Below are positions 1 through 64,000 of a DNA stretch of 64,000 bases, piece by piece. The first letter of the stretch is position 1. Each line of letters opens with the position of its first letter. The notes under the pieces are model-generated. The model was not told where the DNA came from and searched no databases. It was given only the letters and a program-made list of their open reading frames with translations. Source of the DNA: an uncultured Acidobacteriota bacterium (GTDB lineage: Bacteria > Acidobacteriota > Vicinamibacteria > Vicinamibacterales > CAVVIG01); assembly GCA_963792785.1 (NCBI GenBank), contig CAWBXO010000004.1, forward strand, positions 578,278 through 642,277, in the 5' to 3' direction. A program made the translations under genes and the position numbers.

Positions 1-506
1 GCCCATCGCCGCTCGACCTCACGACCAGCCTGTCGCTGCCGCCCGGCGACTACCTGATGAAGATCGCCGTCGTCGAGGGCGAGCGCACGGGATCGGTCGA
101 GCGTCCGCTGCACGTCGGCTTCCCGCGCATCGGGGTCGCCGAGCTGAGCGGGCTCATCGCGGGCGGCGCCGCCGGGCCGGCCCCCGGCGCCCGTCCCGCG
201 GTCGGCTCGACCGTCGCGTCCGGCTACGTGCAGGGCTACCTCGAGGCGTACGGCCTCGGGGTGGAATCGCTGCGCGCCGTGTTCACGGTCCGGCCCGCGG
301 ACGCCGCCGGCGTCGCGGGCGGCGATCCGGTGGCGGGTCCGATCGAGATCCCGCGGCAGGACGTCGAGGCGCGCAAGGCCGTGTTCTCCGGCGTCCTCGA
401 TGTCCACGCGCTGCGCCCGGGCCAGTACGTGCTTCAGGCCGCCGTGACGCTCGGATCGCAGACGTCGTCGAGTCGCAAGGGTTCGAGATCCCGGAGGACG
501 CGATGA
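1..506 (+). CDS. VWFA-related (TIGR03436-like) protein, C-terminal fragment; the gene starts upstream of the window
   Basis: The frame is open from nt 3. PSPLDLTTSLSLPPGDYLMKIAVVEGERTGSVERPLHVGF parallels PSPLELTSTLALDPGDYMLKLAVVDGERVGSVERPIHVGF at the C-terminus of the next gene. Confidence 0.6.
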   Translation, partial: PSPLDLTTSLSLPPGDYLMKIAVVEGERTGSVERPLHVGFPRIGVAELSGLIAGGAAGPAPGARPAVGSTVASGYVQGYLEAYGLGVESLRAVFTVRPADAAGVAGGDPVAGPIEIPRQDVEARKAVFSGVLDVHALRPGQYVLQAAVTLGSQTSSSRKGSRSRRTR

Positions 507-524
507 CGCGCGCGGCTGCTGCCC

Positions 525-2355
525 TTGCCATCCGTCATGGCCGCCGCGGGCGCGATCGCCGCCGCGCAGGGCCAGCCGCCGCGGTTCCGGTCGGGCGTGC
601 AGGTCACGCTGCTCGACATGACGGTGCTCGACGGCAACGGCCAGCCGGTCACCGGCTTGCGGCCCACCGATTTCACGATGTCGGTGGACGGCGCCGACCG
701 CCGCGTCGTGAGCGCCGAGTGGATTCCCCTCGCCGCCGCGCGGCCGCCGGCCCGGACGCGGCCCGCCGGCGCCTCCCGCCGCGTACGTCTCGAACGACGC
801 CGGGCACGGCGGCCGGTTGATCGTGATCTACATCGAGGACGCGAGTATGCCGTTCGGGCAGGGCGCCTTCCTGCGCCCCACCGTGGAGGCCTTCATCGAC
901 GGCTGGAGCCGTCGGATCGCGTGGCCCTCACGCATACGTGTCCCGGCGCGAAGCTCGTGCCGTTCACGACGGATCGCGCGGCGATCAAGAACGGCCTCAT
1001 GTCGATGGTCGGCGATCGGCGCCGTCGCTGTGCCCGAGGACCCGTGGACGGGAAAGTTCGGCGCCTGATCAGCCGACCTCCGCACGATCGCCGAGCCCAA
1101 GACAGTGGTCCTGGTGTCGGGCGGCCTGTCGCGCGGCTCGTAGACCGTGGAGCCCGACCGGACTCGACGCCGCCGAAGTCGAATGGCCTCGCCGCGCTGA
1201 CGCGCACGGAGGTGTACCGCCACTCTCTGCTCGATCGGCGCCAGCCGGAAGCGGCGAGACCGACACGACCGTTTCAGCCTGTGCGATCGAGCCCGGATAC
1301 CCGACAAGCAGCGGAGCCGTGGATTTCCGCCGCGGACATCAGTGGATCGCCAGCTTGAACGGCCGCGACGGCCTGTCGTTTCTGTCCAAGGCACCGGTGG
1401 CGCGGTATACACCGTCGCGGTCACGCCGGACGTCCAGGTCGCGAAGCATCGAAGCGGCGATCTCCGGCTACTACCTGGTCGGCGTCGAGTCGGATCCGCG
1501 GCGATCGCCGAGAGAGCGGGCCGCGACCTCTGTCGGTCTCGGTCGCGTCGCGACGGCGTCACGGTGCGGCGCGGCAACTGGCTGCCGCTGACGAACGACG
1601 CGCCCGAGCCGCGCGCGACGGCCGAAGCCGGACTAAAGGCCGCGTTCGGCTACGTTCGCGACGATGGCCGAGGTGCCGCTGCGCGTGGCGACATTCGCGA
1701 TGCGCCAGGCCGACGAGCCGCGAAAGCCTTCGTGCTGCTGCACGCCGAGGTCGGCGACGGCCATCGCGAGCCCGCGCCGATCACCATGGGCTACATCGTG
1801 ACCAAGCCCGACGGCACGGTCGCCGCGACGAAGTCGGGCACGTCGACGCTCGCGCCGATGGCGCGCGGCACGCCCTCGCCGCTCGAACTGACCAGCACGC
1901 TGGCGTTGGATCCGGGCGACTACATGCTCAAGCTCGCCGTCGTCGACGGCGAGCGGGTGGGATCGGTCGAACGGCCGATCCATGTCGGCTTCGCGTCCGC
2001 TGGATCGTTCACGACGAGCGACCTGTTCGTGGGCGCCTCGCCCACGGCGGCGCCCGCCGCGCGGCCGCCGGTGGCCTCGGTCGTGCGCACCGGCTTCGTG
2101 CAGGGCTTCTTCGAGGCGTACGGCGACGGCGCCGCGGCGCTGCGCGCGCGCTTCGACGTGCTGCCGCGAGACGGCGACACGCCAGCCGCCACGGCCGAGA
2201 TCGCCGGACAGGCTGCCGGCGGGAAGGCCGTGTTTTCCGGCACCGTGGATATTGCGCGCCTGCGCCCCGGCCCCTACGTGCTTCGGGCGACACTCCTCGG
2301 ACCCTCGGGCCCGTTACAAACGCTGACGACCGGCTTCGACCGCCCCGCCCGCTGA
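525..2355 (+). pseudogene. VWFA-related acidobacterial-type protein, paralog of the upstream gene, disrupted by several frameshifts and an in-frame TAG
   Basis: Recognisable pieces lie in different frames: FRSGVQVTLLDMTVLDGNGQPVTGLRPTDF (frame of 525), AYVSNDAGHGGRLIVIYIEDASMPFGQG (frame of 817), DLRTIAEPKTVVLVSGGLSRGS then TAG at 1141, and ISGYYLVGVESDP. Reading is continuous only from ~1720 to 2355. Confidence 0.6.
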
Positions 2356-2358
2356 CCC

Positions 2359-2433
2359 ATCACCATCACCAAATTACCAAATTACCAAATTACCAAATCA
2401 CCAGATCACCAAATCCCCCCCCCTCCCCCTCCC
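2359..2433. repeat. Octamer tandem array (CACCAAAT/TACCAAAT, 6 units, 2367-2414), followed by a C-rich tract (C9 T C5 T C3)
   Basis: Read directly from the sequence. It starts 4 nt after the VWFA stop (2353-2355) and lies ~50 nt upstream of the NHL gene start (GTG 2486; RBS AAGGGGAGG). Confidence 0.9.
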
Positions 2434-2485
2434 GCTATATACTCTCCGCACGTTCGTCCGTCACTCACGCAAGGGGAGGCAGCAA

Positions 2486-3580
2486 GTGAAACGCATCGTT
2501 ATTGCACTCGTGGTAGTCGTAGGCGGCGTCGGCCTGTACGCCCAGGGCCGCGGCGGCCGTGGACTCAGCCCGGAGCGCCAGGCGGCCATGCAGCGGCAGG
2601 CCGATCTCGAGAAGGCCGCACCGGACATTCCATTCGACGTCGTCCCGCTCAACCTGAAGACCCCGGACGACCGGATGATCGGCGAGACCGAGGGCGTGGC
2701 CATCAGCCCGGCGGGTCACATCTTCGTGTACACGCGCACCGGCACCTGGGGCGGCCCGGCCCGCGGCGCGATCGCGTCGCGCGTGTATGAGTTCAACAAG
2801 GACGGCAGCTGGGTCAAGGAGTGGGGCCAGGGCAACTACGGCTTCTCCTTCGCGCACGACATCAAGTTCGACAAGTACGGCAACCTGTGGGCCGTCGACG
2901 AAGGGTCGAACATGGTCATGAAGTTCAACGCGCAGGGCCAGGTCACGATGGTGCTCGGGCGCAAGGCCGAGGCGATCGATTACCTCGAGCGCTTCCTCGA
3001 GGAAGGCAACCATCCGCCGGAGGACGCGCCGCCACCGGTGGGCGGGCCCAACAGCTTCAACCGCCCGACCGACGTCACGTGGGACAACAACGACAACATC
3101 TTCGTGTCCGACGGCTACGGCAACTCGCGCGTGGCGAAGTTCAACAAAGACGGCGACTGGGTGAAGGCCGTCGGCACGCGCGGCAGCGGTCCGGACCAGT
3201 TCAACACGCCGCACACGATCGCCTCCGACGCGCAGGGGAACATCTACGTCGGCGACCGCGGCAACAACCGCATCCAGGTCTACGACCCCGACCTCAAGTT
3301 CCTGCGCTCGATCGACAACGTGCGGGCGCCGTGGGCGATCTGCATCACGCCGGGCCCGGGCACGCAGTACATCTACAGCGCCGACGCCGGCGGCATGATC
3401 TACAAGGACACGCTGGACGGGAAGCTGCTGGGCAAGTTCGGCACGATCGGCAAGCGCCCCGGGCAGTTCTACTGGGTCCACGCGATGGCGTGCCCGTCGG
3501 AGAACGAGATCTACACGGGTGAAGCCCAGAACTGGCGCGTCCAGCACCTGATGCTGCACCCGCCGGCGAACGCGAGGTAA
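2486..3580 (+). CDS. Secreted NHL-repeat six-bladed beta-propeller protein (peptidylglycine amidating-lyase-like)
   Basis: Intact 364-aa ORF with an N-terminal signal-like hydrophobic segment. Repeated NHL-like motifs are present (PTDVTWDNNDNIFVSDGYGNSRVAKFNKDG, PHTIASDAQGNIYVGDRGNNRIQVYD). Confidence 0.8.
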   Translation: MKRIVIALVVVVGGVGLYAQGRGGRGLSPERQAAMQRQADLEKAAPDIPFDVVPLNLKTPDDRMIGETEGVAISPAGHIFVYTRTGTWGGPARGAIASRVYEFNKDGSWVKEWGQGNYGFSFAHDIKFDKYGNLWAVDEGSNMVMKFNAQGQVTMVLGRKAEAIDYLERFLEEGNHPPEDAPPPVGGPNSFNRPTDVTWDNNDNIFVSDGYGNSRVAKFNKDGDWVKAVGTRGSGPDQFNTPHTIASDAQGNIYVGDRGNNRIQVYDPDLKFLRSIDNVRAPWAICITPGPGTQYIYSADAGGMIYKDTLDGKLLGKFGTIGKRPGQFYWVHAMACPSENEIYTGEAQNWRVQHLMLHPPANAR

Positions 3581-3590
3581 GAAGGAATCT

Positions 3591-3745
3591 GTAGCCGTTA
3601 GCTGTTAGCTGTTAGCTGTTAGCTGTTAGCTGTTAGCTGTTAGCTGTTAGCTGTTAGCTGTTAGCAATTCGCTAATGGCTAACGGCTAATGGCTAATGGC
3701 TATCGGCTATCGGCTATCGGCTATCGGCTATCGGCTAGCGGCTAC
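3591..3745. repeat. Long imperfect palindrome built from heptamer arrays: (GTTAGCT)x~10, then (GCTAATG/GCTAACG)x4, (GCTATCG)x5 and GCTAGCG
   Basis: Read directly. The outer ends gtagccgttagc and gctagcggctac are complementary. It sits between convergent genes, and its right end contains the TAG stop (3742-3744, minus strand). Confidence 0.9.
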
Positions 3746-4116
3746 TTCTTCGCACTCATCCGCCACGCCATCAGCCCGGCGAAGACGGCGATGCCCGCCA
3801 GCAGCTGGCGTTCGGTCGTTGGATCGAGGGGACTCTCGAAGTCCCGCACGTCGAGCCGGAACTTCGTCCAGGCGGACGAGTCGTACGTGTCCCAGTAATA
3901 CGTCAGCTGAGAATCGTGTGTCTCGACGGCGAAGCCGTCGTCTCCCATGCCCATCGGCAGTTCGGGCGGCATCCGGGGCAGATGCTGCTGCGGATCCACC
4001 AGCCACGCCGCCGCCTTCAGACCAAGGCTTTTCCCCTCGGCGGGCGGCCACGCGAGCACGACCAGAACGGCCGCGACCCAGATGACCCACCAGGCGCCGC
4101 GGCTCGGCTGCCACAT
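3742..4116 (-). CDS. Hypothetical small membrane protein
   Basis: 124-aa ORF with hydrophobic N- and C-terminal segments (WWVIWVAAVLVVLAW; LLAGIAVFAGLMAW) and non-shadow-like composition. I recognise no family. Confidence 0.5.
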   Translation of the reverse strand: MWQPSRGAWWVIWVAAVLVVLAWPPAEGKSLGLKAAAWLVDPQQHLPRMPPELPMGMGDDGFAVETHDSQLTYYWDTYDSSAWTKFRLDVRDFESPLDPTTERQLLAGIAVFAGLMAWRMSAKK

Positions 4117-4130
4117 GGGGGAATTATACG

Positions 4131-4167
4131 TTCCTCAGCTCCCCAGTTCCTCAGCTCCTCAGCTCCG
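4131..4167. repeat. Octamer array of the CTCCTCAG family (TTCCTCAG CTCCCCAG TTCCTCAG CTCCTCAG CTCCG)
   Basis: Read directly. Unit 4155-4162 contains the stop codon (TCA complement, 4159-4161) of the HD-domain gene. Confidence 0.9.
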
Positions 4168-4749
4168 TATGATCCCCGCCTCGCAGAAGCCATCGATGAT
4201 CCCCACGACCGTCGGCCACACCTCGGGCATCGCCGACTCGATCGGCCGCATGCGCTCGATCACCTGCCCCCGCGTCAACGCGTGGGTCTTCCAGCTGCCG
4301 CCGTCGGCGTGCGCATTGATCAGGAACGGCTGAAAGCGGTCCATGGCGTTCGCGAATCGCGCGGCGGCGGTCTCCCGCGCCTCGAACTCGTCCCACAACT
4401 CGCGAAACCGCACCGCCTGGTCGGGTGGGAGTAGACCGAACAGCCGGTCGGCGGCGGCCTGCTCGCGGTCCGCCTTCGTCTTCTGCCCCTCCAGGTCGTA
4501 GGCGAACGTGTCGCCCGCGTCGATCTCGACCAGGTCGTGGACGACCAGCAACTCGAACGCGCGCCACAGATCGAAGTGGTCGGCGGCGTGCTCGCGCATC
4601 ACCATCGCGGCGAGCAGGAGGTGCCAGGAATGCTCGGCGGAGTTCTCGAACCGGGAGCCGTTCACGAGCGGCGTGCGCCGCAGGACGGTTTTCAGCTTGT
4701 CGGCTTCGACGAGAAAGGCAATCTGGCGGGTGAGGCGATCGTCAGGCAC
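4159..4749 (-). CDS. HD-domain phosphohydrolase (YfbR-like 5'-deoxynucleotidase family)
   Basis: Intact 196-aa ORF with HD-superfamily motifs: NSAEHSWHLLL ... LVVHDLVEIDAGDTF. Confidence 0.75.
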   Translation of the reverse strand: MPDDRLTRQIAFLVEADKLKTVLRRTPLVNGSRFENSAEHSWHLLLAAMVMREHAADHFDLWRAFELLVVHDLVEIDAGDTFAYDLEGQKTKADREQAAADRLFGLLPPDQAVRFRELWDEFEARETAAARFANAMDRFQPFLINAHADGGSWKTHALTRGQVIERMRPIESAMPEVWPTVVGIIDGFCEAGIIRS

Positions 4750-4781
4750 GAAGAATTATAGGCCGCGGCCCACGGCGGACC

Positions 4782-4904
4782 TCAGTCGTCGTCCTTGTCG
4801 CGACGGCTCCAGCGGCGTTTCCATTCACGCTGGCGCCACCACCTCGAGGTGAGGTCGTAGACGAACACGCCGACGATCAGAACGGCGATGAACGCGATGG
4901 CCAA
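4782..4904 (-). CDS. Possible 40-aa single-pass membrane peptide (TTG start)
   Basis: My own minus-strand translation: (M)AIAFIAVLIVGVFVYDLTSRWWRQREWKRRWSRRDKDDD, stop at 4782-4784. It is below the ORF-track cutoff, and hydrophobic helix plus basic tail is the only support. Confidence 0.25.
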   Translation of the reverse strand: MAIAFIAVLIVGVFVYDLTSRWWRQREWKRRWSRRDKDDD

Positions 4905-4948
4905 CTTTGGGAACTTTATATGACTCTAAAAGTCACAGTCAACCACGA

Positions 4949-6247
4949 TTAGGTTGTGACCGCTTCTCCTCGTGCAACGAGCACCGCTTCGCCGGCCGCC
5001 ACGAGCGCCGCCAGGGCGAGCCCCTCGGCGGCCTGTTCCACCTCGGCGAGCGTGGGATACGACGGGGCGACCCGGATGTTCCGGTCCTCGGGGTCCCGGC
5101 CGTACGGGAACGTCGATCCGGCGGGCACGACGACGATGCCGGCCTCCTTGGCGAGGGCGATGGTCCGGCGGGCGCAGCCCTTCATGACGTCGAGGCTCAC
5201 GAAGTAGCCGCCTTCCGGACTCGTCCATTCGGCCACGCCGCTGCCACCGAGCCGCTCCGCGAAGATGCGCTGCACGGCCTGGAACTTCGGCGCGAGGCTC
5301 GCCGCGTGCTTCTGCATGTGGGCGGCGAGGCCGGCCGCGTCCTTGAGCAGGCGCACGTGGCGGAGCTGGTTGACCTTGTCGGGCCCGATCGTGGCGCGCT
5401 CCAGGTGCCCGAGCATCCACTTCACGTTGGCCGCCGATGCGGCGAAGAACGAGACGCCGGCCCCCGCGAACGTAATCTTCGACGTGGACGCGAACACGAA
5501 CGGCCGGTCCGCGTGGCCGTGCGTTTCGGAGAGGGCGATGATGTTCGCGATCTCGCGTCCCTTCGGCGTGAGGTGGTGCACGCCGTACGCGTTGTCCCAG
5601 AACAGGCGGAAGTCGGGCGCGGCGGTCTTCATCCGCGCGAGCCGCTCGACGACTTCGTCCGAGTAGACCTCGCCCGTGGGATTGCTGTATTTCGGCACGC
5701 ACCACATGCCCTTCACGGTGGCGTCGCCGCCGGCGAGCGCCTCGACCGTGTCCATGTCCGGGCCGCGGCCCGTGAGCGGCACGGCCACCATGCGGATCCC
5801 GTGGCCCTCGCAGATCGAGAAATGGCGGTCGTACCCGGGCACCGGGCACAGGAACGTGACGGCCCCGTGCTCTGCCCACGGGTGGCCGCCGGGCACGCCG
5901 TGCCGCAGCGCGATCGCCACGGCGTCGTGCATGAGCGTGAGCGACGCGTTGTTGCCGGCGATGACCTGCGCGACCGGCGCGCCGAGCATCGGCGCGAAGA
6001 GCGCCCGCATCTCGGGCAGCCCCTGCACGCCGCCGTAGTTGCGGCAGTCGGTGCCGTCGGTGGCCCGGTAGTCGCCCTCACCGGGCAGCGAGAGGAGCGC
6101 GTTCGACAAATCGAGCTGCGCGTCCGAGGGCTTGCCGCGGCCGAGGTTGAGCGCCACGCCGCGTGCGCGAAACGCCGAATAGTCCTTCTGCGCGCGGTCG
6201 TACGCCGCGCGCACCTCGTCAGTCTTACCGGTGCGAAAATCCGTCAC
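4949..6247 (-). CDS. PLP-dependent aminotransferase, class I/II fold (AspT-type aspartate aminotransferase-like)
   Basis: Intact 432-aa ORF with a GTG start. STSKITFAGAGVSF carries the probable PLP lysine, and the fold-type I layout is conserved. Confidence 0.75.
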   Translation of the reverse strand: MTDFRTGKTDEVRAAYDRAQKDYSAFRARGVALNLGRGKPSDAQLDLSNALLSLPGEGDYRATDGTDCRNYGGVQGLPEMRALFAPMLGAPVAQVIAGNNASLTLMHDAVAIALRHGVPGGHPWAEHGAVTFLCPVPGYDRHFSICEGHGIRMVAVPLTGRGPDMDTVEALAGGDATVKGMWCVPKYSNPTGEVYSDEVVERLARMKTAAPDFRLFWDNAYGVHHLTPKGREIANIIALSETHGHADRPFVFASTSKITFAGAGVSFFAASAANVKWMLGHLERATIGPDKVNQLRHVRLLKDAAGLAAHMQKHAASLAPKFQAVQRIFAERLGGSGVAEWTSPEGGYFVSLDVMKGCARRTIALAKEAGIVVVPAGSTFPYGRDPEDRNIRVAPSYPTLAEVEQAAEGLALAALVAAGEAVLVARGEAVTT

Positions 6248-6251
6248 GATT

Positions 6252-6292
6252 CACCACCACCCAGCACCCAGCACCCAGCACCTAGCACCCTA
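6252..6292. repeat. Heptamer array CCAGCAC x3 plus CTAGCAC, preceded by CAC triplets
   Basis: Read directly. It fills the gap between the aminotransferase start (6247) and the VOC-gene stop (6290-6292). It is the reverse complement of the GTGCTGG family at 51551-51590. Confidence 0.9.
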
Positions 6293-7354
6293 CTTACATA
6301 TCTCGCCGAGGAACCCGCCGCCGCCGCAGTACGTCACGTCCTGGAGCTGCATCAGCAGGCCGTCCGGGTCCGTGAAATACAGCTCGGGGGTGCCGCCGTC
6401 GGCGCCGCCGCGATTCGGCATGCGCAGACTGATGTATTTCTGCATCGGCCCGACAGGCCCGCGGCCGTCGGCGCGATCCTTGATGCCGAAGCGCTCGAGG
6501 TTCGCCATCACCTCGTCCGGCTTGAAGCCCACCATGTTCATGCAGGCGTGGTTGATGCTGGCCGGCCGCGGCGCCCCGCCGCCCCGCGCGGCCCCCGCGC
6601 CGCCGGTGAACATCAGGAACGCCACGCCGTTGCCCACACCGAGCGCCGGCGTCGCGGCCTGCATCGTCTGGATGTCGAGGCCGAACAGATCCTGGTAGAA
6701 CTTCGCCGACCGCTCACCATCCGAGACCGAAATGGTGAAGTGGCTCAGGTCGCGCAGCGCCATGAGCCCCTTCGACGGGGAGGGCTCGGGCGTGCCGCAG
6801 ACGTTGCCGAGCGTGCCGGCGCCGCCGCAGTACGTCGGATCCTGAAGCTGCACGACGATGCCGTCGGGGTCGCCGAAGTAAATCTCCGGCGTGCCGCCCG
6901 GCGCGCCGCCGTTCTCGGGCCCGCGCATCCGCACCCGCGCCTTCATCGGCGCGCTCGTGTCAGCGCGCTCGATGCCGTGATCGGCGAGCGTGCGCATCAC
7001 GCCGTCCACGCTGAAATTCTCGACGCTGACGCAGAAGTGGCCGATCCGCGGCGGGTTCGCGCCGGCGGCGCTGAGGGCGAGGAACTGCGGGCCGTCGCCC
7101 AGGCGGAGGACGATCGTGTCGCCCTGGCGCGCCGCGATCGGCAGGCCGAACAGACCCTGGTAGAACGCGAGGGAGCGCTTCACGTCCGACACGCTGAGCG
7201 TCATGTGGTTCAACGCGTGCGCGCGGAACTGGCTGCGGCCCTGCGCAAGCACCTTCGGCGCGAGCGCGAGCGCGGGGAGCGCGGCAAGCATGCCGCGACG
7301 CGAGATCCGACCGTCCTGGTAGCCCTGCATCAGCTTGTCGAGAGGAGCGTTCAT
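6290..7354 (-). CDS. Secreted tandem VOC-domain (glyoxalase / bleomycin-resistance / dioxygenase superfamily) protein
   Basis: Intact 354-aa ORF with a Tat-like N-terminus (RISRRGMLAALPALALA). Two internal repeats each end in TPE(I/L)YF(G/T)DPDG..(V/M)QLQD.TYCGG. Confidence 0.7.
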   Translation of the reverse strand: MNAPLDKLMQGYQDGRISRRGMLAALPALALAPKVLAQGRSQFRAHALNHMTLSVSDVKRSLAFYQGLFGLPIAARQGDTIVLRLGDGPQFLALSAAGANPPRIGHFCVSVENFSVDGVMRTLADHGIERADTSAPMKARVRMRGPENGGAPGGTPEIYFGDPDGIVVQLQDPTYCGGAGTLGNVCGTPEPSPSKGLMALRDLSHFTISVSDGERSAKFYQDLFGLDIQTMQAATPALGVGNGVAFLMFTGGAGAARGGGAPRPASINHACMNMVGFKPDEVMANLERFGIKDRADGRGPVGPMQKYISLRMPNRGGADGGTPELYFTDPDGLLMQLQDVTYCGGGGFLGEICK

Positions 7355-7413
7355 GGCCTCACAGTATAGCGCTGCGGAGCGCTCCGCTTCTTGCGTTAAG
7401 CTACGTATTCACG

Positions 7414-8376
7414 ATGCCCATCGCCCGCCGGACCGCGGCGACCGACGCTGGATGGACGCTGGTGCTGGCCGCCGCCCACGCCGCGGAGCGGATGGCGGAC
7501 GCCGGCCGTGCGGCCGCCTTCACCTTGGGCGATGACGACCAGTTACAGGTGGCCGCCGGCGGCGCGCCCGGCGCCGCCATCACGTGGCACCCTGACGCGG
7601 GCTGGAGGCCGGCCGTCTCCGCCGGCGATCCCTGTCGCCCGATCCTCGACCTCTACCTGCCGATTGCGAGCGCCACGCGGCGGCGGCCGATCACCGTGGC
7701 GCACCTCGGCCAAAGTCTCGACGGCTTCATCGCCACGCGCGCGGGCGAGTCGCAGTTCGTCACCGGCCAGGAGAACATCCTCCACCTGCACCGCCTCCGC
7801 GCCCTCTGCGGGGCCATCATCGTCGGCGCCGGCACGGTGGCGGCCGACGATCCCCAGCTGACGACGCGGCACGTGGACGGCCCCAACCCGCTGCGCGTGG
7901 TCTTCGACCCGGCGCGCCGGCTGGCCGACGGCTACCGCGTGTTCCAGGACGACGGCGTCGAGACGATCTACGCGTGCCGCCGGGCGCTCGTGCGGCCGGG
8001 CGAGACGCATCTCGGGCGCGCGGCGATCGTCCCGATCGACGATCGGTCGCCGGCGGCCGGCGCGCACGATCTGATGGCGCGGCTGCGCGCGCGCGGCTGC
8101 GCGCGCGTGTTCGTGGAGGGCGGCGGCGTGACCGTGTCGACGTTCCTCGAGGCCAACCTGCTCGATCGCCTGCACCTGGCGATCGCGCCGGTCCTCATCG
8201 GCGACGGCAAGCCCGCGATCCGCCTGACGCCGCGCGACTTCCTGCGCGACTGCCCCCGCCCGCGCTACCGCGTCTTCCGCATGGGCGGCGACGTCCTGTT
8301 CGACTGCGAGCTCGGCGCCATCGACCAGGGCGAACCCGACGACGGCGCCGACGACGGCATCAGCCGCATCATCTGA
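7414..8376 (+). CDS. RibD C-terminal-domain (dihydrofolate-reductase-like) reductase with an N-terminal ~95-aa extension
   Basis: Intact 320-aa ORF. ITVAHLGQSLDGFIATRAGESQFVTG...LHRLRALCGAIIVGAGTVAADDPQLT...VFVEGGGVTVSTFL is typical of the RibD_C fold. Confidence 0.7.
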   Translation: MPIARRTAATDAGWTLVLAAAHAAERMADAGRAAAFTLGDDDQLQVAAGGAPGAAITWHPDAGWRPAVSAGDPCRPILDLYLPIASATRRRPITVAHLGQSLDGFIATRAGESQFVTGQENILHLHRLRALCGAIIVGAGTVAADDPQLTTRHVDGPNPLRVVFDPARRLADGYRVFQDDGVETIYACRRALVRPGETHLGRAAIVPIDDRSPAAGAHDLMARLRARGCARVFVEGGGVTVSTFLEANLLDRLHLAIAPVLIGDGKPAIRLTPRDFLRDCPRPRYRVFRMGGDVLFDCELGAIDQGEPDDGADDGISRII

Positions 8377-9232
8377 TCGCTCGCACTGAGACCTGGAACT
8401 GAGGAACTCGAACTTCCGCGTTCTCCAGGCCGCCAGGTCCTCGTGGCCGACGACCAGCGCCGATCGCCCGCGCGTCGACGTGCGCGCGCCGGCGCTCGCG
8501 CCATGACTCGATCGCCGCGGCTTCGCCGGGGCGCATCTCCCCTGCAGCTCGTGCCCAGCCGTCGATCAGTTCCCGCTGCAAGTCCGCGTCGGCCGTGCCG
8601 AGGCGCCAGTCACTGGCGGCCCGCTCGACGCGATAGCCGCGTGCCGCGAACAGCTCACTCGCGCGGCGGGCGGCATCTGGGCCAAGCGCCGGGCCGAAGC
8701 CCTTGTCCGTCCGCTGATGCGCGTTCACGAGCGCGACGACGCCGTCGTCCATCGGATCCGCAGGGGTGCAGGCGATCCGGCCGTCGTAGCTGAGCGCGAA
8801 AAGCGCCGCGGCGCCGGCGGCCGCAATACGATCGACAAGATCGGCCAGCCACGCGTCCGAAACGAGATCCAGGAGCGCCGAGGCGGTGACGAGCGACGCG
8901 CCGGCGAGCACGCGTGCGTCATCCAGGCGGGCGAGATCGGCTTCGAGGCACTCGACGGCTGCCCCCGCGCCCGCGCCGTGCGCGCCGGCGGCTCGCGCGA
9001 GCAGCGCGGGATCGCGGTCGACCAGCCGCCAGCGCCAGGCGCCCGGGAGGCGCGGCGCCAGGAACCGCAGATTCGATCCGGTGCCGGCGCCGAGGTCGAC
9101 CGCCAGACGCTCGCCCTCCCCCGCCGTCGCGCCGCGGAGCGCGTCGATCGCGGCGCCGGTCACGGTCGCCGATCGCGCGGCCGCGTCCGCCGGCTCGCGA
9201 AGCGCCAGCCACTCCGCGCTAAAGCCGCTCAT
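8369..9232 (-). CDS. SAM-dependent methyltransferase
   Basis: Starts at MSGFSAEW (ATG 9232-9230), overlapping the upstream GT stop by 14 nt. SAM motif I is VDLGAGTGSNLRFL. The C-terminal ~30 aa are doubtful: an alternative frame near 8455-8470 reads GRSALVVGHEDLAAW, which looks more native and hints at local indels. Confidence 0.7.
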   Translation of the reverse strand: MSGFSAEWLALREPADAAARSATVTGAAIDALRGATAGEGERLAVDLGAGTGSNLRFLAPRLPGAWRWRLVDRDPALLARAAGAHGAGAGAAVECLEADLARLDDARVLAGASLVTASALLDLVSDAWLADLVDRIAAAGAAALFALSYDGRIACTPADPMDDGVVALVNAHQRTDKGFGPALGPDAARRASELFAARGYRVERAASDWRLGTADADLQRELIDGWARAAGEMRPGEAAAIESWRERRRAHVDARAIGAGRRPRGPGGLENAEVRVPQFQVSVRAIR

Positions 9233-10301
9233 GCGCCATCCAGTCGAGCGCGTCGGCGAACGCCGCGGCCGCCGCCGGCCAGGTCGGCAGCCGCGCGCGC
9301 GCGCGCCGCGCGCCCTCGGCGAACCGCCCGCGCAACGCCGGATCCGCCAGGACGCTCGACAGGGCGGCGGCCAGCGCCGCCGCGTCACCCGGGGGCACGA
9401 GGATGCCGGCGTCCTCGCCGATCAGGCCGGGAATCCCGCCGGTCGGCGTGCTGATCACGGGCAGTCCGCGCGCGAGGGCCTCGGCGACCGCCATCCCGTA
9501 CCCCTCGTGTCGCGTCGGCAGCACGAAGACGTCCGCGGCGTCGTAGTGCGCGTGCAGCGCCTCGGGCGCGGCTTCGCCCGCCAGCGTGACCAGATCCTCG
9601 AGGCCGGCCGCGCGAACGCGCGCCTTGAGGCGGTCCACGGTGCCCGCGTCGCGATCCAGGCTCCCGACGCAGACCAGCCGCCAGTTCCGCTCCGCGATCG
9701 ACGCGAGCGCGTCCACCAGCACGTCGTAGCCCTTCCGCGGCACCAGCGAACCGACCGCCAGCAGCCGCACCGTGCCACCGTCCGATCCGCGCGCGAGCGG
9801 CGCGGGGTCGGTGCCCGGCTCGACGACACGGACGCGACCGGGCGGCACGCCGTAGGACCGCAGCGCGTCCGCCGTTGCTCCGCTGGTGACGATGACCGCT
9901 CGCGCGGCCGCGAGCGCCCGGCGCTCGCTCGCATCGAGCGCGGCGCGCGATGACTCCGCCAGGCCCGTTTCGAGCGCCAGTGGATGGTGGACGAGCGCGG
10001 CGAACCGCAGGCGCGCGGCTTCGCGTTCGACTTCGTCCGGCACGGCGCCGAATGCCAGCCCGTCGACGACGACGATCGACGCATCCGGAAGGCGGGCCAG
10101 CGATCGCGCCAGGGCGGTGCGATCGCCCGCGCTCGGAAACGGATAAGCGCCTTCGGCCTCGATCACGTGAACGGTCCGGCCGAGCGCGCGCAGGCCGGCC
10201 ACGATGCGGCGGTCGTACTCGTAGCCGCCCGTGCGCGTCTCGATGCGGCCGGGCACGACGAGATGAACGGGCGGGGCGTCAGCGCGAGCCGATTTCGCCA
10301 T
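9219..10301 (-). CDS. Glycosyltransferase, GT4 / group-1 family
   Basis: Intact 360-aa ORF with a C-terminal GT-B signature ([27 protein letters not shown]). It overlaps the PTPS-like gene by 23 nt. Confidence 0.85.
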
Positions 10302-10686
10302 CGTACGAGGCGGAAGCGACGTGCGACTCGTGCAGCGTCACGCGGAGGCCGCGGACGGCCGCCGCGCCGGGCCCGAGGCCGCCGTTCCGGATCGCCTCGG
10401 CCATCCGGTCGAACACCACGCGCGCGAGAAACTCCGTCGTCGTATTGCGCCCTGTGAACGCGGGGTCCTCGTCGAGGTTGCGATAACTCAGGCCGCCGAG
10501 AATCGCGTGGAGCGCCTCCGACGCGCGGCCGATGTCCACGACGATGCCGTCGGGGTCGAGATCGGGGCGGCGGAACTCGACGTCGACGACGAACGTGGCG
10601 CCGTGGAGGCGCTGCGCCGGGCCGAAGACCTCCCCGGAAAAACTGTGGGCGATCATCATGTGGTCGCGGACGGTGACGGTGTACAT
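10279..10686 (-). CDS. 6-pyruvoyl-tetrahydropterin synthase / QueD-family protein (atypical)
   Basis: Intact 135-aa ORF ([16 protein letters not shown]...[13 protein letters not shown]) with T-fold family layout. The usual HGH metal motif reads HGA here. Confidence 0.65.
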
Positions 10687-10697
10687 GCGAACCTCGG

Positions 10698-11672
10698 TCA
10701 GCGGTCGTACCGGATGCGGTGGCAGATGGTGTCGCCGGGCGCCGCGGCCAGCCGGGCCATCGTGGCCGGCAGGTCCTCGAACGCGCTCTCGCCGGTGATC
10801 AGCACGTCCAGGGCGGGATCCGCCAGGAGCGACAGCGCGAGCTGCATGCGCCGGCCGTGGTCCCAGCGCGCGCGCTGCGGCGCGGCGACGACGCTCACCT
10901 GGGACGACCGGATCGTGAGCCGGCGCGCGTGGAACGCCTCGCCGAGCGGCAGCGTCACCGGCCGATCGCCGTACCAGCTCATCTCAACGATCGTGCTCTC
11001 GAAGCCGGCCAGCGTGAGCGCGAGCGACAGCCCTTCGGGCGATCCGCTGGCGTGCACGACGACGTCGGCGTCGCGCGACGCGCGATCGGGCGTCGCGAAG
11101 CCCGCGCCGAGCGCACCGGCGACCCGGGAGCGCGCGGAGTTCGTGTCGACCAGTTCCACGCGACAGCCCGGCAGGCGCGCGGCCAGCCATGCCACCAGGC
11201 AGCCCACGGTGCCGCCGCCAATGACGGTGACGCGGTCGCCCACCTGCGGACGCGCGTCCCACAGCCCGTTGATCGCGGTCTCGAGGTTCGACGCAAGGAT
11301 CGCGCGCGCCGACGGGACATCGTCGGGAATCACCGTGGCGGCGGAGGCCGGCACCACGTACCGCGTCTGGTGCGGGTAGAGGACGAACACGCGCCGGCCG
11401 CGCAGCGACGCGGGCCCCTCTTCGACGTCGCCGACGCTCACGTAGCCGTACTTGAGCGGCCCGGGAAATTCTCCGGCCTGGAACGGCGCGCGCATCCGGG
11501 CGTATTCGCTCGGCGGCACGCGCCCGCTGAAGACGAGCGCCTCGGTGCCGCGGCTCACGCCGCTGTAGGCCGCGCGCACGAGGACGTCATCGGCGCCAAG
11601 GGGGGCCACGGCCTCGTCGCGGATCTCGCCCCGCCCGGGAGCGAGCGTCCAGAATGCACGCGCGGTCGCCAT
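10698..11672 (-). CDS. Zinc-type medium-chain dehydrogenase/reductase (MDR family)
   Basis: Intact 324-aa ORF. It has the GVSRGTE catalytic-domain motif and a Rossmann GGGTVG motif ([15 protein letters not shown]). Confidence 0.8.
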
Positions 11673-11706
11673 CGCACGTCAAGGATACAATCGAATCGCG
11701 CGGTTC

Positions 11707-12312
11707 ATGTATCTGATCAAAGCGGCCACCGTCTTCATGGTCATCGTCACTGTCGCCATGGCGTTGCGCGCGCGGGCGGGCCCCTCGACGTCGCTCGGGG
11801 CGGCGGACTGGGTCACGGCCGTGCGGGCCTTGATCGTCGCGCTCATGGCGGGGCTGGTCGGCGAGGCGGGCGCCGGCCGCTTCACGGTGGCGGCCACCGC
11901 CGGCGGCGTCACGGTGGCGGCGCTCGACGGCGTCGACGGCTGGCTCGCGCGCCGCGGCACGCCGACCGCGTTCGGCGCGCGCTTCGACATGGAAGTGGAC
12001 GCGCTCCTGATCCTGGTGCTGTCGATCCTCTGCTGGCAGTTGGGCAAGGCCGGCGCGTGGGTGCTCGCCTCCGGGCTGCTCCGCTACGCGTTCGTCGCCG
12101 CCGGCGCCGTCTGGCCCTGGCTGACGCGCCCCCTGCCGCCGAGCGGACGCCGCAAGACGATCTGCGTCGTGCAGGTCGTCGGCCTCATCGTCGCGATCGC
12201 GCCGATCGTGCCGCCGCCGCTCAGCGCGTGGGCGGCCGCGCTCGCCCTCGCGGCCCTCACGTACTCGTTCCTCCTGGATACCCTGTGGCTCCATCGTCAC
12301 GCGGCCGTGTAG
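11707..12312 (+). CDS. CDP-alcohol phosphatidyltransferase family protein
   Basis: Intact 201-aa polytopic ORF with the complete signature D-G-x2-A-R-x8-G-x3-D-x3-D in LDGVDGWLARRGTPTAFGARFDMEVDALL. Confidence 0.85.
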   Translation: MYLIKAATVFMVIVTVAMALRARAGPSTSLGAADWVTAVRALIVALMAGLVGEAGAGRFTVAATAGGVTVAALDGVDGWLARRGTPTAFGARFDMEVDALLILVLSILCWQLGKAGAWVLASGLLRYAFVAAGAVWPWLTRPLPPSGRRKTICVVQVVGLIVAIAPIVPPPLSAWAAALALAALTYSFLLDTLWLHRHAAV

Positions 12313-13949
12313 CCCGGGGGCTGGCGCTCGCCGGCGCCCTCGTCCTTCTCGATTTCTCGCTGACGTTCGGCAACGTCTGGCCGACGCCGGCCATCCGGCC
12401 GGAATGGCAGCTCTCGGCGGAGCTGGCGGCCGTCGTGCTCGCGTTCGCCGCGCTGTCCCGCCTCACGTCGCGCCCGGCGCCCGCGCGCCTGCTCCGGTGG
12501 CTGAGCGCCGCCTGGGTGCTCCTGGTCATCGGCCATTACGCCGACGTCACGACGCCCGCGCTCTACGGCCGCGAGGTGAATCTGTTCTGGGATCTGCGGT
12601 ACGTCTCGGACGTCACGGCGATGATGACGCGCGTCGCCGCCTGGTGGATCATCCTGCTCGCCGTCGCCGGCGCGGCCGCCGGGCTCGCGCTGATGTACGC
12701 CGGCGCGCGATGGGGCCTCGGCGCCGTCGCGGCCGCGGCCGCCCGGCCGCGTGAACGGCGGTACCTGGCGGCCGGCGCGGCGCTCGCGCTCCTCTGGTTC
12801 GGCGTCGACCGCTTGCGTCCGGTGCCGGACGATCCGTATCTGGACGACGGGTCCGTGTTCGCGGCGCCGGTGACGGCTACGTACGCGCGCCAGGCGCGCC
12901 TCGCCCTCACGGCGCTGGCCGCGCGGACGGGCACGCTCACGATCGCGCCCAGCCCGACGTTTTCCTCAGACCTGTCGCGGCTCGACGGCGCCGACGTCGT
13001 GCTTGTGTTCGTCGAGTCGTACGGCGCCGTGACGTACGACCGGCCGGAGATCGCGCGCGTCGCCGGCCCGGCGCGGGACCGGTTCGTCGAGGCGGCGCGC
13101 GACACGGGACGCGACGTCGTGTCGGCGTTCGTCACGTCCCCGACGTTCGGCGGGGGCTCCTGGCTGGCGCACCTCAGCCTGCTCTCGGGCGTGGACGTGC
13201 GCGACCCGGACACCTACGCGCTGCTCATGAACCAGCCGGATCGGCGCACGCTGGTCTCGTTCTTCAACCGGCACGGCTACCGGACGGTGGCGCTCATGCC
13301 CGGCATGCAGCAGGCGTGGCCCGAGGGCGCGTTCTACCGCTACGACACGCTGTACGACGAGGCGGCGCTCGCGTACAAGGGCTGGGCCTTCGGCTGGTGG
13401 AACATCCCCGATCAATATTCGATGGCGAAGTTCAACGCCGACGAGCTCGCGGCGGCGGATCGCGCGCCGGTCTTCGCCGTGTTCCCCACGATCAACACGC
13501 ACACGCCGTTCAGCCCGACGCCGCCGTACCAGGCGGACTGGCCGCGCGTGCTCTCGACCCATCCGTTCGACCAGGCCGATCTCGACCGCGCGTTCGCGGA
13601 GCCGCCCGACTGGCTCGACCTGGGCCCCGACTACGCGCGGGCCGTGAACTACGACCTGGCCTCGCTCGCCGGCTTCGTCCGCCAGCGGCGGGATCGCGGC
13701 CTGGTGATGATCGTGCTCGGCGACCACCAGCCGCCCTCCATGGTGAGCGGCAGGGGGGCGACCTGGGACGTGCCCGTGCACATCCTCGCCGCACCCGGGC
13801 CGCTGCTGGATCGGTTGATCGCCGCCGGCTTCACGCGCGGCGTCGCGCCCCCGCGCCCGTCGATCGGCCCGATGCACGACCTCGGATCGATCTTGCTCGA
13901 TGCATTCGGCGAACCTGAGCCGTCCGCCGCCGCCCCGCCGCCGTCTTAA
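12285..13949 (+). CDS. Membrane-anchored sulfatase / alkaline-phosphatase-fold protein (LTA-synthase / phosphoglycerol-transferase-like)
   Basis: This is the real 3' part of the artefactually long ORF 10719..13949. The N-terminal TM region (LALAGALVLLDFSL...) is followed by a soluble domain (VLVFVESYG...TSPTFGGGSWLAH...VMIVLGDHQP). The start is uncertain; GTG 12285 is proposed and overlaps the preceding gene. Confidence 0.65.
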   Translation: MAPSSRGRVARGLALAGALVLLDFSLTFGNVWPTPAIRPEWQLSAELAAVVLAFAALSRLTSRPAPARLLRWLSAAWVLLVIGHYADVTTPALYGREVNLFWDLRYVSDVTAMMTRVAAWWIILLAVAGAAAGLALMYAGARWGLGAVAAAAARPRERRYLAAGAALALLWFGVDRLRPVPDDPYLDDGSVFAAPVTATYARQARLALTALAARTGTLTIAPSPTFSSDLSRLDGADVVLVFVESYGAVTYDRPEIARVAGPARDRFVEAARDTGRDVVSAFVTSPTFGGGSWLAHLSLLSGVDVRDPDTYALLMNQPDRRTLVSFFNRHGYRTVALMPGMQQAWPEGAFYRYDTLYDEAALAYKGWAFGWWNIPDQYSMAKFNADELAAADRAPVFAVFPTINTHTPFSPTPPYQADWPRVLSTHPFDQADLDRAFAEPPDWLDLGPDYARAVNYDLASLAGFVRQRRDRGLVMIVLGDHQPPSMVSGRGATWDVPVHILAAPGPLLDRLIAAGFTRGVAPPRPSIGPMHDLGSILLDAFGEPEPSAAAPPPS

Positions 13950-13982
13950 TTATTGGTAGGATCACCCCGAGGAGTGTGCGCC

Positions 13983-14825
13983 ATGCCGGACTACTCGGAC
14001 TTCGAACTGAATCGGCAGCCCGGCGACCCGCTCGAGCCCGAGCCCCCGTCGAGCGCCACCAAGTGGATCATCCTCGCCGTCCTGGTGGTTGCCGGGGCGT
14101 GCGCCGTGTGGTTCGCAATGTCGCGGCGCGCGCCCGCCCCCGAGCCCGAGGCGCAGCCGGCGCCCGTCGCTGCCGCGCCCGTGGCGCCCGCGCTCGGCGC
14201 CGCGCCGGCGCCGGTCGAGGTCCCCGCGCTCGACGCGAGCGACGCCTTCGTCCGCGAGGCCGTGCGGCAGCTCTCGACGCACCCGACCATCGCCGCCTGG
14301 CTGGCGACCGACGGCCTCATCCGGAACTTCACGGTGGTGGTCACGACCATCGCGGACGGCAAGACGCCGTCGCGCCAGCTGCGCGCCGTCAGGCCGCAGG
14401 GCCGGTTCGTCGTCGCCGGCCGCGGCGACGCCGCGACGATCGACGCGCGTTCGTACGCGCGGTACGACGGCTACGTCGAGGCGCTGGCGTCGATCGATCC
14501 GCAGGGCGCGGCGCAGCTCTACGCCACGCTCAAGCCGCGCATCGAGGAGGCCTACCGCGACCTCGGGTTTCCGAACACGCCGTTCGATCGCACGCTCACG
14601 CGCGCCTTCGTGGTGCTGTTGAACACGCCGGTCGTCGACGGCCCGATCGGGCTGCAGCCGTCGGGCGCCCAGGCGTACGCGTTCGCGGATCCCAATCTCG
14701 AGACCCTGCCGGGAGCCCAGCGCCAGCTGCTGCGGATGGGCCCGGAGAACGTGCGGAAGACCGAGGCCGCGTTGCGCGCCGTGGCAATGGCGCTCGGGAT
14801 CCCATCGGACCAGCTGCCGAACTAG
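13983..14825 (+). CDS. DUF3014-like membrane-anchored protein
   Basis: ATG 13983 is preceded by GAGGAG. One TM segment (WIILAVLVVAGACAVWF) and a Pro/Ala-rich linker precede a conserved C-terminal domain. The family call is from memory. Confidence 0.5.
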   Translation: MPDYSDFELNRQPGDPLEPEPPSSATKWIILAVLVVAGACAVWFAMSRRAPAPEPEAQPAPVAAAPVAPALGAAPAPVEVPALDASDAFVREAVRQLSTHPTIAAWLATDGLIRNFTVVVTTIADGKTPSRQLRAVRPQGRFVVAGRGDAATIDARSYARYDGYVEALASIDPQGAAQLYATLKPRIEEAYRDLGFPNTPFDRTLTRAFVVLLNTPVVDGPIGLQPSGAQAYAFADPNLETLPGAQRQLLRMGPENVRKTEAALRAVAMALGIPSDQLPN

Positions 14826-14847
14826 GGACCGACCGCGCGCGCGGCGG

Positions 14848-15174
14848 TCACGCCTCGAGCGCGCGGGCCATGGCGCCGGCAATCCGCTGCCACTGGCTCT
14901 TCTCTTCCTTGAGTTGTCGGCGGCCCGCCGGCGTCAGCCGGTAGTACTTCGCGCGCCGGTTGTTCTCCGACGCCCGCCATCGGGCCGCCAGCCATCCAGC
15001 CTCCTCCAGGCGATGGAGCGCGGGAAAGAGGGAGCCCGCCTGCACCTGGAACGTGCCGCGGGTGATCTGATCGATTCGCCGCGATACGCCCAGCCCGTGC
15101 AGCTCGTCGAGGCTGACCGCCTTGAGAATGAGGAGATCGAGGGTGCCCTGGAGCAGGGCCGCGGGAGGGGTCAT
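14848..15174 (-). CDS. PadR-family transcriptional regulator
   Basis: 108-aa C-terminal part of a long shadow ORF, starting at MTPPAALLQGTLDLLILKAV (ATG 15174-15172). The PadR winged-helix signature is GSLFPALHRLEEAGWL...RRAKYYRLT. Confidence 0.85.
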   Translation of the reverse strand: MTPPAALLQGTLDLLILKAVSLDELHGLGVSRRIDQITRGTFQVQAGSLFPALHRLEEAGWLAARWRASENNRRAKYYRLTPAGRRQLKEEKSQWQRIAGAMARALEA

Positions 15175-15183
15175 CGACACGCT

Positions 15184-15202
15184 CCTATCGTCATTCGATA
15201 GG
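15184..15202. promoter_or_regulatory. Palindromic operator candidate, CCTATCG-TCAT-TCGATAGG
   Basis: Read directly. It lies between the putative padR -10 and the padR start, and is a near-copy of the palindrome at 15274-15292. Confidence 0.5.
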
Positions 15203-15205
15203 GAG

Positions 15206-15234
15206 ACGGTACTCGCCCCCCGCGGCGCTGTCAA
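15206..15234 (-). promoter_or_regulatory. Putative sigma70-type promoter of padR (TTGACA, 17 nt spacer, TACCGT on the minus strand)
   Basis: The plus strand has tgtcaa at 15229-15234 and acggta at 15206-15211. The -10 is weak. Confidence 0.35.
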
Positions 15235-15240
15235 CCCGCC

Positions 15241-15269
15241 TTGACATCGCGCGCGTTCGATCCTAAGGT
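15241..15269 (+). promoter_or_regulatory. Putative sigma70-type promoter of the ADOP permease gene (TTGACA, 17 nt spacer, TAAGGT)
   Basis: TTGACA at 15241-15246 and TAAGGT at 15264-15269. It sits back-to-back with the padR -35. Confidence 0.4.
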
Positions 15270-15273
15270 GTGA

Positions 15274-15292
15274 CCTATCGAATGTCGATAGG
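15274..15292. promoter_or_regulatory. Palindromic operator candidate, CCTATCGA-ATG-TCGATAGG (perfect 8-bp arms)
   Basis: Read directly. It lies immediately downstream of the putative -10 and overlaps the RBS region (GGAGAAGG) of the permease gene. Confidence 0.55.
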
Positions 15293-15303
15293 AGAAGGCC
15301 TGA

Positions 15304-17994
15304 ATGCGCCTCGCCGCCCGGCTGGCCGCCCTCTACCGGAACCTCACGGCCCGTGATCGCGTCGATCACGACCTCGACGACGAAGTTCGTGCCGCGTTCG
15401 ACCTGCTCGTGGAGGAGCGCGCGCGCGCGGACCGGACGCCCGGCGACGCCCGCCGCGCGGCGGCGCTCGAATTCGGCGGCGTGGAGCAGGTCAAGGAGCG
15501 CGTGCGCGACGCCCACGCCGGCGCGGTCGTGAGCCGGTGGGCCGCCGACCTGGGGCGAGACCTCGGGCTGGGCATACGCGGCCTGCTGCGGCGTCCGCTG
15601 TTGACGGGCGTCGCGCTCGTCACGCTCGCGCTCGGCATCGGCGCGAACGCCGCCATCTTCAGCGTCGTGCGCGCCGTGTTGCTGCGGCCGCTCCCCTACG
15701 ACGCGCCCGACCGGCTCGTGCGCGTGACCGGACGGAACACCGCGACCGGCGATGCGGGCAACCTCTCTCCGGCCGACTTCTACGATCTGGAACACGACGC
15801 CCGGACGATCGAGCGGATGGGGGTGCACGGCTTCATCGACCGGTTCACCCTGGGCGGCGACGGCCGCGACGCCGAGCGCGTCGGCACCGTCCGGGTCACC
15901 GAAGGATTCTTCCCCACCCTCGGCGTCGACGCGGCGCTCGGCCGGGTGTTCGCCGCCGACGAGGACCGCCCGGGCGCGCCGCCGGTCGCCGTGATCTCCG
16001 ACGGCCTCTGGCGCCGCCGCTTCGGCGGCGATCCCGCCATCGTCGGACGCACGGTCGCGATCAACGCCGTGCCGACGACGATCGTCGGCGTGCTGCCGCC
16101 GGCGTTCCGTCACGTGGAGGAGGACCCCGCGCGCGCCGCGGATCTGTTCATGCTCTATCAGTTCGATCGGGCGCAGCCGAACCGGGGCGGCCACTTCGTT
16201 CGCGCGGTCGCCCGGCTGCGCCCGGGCCGGACCGTCGCGGAAGCCGGCGCCGAGCTGACCGGGATCGCGGCGCGGCTGGCGAGCGAGTATCCCGCCAGCA
16301 ACACCGACCGCGGCGTGCGCGTGCAGCCGCTGCGCGACGCGATCGTGGCCGGCGCCCGGCCCGTGCTGCTGCTCCTGCTCGGCGCCTCCGGATTCGTGCT
16401 GCTCGTCGTCTGCGCCAACGTCGCGAACCTGCTGCTCGCGGCCGGCGCCGCGCGGCAGCGCGAGCTCGCCGTGCGGGCGGCCCTCGGGGCGGGACGCGGC
16501 CGTCTCGTGCGGCAGATGCTCACGGAAAGCCTGGTGCTCGGCGGCGCCGGCGCGGCCGGAGGCCTTCTCGTCGCGACACTCGCGATGCCGCTGCTGACGG
16601 CGCTCTCGGCCGCCGGCATGCCGCGCGTCTCCGACGTGCGCATCGACGCCGCCGTCCTGGCGTTCACCGCCGCCGTCACCGTCGCGGCGAGCGTCGCCTT
16701 CGGCCTGCTGCCGGCGCTGGCCCTGCTCGGGCCCGACGTCCACGAGGCGCTGAAGCAGGGCGGCCGCCAGCCCGGCACGCTCGTCCACGGGCGCGCGCGC
16801 GACGCCCTCATTCTCGGCGAAGTCGCCGTCTCGGTCGTGCTGTTGGTCGGCGCCGGTTTGCTCGTCGAAAGCCTGTGGCGGCTGCAGGCGGTCGACCCCG
16901 GCTTCGACGCCAGCCACGCCGTGACGATGAGCGTCGCGCTGCCGACGGCGCGCTACGCGGAGGGCACCGAGATTCCCTTCTATCAACAGCTCGAAGAACG
17001 GATTCGGCAGCTGCCGGGCGTGGCCCAGGTCGGCGCGGTGAACATCCTGCCCCTCAGCAACAACTACGACGGCCGCGGTATCCAGATCGACGATCATCCG
17101 CAGCCACCCGGTCAGGGGCCGTCGCCTGAGGCCCGCTCCATCACGCCCGGGTACTTCGCGGCCATGGGGATTCCGCTCGCGCGCGGCCGCGTGTTCGACG
17201 CGCGCGATCGCACGGACGCCCCGCTCGTCGCGATCGTGTCGGATTCGATGGCGCGCCGCTACTGGCCCGGCGCGGACGCGCTGGGGCGCCGCATCACATT
17301 CAACGCCGGCGTGAGCGACGAGGGCCGCCGCGACGTGGGCGGGCCCGGCTCCCGCGAGATCGTCGGGATCGTGGGCGACGTGAAGCATCTCGGGCTCGCC
17401 GAAGAGGAAGGCATTCCGACCTTCTACACGCCGCACGCGCAGCAACCGTCGTATCACGCGATGACACTGGTCGTGCGGACGGCCGGCGATCCCGGCGCCC
17501 TGGTCGCGTCCGTCCGGTCCGCGCTGTCGCAGATGGACGCCGAGGTGCCGCTGGCCGACGTGCGCTCGCTCGATCAGGTGCTGTCGAACGCGGCCGCCGA
17601 GCCGGCGGTGCGCACCGGCCTGTTCGCGCTGTTCGCGGGGCTGGCCCTGGTGCTGGCGGCGGTCGGCGTCTACGGTGTCGTCGGATATCTGGTCGCGCAG
17701 CGGACGCAGGAAATCGGCGTCCGGATGGCGCTCGGCGCCTCGCCGGCCGCGGTTCTCGCGATGGTCGTCCGCGATGGCATGCGGCCCGTGCTGCTCGGAA
17801 TGGCCGTCGGCCTCGTGGGCGCGCTGGCGCTGAGCCGTCTGCTGCAGGCCCTGCTGTTCGGCGTCTCCGCGACGAACGCAACGGCGTATCTCGCCGCCTG
17901 CGGCGCGCTGGCGCTGGCCAGCCTGTTCGCGACGCTCGTGCCGGCCTGGCGGGCGATCGGCGTCGATCCCGTGACGGCCTTGCGCGGCGAGTAA
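15304..17994 (+). CDS. ABC-type permease with duplicated FtsX/MacB-like halves (acidobacterial duplicated orphan permease, ADOP family)
   Basis: Intact 896-aa ORF. It has two MacB-periplasmic plus FtsX 4-TM halves, an N-terminal cytoplasmic helix and the classic pairing with PadR. Confidence 0.85.
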
Positions 17995-18024
17995 CCGGAT
18001 CGGTCCGCAGCGCCCGGGCTGACG

Positions 18025-18738
18025 CTACGGCGCGAGGAGATCGGTGATCCGCCGGCGCTGCCGGCCGTTCGCGTCGAAATTCTCCGGATCGAGCCAGCGC
18101 TCGAACGCGGCCTTGCGCGCGGGCCATTCCGAGTCGATCATCGAGAACCACGCCGAGTCGCGGCTGCGGCCCTTGCGGATCATGTGGTTCCGGAAGATGC
18201 CTTCGAACGTGAATCCGAACCGCTCGGCTGCGCGCCGCGACGGCGCGTTGAGCGAGTCGCACTTCCACTCGTAGCGCCGGTAGCCGAGATTCTCGAAGGC
18301 GTGGCGCGCCATCAGATACATCGCGTCCGTCGCGGCCGTCGTCCGCTGGAGCCGCGGCGAGAAGACAATGGCGCCGACCTCGATGGAGCGATCGCCGGGC
18401 TCCGCACGCAGATAGGCCGCGTGCCCCGCCGCCAGGCCGGTCTCGCGATCGACGATGGCGTAGTAGAACCGGTCCGGCGATGCCGCGCGCGCCGCGAGGT
18501 ACTGGTCGAAGGGCGCGCGATCGAGAAACGGCCCTTCGCCCGCGAGATATGTCCACACCCGCGCATCGTGTGCCCCGCCAACCGCGTCGAACAGCGCGTC
18601 GCCGTGCGCCGCGGGATCGAGCGGCGTGACAATCGCGTACCGGCCCTCGAGCGTCACGCGTCCGGGGAGCCTGGCCGGCGTGGCGTCGACGATCGGGCCG
18701 AGCGGTTGATCGTCCCGCCTGGTCTCCTTCGCGCTCAT
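18025..18738 (-). CDS. GNAT-family N-acetyltransferase (RimJ/RimL-like)
   Basis: 237-aa portion starting at MSAKETRRDD (ATG 18738-18736). The conserved core is MARHAFENLGYRRYEWKCDSLNAPSRRAAERFGFTFEGIFRNH. Confidence 0.8.
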   Translation of the reverse strand: MSAKETRRDDQPLGPIVDATPARLPGRVTLEGRYAIVTPLDPAAHGDALFDAVGGAHDARVWTYLAGEGPFLDRAPFDQYLAARAASPDRFYYAIVDRETGLAAGHAAYLRAEPGDRSIEVGAIVFSPRLQRTTAATDAMYLMARHAFENLGYRRYEWKCDSLNAPSRRAAERFGFTFEGIFRNHMIRKGRSRDSAWFSMIDSEWPARKAAFERWLDPENFDANGRQRRRITDLLAP

Positions 18739-19637
18739 TGCAACGCCCCATCGAGCTCGAGGTAGACGCGCTCGAGCGCGCTCGTCGCGTTGTTCGCCGC
18801 GCGGGTCCAGCCGTCGATGCCGTCGAAGTTGGCGCGGGCGGCCGCCTGCTCGATCGGCACGCCCGCGTCGTGTAGCCGCCGCCCCTGAGCCAGGATCTGC
18901 TCGAGCGCCTGCCGGAACGCCCGCTCCTCCTCGCGAAGCACATCGGGCGCGTCGACGAACCCGTGGGCGGGCACGAAGACGTCCACGTCCATCGCCTCGG
19001 CCTTCTTCAGCGCGGCGATCCATTCGCTCGGGTAGGCGTTCGCCATCGACGGAAACACGTGGTTCGAGAACACTTCGCTCATATAGAGAATCTTCTCGCG
19101 CGGCAGGTACACCTCGAGGTCGCCGCCCGTGTGCGCGCGGCCGAGAAACAGGATCTGGATCTCGCGGCCGCCGAGCGTGAGCGTCCGCCGGTCCGCGACC
19201 GTCTCGGCCTCGATCTTCATCCGCTCGCGCGACGTCGGATGCGCGATGAACGTCACCGGCCCGAAGGCCGCGTTGCCGCCCGTGTGATCCCCGTGCTCGG
19301 ATCCGATGACGACGTACCTGATCGGCTGCGGCGTCAGTTTTGCGATGGCCGCCACGAGAAGGCGCGTGTTGGCCTCCGTGCCCTGGCCGTCGGCGACGAG
19401 GACGCCCTCGTTCGAGACGACGACCAGGTTGTTGACGGTGAGAATCCGTTTCGTCGGGTCGACCTGCTCGAAGCTGTAGACCCCGTCGGCGAGCCGCGTG
19501 ACGCGCGGAAAGTCCGAGGGCGACAAGCCGCGCTCGCGGTAGTCCGCGGTGCGGACGGGCCCCTGCGCGGGCGGCGCGGCCCCGGCCGCCACCCCGACGA
19601 CGGCGAGCGCCACCGTGACGGCGGCACGAATATCCAT
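18735..19637 (-). CDS. Secreted MBL-fold metallo-hydrolase
   Basis: 300-aa portion starting at MDIRAAV (ATG 19637-19635), with GGAGGAG 3 nt upstream. It has a signal peptide and the metal motif VIGSEHGDHTGGN. There is an ATGA overlap with the GNAT gene. Confidence 0.75.
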   Translation of the reverse strand: MDIRAAVTVALAVVGVAAGAAPPAQGPVRTADYRERGLSPSDFPRVTRLADGVYSFEQVDPTKRILTVNNLVVVSNEGVLVADGQGTEANTRLLVAAIAKLTPQPIRYVVIGSEHGDHTGGNAAFGPVTFIAHPTSRERMKIEAETVADRRTLTLGGREIQILFLGRAHTGGDLEVYLPREKILYMSEVFSNHVFPSMANAYPSEWIAALKKAEAMDVDVFVPAHGFVDAPDVLREEERAFRQALEQILAQGRRLHDAGVPIEQAAARANFDGIDGWTRAANNATSALERVYLELDGALQ

Positions 19638-19694
19638 ACTCCTCCGGCGCGGCATTATAGGACGCCGGCCCGGCAGTGATACGATCTCTTCATC

Positions 19695-20609
19695 GTGCCG
19701 AGAGTGCTGCCGCTGACGCCGGCGGGCCCGCCCGCCCCGCCCCGGGAACGCAAGCCCGAGTGGCTGAAAGTGCGCGCGCCCGGCTCGCCCGGCTACCTGC
19801 GGCTGAAGGAACTCATGCGGGGCCTGAACCTCCACACGGTGTGCGAGGAGGCCCAGTGCCCGAATATCGGCGAGTGCTGGCATCACGGCACGGCCACGTT
19901 CATGATTCTCGGCGACGTGTGCACGCGCGCGTGCGCGTACTGCGCCGTCGCCCACGGGCGCCCCGATGCGCTCGATCCCCTCGAGCCGACGCGCGTCGCC
20001 AACGCCATCCACACCCTCGATCTGAACTACGTGGTGATCACGTCCGTCGACCGCGATGATCTGCCCGACGGCGGCGCGTCGGTCTTCGCCGCCACGATCC
20101 GCGAGACCCGCGCCCGGCTGCCCGCATGCCGGATCGAGGTGCTGATTCCCGACTTCCAGGGGGAAGACGCGTCGCTCCGCGCGGTGCTCGACGCCGGGCC
20201 AGACATCCTGAACCACAACACCGAGACCGTGCCGCGGCTGTACAAGATGGCGCGCTCGGGCGGCCGGTACGCGCGCACGCTGGAACTCCTCGATCGGTCG
20301 CGGCGCTACGCGCCAGGCATCCCGACGAAAACCGGCGTGATGGTCGGCCTCGGCGAGGAGAAGGACGAGCTCGTGGCCGTGTTCCGCGACCTGCGCGACG
20401 CCGGCTGCGGCATCCTCACGATCGGCCAGTACCTCCGGCCCTCGCTCGACCACGCGCCGATCGTCCGCTACTATCACCCCGACGAATTCGCCGAGCTGAA
20501 ACGGATCGCGCTCGACCTCGGCTTCGTGCACGTCGAGTCCGGCCCGCTCGTCCGCAGCTCGTATCACGCGCACGAAACCGCCGACGCGTACGCCCGAGCC
20601 GCGCGCTGA
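19695..20609 (+). CDS. lipA: Lipoyl synthase
   Basis: Intact 304-aa ORF. It has both cluster motifs, CEEAQCPNIGECW and CTRACAYCAV. Confidence 0.95.
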   Translation: MPRVLPLTPAGPPAPPRERKPEWLKVRAPGSPGYLRLKELMRGLNLHTVCEEAQCPNIGECWHHGTATFMILGDVCTRACAYCAVAHGRPDALDPLEPTRVANAIHTLDLNYVVITSVDRDDLPDGGASVFAATIRETRARLPACRIEVLIPDFQGEDASLRAVLDAGPDILNHNTETVPRLYKMARSGGRYARTLELLDRSRRYAPGIPTKTGVMVGLGEEKDELVAVFRDLRDAGCGILTIGQYLRPSLDHAPIVRYYHPDEFAELKRIALDLGFVHVESGPLVRSSYHAHETADAYARAAR

Positions 20610-20648
20610 GCGCATCGGGCGCAAGGGAGCCCCTGGGAAGGAAGAATC

Positions 20649-21509
20649 ATGCGCCGATTCGGTGTCCTGCTGATCCTCGCCACGCTCGCCGTTCCCGCCA
20701 TCGCCCGCGCGCAGTCCGACTGGACCGAGCCCTTCCCGCCCTTCAAAATCGCCGGCAACCTCTACTACGTCGGCAGCCGCGGGCTCGCCAACTACCTGAT
20801 CACGACGCCCGAGGGTCACATCCTCATCAACAGTGACCTCGAGGCGAACGTGCCGATGATCAAGGCGAGCGTCGAGCGCCTCGGCTTCAAGTTCACCGAC
20901 ATCAAGATCCTCCTGATCAACCATGCGCACTGGGACCACGACGCCGGGAGCGCGCTCGTCAAGCAGCAGACCGGCGCGACCTACATGGTGATGGACGCCG
21001 ACGTGCCCGTCGTCGAGTCCGGCGGCAAGACGGACTTCCAATACGGCAGCACGCCGGGATCGCTGTACGCGCCGATGACGGTCGACCGCGTCCTGCACGA
21101 CGGCGACACGGTGACGCTCGGCGGCGCGACGCTCGTCGCGCACCTCACGCCGGGCCACACGAAAGGCTGCACCACCTGGACGATGGAGGTCGCCGACGCC
21201 GGGCGGACCTACCACGTCGTGATCGTCGGCAGCCCCAACGTGAACCCCGGGTACAAGCTCGTGAACAACGCCCAGTACCCGCGGATCGCGGAGGACTACG
21301 CGAAGGGATTCCAGGTGCTGAAGGCGCTGCAGGCCGACATCTTCCTGGGCGCGCACGGGAACTACTACGACATGGAGGCGAAGTACGCGCGGATGCAGGC
21401 CGGCGAGCGCGGCGCGTTCATCGACCCGGAGGGCTACCGGGCGTACGTGGCGGCGCGGGAGCAGGACTTCCGCGACGAGCTGGCGAAGCAGGAGGCCGCC
21501 GCGCGCTGA
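20649..21509 (+). CDS. Subclass B3-like metallo-beta-lactamase
   Basis: Intact 286-aa ORF with a signal peptide. Motifs are NHAHWDHD (HxHxDH), TPGHTKGC and the B3-typical N-terminus PFKIAGNLYYVG. Confidence 0.75.
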   Translation: MRRFGVLLILATLAVPAIARAQSDWTEPFPPFKIAGNLYYVGSRGLANYLITTPEGHILINSDLEANVPMIKASVERLGFKFTDIKILLINHAHWDHDAGSALVKQQTGATYMVMDADVPVVESGGKTDFQYGSTPGSLYAPMTVDRVLHDGDTVTLGGATLVAHLTPGHTKGCTTWTMEVADAGRTYHVVIVGSPNVNPGYKLVNNAQYPRIAEDYAKGFQVLKALQADIFLGAHGNYYDMEAKYARMQAGERGAFIDPEGYRAYVAAREQDFRDELAKQEAAAR

Positions 21510-21532
21510 AACCCACATAGCCTGGAGGATCC

Positions 21533-22186
21533 ATGTTCGTTGGACATCTCGCCGTCGCACTCGCCGCCAAACGCCAGGCGCCGAAGCTGTCCCTGGGTTG
21601 GCTGTTCGCCGCGGTCACCCTGCTCGACCTGCTGTGGCCGATCTTCCTGCTCCTGGGCGTCGAGCAGGTCAGCCTCGCGCCGGGCACGCCGTTCACCCCA
21701 CTCGTGTTCACGTCGTATCCCTGGTCGCACAGCCTGTTGATGTCGATCGTCTGGGGCTTCGGCCTGCTCGGTCTGGCGCGCGCCCTCGGCCGGCCGGCCG
21801 GCGCCTGGTACCTCCTGCCGGCGCTCGTGGTCAGCCATTGGGTGCTCGACTTCATCAGCCATGCGCCCGACATGCCCCTCTGGCCGGGCGCGTCGCCCCA
21901 CCTCGGCCTGGGCCTCTGGTACTCGATTCCGGGCACGCTCATCGTCGAGGGCGGGATGTGGGTGGCCGGCCTCGCGATCTACCTGCGCGGCCGGCGGGCG
22001 ACGAGCTGGGTCGGGCCGGCGGCGCTGTGGTCGCTGGTCGCCGTCACCACGCTGCTGTGGGCGGCGAGCCCGTGGACGCCGGCGCCGCCCAGCGTCTCAG
22101 CGCTGGCGTGGTACGGGCTGATCGGCGGGTGGATCACCCTGCCCTGGGCGGCGCTGGCGGACAAGCACTACCAACTGAGGAGCTGA
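21533..22186 (+). CDS. Polytopic membrane protein, possibly a YdjM/DUF457-like membrane-bound metal-dependent hydrolase
   Basis: Intact 217-aa ORF with ~6 hydrophobic segments and conserved His/Asp (SHWVLDFISHAPD). The family assignment is tentative. Confidence 0.45.
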   Translation: MFVGHLAVALAAKRQAPKLSLGWLFAAVTLLDLLWPIFLLLGVEQVSLAPGTPFTPLVFTSYPWSHSLLMSIVWGFGLLGLARALGRPAGAWYLLPALVVSHWVLDFISHAPDMPLWPGASPHLGLGLWYSIPGTLIVEGGMWVAGLAIYLRGRRATSWVGPAALWSLVAVTTLLWAASPWTPAPPSVSALAWYGLIGGWITLPWAALADKHYQLRS

Positions 22187-22207
22187 AGAGCTGGGGAACT
22201 GAGGAAG
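22175..22207. repeat. Octamer array CTGAGGAG CTGAAGAG CTGGGGAA CTGAGGAA
   Basis: Read directly. The second unit contains the TGA stop (22184-22186) of the preceding membrane-protein gene. Confidence 0.9.
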
Positions 22208-22386
22208 TAGTCGCGCGCTACGAAAGGGTATCGGTTGCCATCTGGTCCTACATTTCTGATCGACAGCCGTGAAGCCATCCTGGCGGTGGCGAATCACCGG
22301 ATCGCAGATTCACTCGGGATTTCGGTGGATCTTCAAGGCTTGGGCGGGTGGCCGAACGTGGACCGGTTCTTGCTCCGTGAATCGGT

Positions 22387-22581
22387 ATGGAATTCGAACT
22401 ACTGACCCGGCGGATTCGCAACGAGTTCAACGAGATGCCTGGCCTGCGGCTGACGCTCCAGCAGGCCCAGCGGCTGTGGGGTCTCGAGCGCGACATGTGC
22501 CGCGCCGTGATCGATCGGCTCGTCGAGTCGTCGTTCCTCCGGTGGACCGCGACGGGCACGGTCATCCGGTTAGAGAACTGA
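22387..22581 (+). CDS. Small hypothetical protein (64 aa)
   Basis: The composition looks non-shadow and protein-like (MEFELLTRRIRNEFNEMPGLRLTLQQAQRLWGLERDMCRAVIDRLVESSFLRW). Its stop lies in the first unit of the downstream repeat hairpin. I recognise no family. Confidence 0.45.
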   Translation: MEFELLTRRIRNEFNEMPGLRLTLQQAQRLWGLERDMCRAVIDRLVESSFLRWTATGTVIRLEN

Positions 22582-22639
22582 GGAACTGAGGAGCTGAGGA
22601 AGCGTGGTTCCGCAGCTCCCCAGCTCCTCAGCTCCTCAC
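22578..22639. terminator. Repeat-built hairpin between convergent genes: (CTGAGGAR)x3, loop, (CAGCTCCY)x3
   Basis: Read directly. The arms contain the stops of both flanking genes (TGA 22579-22581 plus strand; TCA 22636-22638 for lpdA). There is no U-tract. The three arm mismatches are A/C on the plus strand, which become G-U pairs in the minus-strand transcript. Confidence 0.6.
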
Positions 22640-24051
22640 TTTCTTCGTGGCTTATACACGTGCGTGGCCTGGCCGAAGAACATCTCGGCCGCCTCACCCA
22701 TGGTCTCCGACAGCGTCGGGTGCGTATGGATTGAAAGGGTCAGGTCCTTCGCGTTCGCGCCCATTTCCACGGCCAGCACGCCTTCCGCGATCAGCTCTCC
22801 CGCCGACACGCCCACGATTCCCACTCCCAGGATCCGCCCCGTCTTCGGCTCGACGATGAGCTTGGTGAGGCCGTCGGCGCGGTCGAGCGTCAGCGCGCGG
22901 CCCGACGCGCCCCAGACGAACTTCACCACCTCGAAGGCCAGCCCCTTCGCCTGAGCCTCCTGCTCGGTCACGCCGCACCAGGCCAGTTCCGGGTCGGTGA
23001 ACACCACGGCGGGAATCGCGCGCGGCTCGAACGCGGCCTTCTCCCCGGCGATCGCCTCGGCCGCCACACGCCCCTCGGCCATGGCCTTGTGCGCGAGCAT
23101 CGGCTCGCCGGCCACGTCGCCGATGGCGAAGATCGTCGGCTCCGCCGTCCGGCGCTGCACGTCGACCTCGATGAAGCCCTTCGCGTTCACGACGACCTTC
23201 GTCCGATCGAGCCCGGGGACGTTCGAGTTCGGGCGCCGCCCGATCGACACGAGCACCGCGTCGAACACCTGCTCGGGCTCCTTCACGTCCGGGCCCTCGA
23301 ACGTCACGCGCACGCCGCCGGCCTCCTCGGCCATCTTCACGACCTTCGTGTTGAGCATCACGGCCTTCGTGATCGTGGCGACGCGCTTCGCCAGGATGTT
23401 CACGAGGTCGCGATCCGCGCCGGGCAGGAGGCCGCCGGTCATCTCCACGACCGACACCTCGCTGCCGAGGGCCGCGTAGACGGTGCCGAGCTCGAGGCCG
23501 ATGTAGCCGCCGCCCACCACGAGGAGGGTCTTCGGGATCCGCTTCAACTCGAGCGCCGAGGTCGAGTCGAGCACGCGCTCGCTCTGGAGCGCGAGCGACG
23601 GGATCACGGTCGGCCGGGACCCGGTCGCGATGATGATGAAATCGGCCGTGACCTCTTCGACGCCGCCGCCCACCTTCTCGACGCGCAGCGTCGTCGGGCC
23701 GGCGATCTCGGCGCGGCCCTGGATGTAGTGGACCTTGCGCATCTTCCCGATTTGGCCGTTCCCGCTCGTCAGCTTCGTGACGATCTCATTCTTCCAGGCG
23801 CGGAGGCGGTCGAGGTCGAGCGTGGGCGCGCCAAAGCCCACGCCCCACGCGGAGGCGTGCTTCGACTCCTCGATGAGCTTGGCGACATGCAGGAGCGCCT
23901 TGGACGGGATGCAGCCGCGGTACGTGCACACGCCGCCCGGGTTCACCTCCGGGTCGATCATCGTGACGGTCTTGCCCAGATCCGCGGCGAGATAGGCCGC
24001 GGCGTATCCGCCGGGCCCCGCGCCGATCACTGCTACTTGTGTCGATGGCAT
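22636..24051 (-). CDS. lpdA: Dihydrolipoyl dehydrogenase (E3)
   Basis: Intact 471-aa ORF with GAGPGGY FAD motif, redox-active GGVCTYRGCIPSK and the C-terminal interface HTHPTLSE. Confidence 0.95.
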   Translation of the reverse strand: MPSTQVAVIGAGPGGYAAAYLAADLGKTVTMIDPEVNPGGVCTYRGCIPSKALLHVAKLIEESKHASAWGVGFGAPTLDLDRLRAWKNEIVTKLTSGNGQIGKMRKVHYIQGRAEIAGPTTLRVEKVGGGVEEVTADFIIIATGSRPTVIPSLALQSERVLDSTSALELKRIPKTLLVVGGGYIGLELGTVYAALGSEVSVVEMTGGLLPGADRDLVNILAKRVATITKAVMLNTKVVKMAEEAGGVRVTFEGPDVKEPEQVFDAVLVSIGRRPNSNVPGLDRTKVVVNAKGFIEVDVQRRTAEPTIFAIGDVAGEPMLAHKAMAEGRVAAEAIAGEKAAFEPRAIPAVVFTDPELAWCGVTEQEAQAKGLAFEVVKFVWGASGRALTLDRADGLTKLIVEPKTGRILGVGIVGVSAGELIAEGVLAVEMGANAKDLTLSIHTHPTLSETMGEAAEMFFGQATHVYKPRRK

Positions 24052-24073
24052 GCGTGTCTCAAGACAAATGCGG

Positions 24074-24129
24074 CCACGAAGGCACGAAGGCCCGAAGAAG
24101 AATCCTTCGTGACCTTCGTGCCTTCGTGG
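24074..24129. repeat. Hairpin with a 17-bp perfect stem made of CACGAAGG octamers (CCACGAAGGCACGAAGG ... CCTTCGTGCCTTCGTGG)
   Basis: Read directly. It lies in the 91-nt aceF-lpdA gap. Confidence 0.85.
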
Positions 24130-24142
24130 TTGCGTTGTTAAA

Positions 24143-25486
24143 TCACCCTTGGAGCGCCAGCAGGAACGGCTGCTCGAAAGCGTCGGTGACCCAGCGCAGG
24201 AAGCGGATCGCGTCGGCGCCGTCGATCACCCGGTGGTCGTAAGAGAGCGACAGCGGCAGCATCTGGCGCGGCACGAACTGGCCGTCCTGCCAGACCGGCG
24301 CCATCCGGCCGCGCGAGATCCCGAGGATCGCGACCTCCGGGGCGTTCACGATCGGCGTGAAATAGGTGCCGCCGATGCCGCCGAGGTTCGAAATGCTGAT
24401 GCAGCCGCCCTGCATGTCCTCCAGGGCGATCTTGCGGGACCGCGCCTTCTCGGAGAGCTGGTGGAGATCGACCGCGATCTCCTTGATGTTCTTCCGGTCG
24501 GCGTCCCGGATCACCGGCACGAGCAGGCCGCGATCGGTGTCGACGGCCACGCCCACGTTCACGTACTTCTTGTAGATGATCCGGTCTCCGGCCACGTCGA
24601 TCGACGTATTGAACTGCGGAAACTGCTTGAGCGCCGCCGCGACGATCTTCACGGCCACCGCCGTTACCGTGAGCTGCCCGCCCGCCGCCTCGACGTCCTT
24701 CGCGTAGCGCTTGCGGATCGCCTCGAGGTTCGTGATGTCGGCCAGCTCGTGCTGCGTGACGTGCGGGATCGTGGCCCAGGCGTAGGCCAGGTGCTCGGCG
24801 GTCTTCCGCCGCACCGCGCGCATCGGCTGCGGATCGATCTCGCCCCACTTGCTGAAATCAGGCAGCGGCTCGACGGGAATGCCGGCCGGAGCCGGCGCCC
24901 CGCCGGTCCGCGGCGCGCCCGACGTAATGAGGGACTTGGCGTACGCAATCACGTCGTCGACCGCGATCCGGCCGTCGGCCCCGCTGCCGGGCACGTCGTG
25001 GATGTCCAGGCCCAGCTCGCGCGCCATCCGGCGCACGGACGGCGCGGCCGGCGCGGGCGGCTGATCCGGGGCGGCGGCCGGCTCGGCGTGCGGCCGCATC
25101 GCGCGGCTGATGGCCACGACCTTCTCGGGCACGGCGGCCGGACGCGGCCGCTCGACCGGCACGGGCGCCGCGCGCACCGGCTCAGGCTCGGCGACGGCCG
25201 GCGCCGGTTCGGGCGCGGCGGCGGCCGCGGGGACGGCAGCCGGCTGCGCGCCGCTGCCGGACACCGACAGAATCACCTGGCCGACCTTGACCTTGTCGCC
25301 TGCCTTCACGTTGACGGCCGTCACCTGCCCCGCCACCGACGAGGGCACCTCGATCGTGGCCTTGTCGGTCTCGAGCTCGACGACCGGCTGCTCGCGGGCG
25401 ATCGTGTCGCCCACGGCCACCAGCACACGCAGCACATCGCCGGACGCGATGTTCTCGCCCAGCTCGGGAAGCTTGAAATCACTCAC
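24143..25486 (-). CDS. aceF: Dihydrolipoamide acetyltransferase (E2 of pyruvate dehydrogenase)
   Basis: GTG start at 25486-25484 gives MSDFKLPELGE. It has one lipoyl domain (VELETDKATIEVPS), a Pro/Ala linker, a PSBD (PSVRRMARELGLDI) and a catalytic domain (LSLSYDHRVIDGA). Confidence 0.9.
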   Translation of the reverse strand: MSDFKLPELGENIASGDVLRVLVAVGDTIAREQPVVELETDKATIEVPSSVAGQVTAVNVKAGDKVKVGQVILSVSGSGAQPAAVPAAAAAPEPAPAVAEPEPVRAAPVPVERPRPAAVPEKVVAISRAMRPHAEPAAAPDQPPAPAAPSVRRMARELGLDIHDVPGSGADGRIAVDDVIAYAKSLITSGAPRTGGAPAPAGIPVEPLPDFSKWGEIDPQPMRAVRRKTAEHLAYAWATIPHVTQHELADITNLEAIRKRYAKDVEAAGGQLTVTAVAVKIVAAALKQFPQFNTSIDVAGDRIIYKKYVNVGVAVDTDRGLLVPVIRDADRKNIKEIAVDLHQLSEKARSRKIALEDMQGGCISISNLGGIGGTYFTPIVNAPEVAILGISRGRMAPVWQDGQFVPRQMLPLSLSYDHRVIDGADAIRFLRWVTDAFEQPFLLALQG

Positions 25487-25499
25487 GTCGAAAACCCTT

Positions 25500-28175
25500 T
25501 CACGAGATCGCGGGGTTCGCTTTCTCGGGATCGATCTCGAGAGCTCGAATGGCGTCGGCGACGACCGACGGCGCCAGCTGGCCGTTGCGCGCGAGCGCCG
25601 CCAGGGTGGCCACCACGACGTACCGGGCGTCCACTTCGAAGAAATCGCGCAGGCTCGCGCGCGTCTCACTGCGGCCGAAGCCGTCGGTGCCGAGCGCCGT
25701 GATCGGCCGCGGCACCCACCGCGAGAGCGTGTCCGGCAGCGCCTTGACGTAGTCGGACGCCGCCACCAGCACGCCGGGCGCGTCCGCGACGGCCTGCGTG
25801 ATGTACGGCACCTTCGGCGTGTCCGCCGGGTGCAACAGGTTCCAGCGCTCGCACGCGTGGGCGTCGCGGTACAGCTGGCTGTAGCTCGTCACGCTCCACA
25901 CGTCGGCGCCCACGTTGTACGTGCTCTCGAGGATCGCCTGCGCCTTCACCACCTCCGGCAGGATCGCGCCGCTGCCGAACAGCTGCGCGCGCAGCGTCGC
26001 CTTCGGCTTGGACGATCCGCGGAACCGGTAGAGGCCCTTCAGAATCCCTTCGCGCGCGCCCTCCGGCATCGCCGGCATCTCGTACTGCTCATTCATCACC
26101 GTGAGGTAATAGAAGACGCTCTCGCCGTCGACGTACATCCGGCGGATGCCGTCCTCGACGATCACGGCGAGCTCGTAGGCGTACGCGGGGTCGTAGGCGA
26201 GGCAGTTCGGATACGCCATCGCGAACAGCTGGCTGTTGCCGTCCTGGTGCTGCAGGCCCTCGCCGGCCAGCGTCGTGCGGCCCGACGTGCCGCCCAGCAG
26301 GAACCCGCGCGTGCGCGAGTCGCCGGCGGCCCAGATCAGATCGCCGATGCGCTGGAAGCCGAACATCGAATAGTAGATGAAGAACGGGATCGTGTTCACG
26401 CCGTGCGTGGCGTAGGCCGTGCCCGCGGCGATGAACGACGACATCGCGCCGGCCTCGTTGATCCCCTCTTCGAGAATCTGGCCGTCGGACGCCTCTTTGT
26501 AATAGAGGAGCGTGTCCACGTCGACCGGCTCGTACATCTGGCCCGAGTGGGCGTAGATGCCGACCTGGCGGAACAGCGCCTCCATGCCGAAGGTGCGCGC
26601 CTCGTCGGGGACGATCGGCACCACGAAGGGGCCGAGATCCTTGTCGCGCAGCAGCTTCGCCAGCAGCCGCACGAACACCATCGTCGTCGAGGCTTTGCGA
26701 TCGTCGGTGCCCTTGAAGAACTCTTCGAAGAGATCCGGTGCGGCCGCCGGGAGCGGCGGCGCCTGCGCCTTGCGGGTCGGCACGTAGCCGCCGAGCGCCT
26801 GGCGCCGCTCGCGCATGTAGCGGACCTCGATGCTGTCCTCCGACGGCCGGTAGAACGGCGCCTTTGCGATCTCGGTGTCCGACACGGGAATCGAGAACCG
26901 CGTGCGGAAGGCCCGCAGCTCGTCCTCGTTCATCTTCTTCTGCTGGTGGGTGATGTTCTTGCCTTCGCCGGCCTCGCCGAGGCCGTACCCCTTGATCGTG
27001 CGGGCCAGCACGACGGTGGGCGATCCCTTGTGCTCGACCGCGGCCTTGTAGGCGTTGTAGACCTTGATCGGGTCGTGGCCGCCGAGCGTGAGCTTCTTCA
27101 GCTGGTCGTCCGACAGGTGCTTGACCATGTCGAGCAGGCGGGGATCGGCGCCCCAGAAGTGCTCGCGGACGTAGGCGCCCGACTCGACCGCGTACTTCTG
27201 GTACTGGCCGTCGACGACCTCGCCCATGCGCTTCATGAGCAGCCCGTCGCGGTCCTTGGCGAGCAGATAGTCCCACTCCCGGCCCCAGAGCACCTTGATC
27301 ACGTTCCAGCCCGCGCCGCGGAACGCGGCTTCGAGCTCCTGGATGATCTGCCCGTTGCCCCGCACCGGGCCGTCGAGCCGCTGCAGGTTGCAGTTGACGA
27401 CGAAGATCAGGTTGTCGAGCTTCTCGCGCGACGGCAGCGTGATGGCGCCGAGCGCCTCCGGCTCGTCGGTCTCGCCGTCGCCGAGGAACGCCCACACCTT
27501 CGAGGTCGACTTCGGCCGCAGGCCGCGATCCTCGAGGTAGCGCATGAAGCGCGCCTGGTAGATCGCCATGATCGGACCCAGGCCCATCGACACCGTGGGG
27601 TACTCCCAGAAGTCGGGCATCAGCCACGGGTGCGGATACGACGAGAGGCCGCCGCCGGGCTTCAGCTCGCGGCGGAAGTTCTCGAGCGCGCGCTCGTCGA
27701 GGCGCCCCTCGAGATACGCGCGGGCGTACACGCCCGGCGCCGCGTGGCCCTGGAAGAACACGACGTCGGCGTCGGGGCTGTCGTGGCCGCGGAAGAAATG
27801 ATTGAAGCCGACCTCGAACAGCGTGGCCACTGACGCGTACGTCGAGATGTGGCCGCCGATGCCCTCAGCCGCCTTGTTCGCCTTCACCACCATCGCGGCG
27901 GCATTCCAGCGGACGAGGCTCTTGATCCGGCGCTCGATGTCCGGACTGCCCGGCATCAGCACCTGGTCGTCGGCCGCGATCGTATTGATGTAGGGCGTGT
28001 TCGCGGAAAACGGCAGCTTCACGCCGTTTTCGGTGGCATGGGTCGCGAGTTCCTTGAGCAGCCGGGCCACCTTGACCGGCCCGCCGCTCTGGAGGACATA
28101 ATCAAGAGACTCGAGCCACTCGCGCGTTTCGACCGAATCGAGCTCGGCGGCGTCTTTCTGAACTGGGTTTCGCAC
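25500..28175 (-). CDS. aceE: Pyruvate dehydrogenase E1 component, homodimeric type
   Basis: Intact 891-aa ORF. It is colinear with AceE-type E1 (GGHISTYAS, FLGDGETDEPE, the transketolase-like C-terminal half). Confidence 0.95.
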   Translation of the reverse strand: MRNPVQKDAAELDSVETREWLESLDYVLQSGGPVKVARLLKELATHATENGVKLPFSANTPYINTIAADDQVLMPGSPDIERRIKSLVRWNAAAMVVKANKAAEGIGGHISTYASVATLFEVGFNHFFRGHDSPDADVVFFQGHAAPGVYARAYLEGRLDERALENFRRELKPGGGLSSYPHPWLMPDFWEYPTVSMGLGPIMAIYQARFMRYLEDRGLRPKSTSKVWAFLGDGETDEPEALGAITLPSREKLDNLIFVVNCNLQRLDGPVRGNGQIIQELEAAFRGAGWNVIKVLWGREWDYLLAKDRDGLLMKRMGEVVDGQYQKYAVESGAYVREHFWGADPRLLDMVKHLSDDQLKKLTLGGHDPIKVYNAYKAAVEHKGSPTVVLARTIKGYGLGEAGEGKNITHQQKKMNEDELRAFRTRFSIPVSDTEIAKAPFYRPSEDSIEVRYMRERRQALGGYVPTRKAQAPPLPAAAPDLFEEFFKGTDDRKASTTMVFVRLLAKLLRDKDLGPFVVPIVPDEARTFGMEALFRQVGIYAHSGQMYEPVDVDTLLYYKEASDGQILEEGINEAGAMSSFIAAGTAYATHGVNTIPFFIYYSMFGFQRIGDLIWAAGDSRTRGFLLGGTSGRTTLAGEGLQHQDGNSQLFAMAYPNCLAYDPAYAYELAVIVEDGIRRMYVDGESVFYYLTVMNEQYEMPAMPEGAREGILKGLYRFRGSSKPKATLRAQLFGSGAILPEVVKAQAILESTYNVGADVWSVTSYSQLYRDAHACERWNLLHPADTPKVPYITQAVADAPGVLVAASDYVKALPDTLSRWVPRPITALGTDGFGRSETRASLRDFFEVDARYVVVATLAALARNGQLAPSVVADAIRALEIDPEKANPAIS

Positions 28176-28250
28176 GACTGCGCGTTCCTTTCGCTCTCGG
28201 GGCTGCGTTAACCTCCTATTTTAACCTTCACGGTAAGGAAACGGGAAGCC

Positions 28251-30276
28251 ATGCGCCGACACCTGATGGCCTTCATTTTCGTCGCTTTGCCGTTGGCGGC
28301 CGTCATGGCGGCCGCGCAGTCGGCGACGGCGCCCGCGCCATCCGCGTCCGGGCTCGACCTCGCGGCCATCGACCGCGGCGCCAGTCCGTGCACCGACTTC
28401 TACGCGTTCGCCTGCGGCGCCTGGTCCCGGGCGAACCCCGTGCCGGCGGACCGCCAGCGCTGGGGGCGCTTCGACGAGCTGCAGGATCGGAACTTCACGT
28501 TTCTGCGCCGCATCCTCGAGACGCCGGGCGGCCAGGGCGATGAGCGCAAGGCCCGCGACTACTACGCCGCGTGCCTCGATACGGCCGCCATCGAACGCGG
28601 CGGCCTGTCGCCGCTCGAACCGCAGCTGCAGCGCATCGCCGCGCTCGCCGGCCTCGACGGTCTGCCGGCGCTCCTGGCCGGCCTGCACACCATCGGCGTG
28701 AACGCGCTCTTCCGGTTCCGCGCGGACACCGACGCGCACGACGCGACGCGCGAGATCGCCGACGTCGACCAGGGCGGGCTCGGCCTGCCCAACCGCGACT
28801 ACTACACGAAGACCGACGCGCCCTCGGTCGCCCTGCGCGCGAAGTACGTCGCGCACCTCGAGCGGATGCTGGGGCTGCTCGGCGACGCGCCGGCGCGCGC
28901 CGCCGCCGGTGCGCAGGCGATCATGGCGTTCGAGACCGCCCTCGCCGAGGCATCCGAGGCCCCGGTCGAAAGACGCAATCCGGCCACGACGGATCACCCG
29001 ATGACGGTCGACCAGCTCCAGGCGCTCACGCCCGGCTTCGACTGGAGCGGGTACCGCGCCGCGGGCGGCGCGCCGGCGTTCTCATCCCTCAACGTGGACG
29101 CCCCCGACTTCCTGAAGGCGATGGACGCCCTCCTCGCCGCGACCCCGGTCGCCACCCTCCAGACCTACCTGCGCTGGCGCCTGGTCGCCGCCTCGGCCAC
29201 CATGCTGCCCGCGGTGTTCGACGAGGCCAACTTCGATTTTTACGGCCGGACGCTCGCCGGCCAGAAGGCGCAGCTGCCGCGCTGGCGCCGCTGCGTGTCG
29301 GCGACCGACGCCGCCGTGGGCGAGGCCCTCGGCCAGGCGTTCGTCGCCGAGGCCTTCGGTCCGCAGTCGAAGGCCGACATGCTCGGCATGGTGCAGGACA
29401 TCAAAGGCTCCATGGCGAACGACATCGCGAGCGCCGACTGGATGAGCGCCGAGACGAAGCAGGCCGCGAAGGCCAAGCTGGATGCCGTCGTCGACCGCAT
29501 CGGCTACCCGGACACGTGGCGGCGCTACGACTCGATGACCGTCGGCGCGGCGACCGCGCTCGCGAACCGGCAGCAGGCCAACGCGTTCGACTGGCGGCGC
29601 GAGATGGCGAAGATCGACAAGCCCGTGGACCGCGGCGAGTGGTCGATGACGCCGCCGACCGTGAACGCCTACTACAGCCCCGATCGCAACAACATCAACT
29701 TCCCCGCCGGCATCCTGCAGCCGCCCTTCTATCAGGGCGAGCGCGACCCGGCCGTGAACTACGGGGCGGCCGGCGCGGTCGTCGGCCACGAGCTGACGCA
29801 CGGCTTCGACGACCAGGGGCGGAAGTACGACCCCGAGGGCAACCTGCGCGACTGGTGGACCGCCGCCGACGGCGCGAAATTCGAGGAGCGCGCCAGCTGC
29901 ATCGCGAACGAGTACCGAAGGCTTTCAGGTGGACGCCGACACGCACCTGAACGGCCGGCTCACGCTCGGCGAGAACACGGCGGACAACGGCGGCGTGCGC
30001 CTCGCGTTCCTCGCGTACCTCGCCGGGCCCGGCGCCAACGCCCCCGCGAATCTCGACGGCTTCACGCCCCAGCAGCGCTTCTTCCTCGGCTACGCCCAGA
30101 TCTGGTGCGAGAACCGGACGCCGGAGTACGACCGGATGCAGGCGCTCACCGACCCGCATTCGCCCGGACGCTTTCGCGTGAACGGCGTCGTCTCGAACAT
30201 GCCGGAATTCCAGCGGGCGTTCGCGTGCCGCGCCGACGCGCCCATGGTGCGGCAGAACGCATGCCGCGTCTGGTAG
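28251..30276 (+). pseudogene. M13-family zinc metallopeptidase (PepO / endothelin-converting-enzyme-like) with a single frameshift near 29912-29925
   Basis: Has a signal peptide and HExxH (VVGHELTHGFD). After CIANEY the frame is lost, and the true continuation (E)GFQVDADTHLNGRLTLGENTADNGG...MPEFQRAFACR is ORF 29929..30276. The track fuses the wrong-frame read-through with the next gene. Confidence 0.8.
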
Positions 30277-30971
30277 CGCAGGCGCTGCTGAACGCGCAGC
30301 AGGCGATCGTCGCCTGCGAGCGGTGCCCGCGCCTGCGCGCCTACGGCGCGCGGGTCGCGCGCGAGAAGCGGCGCGCCTATCGCGACGACGTGTACTGGGG
30401 CCGGCCCGTGCCCGGGTTCGGCGACCCGCGCGCCCGCCTCCTCATCGTCGGGCTCGCCCCCGCGGCGCACGGCGCCAACCGCACCGGCCGCGTCTTCACC
30501 GGCGACGGCGCGGGCGGATCGAGCGGGTTCCTCATGGCCTCGCTGCACCGCACGGGCTTCGCCAACCAGCCCACGTCCGAGCGCGCCGACGACGGCCTGC
30601 GGCTGCGGGACGCGTTCATCGCGATGGCCGTACGGTGCGCGCCGCCCGACAACAAGCCGACACCCCGCGAAATCGCCAACTGCCGCATCCACTTCGACGC
30701 CGAGTTCGACGCACTGCCGCGCGTCGGCGTCGTCGCCGCGCTCGGCAAGGTCGCGTTCGACGCCACGCTGCACCTGCTCGCCCGGCACGGCACGACGTTC
30801 GCGCGCCGCCCCGCCTTCGGCCACGGCGCCCGCGTGGAACTGCCTGACGGCCGCGTGCTGCTCGGGTGCTACCACCCGAGCCGCCAGAACACGCAGACCG
30901 GCAAGCTCACGAAGGGGATGATCGATGACGTCTTCGCGCTCGCGCGGGACGTCATCGAGACGAGGTTCTAA
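30261..30971 (+). CDS. Uracil-DNA glycosylase, family 4/5 (motif A reads GLAPAAHG, so family-5 UdgB-like)
   Basis: ATG 30261 overlaps the M13 stop. Supporting sequence: CERCPRLRAY, LLIVGLAPAAHGANRTGRVFTGD, GCYHPSRQNTQTG. Confidence 0.8.
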   Translation: MPRLVAQALLNAQQAIVACERCPRLRAYGARVAREKRRAYRDDVYWGRPVPGFGDPRARLLIVGLAPAAHGANRTGRVFTGDGAGGSSGFLMASLHRTGFANQPTSERADDGLRLRDAFIAMAVRCAPPDNKPTPREIANCRIHFDAEFDALPRVGVVAALGKVAFDATLHLLARHGTTFARRPAFGHGARVELPDGRVLLGCYHPSRQNTQTGKLTKGMIDDVFALARDVIETRF

Positions 30972-31178
30972 AGGTTCCAAAGGTTCTGGGGGTTCTGAAG
31001 GTCGGGTTCTCGGTTCCAGGGGTTCAGAGGTTCTAAGGGTGCTGGCGGCGCGGACGCCGCGTAGTCGGAACCACTGAACCCTCGAACCCTCGTACCTTGG
31101 AACCCGACCCCCAGAACCTCCAGAACCCCTGGAACCTTTAGAACCGCTGCTTCCAGTAGAACCGCTGCATCCAGGAAC
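30963..31178. repeat. ~200-bp palindromic element, copy A: GGTTC-periodic arms around the core GGGTGCTGGCGGCGCGGACGCCGCGTAGTCGGAACC, plus TAGAACCGCTGCWTCCAG x2
   Basis: Read directly. The left arm starts inside the last UDG codons (stop 30969-30971). It aligns with copy B at 31934-32125 in the same orientation. Confidence 0.85.
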
Positions 31179-31220
31179 TCCCTGTGCCGCGCGGTGTCCA
31201 ACTGAGTACGGGAGGCTCCG

Positions 31221-31931
31221 ATGCTCACACGCACCCTCGTGGCGGCGTCGTTTGCCGGACATCTGATCGTGCTCACCGTGATCGGCGTCGTGCAGGCTCT
31301 CGCGATGGGGCCGCTGCCGCAGCCGCGCCATCCCCTCGATCCCTTCGTCGTTCACCTGGTGCGGCTCGGCGACATCGAACTGCCGCCGATGCCGCGCGCG
31401 GAGGCGCGGCCGCCGGGCAGGGCGGACGCATCGAGCGCGCCCGTGGTGCGGACGGCCTCGCCGACCGTGGCGGCGCCCCTCGAACCGCAGACGGGCATCC
31501 GGCCTGAGACGGATCTCGATCGCGCGTTCGGCGCGCGCGGCATCGGCGGCGGCGAGCCCGCGATCCGATCGCTCGGCAGTCTCGGCCAGTCGCTCGGCGG
31601 CCCCGTGGCGCTGCCGGAGGCGCCGCCACGCCCGGCCGGACCGGTGCGGCTGCATCAGGGCATCGCGCCGCCCGTTCCGATCTCGATGCCGACGCCGATT
31701 TACCCGGCGATCGCCCGCACGGCGCGCGTCGACGGCATCGTGATCCTCGACGTCGTCATCGACGAGACGGGGCGCGTGACCGGCGCGAAGGTGCTGCGAT
31801 CGATTCCCTTGCTGGACAAGGCGGCCATCGACGCGATCACGTCGTGGCGCTACGAACCGGCCAGGCTGAACGGGATCCCGATCGCGATTTCGATGACGGT
31901 GACCGTACGCTTCACGTTGAACGGTCGGTGA
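31221..31931 (+). CDS. TonB-family energy-transducer protein
   Basis: Intact 236-aa ORF with an N-terminal TM segment, a Pro-rich spacer and a TonB C-terminal domain (YPAIARTARVDGIVILDVVIDETGRVTGAKVLRS...WRYEPARLNG). Confidence 0.8.
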   Translation: MLTRTLVAASFAGHLIVLTVIGVVQALAMGPLPQPRHPLDPFVVHLVRLGDIELPPMPRAEARPPGRADASSAPVVRTASPTVAAPLEPQTGIRPETDLDRAFGARGIGGGEPAIRSLGSLGQSLGGPVALPEAPPRPAGPVRLHQGIAPPVPISMPTPIYPAIARTARVDGIVILDVVIDETGRVTGAKVLRSIPLLDKAAIDAITSWRYEPARLNGIPIAISMTVTVRFTLNGR

Positions 31932-31933
31932 AG

Positions 31934-32125
31934 CGCAGCGGTTCTGGAGGTTCCAGGGGTTCCGGGGGTTCTGGAGGTCGGGTTCTGGGTTCTAGAGGTT
32001 CAGAGGTTCTACGGGTGCTTGCGGCGCGGACGCCGCGTAGTCGGAACCGCTGAACCCTCGAACCTGTCGAACCCAGAACCCGACCTCCAGAACCCCCAGA
32101 ACCCCTGGAACCCCTAGAACCTCTT
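31934..32125. repeat. ~200-bp palindromic element, copy B (core GGGTGCTTGCGGCGCGGACGCCGCGTAGTCGGAACC)
   Basis: Read directly. It begins 3 nt after the tonB stop and contains the stop and the last ~40 codons of the convergent glycerophosphodiesterase ORF. Confidence 0.85.
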
Positions 32126-32903
32126 CGACAGTTGGGACGATCACGTCCGGCCGATCCGTGATGAGCGCGTCGACGCCCCACGACAGCAGGCGGCGCGCGT
32201 CGGCCTCGGTGTCGACGGTCCAGACCTGCACGGCGAGCCCCGCGCGATGCATGGCGGCCACGAAGCGCGGCGAGACGACGCGCGTCCGGCCCGCGCGCTC
32301 CGGCACCTGGAAGCCGCCGTACGCCGGCCGCGACGGCGTCAGACCGATCCACGACCGGTAGAGCGCCCATCGCACTTCCTCACGCCAGGCGCTCGTCGCG
32401 ATCGCCGGCTCGATCGCGCGCGCCGCCGGCAGGGCGCGCGCCGCAAACGCGCCGAGGCACACGCGGTCCACCGCGTCCGCGGCGCGCACGACGTCGACGA
32501 CGGCGCGCGCGAGGGCTGCGGTGTCGGCCTTGAGCTCGATGATGACGCGCACGCCGGTGAACCGCGCCAGCACGTCGGCGAGCCGCGGCACGCCGATGCC
32601 CTGCCCCCGAAAGGGGAACCCGCCGTCCCGCGCGAAGCGATAGCCGGCGTCGGCCGCGGCCAGCTCGTCCGCGGTGCGCGCCGCGATCGGGCCGCTGAGG
32701 TCGGTGGTGCGTTCCAGCGTCGGGTCGTGATGCACGACGACGACGCCGTCGCGCGACAGGTGCACGTCCAGCTCGAGCCCATCGGCACCGACCGCCAGGC
32801 CGCGCTCGAACGCGGGCATCGTGTTCTCGGGGGACAGGCCGCTTCCGCCGCGGTGCGCGAAGACGAGCGGCCCCACGGCGTCGAAAAAGGCGGCGCGGGA
32901 CAC
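31992..32903 (-). CDS. Glycerophosphodiester phosphodiesterase (UgpQ/GlpQ family)
   Basis: Real part of long ORF 31992..33923, with GTG start at 32903-32901 (VSRAAFFDAVGPLVFAHRGG). Motifs are HRGG..PENT and ELDVHLSRDGVVVVHHD. The C-terminal tail is encoded by repeat copy B. Confidence 0.8.
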   Translation of the reverse strand: MSRAAFFDAVGPLVFAHRGGSGLSPENTMPAFERGLAVGADGLELDVHLSRDGVVVVHHDPTLERTTDLSGPIAARTADELAAADAGYRFARDGGFPFRGQGIGVPRLADVLARFTGVRVIIELKADTAALARAVVDVVRAADAVDRVCLGAFAARALPAARAIEPAIATSAWREEVRWALYRSWIGLTPSRPAYGGFQVPERAGRTRVVSPRFVAAMHRAGLAVQVWTVDTEADARRLLSWGVDALITDRPDVIVPTVEEVLGVPGVLGVLEVGFWVRQVRGFSGSDYAASAPQAPVEPLNL

Positions 32904-32939
32904 GGGCGGTAGTCTAACCGTTACTGATAGAATCGATTC

Positions 32940-34436
32940 ATGACGGGCCCTTTTCAGACCCTGGGGGAACTGCGCCGCTCCGGACGGGCGACGCGCCCCG
33001 TAAAACAGGAAATCCGCGACAACCTCGTCGAGAAGCTGCGCACCGGCGCGCCGCTGTTTCCCGGCATCGTCGGCTACGACGAGACCGTGATCCCGCAGCT
33101 GGTCAACGCCATCCTCTCGCGACACAACTTCATCCTGCTCGGCCTGCGCGGACAAGCGAAGAGCCGCATCCTGCGCGGTCTCGTCGATCTGCTCGACCCG
33201 GTCGTGCCGGTCGTGCCGGGCTGCGAGATTCACGACAACCCCCTCGCGCCGATCTGCGCGTCGTGCCGCGCGCGCGTCGCGGTCGAGGGCGACGACCTGC
33301 CCCTGGGCTGGCTCCCGCGCGAGGCCCGCTTCGTCGAGAAGCTGGCGACGCCCGACGTGACGATCGCCGACATGGTGGGCGACATCGATCCGATCAAGGC
33401 GGCCCAGGGCGGACTCAACCTGGCCGACGAGCTGACCATGCACTACGGGCTGCTGCCGCGGGCCAACCGCGGCATCTTCGCCGTGAACGAGCTGCCGGAC
33501 CTCGCCGGCAAGATCCAGGTGGGCCTGTTCAACATCCTTCAGGAGGGCGACGTCCAGATCAAGGGCTACCCCGTCCGCCTGAAGCTCGACGTCTTGCTGG
33601 TCTTCACCGCGAACCCGGAGGACTACACGGCGCGCGGCAAGATCATCACGCCGCTCAAGGACCGCATCGGGTCGGAGATTCGCACCCACTACCCCCAGAC
33701 GCGGCAGAACGCGATGACCATCACCGAGCAGGAAGCGTGGACGACACGCCCCGGCGGCCTGCCGGTCGAGATCCCGTCGTACGTGCGCGAGGTGGTCGAG
33801 GAAGTGGCGTTCCAGGCGCGCGCGGACCGGAAGATCGACAAGCGGTCCGGCGTGAGCCAGCGGCTGCCGATCACCACGCTCGAGCTGGTCGTGTCGAACG
33901 CCGAGCGCCGCGCCTTGCAGCACGGCGAACCGGTCGCCGTGCCGCGCGTCACCGATCTCTATGCGGCGCTGCCGTCGATCACCGGCAAGTTCGAGCTCGA
34001 GTACGAGGGCGAACTGCGCGGCGCCGAGCAGATCGCGCGCGATCTGATCCGCGCGGCGGTCGGCACCGTCTTCACCGGGATGTTCGACGGCGTGGACACC
34101 AAGACGGTCGTCGAATGGTTTGACCTCGGCGGCGTGCTGCCGCTGGGCGACACCACGCCGGCCGAGCAGCTGGTCGCCGACACGCGGGGCGTCCAGGGCC
34201 TCGGCGACCTGGCGGTCCGCGCGGGGCTGCCGCCCGACGCGAACGCGCCCTGGCGCGCGTCGACCATCGACTTCGTGCTCGAGGGGCTGTACGCGCAGAA
34301 GAAGATCAGCCGCAGCGACGATCGCGGCTACGCGGCCGCCGAGACCGCGCCGCGCCGGCCGCGCCGCGAGGAGCCGATGCTCGAGGAAGAGCTGCGCATG
34401 CCGGGCACGGGAAGCAAGAAGAAGTACTACAACTAG
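32940..34436 (+). CDS. ChlI/BchI-like AAA+ ATPase (magnesium-chelatase subunit I family, non-photosynthetic context)
   Basis: Intact 498-aa ORF. Walker A-like [10 protein letters not shown] and Walker [11 protein letters not shown] are present, with colinearity to ChlI-type AAA+ proteins. Confidence 0.75.
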
Positions 34437-35698
34437 TGAAGTACCGCTACACGAAGTACACCGGCGACGATCTCGCGGACCTCGACATCGCGGATCTGGT
34501 CTCGAAGCTGTCCGATCTGCTTCTCTCGAGCGGCTTCGCGAACCCGTACGGCGACGAGGACGATCGGACGATGCAGGCGCTGCACGATGCGATCCTCGAC
34601 GCGCTGTTCAACGGCGGCCTGCTGCCCGAGGAGACCATCGAGCGCCTGCTCGGCGACCCGGCCGACGGCGATCAGTCCGAGCTGCGATCGGAGCTCGAGG
34701 ACCTGATTCAGAAGATCATCGAGCAGATGGGCGCCGAGGGCTACATCACGACGCCGCCCGACCTCGACGCCGAGCGCCAGCGCCGGGGGCGCGGGGGGCG
34801 GGGCGAGGCGCAGCCGCCGCTGACCTTCGAGGTCACCGACAAGACGCTCGATTTCCTCGGCTACCGCGCGCTGCGCGACCTGCTCGGGTCGCTCGGCAAG
34901 AGCAGCTACGGCCGGCACGACACCCGCGAGCAGGCGACGGGGGTCGAGACCACGGGCGCGCCCAAGCCGTACGAGTTCGGCGACACGCTCAACCTCGATC
35001 CGGGCAGCACGCTGCTGAACGCCGCGCAGCGCGCGGCCCGCAGCGGGCGCGGCGGCACGGGCCGCCTCGACGTGGCCCGCGAGGACCTGATGGTCGTGCA
35101 GGGCGAGTACCAGAGCTCGTGCGCGACCGTGCTGATGCTCGACTGCAGCCACAGCATGATCCTCTACGGCGAAGATCGCTTCACGCCGGCCAAGCGCGTC
35201 GCGCTCGCGCTCGCGCAGCTGATCAAGACCCAGTACCCGGGCGACGCGCTGAAGGTCGTGCTGTTCCACGACTCGGCCGAGGAGATCCCGCTGGCCGAAC
35301 TGGGGCGCGTCCGCGTGGGGCCGTACTACACGAACACGCGCGAGGGCCTGCGCCTCGCCCGGCGGATCCTGGACCGCCAGGGCAAGGACATGCGGCAGAT
35401 CATCATGATCACCGACGGCAAACCCTCGGCCCTGACCCAGCCCGACGGGCGCATCTACAAGAACGCGTTCGGCCTCGACCCGTTCATCGTGGCCGAGACC
35501 TGCGCCGAGGTCGCCGCGTGCCGCAAGAGCGGCATCATGATCAACACGTTCATGCTCGCCCGGGACTACGACCTGGTCAGCTTCGTGCGGCGCGTGGCGG
35601 ACATCTGCAAAGGCAAGGCGTACTTCACGACGCCGTACACCCTGGGCCAGTACGTCCTGATGGACTACATGGACAAGAAGACGAAGACGATTCACTGA
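34436..35698 (+). CDS. VWA-domain protein, partner of the AAA+ ATPase
   Basis: The GTG start overlaps the upstream stop. The VWA MIDAS motif is [10 protein letters not shown], and [10 protein letters not shown] is also present. Confidence 0.75.
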
Positions 35699-35708
35699 CA
35701 GGCGAGCC

Positions 35709-36341
35709 GTGCAGGACCTGCTCCCCCTCTTCCCGCTTCCCAACGTCGTCCTCTTCCCCAACGTGTTCCTGCCGCTGCACGTCTTCGAGCCGCGGTACCG
35801 CGACCTGGTGGCCGACGCGGCGGGCGCGGACCGGCTGATCGGCATGGTGCTGCTCCGGCCGGGCTGGGAGGGTGAGTACGAGGGGCGGCCGCCCGTTTAT
35901 TCGGTCGGCTGCAGCGGCGTCATCACGCACATGGAGCGGCTCCACGACGGCCGCTATAACATCGTGCTCCGCGGCCTGGAGCGCTTCCGGGTCCTGTCCG
36001 AGGACACCGGACGCAGTTACCGGCGCGCGCGCGTGGAGCGCCTCGTCGAGTGTGAGCCGCCGGCCGAGGAGCGTGAGCAGATCCGCCAGTGCCGCGGGCG
36101 GCTGGAGCAGCTGCTCGCGCCGATCGTCGAGCGGACCGGCAACGATCCGAAGCTCACGTCGTCGATGGCCGACGAAGATCTGGTCCACGCCCTCGCGCAG
36201 TACCTCGACCTCGAACCCATCGAGAAGCAGGCCATCCTCGAGCGCGAGTGCCTCCTGCGCCGCGCCGAGTCGCTCGTCGAGCTGCTCGAGATGAAGGTGC
36301 TGATGTCGCGGACAGCTGGGATGCCAGGCATCGCGCATTAG
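35709..36341 (+). CDS. Lon N-terminal (LON substrate-binding) domain protein, stand-alone
   Basis: Intact 210-aa ORF starting 10 nt after the VWA stop. LPLFPLPNVVLFPNVFLPLHVFEPRYR is the typical Lon-N opening. Confidence 0.8.
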   Translation: MQDLLPLFPLPNVVLFPNVFLPLHVFEPRYRDLVADAAGADRLIGMVLLRPGWEGEYEGRPPVYSVGCSGVITHMERLHDGRYNIVLRGLERFRVLSEDTGRSYRRARVERLVECEPPAEEREQIRQCRGRLEQLLAPIVERTGNDPKLTSSMADEDLVHALAQYLDLEPIEKQAILERECLLRRAESLVELLEMKVLMSRTAGMPGIAH

Positions 36342-36496
36342 GCCTGTGAGGCGAGATATAGGCCTATCAGTGACCTGTAAGACGGTTACTGACGAAAATA
36401 GCCGCCCCTCCCGCACAATGCTGTTGCCAGACGTCGACGCGCGCCGATAGACTACCGGGACAGTCCCCACTGCTCCCCCGAGCATCCGAGCGAGCC

Positions 36497-37354
36497 TTGC
36501 ACACACAGACGATCCTCGTCGTCGACGACGACCTCGGCACCCTTGAAACGGCGGCTTTCGTCGTGCGCAGGCTCGGATTCGAACCCGCGACGGCCGCCTC
36601 CGGCGCCGACGGCCTCTCAGCCGCCCGCGCGACGAGTCTCGCGCTGGGCGTGATCGATCTGCGCCTGCCGGACATGTCCGGCACCGAAGTCATTCGCGCC
36701 CTCCGAGCCTCCGATGCCGACCTGCCCGTCATTCTGATCAGCGGATTCATGACCGTGCCCGACGCCGTCGAGGCGATGCGGCTCGGGGCGAAGGACGTGA
36801 TCGAGAAGCCGATCTCGGTCGAGGCGCTGGAAGCGCGCATCGCGCGCGCCCTCGGCCTCCCCCCACCGGCCCAGCCGCTCTTGATCCCGGAGACCGCGGT
36901 GCGGTGGCTCTCCGACGAATCGATCGCGCAGGGGGGCCGCGGGCCGCGGCCGACCTCGACGGCGGAGCGCTGGGCGCGCCTGGTCCTGCGCGCCTGCCAG
37001 TCGGACGGCGACCTGCGAACGCTCGAGCAGTGGGCGGACTTTGCGAGCGTGAGCTACAGCAGCCTGTGCGAGACGTGCCGGCTCCTCAACATCCAGCCGC
37101 AGAACGCCCGCGATCTCGCGCGCGTGCTGCGCGCGCTGCTGCACCTGCAGCGCGACACCTGGGACGTGGCCCCGCTGCTCGACGTGAGCGACGGCCGGAC
37201 GCTGCGGGGCATCCTGCACCGCGCAGGCCTCGACAGCGCGCCGCCGGGCGGCGCGATGACGCTGGATCGCTTCTTCGAGTCGCAGCGCTTCGTGGACCCC
37301 GCCAACGAGGGCCTGCGCAGGCTCCGGGCGCTCCTGACCGCCGCGGAGTCCTAG
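36497..37354 (+). CDS. Response regulator: receiver domain plus an unrecognised C-terminal ~150-aa (possibly HTH-like) domain
   Basis: TTG start. The receiver reads ILVVDDD...VIDLRLPDMSG...PVILISG...GAKDVIEKP. The C-terminal part has no family I recognise. Confidence 0.7.
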   Translation: MHTQTILVVDDDLGTLETAAFVVRRLGFEPATAASGADGLSAARATSLALGVIDLRLPDMSGTEVIRALRASDADLPVILISGFMTVPDAVEAMRLGAKDVIEKPISVEALEARIARALGLPPPAQPLLIPETAVRWLSDESIAQGGRGPRPTSTAERWARLVLRACQSDGDLRTLEQWADFASVSYSSLCETCRLLNIQPQNARDLARVLRALLHLQRDTWDVAPLLDVSDGRTLRGILHRAGLDSAPPGGAMTLDRFFESQRFVDPANEGLRRLRALLTAAES

Positions 37355-38430
37355 GCCAGGCGGGCGGCGATCGCCTCGATCGCCTTCCGGCCGTGGAAGC
37401 GGCCGTTCTCGATGAAGATCGTCCCCGTGTCGCGCCCCGCCAGCGCGCCGCCCGCCACGAAGAGGCCTTTCACGTTGGTTTCGAACGTCTCGGGGTCGAA
37501 TCGCGGGGCCTGACGGTCGTTGAGGGTCACGCCCGCCGCCGTCATGAGGTCCCAGTTCGGGTGGTAGCCTGTCAGCAGGTACACGGCGTCGGCGGGGATT
37601 TCTTCTTTATCACTGGTCGCGGGGCCCCACCCCCGCTCCCCTGCCGTGTTTCCCTGTGCCTCGGCCTCGAGCGTAGACTCTCGGCCTCGGCTGTCCGTGC
37701 TTTCCACGACCACCGAGGTCGCGCGAATCTCGGTGATGGACGCGTTGAAGCGCGCGGCGATCGACCCTTCCGTGATGCGGTTCTCGATGTCCGGGCGCAC
37801 CCAGTACTTGATCGTCGACTTCAGCTCGGCGTGGCGGTGCACGAGGGTGACCTGCGCGCCGGCGCGAAACAGCTCCAGCGCCGACTCGGCCGCCGAGTTG
37901 CCCCCGCCCACGACCACCACGCGCTTGCGGTAGTACGGATGCGGCTCGCTGTAGTAGTGATGGACGTGCGGCAGGTCCTCGCCGGGCACGCCGATCAGAT
38001 TCGGGAAGTCGTAGTACCCGGTGGCGATGAGCACGGTCCGGGCGTGGCGCGCGCGGCGGACGCCGCGCGGCGACGTCGTCTCCATCACGAAGAGGTGCTC
38101 CTCGGCGGGATCCTCGTCGGGCTCCCGGCCGAGGGTGACCACCTCCTCGTCAAAGGCAATCTGCAGGTCGAACGCGTCGACGACGCGGCGGTAGTAGCGG
38201 AGCGCCTCCACGCGCGTCGGCTTCTCGAACGGCGACACGAGCGGGACTCCGCCGATTTCGAGCAGCTCCGGTGTCGTGAAGAACACCATCTGCGGCGGGA
38301 AGTGGAAGATCGAGTTGACGAGGACGCCTTTCTCGATCACCTGGTAGTCGAGGCCATGCTCCTTGGCGGCGATGGCGGCGGCGAGGCCGGAGGGACCGGC
38401 ACCCACAATCAGCAGGTCGCGAACGGACAT
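37351..38430 (-). CDS. FAD-dependent pyridine-nucleotide disulfide-oxidoreductase-like protein (YpdA-family-like)
   Basis: Intact 359-aa ORF with GAGPSGLAAA (FAD) and VVVVGGGNSAAESA (NAD(P)H) motifs. It carries a ~35-aa low-complexity insertion (ESTDSRGRESTLEAEAQGNTAGERGWGPATSDKEE). Confidence 0.65.
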   Translation of the reverse strand: MSVRDLLIVGAGPSGLAAAIAAKEHGLDYQVIEKGVLVNSIFHFPPQMVFFTTPELLEIGGVPLVSPFEKPTRVEALRYYRRVVDAFDLQIAFDEEVVTLGREPDEDPAEEHLFVMETTSPRGVRRARHARTVLIATGYYDFPNLIGVPGEDLPHVHHYYSEPHPYYRKRVVVVGGGNSAAESALELFRAGAQVTLVHRHAELKSTIKYWVRPDIENRITEGSIAARFNASITEIRATSVVVESTDSRGRESTLEAEAQGNTAGERGWGPATSDKEEIPADAVYLLTGYHPNWDLMTAAGVTLNDRQAPRFDPETFETNVKGLFVAGGALAGRDTGTIFIENGRFHGRKAIEAIAARLA

Positions 38431-38649
38431 CTCACTATCTTACCGGTGGGTCGCGGCGTGCCCGGCGCGGGGGCCACCGCCATCCGGTGGGCCAAAAAGC
38501 CCGCTCAGGACACCAAACGGCCAATTCGCTGAAAGTGCGCGCGGACAAGCCCCTTTTTGTCTATGATTTAGCGCAATTGCGGCGCGTACGGACCGGCGTG
38601 GGCCGGCCCCGCTCCGCGCGGAATTCACACCTAGCTGGAGAGGTACTGC

Positions 38650-40761
<2,112 letters not shown>

Positions 40762-40774
40762 GGGTTAGGGATAA

Positions 40775-40808
40775 GGGCCGGCAGAGCAATCTGCCGGCCC
40801 TTTTTCTT
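40775..40808 (+). terminator. Rho-independent terminator (GGGCCGGCAG-agcaat-CTGCCGGCCC-TTTTTCTT)
   Basis: A perfect 10-bp GC stem with a T-tract, 14 nt after the radical-SAM stop. Confidence 0.85.
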
Positions 40809-40819
40809 GTACCGGGATC

Positions 40820-40854
40820 TGACTGACGACTAGTGACCAGCGACTGGCGACTAC
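40820..40854. repeat. Heptamer array TGACTGA CGACTAG TGACCAG CGACTGG CGACTAC
   Basis: Read directly. It abuts and overlaps the stop (40851-40853) of the minus-strand gene 40851..41477. Confidence 0.8.
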
Positions 40855-41477
40855 CGTGCCCGGTAGTCGATCATCACGTTGCTGATCACGGCGATGGGCC
40901 GGCCCGGCGACGTGTAGGTCGCGGCGCCGTCCAGCCGCTCCACCATCACCTTCTCCCCGAGCACGCTCACCTCGGTCTCGGCCTGCGGGATCGTGATCCG
41001 CACATGCTCGGTGCCGGTCGGGACGACCGCCTTCACGCCCATCGGCCCGACGTCGCTCTTGATCCGGTCCACGATGTCGGCGGCGCCGCGGAACTCGTTC
41101 TGGACCACGGCCCGGCTGAGGAGCGTGTTGTCCATCGTGAGCACGCCGATCACGGCCGTGTACCGCGTGTAGGCGCGGTTGGCGCGGACCTGCTCCTCCG
41201 AGTACGTGTGGCGGTTGTGCAGGTCGAAGGTGAGGAAGGCGTCGCCGCGATGCCGCGGAATGGTGATGTGGATGCCCTCGGCCGGATCACGGCCCGTGAG
41301 CACGTCGCAGAACGTGAGCTGCGTCTTCAGGCCGACGCCGAGCGTCGCCGGGCAGTGCATCTCGGGCGCCTCGGTCGTGCGGCGCGCCTGCGCCCGGGCG
41401 ACGATAGCCGCCGGCGGCAGCGCGGCGAACGTCGCGGCGGCGCAGATGGCGGCGATCGCGCGGATCAGTCGCGGCAT
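40851..41477 (-). CDS. Secreted hypothetical protein
   Basis: 208-aa portion starting at [20 protein letters not shown] (ATG 41477-41475) with a signal peptide. It overlaps the folE 3' end by 13 nt. I recognise no family. Confidence 0.55.
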
Positions 41478-42064
41478 GCGCTCTCTTCCACCGCGGCGTC
41501 GCCCATGCCGATGCCGCGGTGGCGCAGCTTGATGAGCTCGAGGAACTCCGAGCGCGTTCGCGACTGCTCGCGGAACGCGCCCAGCATGGCGCTCGTCACC
41601 GCGGTCGAGTTCTGCTTTTCCACGCCCCGCATCGACATGCACAGGTGGGTCGCTTCCATGACGACGGCCACGCCGAGCGGCGCGATCTTGTCCTGAATCG
41701 TTTCGGCGATCTGGTTCGTGAGGCGCTCCTGCACCTGCAGGCGCCGGCTGAACACGTCGACCAGCCGCGGAATCTTGCTCAACCCGATCACGCGCGTGGT
41801 CGGGATGTAGGCGATGTGGCATTTGCCGAAGAACGGCAGCAGATGGTGCTCGCACAGGCTGTAGAAATCGATGTCTCTGACGATCACCATCTCGCTGTAG
41901 TCGACGGTGAACAACGCGCCGTTGATCACCTCGTCCACGTCGGCGTCGTAGCCGCTCGTCAGGAAGCGCAAGGCCTTCTCGACGCGCTTCGGGGTGTCGC
42001 GAAGCCCCTCGCGCGCGGGGTCCTCGCCCAGGTCGGCCAGCAGGCGCCGGATGAGATCCTGCAT
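41465..42064 (-). CDS. folE: GTP cyclohydrolase I
   Basis: Intact 199-aa ORF with the FolE signature [22 protein letters not shown]...[15 protein letters not shown]. Confidence 0.95.
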
Positions 42065-42233
42065 CCGTCTATTCTACCTTTGGCACCTCCACTCCCCTCC
42101 TTGGCCCCATCCGAGGCCACCGTCCGCCCCATCTCAACCTTGCGCGGCCGGCGCCAGGGCAAAAACGGCCTGAACGGACCGGCTCGCCTTGGCACGAATC
42201 CTGAACTCACGACCGCCAGAAAGGGGGCGTCCG

Positions 42234-42626
42234 ATGGCACTACCCGCCACGCTGCAGGTCGAAGCTGCGACGGTCGCGCCCGCGCTGGTGCTCGAGCCAC
42301 CGGTACTGCCCGCGCACACGCCCGCGACGGTGGTGGTCGTCGACGGCGGCGAGCACGTGCTCGATCTGCTGGAGACGGTCCTCGGCGCCGGCCCCTTCGA
42401 CATCGTCGTCGTCGAGTCCAGCCGGCACGCCTACTCGCACATCCGCCGGGTGCAGCCCGCCCTGGTGATTCTATCGGTCCGCTTCGAGGACCCGATGGGG
42501 TTCCAACTGCTCTCGATGCTCGCGGCGGACGACGCCACCCGGCGCATTCCGATCCTGATCCACTCGGCCGGGGAGGAACCGTCGCCCTCGAGCGGCACCG
42601 CTTGGGACGGAGCCGCTATGCTATAG
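42234..42626 (+). CDS. Receiver-like (pseudo-receiver) domain protein
   Basis: ATG 42234 is preceded by AAGGGGG. The CheY-like layout is VVVVDGGEHVLDLL...PALVILSVRFEDPMG...IPILI, but the phospho-acceptor position reads Ser (ILSV) and the acidic pair is DG. Confidence 0.5.
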   Translation: MALPATLQVEAATVAPALVLEPPVLPAHTPATVVVVDGGEHVLDLLETVLGAGPFDIVVVESSRHAYSHIRRVQPALVILSVRFEDPMGFQLLSMLAADDATRRIPILIHSAGEEPSPSSGTAWDGAAML

Positions 42627-42635
42627 TCGGGCTCG

Positions 42636-42989
42636 ATGCCGGGGCCACGCGGGAACCAGCGCGACACTGAGCGCATCGGGATTCTCGGCGAACTCAACGG
42701 CGAGGTGATGGTCTTTCAGCCGATGGCCATCAAAGAGATCAGCGTCGGCGGCGCGCAGATCGAAACCAGCTTCCCCCTCCAGCTCGACTCCCTGCACGAA
42801 TTCCGGCTCTCGCTCGGCGATCGATCGATCATCGTGAAGGGGCGCGTGGCGTACTGCCAGATCAGCGACGTCGATCAGGAGCTGGTGCGGTATCGCTCCG
42901 GGCTCGAGTTCACCGAGCTCTCCGAGCGCGTGCAGGCGGTCATCACCGGCTTCATCGAGGCGATCAAGGACGGCCGGCGCGCCCAGTAG
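42636..42989 (+). CDS. PilZ-domain protein (putative c-di-GMP receptor)
   Basis: Intact 117-aa ORF with an RxxxR-like QRDTER and a [D/N]xSxxG-like EISVGGA, followed by a beta-barrel-like remainder. Confidence 0.65.
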   Translation: MPGPRGNQRDTERIGILGELNGEVMVFQPMAIKEISVGGAQIETSFPLQLDSLHEFRLSLGDRSIIVKGRVAYCQISDVDQELVRYRSGLEFTELSERVQAVITGFIEAIKDGRRAQ

Positions 42990-42999
42990 CGAGCGGCCG

Positions 43000-44379
43000 T
43001 TAGCGCGTGATGACGGGCGGGTCGTCCCTCGACGTCGACACGTACGGCGCGACGAGGCTCTCATGGCCGGCGGCATCGACCGCCGCCACACCAAACACGT
43101 AATCGTCGATCTGCATGTTCGGCAGCACGACCTCCGTCACGTTCCCCACCAGCAGGTCGTGCTCCCAGTCGGGCCCCCAGGCTTCCCGCCAGAACACGCG
43201 ATAGCCCGTGGCGCCTGGCGACGCGGTCCAGCGCAGGTGCGCGTCGTAGCCGCTCGGCGCCCGCGAGATCATCGCCCCGCCGCGCTCGCTCGTGACGCCA
43301 GGGGTGGGCGGCGCCAGGGCGAGCGTCGCCGCGGCAGCCGCGTTCACGCGGGCGTTCTGCGCCAGGTACATCGGCGAGATGCCCTCGAAGGTGTCGCGCG
43401 GGTCGTGCTGGCGCGTGAAGTTCTCGCGCGACTCGCGGAAGCCGACGGCCGCGAAGCCCGCCTGGTTGTAGGCCGAGTGATCCCCGCCGCGGTTGAAGCG
43501 GTCCGGACGCGCCATCAGCCGGACGCGATGGGACGGCACGTACCGGGCCGCCCAGCGTTGGATGTACCGCGCCAGCTCGCGCGACGGCGAGTCCTCGGGG
43601 CCTTCCGAGTACACCCGGATGCTCGCGCCGTCCACGATCCCGTTCCCGCCGCGATCGTTGCCGACGATGTCGTTGTTGAGGACCGCGATGATCGGGATGT
43701 GTTCGCTGACGGCCTTCGCCGCGTGGAGGCGCGCGCCGAACAGGCCCTCCTCCTCCCCCGCGTGACACATGAACACGAGCGTCGCGTCGAACTCGAGGCC
43801 GCTCTGGCTGAAGACACGCGCCAGCTCCATCGTCAGCGCCGTCCCGCTGCCGTCATCGTCCACGCCCGGCGCGTCGGCGTTGTCGCCGGTGAACTGGAAA
43901 TCTCCGTTGGCGGCGCGCGGTGGCGCCGTGCCGCCGTTCGACGCGGACTGGCCGCCGACGATCGCGATCGTGTCGTAGTGCCCGCTGACGTACACGCGGC
44001 GCGGGCTGCGGCCGGGCAGCACCGCCATGACGTTCCGGAGCTCGACGTCACGCGTGACGCGCGTGCCCTGCTTGGCGAGCTGGTAGGTGTCGAAGCTGAC
44101 CTGGAGCCGCGGGCTGTAGCTCGCCAGCTCGTCGAAGATCCACTGCCGGGCGGCGCCGATGCCCCGCGTCGGCGAGTCCGTGGACGACAGCAGGTGGCGC
44201 GTCCCGAAACTCTCGAGGTGATGGAGCAGCTCGACGAGGTGGTCCTGGGAGACCCGGCCGACCAGCGCGGTCACCTGCGGATCGAGGTCCGGCGCCTGCG
44301 CGCGAGCCGATCGCGGCGCGAACACGAACAGCGCCGCGCAGGCGGTCGCCCCGGCCAGGGCGCGGGTCCATGGTCTCAT
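43000..44379 (-). CDS. Secreted M28-family aminopeptidase with a C-terminal fibronectin-III-like domain
   Basis: Intact 459-aa ORF with a signal peptide. Metal-ligand motifs are GHYD, GVDDDGSG and HAGEEEGLFG. The C-terminal part reads LRWTASPGATGYRVFWR. Confidence 0.8.
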   Translation of the reverse strand: MRPWTRALAGATACAALFVFAPRSARAQAPDLDPQVTALVGRVSQDHLVELLHHLESFGTRHLLSSTDSPTRGIGAARQWIFDELASYSPRLQVSFDTYQLAKQGTRVTRDVELRNVMAVLPGRSPRRVYVSGHYDTIAIVGGQSASNGGTAPPRAANGDFQFTGDNADAPGVDDDGSGTALTMELARVFSQSGLEFDATLVFMCHAGEEEGLFGARLHAAKAVSEHIPIIAVLNNDIVGNDRGGNGIVDGASIRVYSEGPEDSPSRELARYIQRWAARYVPSHRVRLMARPDRFNRGGDHSAYNQAGFAAVGFRESRENFTRQHDPRDTFEGISPMYLAQNARVNAAAAATLALAPPTPGVTSERGGAMISRAPSGYDAHLRWTASPGATGYRVFWREAWGPDWEHDLLVGNVTEVVLPNMQIDDYVFGVAAVDAAGHESLVAPYVSTSRDDPPVITR

Positions 44380-44383
44380 CGCG

Positions 44384-44785
44384 TCACTTCACTTTCAGAT
44401 GCCGCAGGTAGTCGCCCGAGGCGACGCGCTGCGCGCGCCCGAGGGGGGCGTTGTAGAAGTACACCCAGGCGTCGAACACGCGGCCGTCCTCAAGCGTGAC
44501 CGGGGTCTGCACGCGCGTGTAGAGGCTCGCGTCCGGCTCGCCGGGCCGGTATCCTTCAATCTCGTCGAGCGCCTCCAGGACCGCACCCGCGTCGAGCATC
44601 TCGTGCACCTCGCCCCACACCCGGCCCTCGTCCGCGGGCACGGCCGCCGGATAGATCCCCAGGTCGAACAGGGCCGCGCGGATCCAGCCGCGCCCCTCGG
44701 CCCTGAGGTGCGCGTCGATGCGGCTGCGCCCGGGACGGCGGAAGCCGCTCATCAAGGTGCCGTAGAAGAAGACGCGATCGGACAC
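44384..44785 (-). CDS. Gamma-glutamylcyclotransferase / AIG2-like family protein
   Basis: Intact 133-aa ORF. The opening FFYGTLMSG and the motif GEV..M...LEALDEIEGY are family-typical. Confidence 0.75.
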   Translation of the reverse strand: MSDRVFFYGTLMSGFRRPGRSRIDAHLRAEGRGWIRAALFDLGIYPAAVPADEGRVWGEVHEMLDAGAVLEALDEIEGYRPGEPDASLYTRVQTPVTLEDGRVFDAWVYFYNAPLGRAQRVASGDYLRHLKVK

Positions 44786-44842
44786 GACCGCGGGTAGTGT
44801 ACGGGAAAGGAACGGAGGGCCGGAAGGCCCTAAGACAATCTT

Positions 44843-45889
44843 TTACCGGGGGCTGGCGTTGTTCTGGAGAGCCTGGCCGAGCAGATCGAACACCTGGGAC
44901 GGCACGGCGAACGAGAGGCGCACGCTCGTGCCCTCACCCTCGACGGCCAGCGACTGGATCGCCGCCTGCAGCTCCGGACGCGAGCCGGCCTGAATCTTCG
45001 CCAGGGCCAGCAGGCCGCGCACGACATCGCGCAGGTTCGTGGCGCTCGCCTCGTCGCGGGCCTCGGCCGTGAAGACGCCGGTGATGCCGCCGTTGATGTG
45101 CGTCCCGAGCGAGAACCACGTGATGGCCGGCAGCCGCGCCATGACCGCGTCGGGCAGCTTCGCCTGCTCCGTGAGGCTGTCGAACCGTCCGACGACCCAC
45201 GCGTTGTTGGTGGTGCTGAGCGACCGGACGAGATCCATGAGCTCGGTGTTGTCGGTGACGTTCTCGCCGCCGCCCTGCAGGTCCACGGCGTTGCGGAGGA
45301 GAGTGGCGCCGCCGAGCGCCGCGAGGCCGGGTTCGAGGAAGGTGAGCCCGAACGCGACGTTGGCGACGTTCGGCGTATCGCCGCCGACGGCGGCCGCCTG
45401 ATCGGGCGCCGCGTCGCCGAGCCGGGAGACGAACAGGCGCTTGCCCTTGTACTCCTCTACCGTGGCCCCGTGCGACCGCATCAGCCCCTCGATCTTCACG
45501 GGGTCGAAGCGTCCGCGCGCCAGGACCAGGCCGGACCCGTGGATGCCTTCGCCCGCCGGGCTGCTGTCGGCGAACGCGACGACGCGGTCGATGTCGTGTT
45601 CGAGGTTGATGCCGGTCTGGTTTTCGAGCTCCTGCTGGCCCTGCTCGCGGTTGGGAATGGACTCGAGGGCCTGGCCGAGGCGGCGCCGGACGTCGGAATC
45701 CATGACCTGGCGGACATCCGCGAAGGCGACGATGGTGGCGGTGCGGGGGACGTACTGGAGTTCATCGGGACCGCCCTGGACGGCGCCGACGCCGGGCAGG
45801 CCCACAAAATAGGCGACCAGGCCCGTCCCCAGCCCGACGACCAGGACGAGGACCGAAGCGATGACGAAATACCGGGTCTTCGCAGTCAT
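44843..45889 (-). CDS. Membrane-anchored hypothetical protein, last gene of the ABC operon direction
   Basis: Intact 348-aa ORF with an N-terminal TM segment (YFVIASVLVLVVGLGTGLVAYFV). I cannot assign a family confidently. Confidence 0.5.
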   Translation of the reverse strand: MTAKTRYFVIASVLVLVVGLGTGLVAYFVGLPGVGAVQGGPDELQYVPRTATIVAFADVRQVMDSDVRRRLGQALESIPNREQGQQELENQTGINLEHDIDRVVAFADSSPAGEGIHGSGLVLARGRFDPVKIEGLMRSHGATVEEYKGKRLFVSRLGDAAPDQAAAVGGDTPNVANVAFGLTFLEPGLAALGGATLLRNAVDLQGGGENVTDNTELMDLVRSLSTTNNAWVVGRFDSLTEQAKLPDAVMARLPAITWFSLGTHINGGITGVFTAEARDEASATNLRDVVRGLLALAKIQAGSRPELQAAIQSLAVEGEGTSVRLSFAVPSQVFDLLGQALQNNASPR

Positions 45890-45952
45890 GGGTCTGGCTC
45901 CCGTCTGAGATGTTATACGGAATTGACGTGCCGGGCGTTCCCGGCGCCAGGC

Positions 45953-46792
45953 CTACTGTTCCAGCACGTACTCCCGCTTTTCCACGGCTCGCCCGGCGAG
46001 CCACAGCGTGACGGCCGTAATCACGGCCAGGGCCGCGAGGCTCACCGGCACCGACGGCACTTCCCGGAAGACCTGCATGATCACGTTCAAGGCCGAATCC
46101 TGAGGCATCTGGTGCGTCACCAGCCCCTGCAGGTAGTAGGCGATGGTGGCGCGCTTCAGGTAGCCCGGCAGCAGCATCACGCCCGGCTCCCAGCCGAAGA
46201 CGAAGATCAGGCCTGCCACGAGGGGCCGCTTCAGCCGCGAGCCGGCCAGGGCGAAGACGCCGCCGTAGGTCGCCAGGCCGATGGCCAGCATCGCGAGGTC
46301 CGTCACGAGACCGGGGAACGCCGGCGCGATGCGGCCGTCGCCGGTCGGCACGATGAGGAAGAACACGAGCATCACCGAGGGCAGCACCAGCAGCACCGAG
46401 CAGGCGAGGTACGCGAGGTACTTGCCGAGCAGCACGGCCGATCGCGGAATCGGCCGGGTGAACAGGTAGGTGATCGTCCTGTCCTCCACCTCGTCGGCGA
46501 TGAGCGCGGTGCCGTAGAACACGCCGAGCAGCGGGACGATGAAGCGGATGTAGAGCAGCCAGATCATCATCCCGAACACGGCCTCGCCCGACAGGCGGGC
46601 GCCGTTCACCTGCAGCCCGGCGTTGCGCAGCATGTCGACCACCTTGACGACCCCGGCGAGCACCACGGGGCCGCCGAGCAGGAGCGCGAGAAGGACCGAG
46701 CGGCGCGACCAGAGCATCTGGCCGAACGACAGGTCGAACACGCGCAGGGCGGACACGCCGAGGGCGGGACGCGGCTGGGGTTCTTGACTCAT
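45953..46792 (-). CDS. ABC-2-type transporter permease
   Basis: Intact 279-aa polytopic ORF. There is an ATGA start/stop overlap with the upstream ATPase gene. Confidence 0.75.
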   Translation of the reverse strand: MSQEPQPRPALGVSALRVFDLSFGQMLWSRRSVLLALLLGGPVVLAGVVKVVDMLRNAGLQVNGARLSGEAVFGMMIWLLYIRFIVPLLGVFYGTALIADEVEDRTITYLFTRPIPRSAVLLGKYLAYLACSVLLVLPSVMLVFFLIVPTGDGRIAPAFPGLVTDLAMLAIGLATYGGVFALAGSRLKRPLVAGLIFVFGWEPGVMLLPGYLKRATIAYYLQGLVTHQMPQDSALNVIMQVFREVPSVPVSLAALAVITAVTLWLAGRAVEKREYVLEQ

Positions 46793-47718
46793 GCCTTCAC
46801 CAGGTATTTGAAGACGGCCTGCAGGTTGTCGTCCGGCGAGGTCACCTCATGGATGGCGCCGCGTTCGCCGGTGGACGCCAGGTCCGTCAGGCGGCGTATA
46901 GAAGGCGTCGGGCTGCCCGGTCTGCACGACCACGGCGCCCTCCTCGAACTTCAGGCTGAGCACATCGTCGTGGGCGAGGAACTCGCGCGCGAGGCGCGCG
47001 CGGATCGCTCGGCGCGGATGAAGACGGTGTGCGGGTGCTCGTCGATGAGATCGCGGATCTGGTGGACGTTGCCCTCCGCCAGGATCCGGCCCTGGTTGAT
47101 CAGGAGGATGTTCGACGTCATCGACTCGATCTCGTGCAGGATGTGGCTCGACACGATGACGCTCTTGCCGGCGCGCGCCCAGTCCTTGATCATGGCGGAT
47201 CGTCTTGCGCCGCGCCAATCGGGTCCATGCCCGAGAGCGGCTCGTCGAGGATGAGCAGCTCGGGGTCGTGGGCGATGGCCTGCGCGAGCTTCACGCGCTG
47301 CCGCATGCCCTTGCTGTAGGCGCCGATCTTCTTGTCGGCCGCCTCGAGGAGGTCGACCTCGCTCGAGCGCGCGCCGGGCGAGCTCGGCGGCCTTCGCCTC
47401 GCCGACGCCGTTCAGCCGCACGAGCGCGGTGACCCACTCGAGGCCGGTCATGCGGTCGTAGAACGCGTCCTGCTCGGGACAGAAGCCGATGCGGAAGTAG
47501 AGGCCCGGGTTCTGCCAGATGGGCTCGCCGAGGACCGTGATCGAGCCCTGGCTCGGCCGGAGCTGCCCGGTGACGAGCTTCATGAACGTCGACTTCCCCG
47601 CGCCGTTCGGGCCGAGGAGGCCGGTGATGCCGGGGGGCACCGACACGGTGACGTCGTTCAGGCCGATCACCTGGCCGTACCACTTCGAGAGGTGCGCCGC
47701 GGTGATGATCGCCGTCAT
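46789..47718 (-). pseudogene. ABC transporter ATP-binding protein, frameshifted (at least 4 shifts)
   Basis: Walker A GPNGAGKST is in one frame. The signature and Walker B ([33 protein letters not shown]) are in another. VIVSSHILHEIE returns to the first frame, and the tail LSLKFEEGAVVVQTGQPDAFY / HEVTSPDDNLQAVFKYLVKA lies in further frames. Confidence 0.8.
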
Positions 47719-48560
47719 GCGATCACCTCGACGCCGCGCACCCGCCGCTCGAGGACGACGGCGGCGCCCGCCACGAGCGCGGCGACCATCAGCAGCGACA
47801 CCGGCCACGGCGTGTCGTACTGCAGCGGCAGGCGGAAGATCGACGTTGCCGACCTGCGCGAGATCGCTCGGGGATCGAGACCCACGAGATCATCGAGCCG
47901 CCCGTGACCGCGCGCAGCACGCCGTACAGCGCCTGGCTGAAGAAGATCAGCGCGGCGTAGAGGATCGCCGACGAAGCGGCTGCTCTTCGAGAGCGAGGAG
48001 AGCGCGAGCATCGCCGCCGACGCCACGACGCAGATCGAGCACCGCGAAGAGCGTGATCGCCGGGAAGAGATACACGTTATTGCGGAAGAACGTGAAGTTG
48101 CCGGCGAACACGATCTGGATGACCAGCAGGAGCACGCCGGGGATCCACGTGATGAACAGCAGGAAGGCCATCAGGATGGCCAGCTTCCCGAAGATGTACT
48201 CGCCGCGGGTGAGCGGCTTCGACAGGTAGATCTGCAGCGCGTTGGCGCGCCGGTCGTTGGCGATCAAGCCCGCCGCCGACGTACACCGTGACGAAGAAGA
48301 CGAAGAGGAGCTGCTGGTCGAGGAACTGCCGGAACGTGTCGGGCGTGGGCGCGAGGAACGCGACCTGGGCCAGCGTTGGAGGACGCGTAGATCTGAACGG
48401 CGCGCACGACGAACGGCATCCAGGCCAGGAGCAGCAGCGCGAGGAACTGCCGCTTGGCGAGCGCGGAGCGGATGCCCGCGATGGCAATGACGGACCAGGC
48501 GCGGCCGCGCGGCACGCGCTGGCCCGCATACCGCCGGTAGCCCTGATCGTGAATCGGCAT
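47715..48560 (-). pseudogene. ABC-2-type permease, frameshifted (at least 3 shifts)
   Basis: The pieces MPIHDQGYRRYAGQRVPRGRAWSVIAIAGIRSAL..., QVAFLAPTPDTFRQFLDQQLLFVFFVTVYVGGGL, IANDRRANALQIYLSKPLTRGEYIFGKLAILMAFLLFITWIPGVLLLV and the tail ...LERRVRGVEVIA occupy different frames. ATGA overlaps occur at both ends. Confidence 0.7.
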
Positions 48561-49498
48561 CAGCGCTCACCCACCGCGCGGGCGAACACATCCTCGAGCG
48601 TCGGCACGCTCGGCCGCAGGTGGCGCACCTGCACCTTCTCGCGGGCGGCCAGGACGAAGAGCGCGCGGGGGTCGCCGTCGCCCGGCACGAACACACGCAT
48701 CACGTCCTCGTCGGTCTCATGGCAATCGAGCCCCTCGGCCCGGAGCGTCGTGAGGAACGGCTCGAGTGCGCCGTCGGCCGTCTTCACCCGCAGCTCGAAC
48801 ACCTGGCCGCGTGCCTGCTTCAGCGACGTCGATCGGGCCCGACGCGGCCACGCGCGCCTTTGTCCATCACGATGACGTGCCGGCACGTGTACTCGACGTC
48901 GGGCAGCAGGTGCGACGAGAGGATGAGGTTCACGCCCTTGTTGAGCGCCAGGTCGCGCACGAGCTCGAGCATCTCGTCGCGGCCTTTCGGATCCATGCCG
49001 TTGGTCGGCTCGTCGAGGAACAGGAGGTCGGGATCGTGCACCAGCGCCTGCGCGAGCTTGATGCGCTGCTTCATGCCGGTCGAGTAGGTCTCGACGTTGC
49101 GGTAGCGCGCCTCGCCGAGGCCGACGTAGAAGAGCACCTCGTGCGCGCGCTGCATCGCGTCGGTCTTGGGCAGGCCGGCGAGCTCGCCGCAGTATGCGAC
49201 AAGGAGACGGCATTCATGCCGGGAATGTGGCGCGTCGCTCTCGGGCATGTAGCCGACGCGGGCGCGGATATCGAGCGGCGCCGCGGCCACGTCGAGGCCG
49301 AGCACGCGCATCGTCCCGCGCGTCGGGCACGATGAAGCCGAGCAGCGCCTTGATCATCGTGCTCTTGCCCGCGCCGTTCGGGCCGAGCAGGCCGACCGCG
49401 CCGGCGGGGAACGCCGTCGTGACGTCCTCGAGCGCCCGCTGGGCGCCGTAGGCGACCGTCAGCGTCTCGAGCGTGGCGACGGCGGGAAGCTCAGCCAT
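48560..49498 (-). pseudogene. ABC transporter ATP-binding protein, frameshifted (at least 3 shifts)
   Basis: MAELPAVATLETLTVAYG...GLLGPNGAGKSTMIKALLGFIVP, then YSTGMKQRIKLAQALVHDPDLLFLDEPTNGMDP...LILSSHLLPDVE, then the tail ...VFELRVKTADG...PTLEDVFARAVGER lie in different frames. Confidence 0.8.
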
Positions 49499-49548
49499 GT
49501 GTCAGTGGAATAGACGGTGGGCGCGCGCGCAGGTTCCGCACGGCCGGC

Positions 49549-50119
49549 CTACAGAGCGCCGCGCAGCCCCAGTTCCTCGGCGCGCTCGCGCAGCGCCGCG
49601 ATCACGTTGCCGATGTGCTCCTCGAGCGGGAGACCCAGGATCTCGGCGCCGCCCCGCAGATCCTCGCGCTTCACCGCCCGGGCGAAGGCTTTGTCCTTCA
49701 TCCGCTTCACGACCGACTTGGGCTCCAGATCCAGCACGCTCTTCGAGGGCCGCACGAGCGCGGCCGCGGTCACGAAGCCCGACATCTCGTCGCAGGCCCA
49801 GAGCGTCTTCTCGAGCAGGCTCTCGCGCGTGACGCCGCTGTAGTCGGCGTGCGAGAGGATCGCGCGCGTGACCCACTCCGGGTAGCCGCGCTCCCGCAGG
49901 ATCTCGCAGCCGCGGAACGGGTGGTCCTCCGCCGACGGCCACCGCTCGTAGTCGAAGTCGTGCAGCAGCGCGACGATGCCCCAGGCCGTCCTCATCCTCG
50001 CCGAACCGGCGCGCGTAGCCCACGACCGACGCCTCGACCGCCAGCGCGTGCTTCAGCAGGCTCTCGCCCGTCGTGTACTCGTGCAGCAAGGCCCACGCCG
50101 CGTCGCGATTCAGCTCCAT
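49549..50119 (-). pseudogene. HD-domain phosphohydrolase with one frameshift near 49975-49990
   Basis: The N-terminal MELNRDAAWALLHEYTTGESLLKHALAVEASVVGYARRFGEDED is in one frame. The continuation AWGIVALLHDFDYERWPSAEDHPFRGCEIL... is ORF 49549..49995. Confidence 0.75.
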
Positions 50120-50131
50120 GCCCCGGGCATC

Positions 50132-50572
50132 TTACCGCAGGGGCAACGCTTTCCGAATCACGGCGATCGCCGGCGCGGGCACACCGATCGCCTCGAGCTC
50201 GGCGAGCGGCACGAAGCGCGCGTCGGCCGCGTCGCTCGCGGCGTGCAGCACGCCACCCGTCGCCCGGCACAGGAAGTCGGCGATCACGTAGTGATACGTG
50301 ACGCGGCCGTCGTCGTCCGCATGGAGGGAGTCGACGACGTCGACGAGTGGGCCGACGTCCACCACGAGCCCCGTCTCCTCGAGCAGCTCGCGCGCGACGG
50401 CGGCGCGCAGGGTCTCGCCGAATTCCACCGTGCCGCCCGGGATCGTCCAGACGCCGCACAGCGGCTCGTGCCCGCGGCACACCAGCAGCACCGCGGGGCC
50501 ATCGAACACGACCGCACCGACGCCGAGGACGGGGCCCGTATCGCTACTGCGCCGGCTTGGCGCGTCCGACAT
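50132..50572 (-). CDS. NUDIX hydrolase
   Basis: Intact 146-aa ORF with the Nudix box GGTVEFGETLRAAVARELLEETGL. Confidence 0.85.
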   Translation of the reverse strand: MSDAPSRRSSDTGPVLGVGAVVFDGPAVLLVCRGHEPLCGVWTIPGGTVEFGETLRAAVARELLEETGLVVDVGPLVDVVDSLHADDDGRVTYHYVIADFLCRATGGVLHAASDAADARFVPLAELEAIGVPAPAIAVIRKALPLR

Positions 50573-51116
50573 ACGCGCCGCGGGCGACGATCTTGCCGTC
50601 CATCGCCTTCTCGACGTCGGCGCGGCTCGCCGTGGCGGGCAGATCGAGCGTCGAGTTGAGCGCGTAGACCTCGAAGATGTAGTGGTGATACGGATGCCCC
50701 GCCGGCGGCGCGGGCCCCATGTACTGCGGGCCGCGCATGCTGAGCTGATGGGCGTCCGAGGGAACCGGGCCGCCTTCCGGCAGCGACGTCACGCTCGCGG
50801 GCATGTTCCAGACCACCCAGTGCGTGATGTCGTTGGTCAGATTCCCGGCGGGAATCGCCACGTCGAGGTCGTGCATGATCAGCACGTAGCTCATCGTGCC
50901 GGCGGGCGCGCCGCTCCAGCTCAATTGCGGCGAGACGCCCTGGCCGCCCGTGTACTTGGCGGGGATCTCCGCGCCGTCGGCAAACGACGTCGACGTCACC
51001 GTAATCATCGCCAGCCCGCCACCCCGTCCGCCGCGCCCCTGCGCGAACGCCGCGCCCGAGGCCAGCCCGATCGCCAACGCCTGAATCAGCAATAGTCGGA
51101 TTACCTGTCTCCGCAT
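50544..51116 (-). CDS. YbhB/YbcL-family (PEBP / Raf-kinase-inhibitor-like) secreted protein
   Basis: ATG 51116-51114 has GGAGGGA 4 nt upstream. A signal peptide is present, and family motifs are YVLIMHDLD...THWVVWN...GPAPPAG.PYHHYIFEVYAL. Confidence 0.8.
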   Translation of the reverse strand: MRRQVIRLLLIQALAIGLASGAAFAQGRGGRGGGLAMITVTSTSFADGAEIPAKYTGGQGVSPQLSWSGAPAGTMSYVLIMHDLDVAIPAGNLTNDITHWVVWNMPASVTSLPEGGPVPSDAHQLSMRGPQYMGPAPPAGHPYHHYIFEVYALNSTLDLPATASRADVEKAMDGKIVARGAYVGRAKPAQ

Positions 51117-51136
51117 GTGCTCCCTCCGTGGCAATT

Positions 51137-53718
<2,582 letters not shown>

Positions 53719-53739
53719 CCGCCGACGATCTTGACGCGG

Positions 53740-54614
53740 ATTGCGGCGACTCGACGATCTCGTGTCGCCGCCCAGGCAGCCGGGCGTCGAAGGGCAGCGG
53801 CAGCAGGTCCTTGAGGCGATGCACGCCCTTCTCTTCCGCGAGGTTGCCGAGGAGGACCTCGAGGTTGCCGCCGAACTCCCACAGGATCTGGCGGCAGGCG
53901 CCGCAGGGCGGCGTCGGTTCGTCGGTGTCGGCGACGATCGCGATGCGGGTGAACGCCGCGGTGGCCGTCGGAGAGCGCCTTGAACATCGCCACGCGCTCG
54001 GCGCAGATCGTGAGGCCGTAGGTGGCGTTCTCGATGTTGCAGCCGGTGACGACCGTGCCGTCGGCCGTCTCGAGCGCCGCGCCGACCTTGAAGTGCGAGA
54101 ACGCCGCGTCGGCGTTCTCGCGCGCGCGGCGCGCGGCGGCGAGCAGGTCGAACGGCCCGGTGTGCTCCTTGAAGCGGCGCGGGCCCAGCCGGCGATCGCG
54201 GCCCGTCCGGCGGTCGCCCTCGGGGCGCCCCGCGTCTCGCGTCCGCCGGTCGAACCCGGCGCGGCGATCCGACTCGACCGTCACGCGCCGGTCGTCGAGC
54301 AGCAGCCGCAGCGCCTCCCCACGGCGCACGCCGTTGACGACGTGCGTGACGCGCGAGACCTCGTAGATGCGGCCCGTCACCACCTGCACCTCGCGATCGG
54401 CGTGGCAGGCCTCGGCGGCGGACGCGCTGGCCCAGTGGCGGACGGCGTAGAAGCGGCGGGCATCGCCCTCGTCGCGGATGATCTCGACGCGGCCGTAGCC
54501 CTTCGCCGCCACGAGCGCTTCGAACTCGCGCGAGAGCCGGAGGAACTCCTCCTCGCGCCCGTCGATGATGTCGACGAGCGAAACCGACAGCCGCCCGATG
54601 TCAGAGACGGCCAA
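53740..54614 (-). pseudogene. cdd: Cytidine deaminase preceded, in one ORF as sequenced, by an ABM/Dabb-like ~95-aa domain and an Arg-rich DRR-repeat linker; frameshifted, 3' end unresolved
   Basis: The Cdd core [43 protein letters not shown] is followed after a shift by [15 protein letters not shown]...LKDLLPLPF. No stop is seen before the mtnA start in any of the three forward reading frames, so the end coordinate is approximate. Confidence 0.65.
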
Positions 54615-55486
54615 TGATGCCCTCCAGCAGAGCGACGAACGGCCCGGTCACGCGGTCGGTCGCCGCGAGCACGTCGGCGTGGCTCGAGCGGCTGCGGCAG
54701 CACGCCGGCGGCCATGTTCGTGATGCACGAGACGCCCGAGCACCTCGATCCCCATGTGCCGCGCGACGATGGCCTCGGGCACGGTGGACATGCCGACCGC
54801 GTCGGCGCCGATCGTCCGCAAGTATCGGATCTCGGCGGGCGTTTCGTAGCTGGGCCCGAGCAGGGCGGCATAGACGCCGTGCGCGCAGCGGCGATCCGCC
54901 TCCCCGGCGGCGGCCTCGTCGGCGAGCGCGCGCAGCCGCGGCGAGTAGACCTCGCGTCATGTCGGGAAAGCGCGGGCCGAACCGGTCGTCGTTGACGCCG
55001 ACGAGCGGGTTGCGCCCATCAGGTTGATGTGGTCGTCGATGACCATCAGGCGCGCCCTGGCTGCGAACGCCGGTGTTGATGCCGCCGGCGGCGTTGGTCA
55101 GGATCAAGCGTGCGCACGCCCAGCCAGGCCCAGGACGCGCACCGGCGAACGTCACGCGTGCCGGCGTCGTGCCCTTCGTAGACGTGGCACCGGCCCGCGA
55201 GCACGGCCACGCGCCGCCCGCGCGTCGTGCCCACGACGAGCCGTCCGGCGTGGCCGACGACGCGGGGCACGGGCCAGTGCGGGAGGTCGGCGTACGGCAT
55301 CGATCGTCGCGTCGTCGAGCCGCGCGGCGAAGTCGCCGAGGCCCGAGCCCAGGACGACGGCGATGTCGGGCGGATCGGGGACCCGCGCGCGGACGACGTC
55401 AGCGGCGGCGCTCGCCTGCTCGTATTCTGCCGCGCCGGAGCCTCGGCCAGGGCGGCCGCGCCGGAGCTCGGCGAGGCGGCGGTCAC
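54601..55486 (-). pseudogene. Purine nucleoside phosphorylase (trimeric PNP / PunA-type), frameshifted (several shifts)
   Basis: Pieces [37 protein letters not shown]...[83 protein letters not shown] and the tail [26 protein letters not shown] lie in alternating frames. The proposed GTG start overlaps the nupC stop. Confidence 0.8.
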
Positions 55487-56738
55487 AGCAGGAACCCGGC
55501 GATGGTCGGCGGTCATGAAGTTGGCCAGCGTCCCGGCGATCATCGCGCGCAGGCCGAGGCGCGCCAGGTCGTGGCGGCGTTCCGGCGCGAGCGCGCCGAT
55601 GCCGCCGATCTGGATGCCGATCGAGCTGAAGTTCGCGAATCCGCACAGCGCGAAGGTCGCGATCGTGAACGACCGCGGATCGAGCGGTGCCCTTGAGCGG
55701 CCCGAGCTGCGAATAGGCGACGAACTCGTTCAGCGACCATGCGCGTGCCGAGCAGGTTGCCGATCGCGGGCGCGTCGCGCCAGCGGCACGCCGAGGCTCC
55801 ACGCCACGGGCGCGAAGACCCAGCCGAAGATCTGCCTGCAGGCTGAGCCCCGCCAGGCCGAGCAGCGCGTTGACGAGCGGCGATCAGGGCGAGGAACGAG
55901 ATCAGCATCGCCCCGACGTTCAGCGCGAGGTGCAGGCCCTCGCTCGTGCCGCGCCCGGCCGCGTCGATCACGTTGACGTCGGTGCGCTCGACCTCGAGGT
56001 GGACGGCGCCCGTCGTCTCGCGGCTCGTCGGTCTCGGGCACGAACATCTTGGCCATCATGAGCGTGCCGGGCGCCGTCATGATGACGGCGGTGAGCAGGT
56101 GCCGCGCCTCGACGCCGAACAGGATGTAGGCGCGCCATGATGCCGCCCGAGATGTGCGCCATCCCGGACGTCATCACCGTCATCAGCTCCGATTCGCGTC
56201 ATGTCGGGCAGGTAGGGCCGGATCGTCAGCGGCGCTTCGGTCTGCCCCATGAAGATGCTCGCGGCGACGTTCAGCGACTCGGCGCCGCTCGCGCCCATCA
56301 CGCGGTGCATCACCGACGGCGAACAGCCGCACGACGAACTGCATCACGCCGAAGTAGTAGAGGATCGCGAACAGCGCCGCGATGAAGATGATCGTCGGCA
56401 GCACCTGGAACGCGAAGATCGTCGCGTACTGCGCGCCATCGGGCCCGAGCGCCGCCGTCATCGCGTGCGGCCCCAGACGCTGGAGTCGCCGAGCGGCCCG
56501 AAGACGAACGACGAGCCCGACGGTGGTGAACGCCGAGCAGCCGCGTGACGAGGTCGCCGAGCGCGGTGAACACGCGCTGGCCGATCGCGGTCTTCAGCAC
56601 GATCAGGGCGAACACCACCTGCAGGCCCAGGCCCCAGGCGATCGTGCGGAGGCGGATCGCGCGGCGGTTCGACGACAGCGCATACGCGATCGCCAGAATG
56701 AGCGCGGCGCCGATCAGAGACTGCAGGCGGCCGATCAT
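55483..56738 (-). pseudogene. nupC: NupC-family nucleoside:cation symporter, frameshifted (at least 6 shifts)
   Basis: Pieces [163 protein letters not shown] and [24 protein letters not shown] lie in alternating frames. The natural end ...TATIAGFLL-TGA is recovered by removing one base near 55500. Confidence 0.85.
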
Positions 56739-58072
56739 GCGTTCGCGCCCTCCCCTCCGATGTCCTCGCCGATGGCTTCGATGATGAGCGGCACGGGCGC
56801 CGGCGGCGCCGGGCCGACCGCCAGAGCCTGCCGGACGAGCGGCAGCGCCACGTTGAGGCGCGCCGCGTCCCGGTAGTGCAGCTCGAGCACCGGGGCCCCC
56901 GCCGCGACCGCGTCGCCGGGCTTCGCGCGGATCAGGATGCCCACGCCGTGGTCGACCGGATCGGCCGCGCGGTCGCGGCCGGCGCCCAGCGGCGACCGCG
57001 GCGCGGCCGACCAGCTCCGCGTCGAGCCGCGCCACGTAGCCGGCGTGCGGCGCCGTCACCACGTGGCGCTCGGGCGCCGACGGCAGGCGGCCGTAGTCGT
57101 CGACGACGCGCGGATCGCCGCCCTGCCCCTCGATGATGCGGCGGAACCGGTCGAGGCCGGCGCCGGATCGGATCGCCTCGCGCACGCGCGCCTCGGCGTC
57201 CGCGCGGTCGCCGGCCACGCCGCCGAGCACGAGCATCCGCGCGGCCAGCGCGACCGACAGTTCGACGAGATCGGCGGGGCCGCCGCCCTTCAGCGACTCG
57301 AGGCACTCGACCACCTCGAGCGCGTTGCCGACGGCGCGGCCGAGCGGCGTGTGCATCGCCGTGATCAGCGCCTCGGTGCGCACGTGCGACGCGCGCCCGA
57401 TGGCCACGAGCGATTCGGCGAGCGCGCGCGAACGCTCCGGCGTCTTCATGAACGCCCCGCTGCCCGTCTTCACGTCGAGCACGAGGCCGTCGATGCCCTC
57501 GGCGATCTTCTTGCTCATGATCGACGCGCTGATGAGCGGAATGCTCTCGATCGTGCCCGTGACGTCGCGGAGGGCATACAGCGTGCTGGTCGGCCGGGGC
57601 GATTTCGTCGGTCTGGCCGATCATCGCGCAGCCGGTGTCCACCAGCGCCTGCCGCATCTCGTCGAGCGACAGACCGCACGCGGAACCCCGGGATCGACTC
57701 GAGCTTGTCGAGGGTGCCGCCGGTGTGGCCGAGGCCCCGGCCCGACATCATCGGCACGGGCACGCCGCAGGCGGCCACGACGGGCGCGAGGACGAGCGAC
57801 GTCTTGTCGCCCACCCCGCCGGTGCTGTGCTTGTCCACCTTCCGGCCGGGGATGGCGCTCAGGTCCACGCGGACGCCCGAGTGGACCATCGCGTCGGTCA
57901 GCCAGGCGGTCTCCTCGGCCGTCATGCCGCGGAGCACCATGGCCATGAGCAGGGCCGCGATCTGATAGTCCGGCCAGGCCCCGGTCGTGACACCGGCCAC
58001 GAAGGTCCGGATTTCCTCGCGCGTCAGCGTCCCGCCGTCACGTTTCTTGACGATGACGTCCACCGCGCGCAT
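56735..58072 (-). pseudogene. deoA: Thymidine / pyrimidine-nucleoside phosphorylase, frameshifted (at least 4 shifts)
   Basis: Pieces [21 protein letters not shown]...[25 protein letters not shown]...[68 protein letters not shown]... and GILIRAKPGDAV...LELHY lie in different frames. There is an ATGA overlap with nupC. Confidence 0.85.
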
Positions 58073-58101
58073 GTGGCGGCAGTATATCGGATAATCACCC
58101 C

Positions 58102-60306
58102 ATGCCTGAGGCGCCGCAGCTGTCGCCGCAACTGGCGCAAGAAGTGCAGCAGCTCGCCCGTGCGCTCATGACGGCGACCCGCAGCTGGACGCTCTACCCG
58201 CCGGCGCACCCCACCGTCGGCCAGTCGGTCGTCCGTCTCGAGGAGGTCGTGCGCCGCTCGGTCTCGAGCGCGGTGTTCTCCATCGGCATCGCGCCGGACA
58301 CGCTCATCATCGAAGGCGCGCTCGCCGACGCCTCCCAGGGCGGGATTGCCGAGGCCGCGGCCCTGCTCCACGACCACGACCTCCTCCGGCTCACGTTCGT
58401 CGGCGACGTCCCGGCCGAGGCCCTGCGGCGCCTGCTGAAGATCCTGTCGACGGACCCCAACGAGGTCCGCCGGCGCGGCGGCCCTGCGTCGATCTGGGGC
58501 GCCGAGGGCCACTCCTCCATCGTCATCGAGCAGGTCGACTACCAGAAGGTCCTCGCGCGCGAGAAGACCGACGCCCCCGAGGCGGCGCGCCGCGACGATA
58601 TCTGGCATTCGATCGTCGCCGACATCGGATCGCCGCGGGCCGTCTTCGACGAGCGCGCGCAGCGGCGTCTCCTCGAGATCGCGGGCAGCCCGGTCGACAT
58701 CGGCGCGATGGCCACGGCGGTCATGGCGCCCAAGTGCGCGCCCGACGGCTCGCCCATGATCACGACGCAGGCGGCGATGGTGCTCGCCGCGTTCCGCCAC
58801 CTGACGAACATCGTGGGCGTCATGGCCCCCGAGCGCCTCCCCGAAGTCATGGGCAACCTGGCGTCGGCCGCCACGCAGCTCGACGCGCGGGTCGTGATGC
58901 AGGTCATGCAGACCGAGGAGCACGCCGGCGATCGCCTCGCCGTCGTGCACGGCATGGCCGCCGCGTTCGACGATGCGAAGGTGGCGCAGCTCCTGGCCAC
59001 GTCGCTCGCGCTCGACGGCCAGGCCTCGGATCGGCTGGCGACGATCTTCAACACCATCGCGCCGGACGAGGACCGCAAGCGGCGCGTCCTCAGCCTCACG
59101 CGCAACCTGCTCAGCGAGACCGATTTCGGCCGCGCCTCGCAGTTCGAGCGGCTCTGGACCTCGATGGAAGAGCTGCTCATCACCTACAACGAGAAGCCGT
59201 TCATGTCGGAGGCGTACCGGACGTCGCTCGATGGAATGGGAGGTCGCGCCGAACGGATGGCGACCCTCGACCTGCCGCCAGAACTGCCCGAGTGGGTCGA
59301 GACCCTGGGCCAGGAGAACGTCCGGAAGCTGTCCGTCGCGCTGCTCATCGATCTGCTGACGCTCGAGCGCGACGAGGCGCGGGCCACCGACATCGCCGCC
59401 GACATGGAGGCGCTCGCCGAGGACCTGCTGATGGGCGGCGCCTACGACGACGGCGCCACGGTCGCGCGGGCGCTGGCGGTGCGCGGCGCCGCCAACGGGC
59501 TGGTGGGGCGCGACGCCTGCCGCCGCTCGCTCGATCGGCTCGGCGAGTCGCTCGCGATGCGGGAGACGGCGGCGCTCGTGGGCGACGTGGACGAGCCCGC
59601 GTGGTCGGCCATCCGGAGCGTGGTGGTGACCATCGGCCCGTCGACGATCGAGGCGCTCAGGCCCCTGATCGCGGTCGAGCAGGAAACGGCCGGATCGCGG
59701 CGCGCGACCGAGGTGGTGCTGGGCTTCGGTGTGGCGGCGGTGTCGCGCCTTGGGGCGCTCGTCGGCGACCCGCGCTGGTTCGTGCAGCGCACGGGCGCCG
59801 AGCTGCTGGGGCGGATCGCGGCGCCCGAGGCCGTCTCGCTGCTCCAGCCGCTCCTGCGCAAGAGCGACCCGCGCGTGGCCCGGGCGGCGGTCATCGCCCT
59901 CTGCAACATCGACGATCCGGCCGCGGCGCGCGCCGTGCATACGGTGCTGCGGGCGGCCACGGGGACGCTGCGAGACGCCGTGATCGACGCCCTGGTCGCC
60001 GATCAGGATCCGCGCGTCGTGCCGATGCTGTCGCGTATCCTGCAGGAGAGCGAGCCGATGACCAAGGACCACGAGGTCGTGCTCGGCACGATTGCGGCGA
60101 TCGGCCGGGTGGGCGGCGACGGGGCGCTTCCCGCCGTCACCGCGATCATGCGACGGCGCGGCTGGCTCGGCCGGAAGAAGTTGCGGGCGCTCAAGGAGGC
60201 GTCGGTGGCGACCCTGCGCCGGATCGGGACGCCGGCGTCGGCCGCCGTCCTGGCCGACGCCGCGCGCACGGGCGACCGGATGCTGCGCCGGATCGCGGCA
60301 CACTGA
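58102..60306 (+). CDS. Large HEAT-repeat (PBS-lyase HEAT-like) scaffold protein with the N-terminal LYP..HP motif
   Basis: Intact 734-aa ORF. C-terminal HEAT-like repeats are present ([38 protein letters not shown]). The N-terminus is [27 protein letters not shown]. Confidence 0.7.
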
Positions 60307-60308
60307 TC

Positions 60309-61664
60309 ATGGAACCGAAACAGGCCGAGGAAATCGTCCGGCGGCTGGCCGCCGCGCTGCGCGGGATCGAGCTGTATTCGCCGACGCACCCGCTGGTCGA
60401 GCGCGGCCTCGACGCGATGACCGCCCGCGTGGCGGCCGTGCATGCAGAGCGAGCCGGGGCTCGTGATCGGCTTCATCGGCGACGAGGTCGTCGTGAACGC
60501 CGTGCGCCTGCCGCGCGGCACCGCCGCCCTCGTCGGCCTGGCGCGCGGCGTGCGCGAGCGCGAGATCGAGAAGATCATCCTGTCGCCGGGCGTCACGCGC
60601 GAGGAGATCCGCGCGTTCGTCGCCGAACTGGCCGACCGCAAGGCCTCGCGGCCGCTGGCCGACCGGCTCACCGCTCGCGGCGTGCGGCACATCACGATCG
60701 GCAAGATCGTCGATCGAGGAGTCGAACGAGGACAGGCACGGGCATCGCCGCCGCGAAGCGCGTGTACCAGACGGCCGTCGAGACGGCCGAGAACCTCTGG
60801 CACGCGGCCAAGGCCGGCGACCAGCCGGATCCCGGCGCGGCGCGCAAGATCATCGACAGCCTGGCGAAGCTCGTGAACCAGGACCGCACGTCGCTGATGG
60901 CGCTCACCGCGCTCAAGAAATACGATAACTACACGTTCACGCACATGGTGAACGTGTCGGCGCTCGCGATGGCCCAGGCCCGCGCGCTGAACCTGGAGGG
61001 CGCGCTGCTCCGCGAGTTCGGCTTCGCCGCCCTGATGCACGACATCGGGAAAGTGCACACGCCGCTCGAAGTGCTGAACAAGCCGGACAAGCTCACGAAG
61101 GACGAGTTCGAGGTGATGAAGCGGCACGTCGTCGACGGCGCCCACATCCTGCGCCGCACGCCCGAGATGCCCGCGCTGGCGCCGATCGTGGCGTTCGAGC
61201 ACCATTTGAAGCAGGATCTGAGCGGCTATCCCGAGAACATCGGCAGCCGGAAGCTGAACCTGTGCACGCAGATCGTGAGCATCGCCGACGTCTTCGACGC
61301 CCTGCGCAGCAACCGCCCGTACCGCCAGGGCCTCGCCACCGTGCGCATCCGCGCGATCATGGGCGAGCAGGACAGTCCGGCGTTCAACCCCGCGCTGCTG
61401 AAGCGCTTCGTGAACATGATGGGGCTGTTCCCCGTCGGCAATCTGGTACGGCTCGACAGCGACGAGCTCGCCGTCGTCACCGCCGAGCACCCGACCGATC
61501 CCTTCCGGCCGCAGGTCAAGATTCTGACCGACGCGCTCGGAGCGAAGCTCGAGGAGCCCGTGCTCCTCAACACCTGGGAGTCCGGCTTCCGCGGCGAACA
61601 GCGCGCCGTGGTGGAAGCCGTCGATCCCGAAGAGGTGGACTTTGACCCCCTCGCCTTCCTCTGA
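60309..61664 (+). pseudogene. HD-GYP-domain phosphodiesterase (c-di-GMP), with at least 2 frameshifts in the N-terminal third (near 60442 and 60715-60735)
   Basis: The N-terminal MEPKQAEEIVRRLAAALRGIELYSPTHPLVERGLDAM is in one frame. The middle QSEPGLVIGFIGDEVVVNAVRLP...RGVRHITIGKIV is ORF 60442... The C-terminal part has HDIGK, the HHLKQDLSGYPE (GYP) motif and DVFDALRSNRPYR. Confidence 0.8.
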
Positions 61665-61747
61665 GCCCGTCGAGCTGCTCGGCGCCGGACGAGACGACGC
61701 GCGTCACGGAATTCGCGCGCGCGTGCAAGGCCGCGGCGCGCGCCGTC

Positions 61748-63907
61748 GTGCTCTATCCCGCGGCGCACCCGGCCATCGCCAGCACGCTCGGTCGCATCGC
61801 CGCCCTGACCGACGCCGCGTCCATGCCGACGCCGCTGACGCTCAGCGTGCTGCCCGACGGCCTGCTGGTCGGCGGGCGCAAGCCGGCCCGGCCCGACCAG
61901 GCGCTCTACGAGCTCGCCGCGCTCCTCCATACGCACTGGATCGGCGAGATGGTGATCCAGCCCGGAGGCGACGTCGAGGCCTGGCACAGCTTCCTGCTGC
62001 TGCTCGCGCGCGCACCCGAGGCCGTGCGCCTCGACGGCGGCATCACGCGCCTCTGGACGACGATGGGCGGGCGCCACGTCGAGGTCCACGAGATCGACTA
62101 CGCCGAAGTGCTCCGCGACCACGCGGGCGGCGAGCACGCGAGCTGGGCGCGCATCATCGACAGCTGCCTCGAGGGCCGCAGCCTGCGGCTGGACAACGCG
62201 GCGGCCGCGGAGCTGCTCGCGCTGGCATCCGAACACCCCGAGCAGCTCGCCGAGCTCATTGCCTCGCTGGAGACGTCGGCACGCCGGGAAGGCGGCCTGA
62301 GCTCGTCGGCCGAGGCCGTGCTGCGGCTGCTCACCTCGCTGGCCGAGGTGGCGGCCGCGCAGGGCGACGAGCGTGTCGACGTGGTCCTCCAGAACGTAGC
62401 GGGCGCGCTGGGCCGGCTCTCGCCCGAACTGATGGCGGAGGTCCTGAGGCGGCGGCTCACGGCCGCGGGCACCGAGTCGGACGTCGTCAACCGGATCATG
62501 GAAAAGATGTCGGACGCCGACGTCGCGCGCTACGTGGCGAGCCATATCAGCGGCGACCGCAAGTCGACGGGCCGGCTGGCCGAGGTGTTCCGCACGCTCG
62601 TGCCCGAGAAGCCGCGCCAGGGCCAGGTGCTCTCGATGGCGCACGACGAGGCGTCGGGCATGGAGGTGGGCCAGCAGCCCAACTTCGAGGCCCTGTGGGG
62701 CGACGTGACGTCCATGCTCGTGTCGTACTCCGACGAGGCGTGGGTGTCGAAGGACTACGACCGCGAGCTGGCGGGCACGCGCGCGCAGGCGATGGAAGTC
62801 GAGCGCGTGTCCGACGACCCGCCCGAGCGCATGGCCACCTGGCTGGGCAGCGTCGCCTCCACGGCCGTGCGCCGCCTGGACCTGGCCGTGCTGCTCGACC
62901 TGCTGCGGATCGAAGGGGCCGACGAGGACTGGACCACGCTGCTGCCGGCGGTCGTGAACCGCGTCCAGGATCTGCTCCTCGTGGGCGACGCCGAGTCGGC
63001 GGGCCAGCTGGTGGCCGTGGTCGCGGGGTGCGCCCGGGCCGAGACGCGGGGCCCGCGCGTCGGCGCGGCGGGCGCGGCGCTCGATCAGCTCGTCGAAGGC
63101 TCGATGATGCGGCACATCGTCACCCACCTGCCGACCCTGAGCGACGAGCAGTTCGCGAGCGTGCAGGCGATCGTCACCGCGATCGGGCCGACGCTGATCG
63201 GCCCGCTGGCCGAGGCGCTCGCCTCGGAGGCGCGGACGCGCCCGCGCGAGCGCCTCACGGCGCTGCTGCTCGGGTTCGGCGCGACCGGCAAGCAGGCCGT
63301 CGAGCGGCTCCGCAGCTCGCCGAACGCCGCCGTCCGGCGGACCGCGATCTATCTGATGCGCGAGTTCGGCGGGACCGACGCCCTCCCCGACCTCACGCTG
63401 CTCCTCAAGGACTCGGAGCCGCACGTGCAGCGCGAGGCGGTGCTCGCGATCCTGACGATGGGCACCGACGAAGCGTACGGCGTCCTGCAGCAGGCGCTGG
63501 TGACGGGCACGGCGCGATCGCGCGAACTGATCATGCAGGCGCTCGCCACGGTGCGGGACGGCCGCGCGACGCCGGTCTACGCCCACATTGTCGAGCACGT
63601 CGGCTACAAGGGCGCGCTCGGCCAGGTGTACCTGCAGGCCATCGAGTCGCTCGGCGCCGCCAAGGACCCGCTGGCCGTGCCCGTCCTGAAGGAGGCGCTC
63701 TACCGGGGCGCGTGGTGGGCGCCGGTGCGGACGGCGACGATCCGCGACGCGGTGGCGCGCGCGCTCGGACGCATCGGCGGCAGCGACGCGACCGCCGCGC
63801 TGCACGACGCCGTGAGCACCGGCCCGCGCGGCGTCCGGACGGCAGCGAAGCACGGGATCGAGGAGTTCGAGGCGGCGGCACGATACGGGAGACGACGCGA
63901 TGGATGA
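61748..63907 (+). CDS. Large HEAT-repeat scaffold protein, paralog of 58102..60306; the true start is probably upstream (~61642-61700)
   Basis: 719 aa from GTG 61748. The frame is open upstream to 61646 (…DETTRVTEFARACKAAARAVVLYPAAHPAI), so the N-terminal motif helix precedes the listed start. A TTG at 61642 lies in another frame, which hints at a frameshift. C-terminal HEAT-like repeats are SPNAAVRRTAIYLMREFG and DSEPHVQREAVLAIL. Confidence 0.65.
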   Translation: MLYPAAHPAIASTLGRIAALTDAASMPTPLTLSVLPDGLLVGGRKPARPDQALYELAALLHTHWIGEMVIQPGGDVEAWHSFLLLLARAPEAVRLDGGITRLWTTMGGRHVEVHEIDYAEVLRDHAGGEHASWARIIDSCLEGRSLRLDNAAAAELLALASEHPEQLAELIASLETSARREGGLSSSAEAVLRLLTSLAEVAAAQGDERVDVVLQNVAGALGRLSPELMAEVLRRRLTAAGTESDVVNRIMEKMSDADVARYVASHISGDRKSTGRLAEVFRTLVPEKPRQGQVLSMAHDEASGMEVGQQPNFEALWGDVTSMLVSYSDEAWVSKDYDRELAGTRAQAMEVERVSDDPPERMATWLGSVASTAVRRLDLAVLLDLLRIEGADEDWTTLLPAVVNRVQDLLLVGDAESAGQLVAVVAGCARAETRGPRVGAAGAALDQLVEGSMMRHIVTHLPTLSDEQFASVQAIVTAIGPTLIGPLAEALASEARTRPRERLTALLLGFGATGKQAVERLRSSPNAAVRRTAIYLMREFGGTDALPDLTLLLKDSEPHVQREAVLAILTMGTDEAYGVLQQALVTGTARSRELIMQALATVRDGRATPVYAHIVEHVGYKGALGQVYLQAIESLGAAKDPLAVPVLKEALYRGAWWAPVRTATIRDAVARALGRIGGSDATAALHDAVSTGPRGVRTAAKHGIEEFEAAARYGRRRDG

Positions 63908-64000
63908 TCCGCGCGCCCAGCATCACGCCGACGAGCTCCTGCGACGCCTCGTGGCGGCGCTGCGCGCCACGCAGCTCTACTCGCCGGGCCATCCGATCAT
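63900..64000 (+). CDS. 5' fragment of a fourth gene with the same N-terminal motif (probably a second HD-GYP-type partner); continues beyond the window
   Basis: ATG 63900 overlaps the upstream stop (63905-63907). Translation: MDDPRAQHHADELLRRLVAALRATQLYSPGHPI. Confidence 0.5.
   Translation, partial: MDDPRAQHHADELLRRLVAALRATQLYSPGHPI

Follow-up and report, generated by a model that had tools for sequence, protein, structure and literature searches.

Long simple-sequence repeats (LSSRs) of prokaryotic genomes, with units of 5–11 nt, were described by Mrazek et al. (2007), as summarised in PMC4679880; according to the same summary, slippage was proposed as the reason for the abundance of heptamer LSSRs. 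The heptamer TAACTGA forms direct repeats in Beggiatoaceae, cyanobacteria and Bacteroidetes, and 13 overlaps of these repeats with ORF ends were reported (MacGregor 2015, PMC4679880). Forward repeats of this kind stop all frames and are therefore necessarily located at the ends of ORFs (PMC4679880). GGGNATC and GGGGAYT heptamers are known from Xanthomonas and Nostoc (Rehm et al. 2015, PMC4692102). They mostly lie 0–50 bp from a stop on the coding strand, and some overlap the stop (PMC4692102). For REPs, PMC3733652 names mRNA stabilisation and termination as hypothesised roles.

A question raised by the literature on TAACTGA and other heptamers is whether identical units were passed horizontally among distant phyla or originated independently. 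The cyanobacterial STRR heptamers are a related short-repeat family.

The window, i.e. the whole stretch of 64,000 nt of DNA that was analysed, has four arrays of the octamer CTGAGGAR with three to four units each, read directly from the sequence. The two-unit sequence of CTGAGGAR was not found in the searchable literature.

Octamer arrays at gene ends

Array 1 (4131–4162, minus strand; in sense CTGAGGAG CTGAGGAA CTGGGGAG CTGAGGAA) lies between the stop of an HD_3/YfbR-like hydrolase gene (4159–4749, minus strand) and the start of the next gene. The TGA of the hydrolase gene (4159–4161) is located in the first unit, and the ancestral C-terminus is ...GIIRS*. The coding octamer ATACGGAG (4163–4170, minus strand), which precedes the array, is the native Ile-Arg-Ser end of the gene. 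Array 2 (22175–22206, plus strand; in sense CTGAGGAG CTGAAGAG CTGGGGAA CTGAGGAA) has no inverted partner. A gene for a YdjM-like membrane protein (21533–22186, plus strand) ends in its unit 2 (TGA at 22184–22186), and the final three residues of the protein (LRS) are read from the array.

The other two arrays are the arms of a hairpin. Array 3, the left arm (22578–22601, plus strand; in sense CTGAGGAA CTGAGGAG CTGAGGAA), is a (CTGAGGAR)3 array with the TGA (22579–22581) of a conserved 64-aa gene (22387–22581, plus strand) in unit 1. This gene converges on lpdA (dihydrolipoyl dehydrogenase; 22636–24051, minus strand; ancestral C-terminus KPRRK*). Array 4, the right arm, has four units (22608–22639, minus strand; in lpdA sense GTGAGGAG CTGAGGAG CTGGGGAG CTGCGGAA), and the TGA of lpdA (22636–22638) lies in the first unit, GTGAGGAG. 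The ORFs ending in the four arrays have a GC3 of 0.85–0.92 and Pfam or orthologue support.

All four arrays (4/4) have the same sense as the gene upstream of them: the TGA-bearing strand is that of the gene reading in, and the stop is inside unit 1 or 2. Among the 22 TGA stops in the window, the context 'TGA GGA' was found in the array-bearing genes only. The TGA was kept in 11 of 15 array units, and the stops of later units were not conserved. Unit position 4, the A of the TGA, was the most variable of the constrained positions. A length of exactly four units with CTGGGGAR as unit 3 is common to three of the four arrays.

The octamer was counted 12 times in the window (2.66 expected), and the two-unit pattern with up to three mismatches was also found 12 times (1.06 expected). 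None of 100 shuffles reached either count. The TRF scores of the CTGAGGAR arrays were 40–56. As is typical of LSSRs, the arrays have at least three head-to-tail copies of a unit of 5–11 nt and are longer than chance allows. A sequence-only reading of the window had placed octamer arrays at 4131, 22175 and 22578–22639 and the four TGAs inside repeat units; the coordinates, the enrichment over shuffles and all four stops agreed with this. A copy at 8398 that had been called degenerate is actually a single perfect octamer (CTGAGGAA, 8399–8406, plus strand), located 23 nt past the stop of the gene at 7198–8376 and not part of an array. It is a chance occurrence or a proto-unit; like the lone octamers at 12962 and 41116, it is within chance expectation. 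With Rfam 15 at the gathering score, there were no matches across the whole window.

Several other identities were rejected. The period is 8 nt and there are no spacers, unlike in a CRISPR. The sense strand has stops in all frames, unlike in a coding repeat. A Shine-Dalgarno sequence for a downstream gene was also discarded, as a nearby co-oriented start was present at only one of the four arrays, with a spacing of ~15 nt. The non-conserved, decaying TGA in later units argues against a designed stop cassette.

Orthologous gene ends in relatives

The number of units at the HD-gene end was 0 in L120, 1.5 in L119, 2 in L121 and 4.5 in the window. L119 (90% identity) reads CGG AAC TGA GGAA|CGTATAAT, L121 (80%) reads ...TGA GGAACTGGG and L120 (77%) is without any unit. 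The window has flanks identical to those of the relatives and three additional units. Compared with the empty site, only whole in-register 8-nt units differ, and neither a target-site duplication nor a foreign or terminal sequence was found in the comparison with the relatives. Hence, the terminal inverted repeats and target-site duplication of a MITE or insertion element are missing at this gene end. L121 already carries the CTGG variant in its orthologous repeat, so the variant was inherited vertically. Family-wide, HD homologues end in ...IR[S/N]*.

LpdA homologues end in ...KP[RK]R[KRG]. In L118 (LpdA 92% identical), the junction of lpdA and the 64-aa gene reads ...AAG TGA GGTTC TCA GTTCTC... 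and has no array. The C-termini (KPRRK* and VIRLEN*) and both TGAs are as in the window, and the stops are only 5 nt apart. Arrays at this junction were absent from L118, L116, L117 and L125–L127. The loop CCACGC of the insert in the window was not derivable from L118, and the site is less clean than the HD-gene end. A different 7-mer inverted array, (ACGTAAA)3/(TTTCCGT)3 with a TAA in the first unit, was found at the lpdA end of L128, where a hairpin array thus seems to have been invented anew. L128 was one of four loci obtained by searching metagenomes with a degenerate lpdA 3' pattern; this search gave no intermediate copy numbers. For the YdjM-like gene, the best homologue was 73% identical and not syntenic; L123 and L124 were without an array.

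In every empty/filled-site comparison possible, the array begins at the native stop. As the same C-termini and TGAs occur in relatives without an array or with 1.5–2 units, the comparison of orthologues shows the stops and C-termini to be older than the arrays. The sequence-only reading had proposed that the unit provides the stop codons and that the arrays arise or insert exactly at stops, and it had named array-free orthologues that share the C-termini as evidence against this. Such an orthologue (L118), together with the family-wide ...IR[S/N]* end of the HD protein, contradicts the provision of stops and leaves the arising at stops untouched. The latter is in agreement with the empty and filled sites and with 29 of ~57 arrays in other high-GC genomes (see below). 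Insertion does not fit the HD-gene site, where only in-register units differ, with no target duplication.

Hairpin of the inverted pair

Arrays 3 and 4 are separated by the loop GCGTGG (22602–22607). The region 22565–22650 folded at −46.4 kcal/mol as plus-strand RNA (z −5.6) and at −53.6 kcal/mol as minus-strand RNA (z −7.5), in line with the earlier claim that the inverted arrays at 22578–22639 form a hairpin. The single arrays had no significant fold (z −2.2 at 4131 and +0.3 at 22175). Thus, the description as stop-proximal RNA structures holds for the inverted pair and not for the single arrays. Two of the three arm mismatches are A·C on the plus strand and G·U on the minus strand, as had been stated for all three; the third is A·G on the plus strand and U·C on the minus strand. 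The strand asymmetry said to favour the lpdA transcript is present in the folding energies and rests on two transitions, i.e. two of the three mismatches.

A G+C-rich stem-loop, as in intrinsic terminators, is formed by the inverted pair only. A consensus terminator scan flagged no T-tract terminator at any array. Of the T-run that directly follows the stem in an intrinsic terminator, a weak version (TTTCTTCG) is seen by eye after the plus-strand stem and none on the lpdA strand. GGA recurs every 8 nt in the arrays, and no folded structure presents GGA in hairpin loops, the arrangement of CsrA/RsmA-titrating small RNAs.

Other short-unit arrays in the window

About a dozen further arrays of 7–9 nt with different units were found in the window, and all begin at most ~13 nt from a stop. 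The strong period-7 and period-8 arrays are located in spacers only, with ORF overlap restricted to the final 0–3 codons. Weak GC-rich TRF matches appear to fall in coding sequence. The non-coding location that is typical of LSSRs with a unit length other than a multiple of 3 was thus found in the window.

Between convergent genes, (TAGCTGT)10 faces (GCTAATG/GCTATCG)10 (3592–3744), and the TAG of the gene at 3742–4116 (minus strand) is in the end unit. The fold of 3575–3750 had −116 kcal/mol (plus-strand RNA) vs −70.6 kcal/mol. The array (TRGGTGC)5 (6254–6292, minus strand) fills an entire spacer, with the TAG (6290–6292) of a glyoxalase-family gene heading the first unit; no array was present in this spacer in the relatives compared. 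In the E2–lpdA spacer, (CACGAAGG)3/(CCTTCGTG)3 forms a hairpin (24075–24128; −50 and −53.6 kcal/mol on the two strands for 24060–24140). L118 has this hairpin at the same position, with a unit of 9 nt instead of 8 on both arms. The array (ACCCAGC)5 (51553–51590, minus strand) adjoins the TGA of the gene at 51591–51950 (minus strand) and fills the spacer to the next ATG. The units ACCCAGC and ACCAAATT contain neither GGA nor a stop.

In the compared stretches, strong period-7/8 arrays were absent from L116, L119 and L120, and one each was found in L117 and L121. A nearby dispersed palindromic repeat built of 9-mers has two copies that are 85% identical.

CTGAGGAR arrays in other genomes

Arrays of CTGAGGAR or the nearly identical NTGARGAA were found in Acidobacteriota, Mesorhizobium, Streptomyces, Bacteroidota and cyanobacteria by a scan of genome contigs, which was made for the CTGAGGAR pattern only and implies nothing about its frequency relative to other octamers. 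In the high-GC genomes of other phyla, unit 1, 2 or 3 carried the stop of a long GC3-rich ORF in 29 of ~57 arrays, and five more arrays started 3–8 nt past a stop. Most arrays of the low-GC Bacteroidota and cyanobacteria were located away from gene ends. CTGGGG variants were common in the arrays of other genomes. As in LSSRs, the copy number varied at the same site: it ranged from 5 to 12 at one orthologous site in Mesorhizobium and from 0 to 4.5 at the HD-gene end. A search of IMG/VR for the octamer array gave one match.

Origin of the arrays

Judged by the orthologous gene ends, it is fairly probable that the arrays are octanucleotide microsatellites of the LSSR class, grown in place by slippage from a proto-repeat that spans the stop. 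The proto-repeat would consist of a last codon A[A/G]C, the TGA and GGA[A/G], giving GGARCTGA-GGAR. Replication slippage would expand it in situ by whole 8-nt units, and selection on the ORF would limit growth towards the gene. As the unit contains TGA and the period of 8 is not a multiple of 3, all three frames are stopped within 24 nt. An array at the end of a gene therefore alters no more than a few tail residues and is tolerable there. The arrays would be transcribed as 3'UTR. Two sense arrays meeting at a convergent junction are necessarily inverted copies, and the paired arrays fold into an RNA hairpin, probably a 3'-end structure. Candidate roles are a U-tract-independent terminator, a barrier to 3' exonucleases or an RNase III site. 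Template switching and/or selection might maintain the pairing of the arms. An array that stands alone is probably a near-neutral by-product.

The whole in-register units and the missing target duplication at the HD end point to in-situ slippage and not to insertion. Some observations count against slippage. One unit occurs at four gene ends in 64 kb, and the TGA GGA context is otherwise absent; with such a rare context, independent seeding needs an unexplained sequence preference. Moreover, CTGAGGAR arrays occur in many phyla, and the loop CCACGC at the lpdA junction is novel. The lack of a flagged T-tract terminator at the hairpin counts against the hairpin role. That both genes of one convergent pair obtained arrays by independent events is unlikely, and the three 4-unit arrays sharing CTGGGGAR as unit 3 hint at copying between loci.

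Such copying would be the work of a small dispersed element, a ~32-nt module of four units or a preformed hairpin, moved by transposition, ectopic gene conversion or microhomology-mediated template switching and with a preference for ...A[AG]C TGA GG... stops. The equal length and equal unit 3 of three arrays, the single unit and rare stop context at four ends and the joint appearance of both lpdA-junction arms with a novel loop relative to L118 would fit, and the nearby 9-mer palindromic repeat is truly dispersed. Nevertheless, we regard this origin as unlikely because the HD site has in-register units inside an existing proto-repeat of 1.5–2 units (L119 and L121), a CTGG variant inherited vertically (L121) and no target duplication or terminal sequence. 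In addition, copy number varies freely among the orthologous arrays of Mesorhizobium, the L128 hairpin was made from a locally different unit and CTGGGG variants are also common elsewhere. Selected functional RNA elements tied to translation are a different explanation, which appears improbable. Here, the repeated TGA in the 3'UTR together with Shine-Dalgarno-like GAGG/GGAG or CsrA-type GGA motifs would hold or recycle terminating ribosomes, provide a back-up stop in every frame or titrate a regulator that binds GGA. GAGGA plus TGA in every unit, the sense orientation in 4/4 arrays and the NTGARGAA-type arrays in all five groups are consistent with it, and a role of this kind has been proposed for TAACTGA repeats (PMC4679880). 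However, the TGA is lost in 4/15 units, with its A the most variable constrained position, and close relatives with identical gene ends have no arrays. Furthermore, most arrays of low-GC Bacteroidota and cyanobacteria are not at gene ends, the sister arrays of ACCCAGC and ACCAAATT have no GGA and no stop, only one of four arrays has a nearby downstream co-oriented start (GAGGAA ~15 nt from it) and Rfam gave no matches in the window.

We give similarly little probability to NTGARGAA/CTGAGGAR arrays being cross-phylum, stop-anchored 3'UTR elements that act at the RNA level and are convergent or horizontally spread. In that case, their recurrence in five groups would be due to function rather than mutational accident, and anti-Shine-Dalgarno engagement, titration of a GGA-binding protein or RNase III/terminator hairpins could be examples of their roles. 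Chance similarity or an assembly artefact has a negligible probability. As lone copies, the octamers at 8399, 12962 and 41116 do not exceed chance expectation, but the shuffles (0/100) and the array-derived features conserved at orthologous sites already refute this explanation. The contig around the arrays is long (1.5 Mb), and the same arrays occur in isolate genomes of Mesorhizobium and Streptomyces.

Implications

If the arrays grew by slippage, the window is a clean natural-history case of how a bacterial intergenic repeat family begins: a proto-repeat of 1.5 units, made up of a last codon, a stop and a few bases, is then expanded. For annotation, the last residues of some proteins (e.g. 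LRS in the YdjM-like gene) can come from microsatellite sequence, and such tails may differ when the copy number changes. High-GC Acidobacteria and rhizobia can have very stable 3' hairpins made of tandem units without a U-tract, which terminator predictors will miss. Should such hairpins turn out to be working terminators or processing sites, they could readily be tested in Mesorhizobium, which is culturable and has (CTGAGGAA)n/(TTCTTCAG)n.

Comparison with known repeat classes

By their sequence features, the CTGAGGAR arrays appear to belong with the known LSSRs (STRR, TAACTGA and GGGNATC), with a function that is unproven. They share with LSSRs the tandem head-to-tail units of 7–9 nt, the intergenic location, the sporadic phylogenetic distribution, the many unit families per genome, the variable copy number and slippage as the proposed origin. 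The differences are the octamer CTGAGGAR itself, the 70%-GC host, apparently an Acidobacteriota (Vicinamibacterales-like) genome by the names of homologues, and the orthologue pairs that show anchoring on a native stop.

REP/BIME elements and intrinsic terminators also form stable extragenic hairpins at gene 3' ends and between convergent genes. In contrast to REP/BIME, which have a fixed 20–40-nt palindrome, the arms consist of tandem 8-mers, the stem base lacks a GTAG/CGTC head and the window gave no sign of RAYT-type mobility.

Like CTGAGGAR, the GGGNATC/STRR heptamers are over-represented in spacers of co-oriented ORFs and rare where ORFs diverge, vary in length and sequence among close relatives at one site and can form stem-loops as inverted pairs. 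GGGNATC/GGGGAYT units are G-tract, G4-forming heptamers, whereas CTGAGGAR has another unit length and no G-tracts of three or more except in the CTGGGGAR variants. As an octamer, CTGAGGAR lacks the specific heptamer that defines the STRR, TAACTGA and GGGNATC families.

TAACTGA repeats share with CTGAGGAR the ACTGA core, forward stops in all three frames, a reverse orientation without stops and an identical unit in unrelated phyla. The units differ in length (7 nt vs 8 nt for CTGAGGAR) and have only ACTGA in common. The Maribeggiatoa TAACTGA sets are mostly located just upstream of start codons, whereas CTGAGGAR is found at or after stops. Finally, PMC4679880 favoured horizontal spread of TAACTGA, whereas the orthologue evidence for CTGAGGAR favours an independent origin by growth in situ.

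Octamer arrays at four gene ends

The four tandem arrays named in the sequence-only reading were confirmed in the window sequence. In sense orientation, they read CTGAGGAG CTGAGGAA CTGGGGAG CTGAGGAA (4131-4162, minus strand), CTGAGGAG CTGAAGAG CTGGGGAA CTGAGGAA (22175-22206, plus), CTGAGGAA CTGAGGAG CTGAGGAA (22578-22601, plus) and GTGAGGAG CTGAGGAG CTGGGGAG CTGCGGAA (22608-22639, minus). The genes ending in them encode an HD_3 hydrolase (4159-4749, minus), a YdjM-like membrane protein (21533-22186, plus), a 64-aa protein conserved in relatives (22387-22581, plus) and LpdA (22636-24051, minus). As had been noted, each stop lay within a repeat unit (unit 1 or 2), and in all four arrays the gene reading into the array met it in the TGA-bearing orientation. 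The window has a G+C content of 70%, and its genes were cleanly separated by GC3, which was 0.85-0.92 in the four array-terminated ORFs, each with independent support. The octamer count was 12 (expected: 2.66) and the two-unit pattern count was 12 (expected: 1.06); neither was reached by any shuffle of the window. Lone octamers at 8399, 12962 and 41116 were at chance level.

The A of the TGA was the most variable constrained position. Since TGA was kept in only 11 of the 15 octamer units, the arrays are unlikely to have been designed as cassettes of stops in every frame. Having stops in every frame looks like a filter, with an ORF end tolerating only units of this kind, as already argued for TAACTGA repeats (PMC4679880).

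Orthologous gene ends in relatives

Syntenic loci of other genomes were reached via LpdA homologues: L116 and L117 (both 85% LpdA identity) and L118 (92%). All contained lpdA and the convergent 64-aa gene, with stops 3-7 nt apart and no array. The L118 junction was ...TAC AAG CCG AGG AGG AAG TGA GGTTC TCA GTT CTC GAG..., and the C-termini (KPRRK and VIRLEN, each before its stop) and both TGAs were common to L118 and the window. The ~49 extra bases between the two TGAs in the window were the two arms and the loop. Scanning metagenomes with a degenerate pattern for the 3' end of lpdA gave four more lpdA ends. Three (L125-L127) were also without array; in L128, the lpdA stop TAA belonged to the first unit of another inverted array, built of 7-mers, (ACGTAAA)3...(TTTCCGT)3.

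A C-terminus of ...IR[S/N] before the stop was family-wide among HD-gene homologues. The window reads ATA CGG AGC TGA GGAGCTGA GGAACTGG GGAGCTGA GGAA, then CGTATAAT. The HD-gene locus of L119 (90% identity) reads ATA CGG AAC TGA GGAA, then CGTATAAT; L121 (80%) reads ATA CGG AAC TGA GGAACTGGG...TATAAT; and L120 (77%) reads CGG TCC TGA CCC, with the unit absent. The native GG AAC TGA is one full unit in a rotated register, or 1.5 units with the GGAA after it. The window differed from its relatives by whole in-register units only, and neither target duplication nor foreign sequence was found against the syntenic loci. The YdjM-like gene had no close orthologue (best homologue: 73%), and since the family's tail beyond the conserved ADxxY was variable, its LRS end may be native or array-derived.

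Because orthologous sites keep the stops and C-termini without an array or with fewer units, the stops and protein ends are older than the arrays, which probably grew at them. The sequence-only reading had the arrays arise or insert at stop codons and provide them. Its observation was real and its interpretation partly right: both orthologous sites support arising at stops, but neither insertion nor provision of the stops was supported, given the in-register differences at the HD gene and the same C-termini and TGAs without any array in L118.

The window (4116-4127, minus strand), L119 (1469-1486) and L121 (3592-3620) shared a conserved TATAAT box 7-11 nt before the 124-aa gene's ATG, which suggests a leaderless or very-short-leader transcript. 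The expected -35 position was taken by the octamer array. The aminotransferase and HD genes are separated by a 200-nt spacer (4750-4948, minus), which held a conserved small ORF ending just before the HD start. Its translated motif ...RWWRQREWKRRW... was kept in L120 (2834-3000) and L121 (2903-3000), and it likely encodes an unannotated small membrane protein.

Other short-unit arrays in the window

Tandem Repeats Finder detected ~12 further strong arrays with 7-9-nt units within the same 64 kb. These included ACCAAATT (2365-2415), TAGCTGT (3592-3665, facing GCTAATG/GCTATCG at 3671-3744), CCAGCAC (6254-6290) and its complement GGTGCTG (51553-51590), CACGAAGG/CCTTCGTG (24075-24128) and GGTTCTNNA/GAACCNNN palindromes (30960-31175 and 31936-32125). 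All were located in spacers and started inside, immediately after or at most ~13 nt from the stop of a co-oriented gene; none of the window's 7-9-nt arrays lay between divergent genes. First units of unrelated arrays supplied three more stops: TAG at 3742-3744 (minus), TAG at 6290-6292 (minus) and TAA at 30969-30971 (plus). Several arrays (6254-6290, 51553-51590) ran through the entire spacer to the start codon of the next gene. Compared with the HD-gene syntenic loci, the arrays at 6254-6290 and 3592-3744 were specific to the window's lineage and stood in place of short, unrelated spacers or small hairpins.

The palindromic element (~200 nt) was present in two 85%-identical copies of the same orientation (30955-31185 and 31925-32135), with 9-mer arms GGTTCTNNA / GAACCNNN, a G+C-rich centre GGCGGCGCGGACGCCGCGTAGTC and a fold of -135 kcal/mol. 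The copies bracketed a TonB_C gene (31206-31931), and the first unit of the first copy held the TAA of the upstream ORF. This 919-aa stop-to-stop ORF (28212-30971, plus) comprised N- and C-terminal Peptidase_M13 domains and, after these, a uracil-DNA-glycosylase (UDG) superfamily domain; it may be an unusual fusion, or two genes may have been joined by the ORF call. In L117 (8427-8488), (AGAGCCC)8.9, a stop-anchored array of a unit unrelated to the octamer, occupied the whole ureB-ureC spacer (called ureB end 8428, ureC start 8489).

Distribution in other genomes

A scan of a species-representative genome set for this octamer alone, which gives no ranking against other octamers, returned >115 stretches with (CTGAGGAR)3 among the matches listed. 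Hosts among these were Vicinamibacterales and other Acidobacteriota MAGs, Mesorhizobium, Streptomyces, Saprospiraceae, Lewinella, Flavobacteriales, Segatella copri, cyanobacteria and Paenibacillus; the window's own genome was not among the matches listed. At listed loci with G+C ≥0.60, some orthologous and so not all independent events, a long GC3-rich ORF stopped at the TGA of the first, second or third unit in 29 of ~57 arrays. Five more arrays began 3-8 nt past the stop and 11 lay 21-209 nt downstream. In low-GC Bacteroidota and cyanobacteria, the majority of the listed arrays were away from gene ends. At one shared orthologous site, Mesorhizobium species had 5-12 units plus an inverted (TTCTTCAG)n arm; the G·U pairs of this arm favour the sense transcript. 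The same 8-kb stretches held ~130 additional arrays of other 7-10-nt units among the matches listed; genomes with (CTGAGGAR)3 are array-rich in general.

Hairpins and alternative explanations

The proposed hairpin of the inverted pair was recovered (22565-22650: -46.4 kcal/mol, z -5.6, plus strand; -53.6 kcal/mol, z -7.5, minus strand), and the two single arrays showed no significant fold. Its three arm mismatches had been read as A/C on the plus strand and G-U on the minus strand. This held for two; the third is A·G on plus and U·C on minus, so the strand argument is two-thirds right and rests on two transitions. Another hairpin (24060-24140) reached -50 and -53.6 kcal/mol. This E2-lpdA spacer hairpin was in the same place in L118 (370-476), and both arms changed from 8-mers to 9-mers, with unit CACGAAGG in the window versus CACGAAGAT in L118. 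L116 and L117 had CCTTCGTGG remnants only, and CACGAAGG/CCTTCGTG arrays also occurred in an unrelated locus (L082).

A large strand difference was seen at 3575-3750 (~75 bp; -116.1 kcal/mol for plus-strand RNA versus -70.6 for minus), between the convergent NHL-repeat and 124-aa genes, where L121 had a short quasi-palindrome only. The 45 kcal/mol difference came from G·U pairs. Because they pair through G·U, the arms, (TAGCTGT)10 and (GCTAATG/GCTATCG)10, do not match exactly as DNA complements, suggesting a structure formed at the RNA level in the predicted 3'UTR of the NHL gene. The window gave no Rfam match, and scans for consensus promoters and T-tract terminators found neither at the arrays. 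The modelled hairpins are compatible with a 3'-end RNA structure, be it a terminator that needs no U-tract, a barrier to exonucleases or a site for RNase III, and also with homogenisation of the arms by template switching. The independent substitutions are too few to prove selection.

Three observations leave some room for copying of arrays between loci, which we consider improbable, and for a selected RNA function, which seems somewhat less probable again. Among the window's 22 TGA stops, the TGA GGA context was confined to array-bearing genes, and both genes of one convergent pair carried arrays. Three of the four arrays (4131-4162, 22175-22206, 22608-22639) had exactly four units with CTGGGGAR as the third. 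Either this is coincidence (chance ~1 in 16 if each array has one such variant), or it points to inter-locus copying.

Comparison with known repeat classes

The arrays did not qualify as REPs, MITEs or canonical intrinsic terminators; the HD-gene end showed no target duplication, and the arrays no T-tract terminator. No mention of the octamer unit was found in the literature that could be searched. The arrays belong to the class of long simple-sequence repeats, described with 5-11-nt units (Mrazek 2007, as cited in PMC4679880). Close analogues are the TAACTGA heptamers (PMC4679880) and the GGGNATC/GGGGAYT heptamers (PMC4692102). The latter differ from one close relative to the next, avoid divergent spacers and are concentrated on the coding strand ≤50 bp from stops, some of which they overlap (PMC4692102).

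Follow-up and report, generated by a model that had tools for sequence, protein, structure and literature searches.

Within the window, the 64-kb stretch of DNA that was analysed as a whole, GGTTC and GAACC are clustered at just two places, which lie beside three genes: a UDG-family gene (30288-30971, + strand), a gene with a TonB_C domain (31221-31931, + strand) and a GDPD gene (31992-32900, - strand). Each place holds eight GGTTC followed by nine GAACC, and the GGTTC spacing, 9/9/9/14/7/9/8 nt, is identical in the two. We refer to them as copy A and copy B.

Copy A is a palindrome (30964-31145) with a tail to 31178. Its left arm (30964-31033) is made of eight GGTTC units, and the stop codon of the UDG gene (TAA, 30969-30971) lies inside the first of them, AGGTTCTAA, the last two codons and the stop of this gene coming from the element. 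The core, or loop (31034-31067, + strand), forms a small hairpin, GCGGCG-CGGA-CGCCGC (31045-31060), and is followed by a right arm (31068-31145) with eight GAACC units complementary to the left arm and one further unit decayed to GTACC. In the tail (31141-31178, + strand) there is an 18-nt direct repeat, AGAACCGCTGC(T/A)TCCAG (31146-31178), and the GCTGC in this repeat corresponds to the GCAGC, inverted, with which B opens on the left. The earlier note on this DNA had extended copy A over 30963-31178; the tail does reach 31178, but the regular palindrome stops at 31145 and the rest is direct-repeat tail.

Copy B (31935-32126) starts 3 nt past the tonB stop (31929-31931), and its first GGTTC comes 8 nt after that stop. 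The left arm (31935-32009) opens with GCAGC and continues with eight GGTTC units spaced as in A, the core (32010-32043, + strand) is that of A bar one base, and the right arm (32044-32126) holds nine GAACC units. When aligned over 36 nt (31037-31072 in A, 32013-32048 in B), the two cores differ at one base; in both, two copies only, the hairpin is followed by GTAG (31061-31064 in A, 32037-32040 in B). The 28-mer GCGGCGCGGACGCCGCGTAGTCGGAACC has exact matches at 31045 and 32021, both on the + strand, with no other match at up to three mismatches in the window and none in 100 shuffles.

Overall, the elements measure about 182-195 bp. Their arms, 70-81 nt long, consist of 8-9 tandem units each and enclose a loop of 34 nt. 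The inverted arms span 70 nt at 79% in A and 81 nt at 85% in B. Units are direct tandem repeats within each arm and orientation switches a single time, at the centre. A and B are co-oriented, 976 bp apart and 83% identical over 195 nt, with a direct repeat of 125 nt at 90% identity. The two-copy palindromic element with a near-identical, hairpin-bearing core that the earlier note described is therefore real. Since core and irregular unit spacing are common to the two copies, they derive from the copying of one whole element; an assembly duplication is excluded, because the copies differ by 17% and their flanks differ.

Both elements begin within or just after stop codons, as had been claimed: A overlaps the UDG stop and B follows the tonB stop. 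B sits between convergent genes and also encodes the end of the GDPD gene, where about 40 codons had been estimated. Its reverse strand adds 44 codons to the GDPD C-terminus (residues 259-302 and the stop, 31992-32126; ORF stop at 31992-31994), and the last residue of the Pfam GDPD domain is 252 of 302. Upstream of the TonB_C-domain gene there is a conserved leader, GGTGTCCAAC...GGAGG, at about 31190-31220. The new UDG C-terminus, the 44-residue GDPD tail and the insulation of tonB are probably side effects on the host.

Syntenic relatives and the reach of the core

The gene order M13-UDG-TonB-GDPD is common to the window and to two relatives, L002 and L003, and the fetched loci of both are free of GGTTC clusters. 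In L003, a two-unit GAACC remnant lies directly after the UDG stop (21 nt, with a 17/21 match to the right arm of A). Judged from this alignment of loci, A and B are insertions relative to L002 and L003, foreign to the native locus, and the description of them as interspersed palindromic repeats agrees with the absence of arrays at the orthologous sites. Because tonB is syntenic in relatives that lack the elements, its bracketing by the two copies, which had been singled out as a feature, is incidental. The A core was also considered as a native spacer and rejected: the UDG-tonB spacer of L002 matches it at 10/17 positions, no better than chance in GC-rich DNA. Pfam calls on the syntenic L002 locus gave no transposase within about 10 kb, in line with the earlier note, and no integrase in the syntenic 20 kb; tblastn found no PF05635 homologue in the window. 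The window encodes a LipA that has 84% identity with a Vicinamibacterales protein.

The 35-nt core had been proposed as the signature of a dispersed family, and this did not hold. Searched against 185,579 species genomes, a core 20-mer matched only once, by chance, within an FHA-domain gene. By BLAST, the cores matched nothing in all fetched loci, and 0 of 120 related elements carry them. On these comparisons, the core appears private to this locus or this genome, and a core confined to these two sites was what the earlier note had named as refuting a dispersed element. Its restriction to two sites is compatible with a local copying of A to B. The multi-copy nature of the element must accordingly be divided: the arm design recurs in at least 120 metagenome loci, but the core is limited to A and B. 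In terms of sequence, the dispersed feature is the arm design and not the core.

A family of inverted nonamer arrays

The wider family was gathered by a pattern scan of metagenome contigs, which gave at least 120 loci, plus L006; the sample was collected with our own search pattern and is thus biased in element length and in the regularity of the outer units. All of these at least 120 loci are built alike, with (GGTTCNNNR)n before a variable loop and (YNNNGAACC)m after it, and several contigs among them carry two elements. Element size is 150-640 bp, and the contigs come mostly from soil, at 61-69% GC, at least some of them belonging to Vicinamibacterales. We found no published description of GGTTC repeats, or of Vicinamibacter or Acidobacteria palindromes of this family, in the literature searched, of which coverage was incomplete.

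Among the matches listed, the GGTTC array comes first in 121 elements and the reversed order occurs in 0. Of about 1830 unit pairs in these matches, 1341 have a spacing of 9 nt; the ninth position of the unit is a purine (A or G). The 9-nt spacing is kept by 87% of outer and 56% of inner units, a difference that we set aside because the search pattern forces regular outer units. GGTTC is invariant and the next four bases are genome-specific: elements on one contig have them in common (cosine >0.5 in 6/6 pairs, vs 8% between contigs). Pairs with a shared core or unit type, as seen in the window, are also present on other contigs (L011, L012 and L044). The orthologous elements L012, L119 and L107 differ in unit number, and unit numbers drift by slippage. 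Unit numbers of the two arms are weakly correlated (rho 0.21), and in some elements, such as L017 and L035, the arms are poorly complementary. The loops are not generally structured across the family (mean z -0.39), and for this reason the idea that arrays nucleate on pre-existing hairpins was rejected.

The position of these elements relative to genes resembles that of A and B. Among the matches listed, in about 70 of 84 inward-pointing genes the stop codon falls between -30 and +25 nt relative to the first unit, the median element position is about +3 nt from the stop codon, and convergent and co-directional gene contexts together number 48 vs 7 divergent ones. Other members lie in frame inside genes, namely those for an Lhr helicase, a PD40/GGT protein and anti-sigma-like proteins adjoining ECF sigma factors; the 9-nt unit equals three codons and is mostly stop-free, and the Lhr protein of L088 has its best matches in Vicinamibacterales. 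In these in-gene members, two arrays flank native sequence on either side, so that the insertion of a self-contained element alone falls short as an explanation. In-situ expansion from native GGTTC/GAACC seeds was rejected too, given an array-less Lhr orthologue (L141) without such seeds in its loop. In viral contigs, the reverse-order pattern matched only low-GC collagen-like coding repeats, and the same kind of repeat accounted for 3 of the first 4 viral matches.

Known repeat classes and the PF05635 gene

In the earlier note, the copies were said to resemble REP/BIME or MITE-like elements. The resemblance stands for interspersed palindromes with terminal inverted repeats, but not for size, for the tandem-unit arms or for target-site duplications. 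No direct repeat flanks A or B. For family members, the longest k-mer common to both flanks averages 3.85 nt vs 3.73 nt in shuffled pairs, although the element boundaries are fuzzy and short duplications may escape notice; the check for such duplications that had been proposed thus gave no signal.

Like REP/REPIN and RPE repeats, the GGTTC elements are interspersed palindromes downstream of genes whose termini can give a stop codon, with some copies in frame inside genes, DNA-repair helicases included, and with species-specific families; REPs, too, can supply stop codons and sit inside genes (PMC3733652). However, REPs are single stem-loops of 20-40 bp, with a GTAG/CGTC tag and RAYT mobilisation, whereas the GGTTC elements span 150-640 bp, have arms of tandem nonamers and are not known to be served by a RAYT. 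When the REP definition is taken as a single palindrome of 20-40 bp with a stem of 5-13 bp, A and B fall outside it and only the inner core hairpin, with its 6-bp stem, is REP-sized. In E. coli REPs GTAG lies 5' of the stem; here it lies 3' of the core stem, on the GTAG-reading strand. BIMEs consist of REPs in alternating orientation with defined linkers, in contrast to the single orientation switch found here. As in MITEs, there are terminal inverted repeats, in this case whole inverted arms of 79-85% complementarity, and there are putative non-autonomous derivatives of a gene-carrying element (L008 has full-length and deleted copies); unlike in MITEs, the gene of the full-length GGTTC form (L008, L038, L100 and L101) is PF05635 and not a known transposase.

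An integron attC site or gene cassette, for which we took R'' (RYYYAAC) 5', R' (GTTRRRY) 3', a mobile cassette ORF and an integrase nearby as diagnostic, was rejected: the polarity is reversed, with GTT units 5' and AAC units 3', tonB is syntenic without repeats, and no integrase was found in the syntenic 20 kb. Eukaryotic foldback (FB) transposons have long inverted arms of short tandem repeats, of variable and unequal length, around heterogeneous loops; they are alike in the inverted tandem-repeat arms and different in being eukaryotic and unrelated in sequence. Cyanobacterial STRR heptamers are comparable short-unit repeat arrays.

The closest described analogue is found in the convergent GGGAATC repeat pairs of Xanthomonas, which occur near stop codons; 70-75 cases of two convergent arrays on opposite strands, capable of forming a stem-loop, have been reported (PMC4692102). 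Both systems pair tandem short-unit arrays convergently on opposite strands (8 GGTTC then 9 GAACC here), at sites up to 50 bp from stop codons or overlapping them, with enrichment between co-oriented ORFs and rarity between divergent ones, and in both array length varies between related species while the array type is kept. The same study describes GGGGA(C/T)T heptamer arrays in Nostoc and reads heptamer arrays as G-quadruplex elements, linking them to no gene (Rehm et al. 2015, PMC4692102). The GGTTC unit differs from these heptamers in being 9 nt long, with an invariant GGTTC and four free positions in place of a G-tract, and GGTTCNNNR has no regular runs of three or more G and no regular G-quadruplex potential; moreover, the host phylum is another and in-frame intragenic members are common.

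A gene of the PF05635/TIGR02436 family is enclosed by GGTTC arrays in L008, L038 and L100, and in L101 the arrays surround a 53%-identical homologue of it. A gene-less derivative located 1 kb away has the subterminal sequence in common. Inverted arrays of short tandem repeats also flank PF05635 genes at no fewer than 8 of 11 plasmid loci and at 28 of 37 IMG/VR loci, an association for which we found no description in the literature searched, its coverage being incomplete. The PF05635-carrying GGTTC lineage, from which the link to this gene is drawn, has about 52% GC and differs from the lineage of the window, and the gene is absent from the window and from every high-GC locus fetched.

In Coxiella, the 23S rRNA intervening sequence (IVS) forms a stem from its terminal inverted repeats, with an S23p ORF in the loop; it is excised by RNase III and contains variable heptamers (PMC4990558). 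IVSs and the elements studied here have in common terminal inverted repeats that form a long stem, as in A and B, arms with short tandem repeats of variable number, and, in L008 and L101, a PF05635-type gene within the arrays; IVSs are also regarded as selfish elements. They differ in that the window copies have no ORF (loop of 34 nt) and lie outside rRNA, and in that the GGTTC arms are far more repetitive.

Taking these results together, we favour, at a probability of roughly 0.6, that A and B are gene-less, non-autonomous IVS-like members of a hairpin-repeat family in Vicinamibacterales-like soil bacteria. The GGTTC family as a whole consists of selfish-looking repeats of soil Acidobacteria. 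GGTTC would be the recognition site of a trans-acting factor, and the elements would be non-autonomous relatives of IVS-like selfish elements that have inverted tandem arrays around a PF05635 gene. The best candidate for a partner, we infer, is a PF05635 protein (23S-rRNA-IVS protein, an Avd-like four-helix bundle) whose gene lies elsewhere in the genome. In transcripts shared with UDG, tonB or GDPD, either copy would fold into a stem of about 85 bp which, by analogy with IVSs and REPs, would be a substrate for RNase III and a barrier at the 3' end.

A broader reading is offered more tentatively. A single, very large and so far unrecognised class of selfish elements might have GGTTC arrays as its cis-acting ends; the cyanobacterial and Xanthomonas heptamers and the 23S rRNA IVSs perhaps belong to it likewise. 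Its sole gene would be that of an Avd-like four-helix-bundle protein, PF05635, which would read the lineage-specific unit. The arrays would arise by a non-canonical mechanism able to set them on both sides of existing native sequence, possibly nick-primed or template-directed addition of units converging on the centre, rather than by cut-and-paste. This reading would explain the GGTTC-first order, the four bases shared genome-wide and the in-frame arrays on either side of a conserved helicase loop or a transmembrane helix.

In soil, Vicinamibacterales rank among the most abundant bacteria. GGTTC repeats remodel gene ends and insert in frame into conserved proteins, and they consequently affect gene calling, since C-termini become extended or altered, as here in UDG and GDPD; they also bear on metagenome assembly and on protein evolution, as a source of new Gly-Ser and Asn-Pro linkers. 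If the pairing of PF05635 with inverted arrays holds, it would provide a function-by-association for a large protein family without a known role, it would place rRNA IVSs, cyanobacterial and Xanthomonas heptamers and nonamer hairpins in one class, and the role of IVS/S23p proteins and the spread of the repeats would become directly testable.

Folding, placement and competing accounts

An origin confined to this locus, in which the palindrome arose here and was copied over about 1 kb by ectopic gene conversion or repair, with no dispersed family in the genome, is unlikely. The restriction of the core to two sites in the window, its absence from the 185,579 species genomes and the 120 related elements, and the distance of merely 976 bp between two copies of the same orientation are all as this origin would have them. 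Against it, the arm design is common to at least 120 unrelated loci and L011, L012 and L044 also carry pairs. The duplication is moreover not recent, since A and B differ by 17%, and the remnant at the position of A in L003 argues that A is old and B a later copy.

Membership of a mobile, non-autonomous family also has to be weighed against selection by the host. A and B each fold into one hairpin of about 85 bp, at -134.7 kcal/mol for A (z -9.9) and -153.7 kcal/mol for B (z -13.9), and 0/200 shuffles fold as well; the folding suggested in the earlier note thus yielded very stable hairpins. The elements could be cis-regulatory, shielding tonB from UDG and GDPD as bidirectional transcription barriers, as stabilisers of mRNA 3' ends or as RNase III processing sites, and the family would be kept for that purpose. 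The extreme stability of the stems, their placement right after stop codons (family median about +3 nt) with B between convergent genes, the gene contexts listed above (48 vs 7), and precedents among REPs and IVSs (PMC3733652, PMC4990558) are in favour. However, the search of 30700-32400 on either strand returned no terminator-like site and no T-tract terminator, and neither a sigma-70 promoter at the elements nor an Rfam match in the whole window at gathering thresholds was found. Furthermore, in 36 co-directional contexts of the family sample, the sense strand is more stable in 11 and the antisense strand in 24, and a sense-strand bias in RNA stability or in G-U pairs is absent from them, so that selection at the RNA level is unsupported. 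The corresponding sites of close relatives are free of the elements, seven members of the family have divergent genes on either side and others are located inside ORFs, and the two altered protein C-termini resemble collateral damage and not design. We regard host selection as an improbable account of the family.

It is highly unlikely that the arrays work as DNA-level binding sites, with GGTTC iterons that recruit a nucleoid, partition or replication protein and a hairpin that is only a by-product. Such a function would suit an invariant GGTTC with varying spacers, strict periodicity and polarity, the weak correlation of arm unit numbers (rho 0.21) and the poor arm complementarity of L017 and L035. 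Yet GGTTC is not over-represented outside the elements in the window (about 46-58 per strand vs about 62 expected), the elements lie in coding regions and beside stop codons and not at regulatory or origin-like sites, and with a period of 9 bp the sites do not all fall on the same helical face.

It is very improbable that the copies represent one structured non-coding RNA gene, or two such genes, despite the strongly negative fold z-scores, as the plus and minus strands of A and B fold equally well, the only Rfam matches, obtained at an E-value threshold, are sub-threshold ones to generic long-hairpin (miRNA-type) models, no promoter was found, and family members do not share conserved centres. 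Compensatory changes between A and B were set aside as support, there being two sequences only and the structure having been derived from them. The differences between A and B concentrate in unpaired columns, with 26/45 there vs 7/150 in paired ones.

The two hairpin copies are insertions

Within the 64-kb window, which has a GC content of 70.4%, GGTTC/GAACC clusters occur at two sites only, copy A (30964-31145, with a tail to 31178) and copy B (31935-32126), and each consists of eight GGTTC followed by nine GAACC motifs; the earlier note, which described two palindromic GGTTC-periodic copies, was largely accurate. The GGTTC spacing is identical in A and B (9/9/9/14/7/9/8 nt), and a 28-mer of the core is found exactly at 31045 and 32021 on the same strand, with no further match in the window when up to three mismatches were allowed. 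The near-identical, co-oriented cores that had been reported differ by one base in 36 nt, and both hold the hairpin GCGGCG-CGGA-CGCCGC, followed by GTAG. The direct repeat common to both copies is 125 nt long with 90% identity, A and B are 83% identical over 195 nt, and the arms within each copy are 79-85% complementary. Folding, a check that had been suggested, gave one giant hairpin for each copy, of -134.7 kcal/mol for A (z-score -9.9) and -153.7 kcal/mol for B (z-score -13.9). A duplication created during assembly, raised earlier as a possible source of the pair, is ruled out by the 17% divergence and the different flanks.

Both copies begin, as had been noticed, within or after stop codons: A starts inside the reading frame of a UDG-family gene (30288-30971; Pfam) and supplies its end, AGG TTC TAA (Arg-Phe-stop), while B starts 3 nt past the stop codon of the TonB_C gene (31221-31931; Pfam). 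B was also said to encode the end of the minus-strand GDPD gene (31992-32900; Pfam), and indeed its reverse strand specifies the final 44 residues plus the stop codon; of the 302 residues, the GDPD domain extends to residue 252, and orthologues stop 5 to 20 residues past the conserved DRPDxIVP motif.

Two syntenic loci from relatives, L002 (56% TonB identity) and L003 (63%), were recovered via TonB homologues. Both have the gene order of the window (M13 peptidase, UDG, TonB, GDPD, 498-aa protein, VWA, LON), and no GGTTC clusters were found in either fetched locus; L002 has a 90-nt spacer between UDG and tonB, and its tonB and GDPD genes overlap. These results show that A and B are insertions. 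It follows that tonB is a resident gene: the copies do bracket it, as had been claimed, but the bracketing is incidental. In L003 (140-165), GAACCCCGAGAACCTTT lies directly 3' of the UDG stop, with the TGA overlapping the first GAACC, and 17 of its 21 positions agree with A's outer right arm. The resemblance suggests that two right-arm units of an element at copy A's site have survived there, so that A would probably be old, with B copied later.

Between A and the tonB start, about 75 nt of the native spacer persist. They include a leader conserved in the relatives, GGTGTCCAAC..(G)AGTGCGA..GGAGG(G)CTC..ATG (window ~31190-31220; L002 9960-10000; L003 170-210), which is undamaged by copy A and may be a regulatory or 5'-UTR motif. 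Upstream, the reading frame of the M13 peptidase gene (28251-30276) is broken near 29910-29940, with positions 1-86 of the Pfam Peptidase_M13 profile in one frame and 94-205 in another, so that peptidase and UDG are joined in one stop-to-stop ORF; the split reflects either a pseudogene with a frameshift or a homopolymer error from long-read assembly.

A family defined by its arms

The core had been suggested as a probe for a dispersed element, which it does not mark: a 20-mer of it has no true match in one genome per species of 185,579 species. A scan for three GGTTC at 9-nt spacing, followed after 108-138 nt by three GAACC at the same spacing, matched at least 120 metagenome loci and, in IMG/VR, one high-GC contig (L006). 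Nearly all matches listed lie on contigs from soil or rhizosphere with 61-69% GC, and none of them carries the window core. A family thus exists that is defined by its arms, the core being private to A and B. The LipA encoded in the window shares 84% identity with a named Vicinamibacterales protein, and the window is Vicinamibacterales-like; the best matches of the family locus L088 are Vicinamibacterales, and L046 and L081 carry a folE gene 80% identical to the window's.

The elements have the layout (GGTTCNNNR)n, loop, (YNNNGAACC)m. Among the matches listed, the arms have a median of 8 and a maximum of 49 units, the loop measures 0-122 nt, and neighbouring units are spaced by 9 nt in 1341 of ~1830 pairs and by 8 nt in 157. 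The invariance of GGTTC was preset by how units were collected; the commonest decayed units in the same matches (AGTTC, GGTGC, CGTTC) retain most of it, positions 6-8 are free, and about 90-97% of units have a purine (A or G) at position 9. The polarity is fixed: among the high-GC matches listed, the GGTTC array comes first in 121 elements and second in none, a count that includes six second elements on contigs without selection for them, and the reverse-order pattern retrieved only collagen-like coding repeats from IMG/VR.

Among the matches listed, units are more alike between the two arms of one element (cosine 0.47) than between elements (0.10), the unit numbers of the two arms are weakly correlated (rho 0.21), and elements on the same contig have variable bases in common (cosine >0.5 in 6/6 pairs, against 8% between contigs). 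Unit numbers differ among the orthologous elements of L012, L119 and L107, whose contigs are 82-89% identical. The target-site duplications that had been suggested as a check gave no detectable signal around the elements. The 27-unit left arm of L010 (2317-2533) contains about four repeats of a ~41-nt block of five units, so duplication involves blocks of several units, as it does in satellite DNA. The longest element among the matches listed (L040, 3392-4032; 641 nt) has 49 GGTTC units on the left and 14 GAACC units on the right, with different unit types in the two arms.

Family members sit beside stop codons: among the matches listed, genes pointing inward have their stop codon -30 to +25 nt from the first perfect unit in ~70 of 84 cases (median near +3), distances to downstream start codons are more widely spread, and flanking genes are co-directional in 35, convergent in 13 and divergent in 7 cases. 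Judged by usual stop-codon usage, TAG and TAA are unusually frequent at these stops for such GC-rich DNA.

Arrays within genes and comparison with known repeats

The 9-nt unit equals three codons, the arms being translated as Gly-Ser-x or Phe-x-x and as Asn-Pro/Leu-x, and in-frame intragenic members exist in an Lhr helicase (L088, ORF 4291-9240; L037), a PD40/gamma-glutamyltranspeptidase protein (L086) and homologous membrane proteins beside ECF sigma factors (L052, L084, L111, L127, L020). The latter gave no Pfam match and are taken to be putative anti-sigma factors from gene context and a Cys/His motif. The Lhr loop between VPVEDM and SIW has 21 residues, with a conserved IPSGPA(S/H), in 69 of 101 orthologues, and 6 residues in M. 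smegmatis. In L088, IPSGPAH is kept centrally, with the GGTTC array before and the GAACC array after it; the loop DNA of the array-less orthologue L141 holds no GGTTC/GAACC seed. In the anti-sigma-like genes a transmembrane helix lies between the two arrays, and each ~80%-identical homologue has a different unit type. Both layouts show that arrays can flank native sequence, for which insertion of a self-contained hairpin fails to account. Whole elements are nevertheless copied too, since A and B have both the core and the irregular unit order in common. In three other Lhr orthologues (P0312, P0333, P0340) the same loop consists of (D/G)RS repeats, a short centre and PN(V/G) repeats, and resembles a decayed array of this type in a different sub-lineage of Lhr.

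The likeness to REP/BIME or MITE elements that had been proposed holds as far as interspersed palindromic repeats go, but the family fails defining tests of REP, BIME and MITE, as it does those of attC and intrinsic terminators. REPs/RPEs resemble it in post-gene position, stop-codon supply and in-frame intragenic copies (PMC3733652), and are set apart by their size, apparently by their tag, and by a known RAYT partner. The nearest described repeats are the GGGAATC heptamers of Xanthomonas and the GGGGA(C/T)T repeat of Nostoc, which likewise form tandem arrays, lie ≤50 bp from or overlap stop codons and differ in length between species, with 70-75 convergent pairs on opposite strands in Xanthomonas; they were read as G-quadruplex elements, without a gene link (PMC4692102).

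A gene-carrying form and the PF05635 pattern

The same scan pattern also matched a lineage of ~52% GC. In L008, L038 and L100, ~600 nt bounded by four GGTTC nonamers on one side and three or four GAACC units on the other encode a 142-aa protein of PF05635 (23S_rRNA_IVP; E 2e-30) and TIGR02436 ("four helix bundle protein"), and L101 (4231-4779) has a 53%-identical homologue in the same array arrangement. A gene-carrying form therefore exists in another lineage. L008 also has a gene-less element 1 kb away (elements at 4033-4691 and 5627-5783) with subterminal sequence in common, the classic relation of a full-length element and a deletion derivative. The L008 and L101 genes are both situated in a tad/Flp pilus locus, with cpaE-like genes on either side.

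Members of PF05635 include Avd, the accessory protein of diversity-generating retroelements (PMC10053308), and the S23p ORF in 23S rRNA intervening sequences (IVS). In Coxiella, RNase III cuts the 28-bp terminal stem of the IVS, and the IVS also contains a variable number of GACAGAT heptamers (PMC4990558). In IMG/VR, 28 of 37 non-redundant PF05635 loci show inverted flank-versus-flank complementarity (z >5), 27 have tandem 6-8-mers on at least one side and 15 have tandem repeats on both, the units being mostly visibly complementary.

Because no PF05635 gene was found in the window or the fetched high-GC loci, we infer the link of A and B to this family from the motif, period and polarity they have in common. 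We propose that A and B are hairpin elements of an IVS-like, non-autonomous kind and that a trans-acting factor recognises their GGTTC units; the likeliest candidate is a PF05635 protein resembling Avd and encoded elsewhere in the genome. In this reading one element was copied to give the A/B pair, the stems would undergo RNA processing, and the effects on host genes would be by-products. Full-text literature searches, incomplete in coverage, found no description of GGTTC nonamer arrays or of PF05635 genes being generally paired with tandem arrays, a tentative hint that both may be new.

Of 11 plasmid loci, at least 8 have inverted arrays on either side of the PF05635 gene, built from a 7-8-nt unit that is specific to the lineage (Gemmatirosa, Azospirillum, Nostoc, Anabaena, Pseudanabaena, Geminocystis, Stanieria). 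Three plasmid genes, from Pseudanabaena (L132), Anabaena sp. 90 (L140) and Picosynechococcus (L135), lie between cas genes, cas6/cas4 in two plasmids and cas10/cmr3 in the third, and inverted arrays of heptamers (AGCTTTT and GACAGGT units) flank those of L132 and L140.
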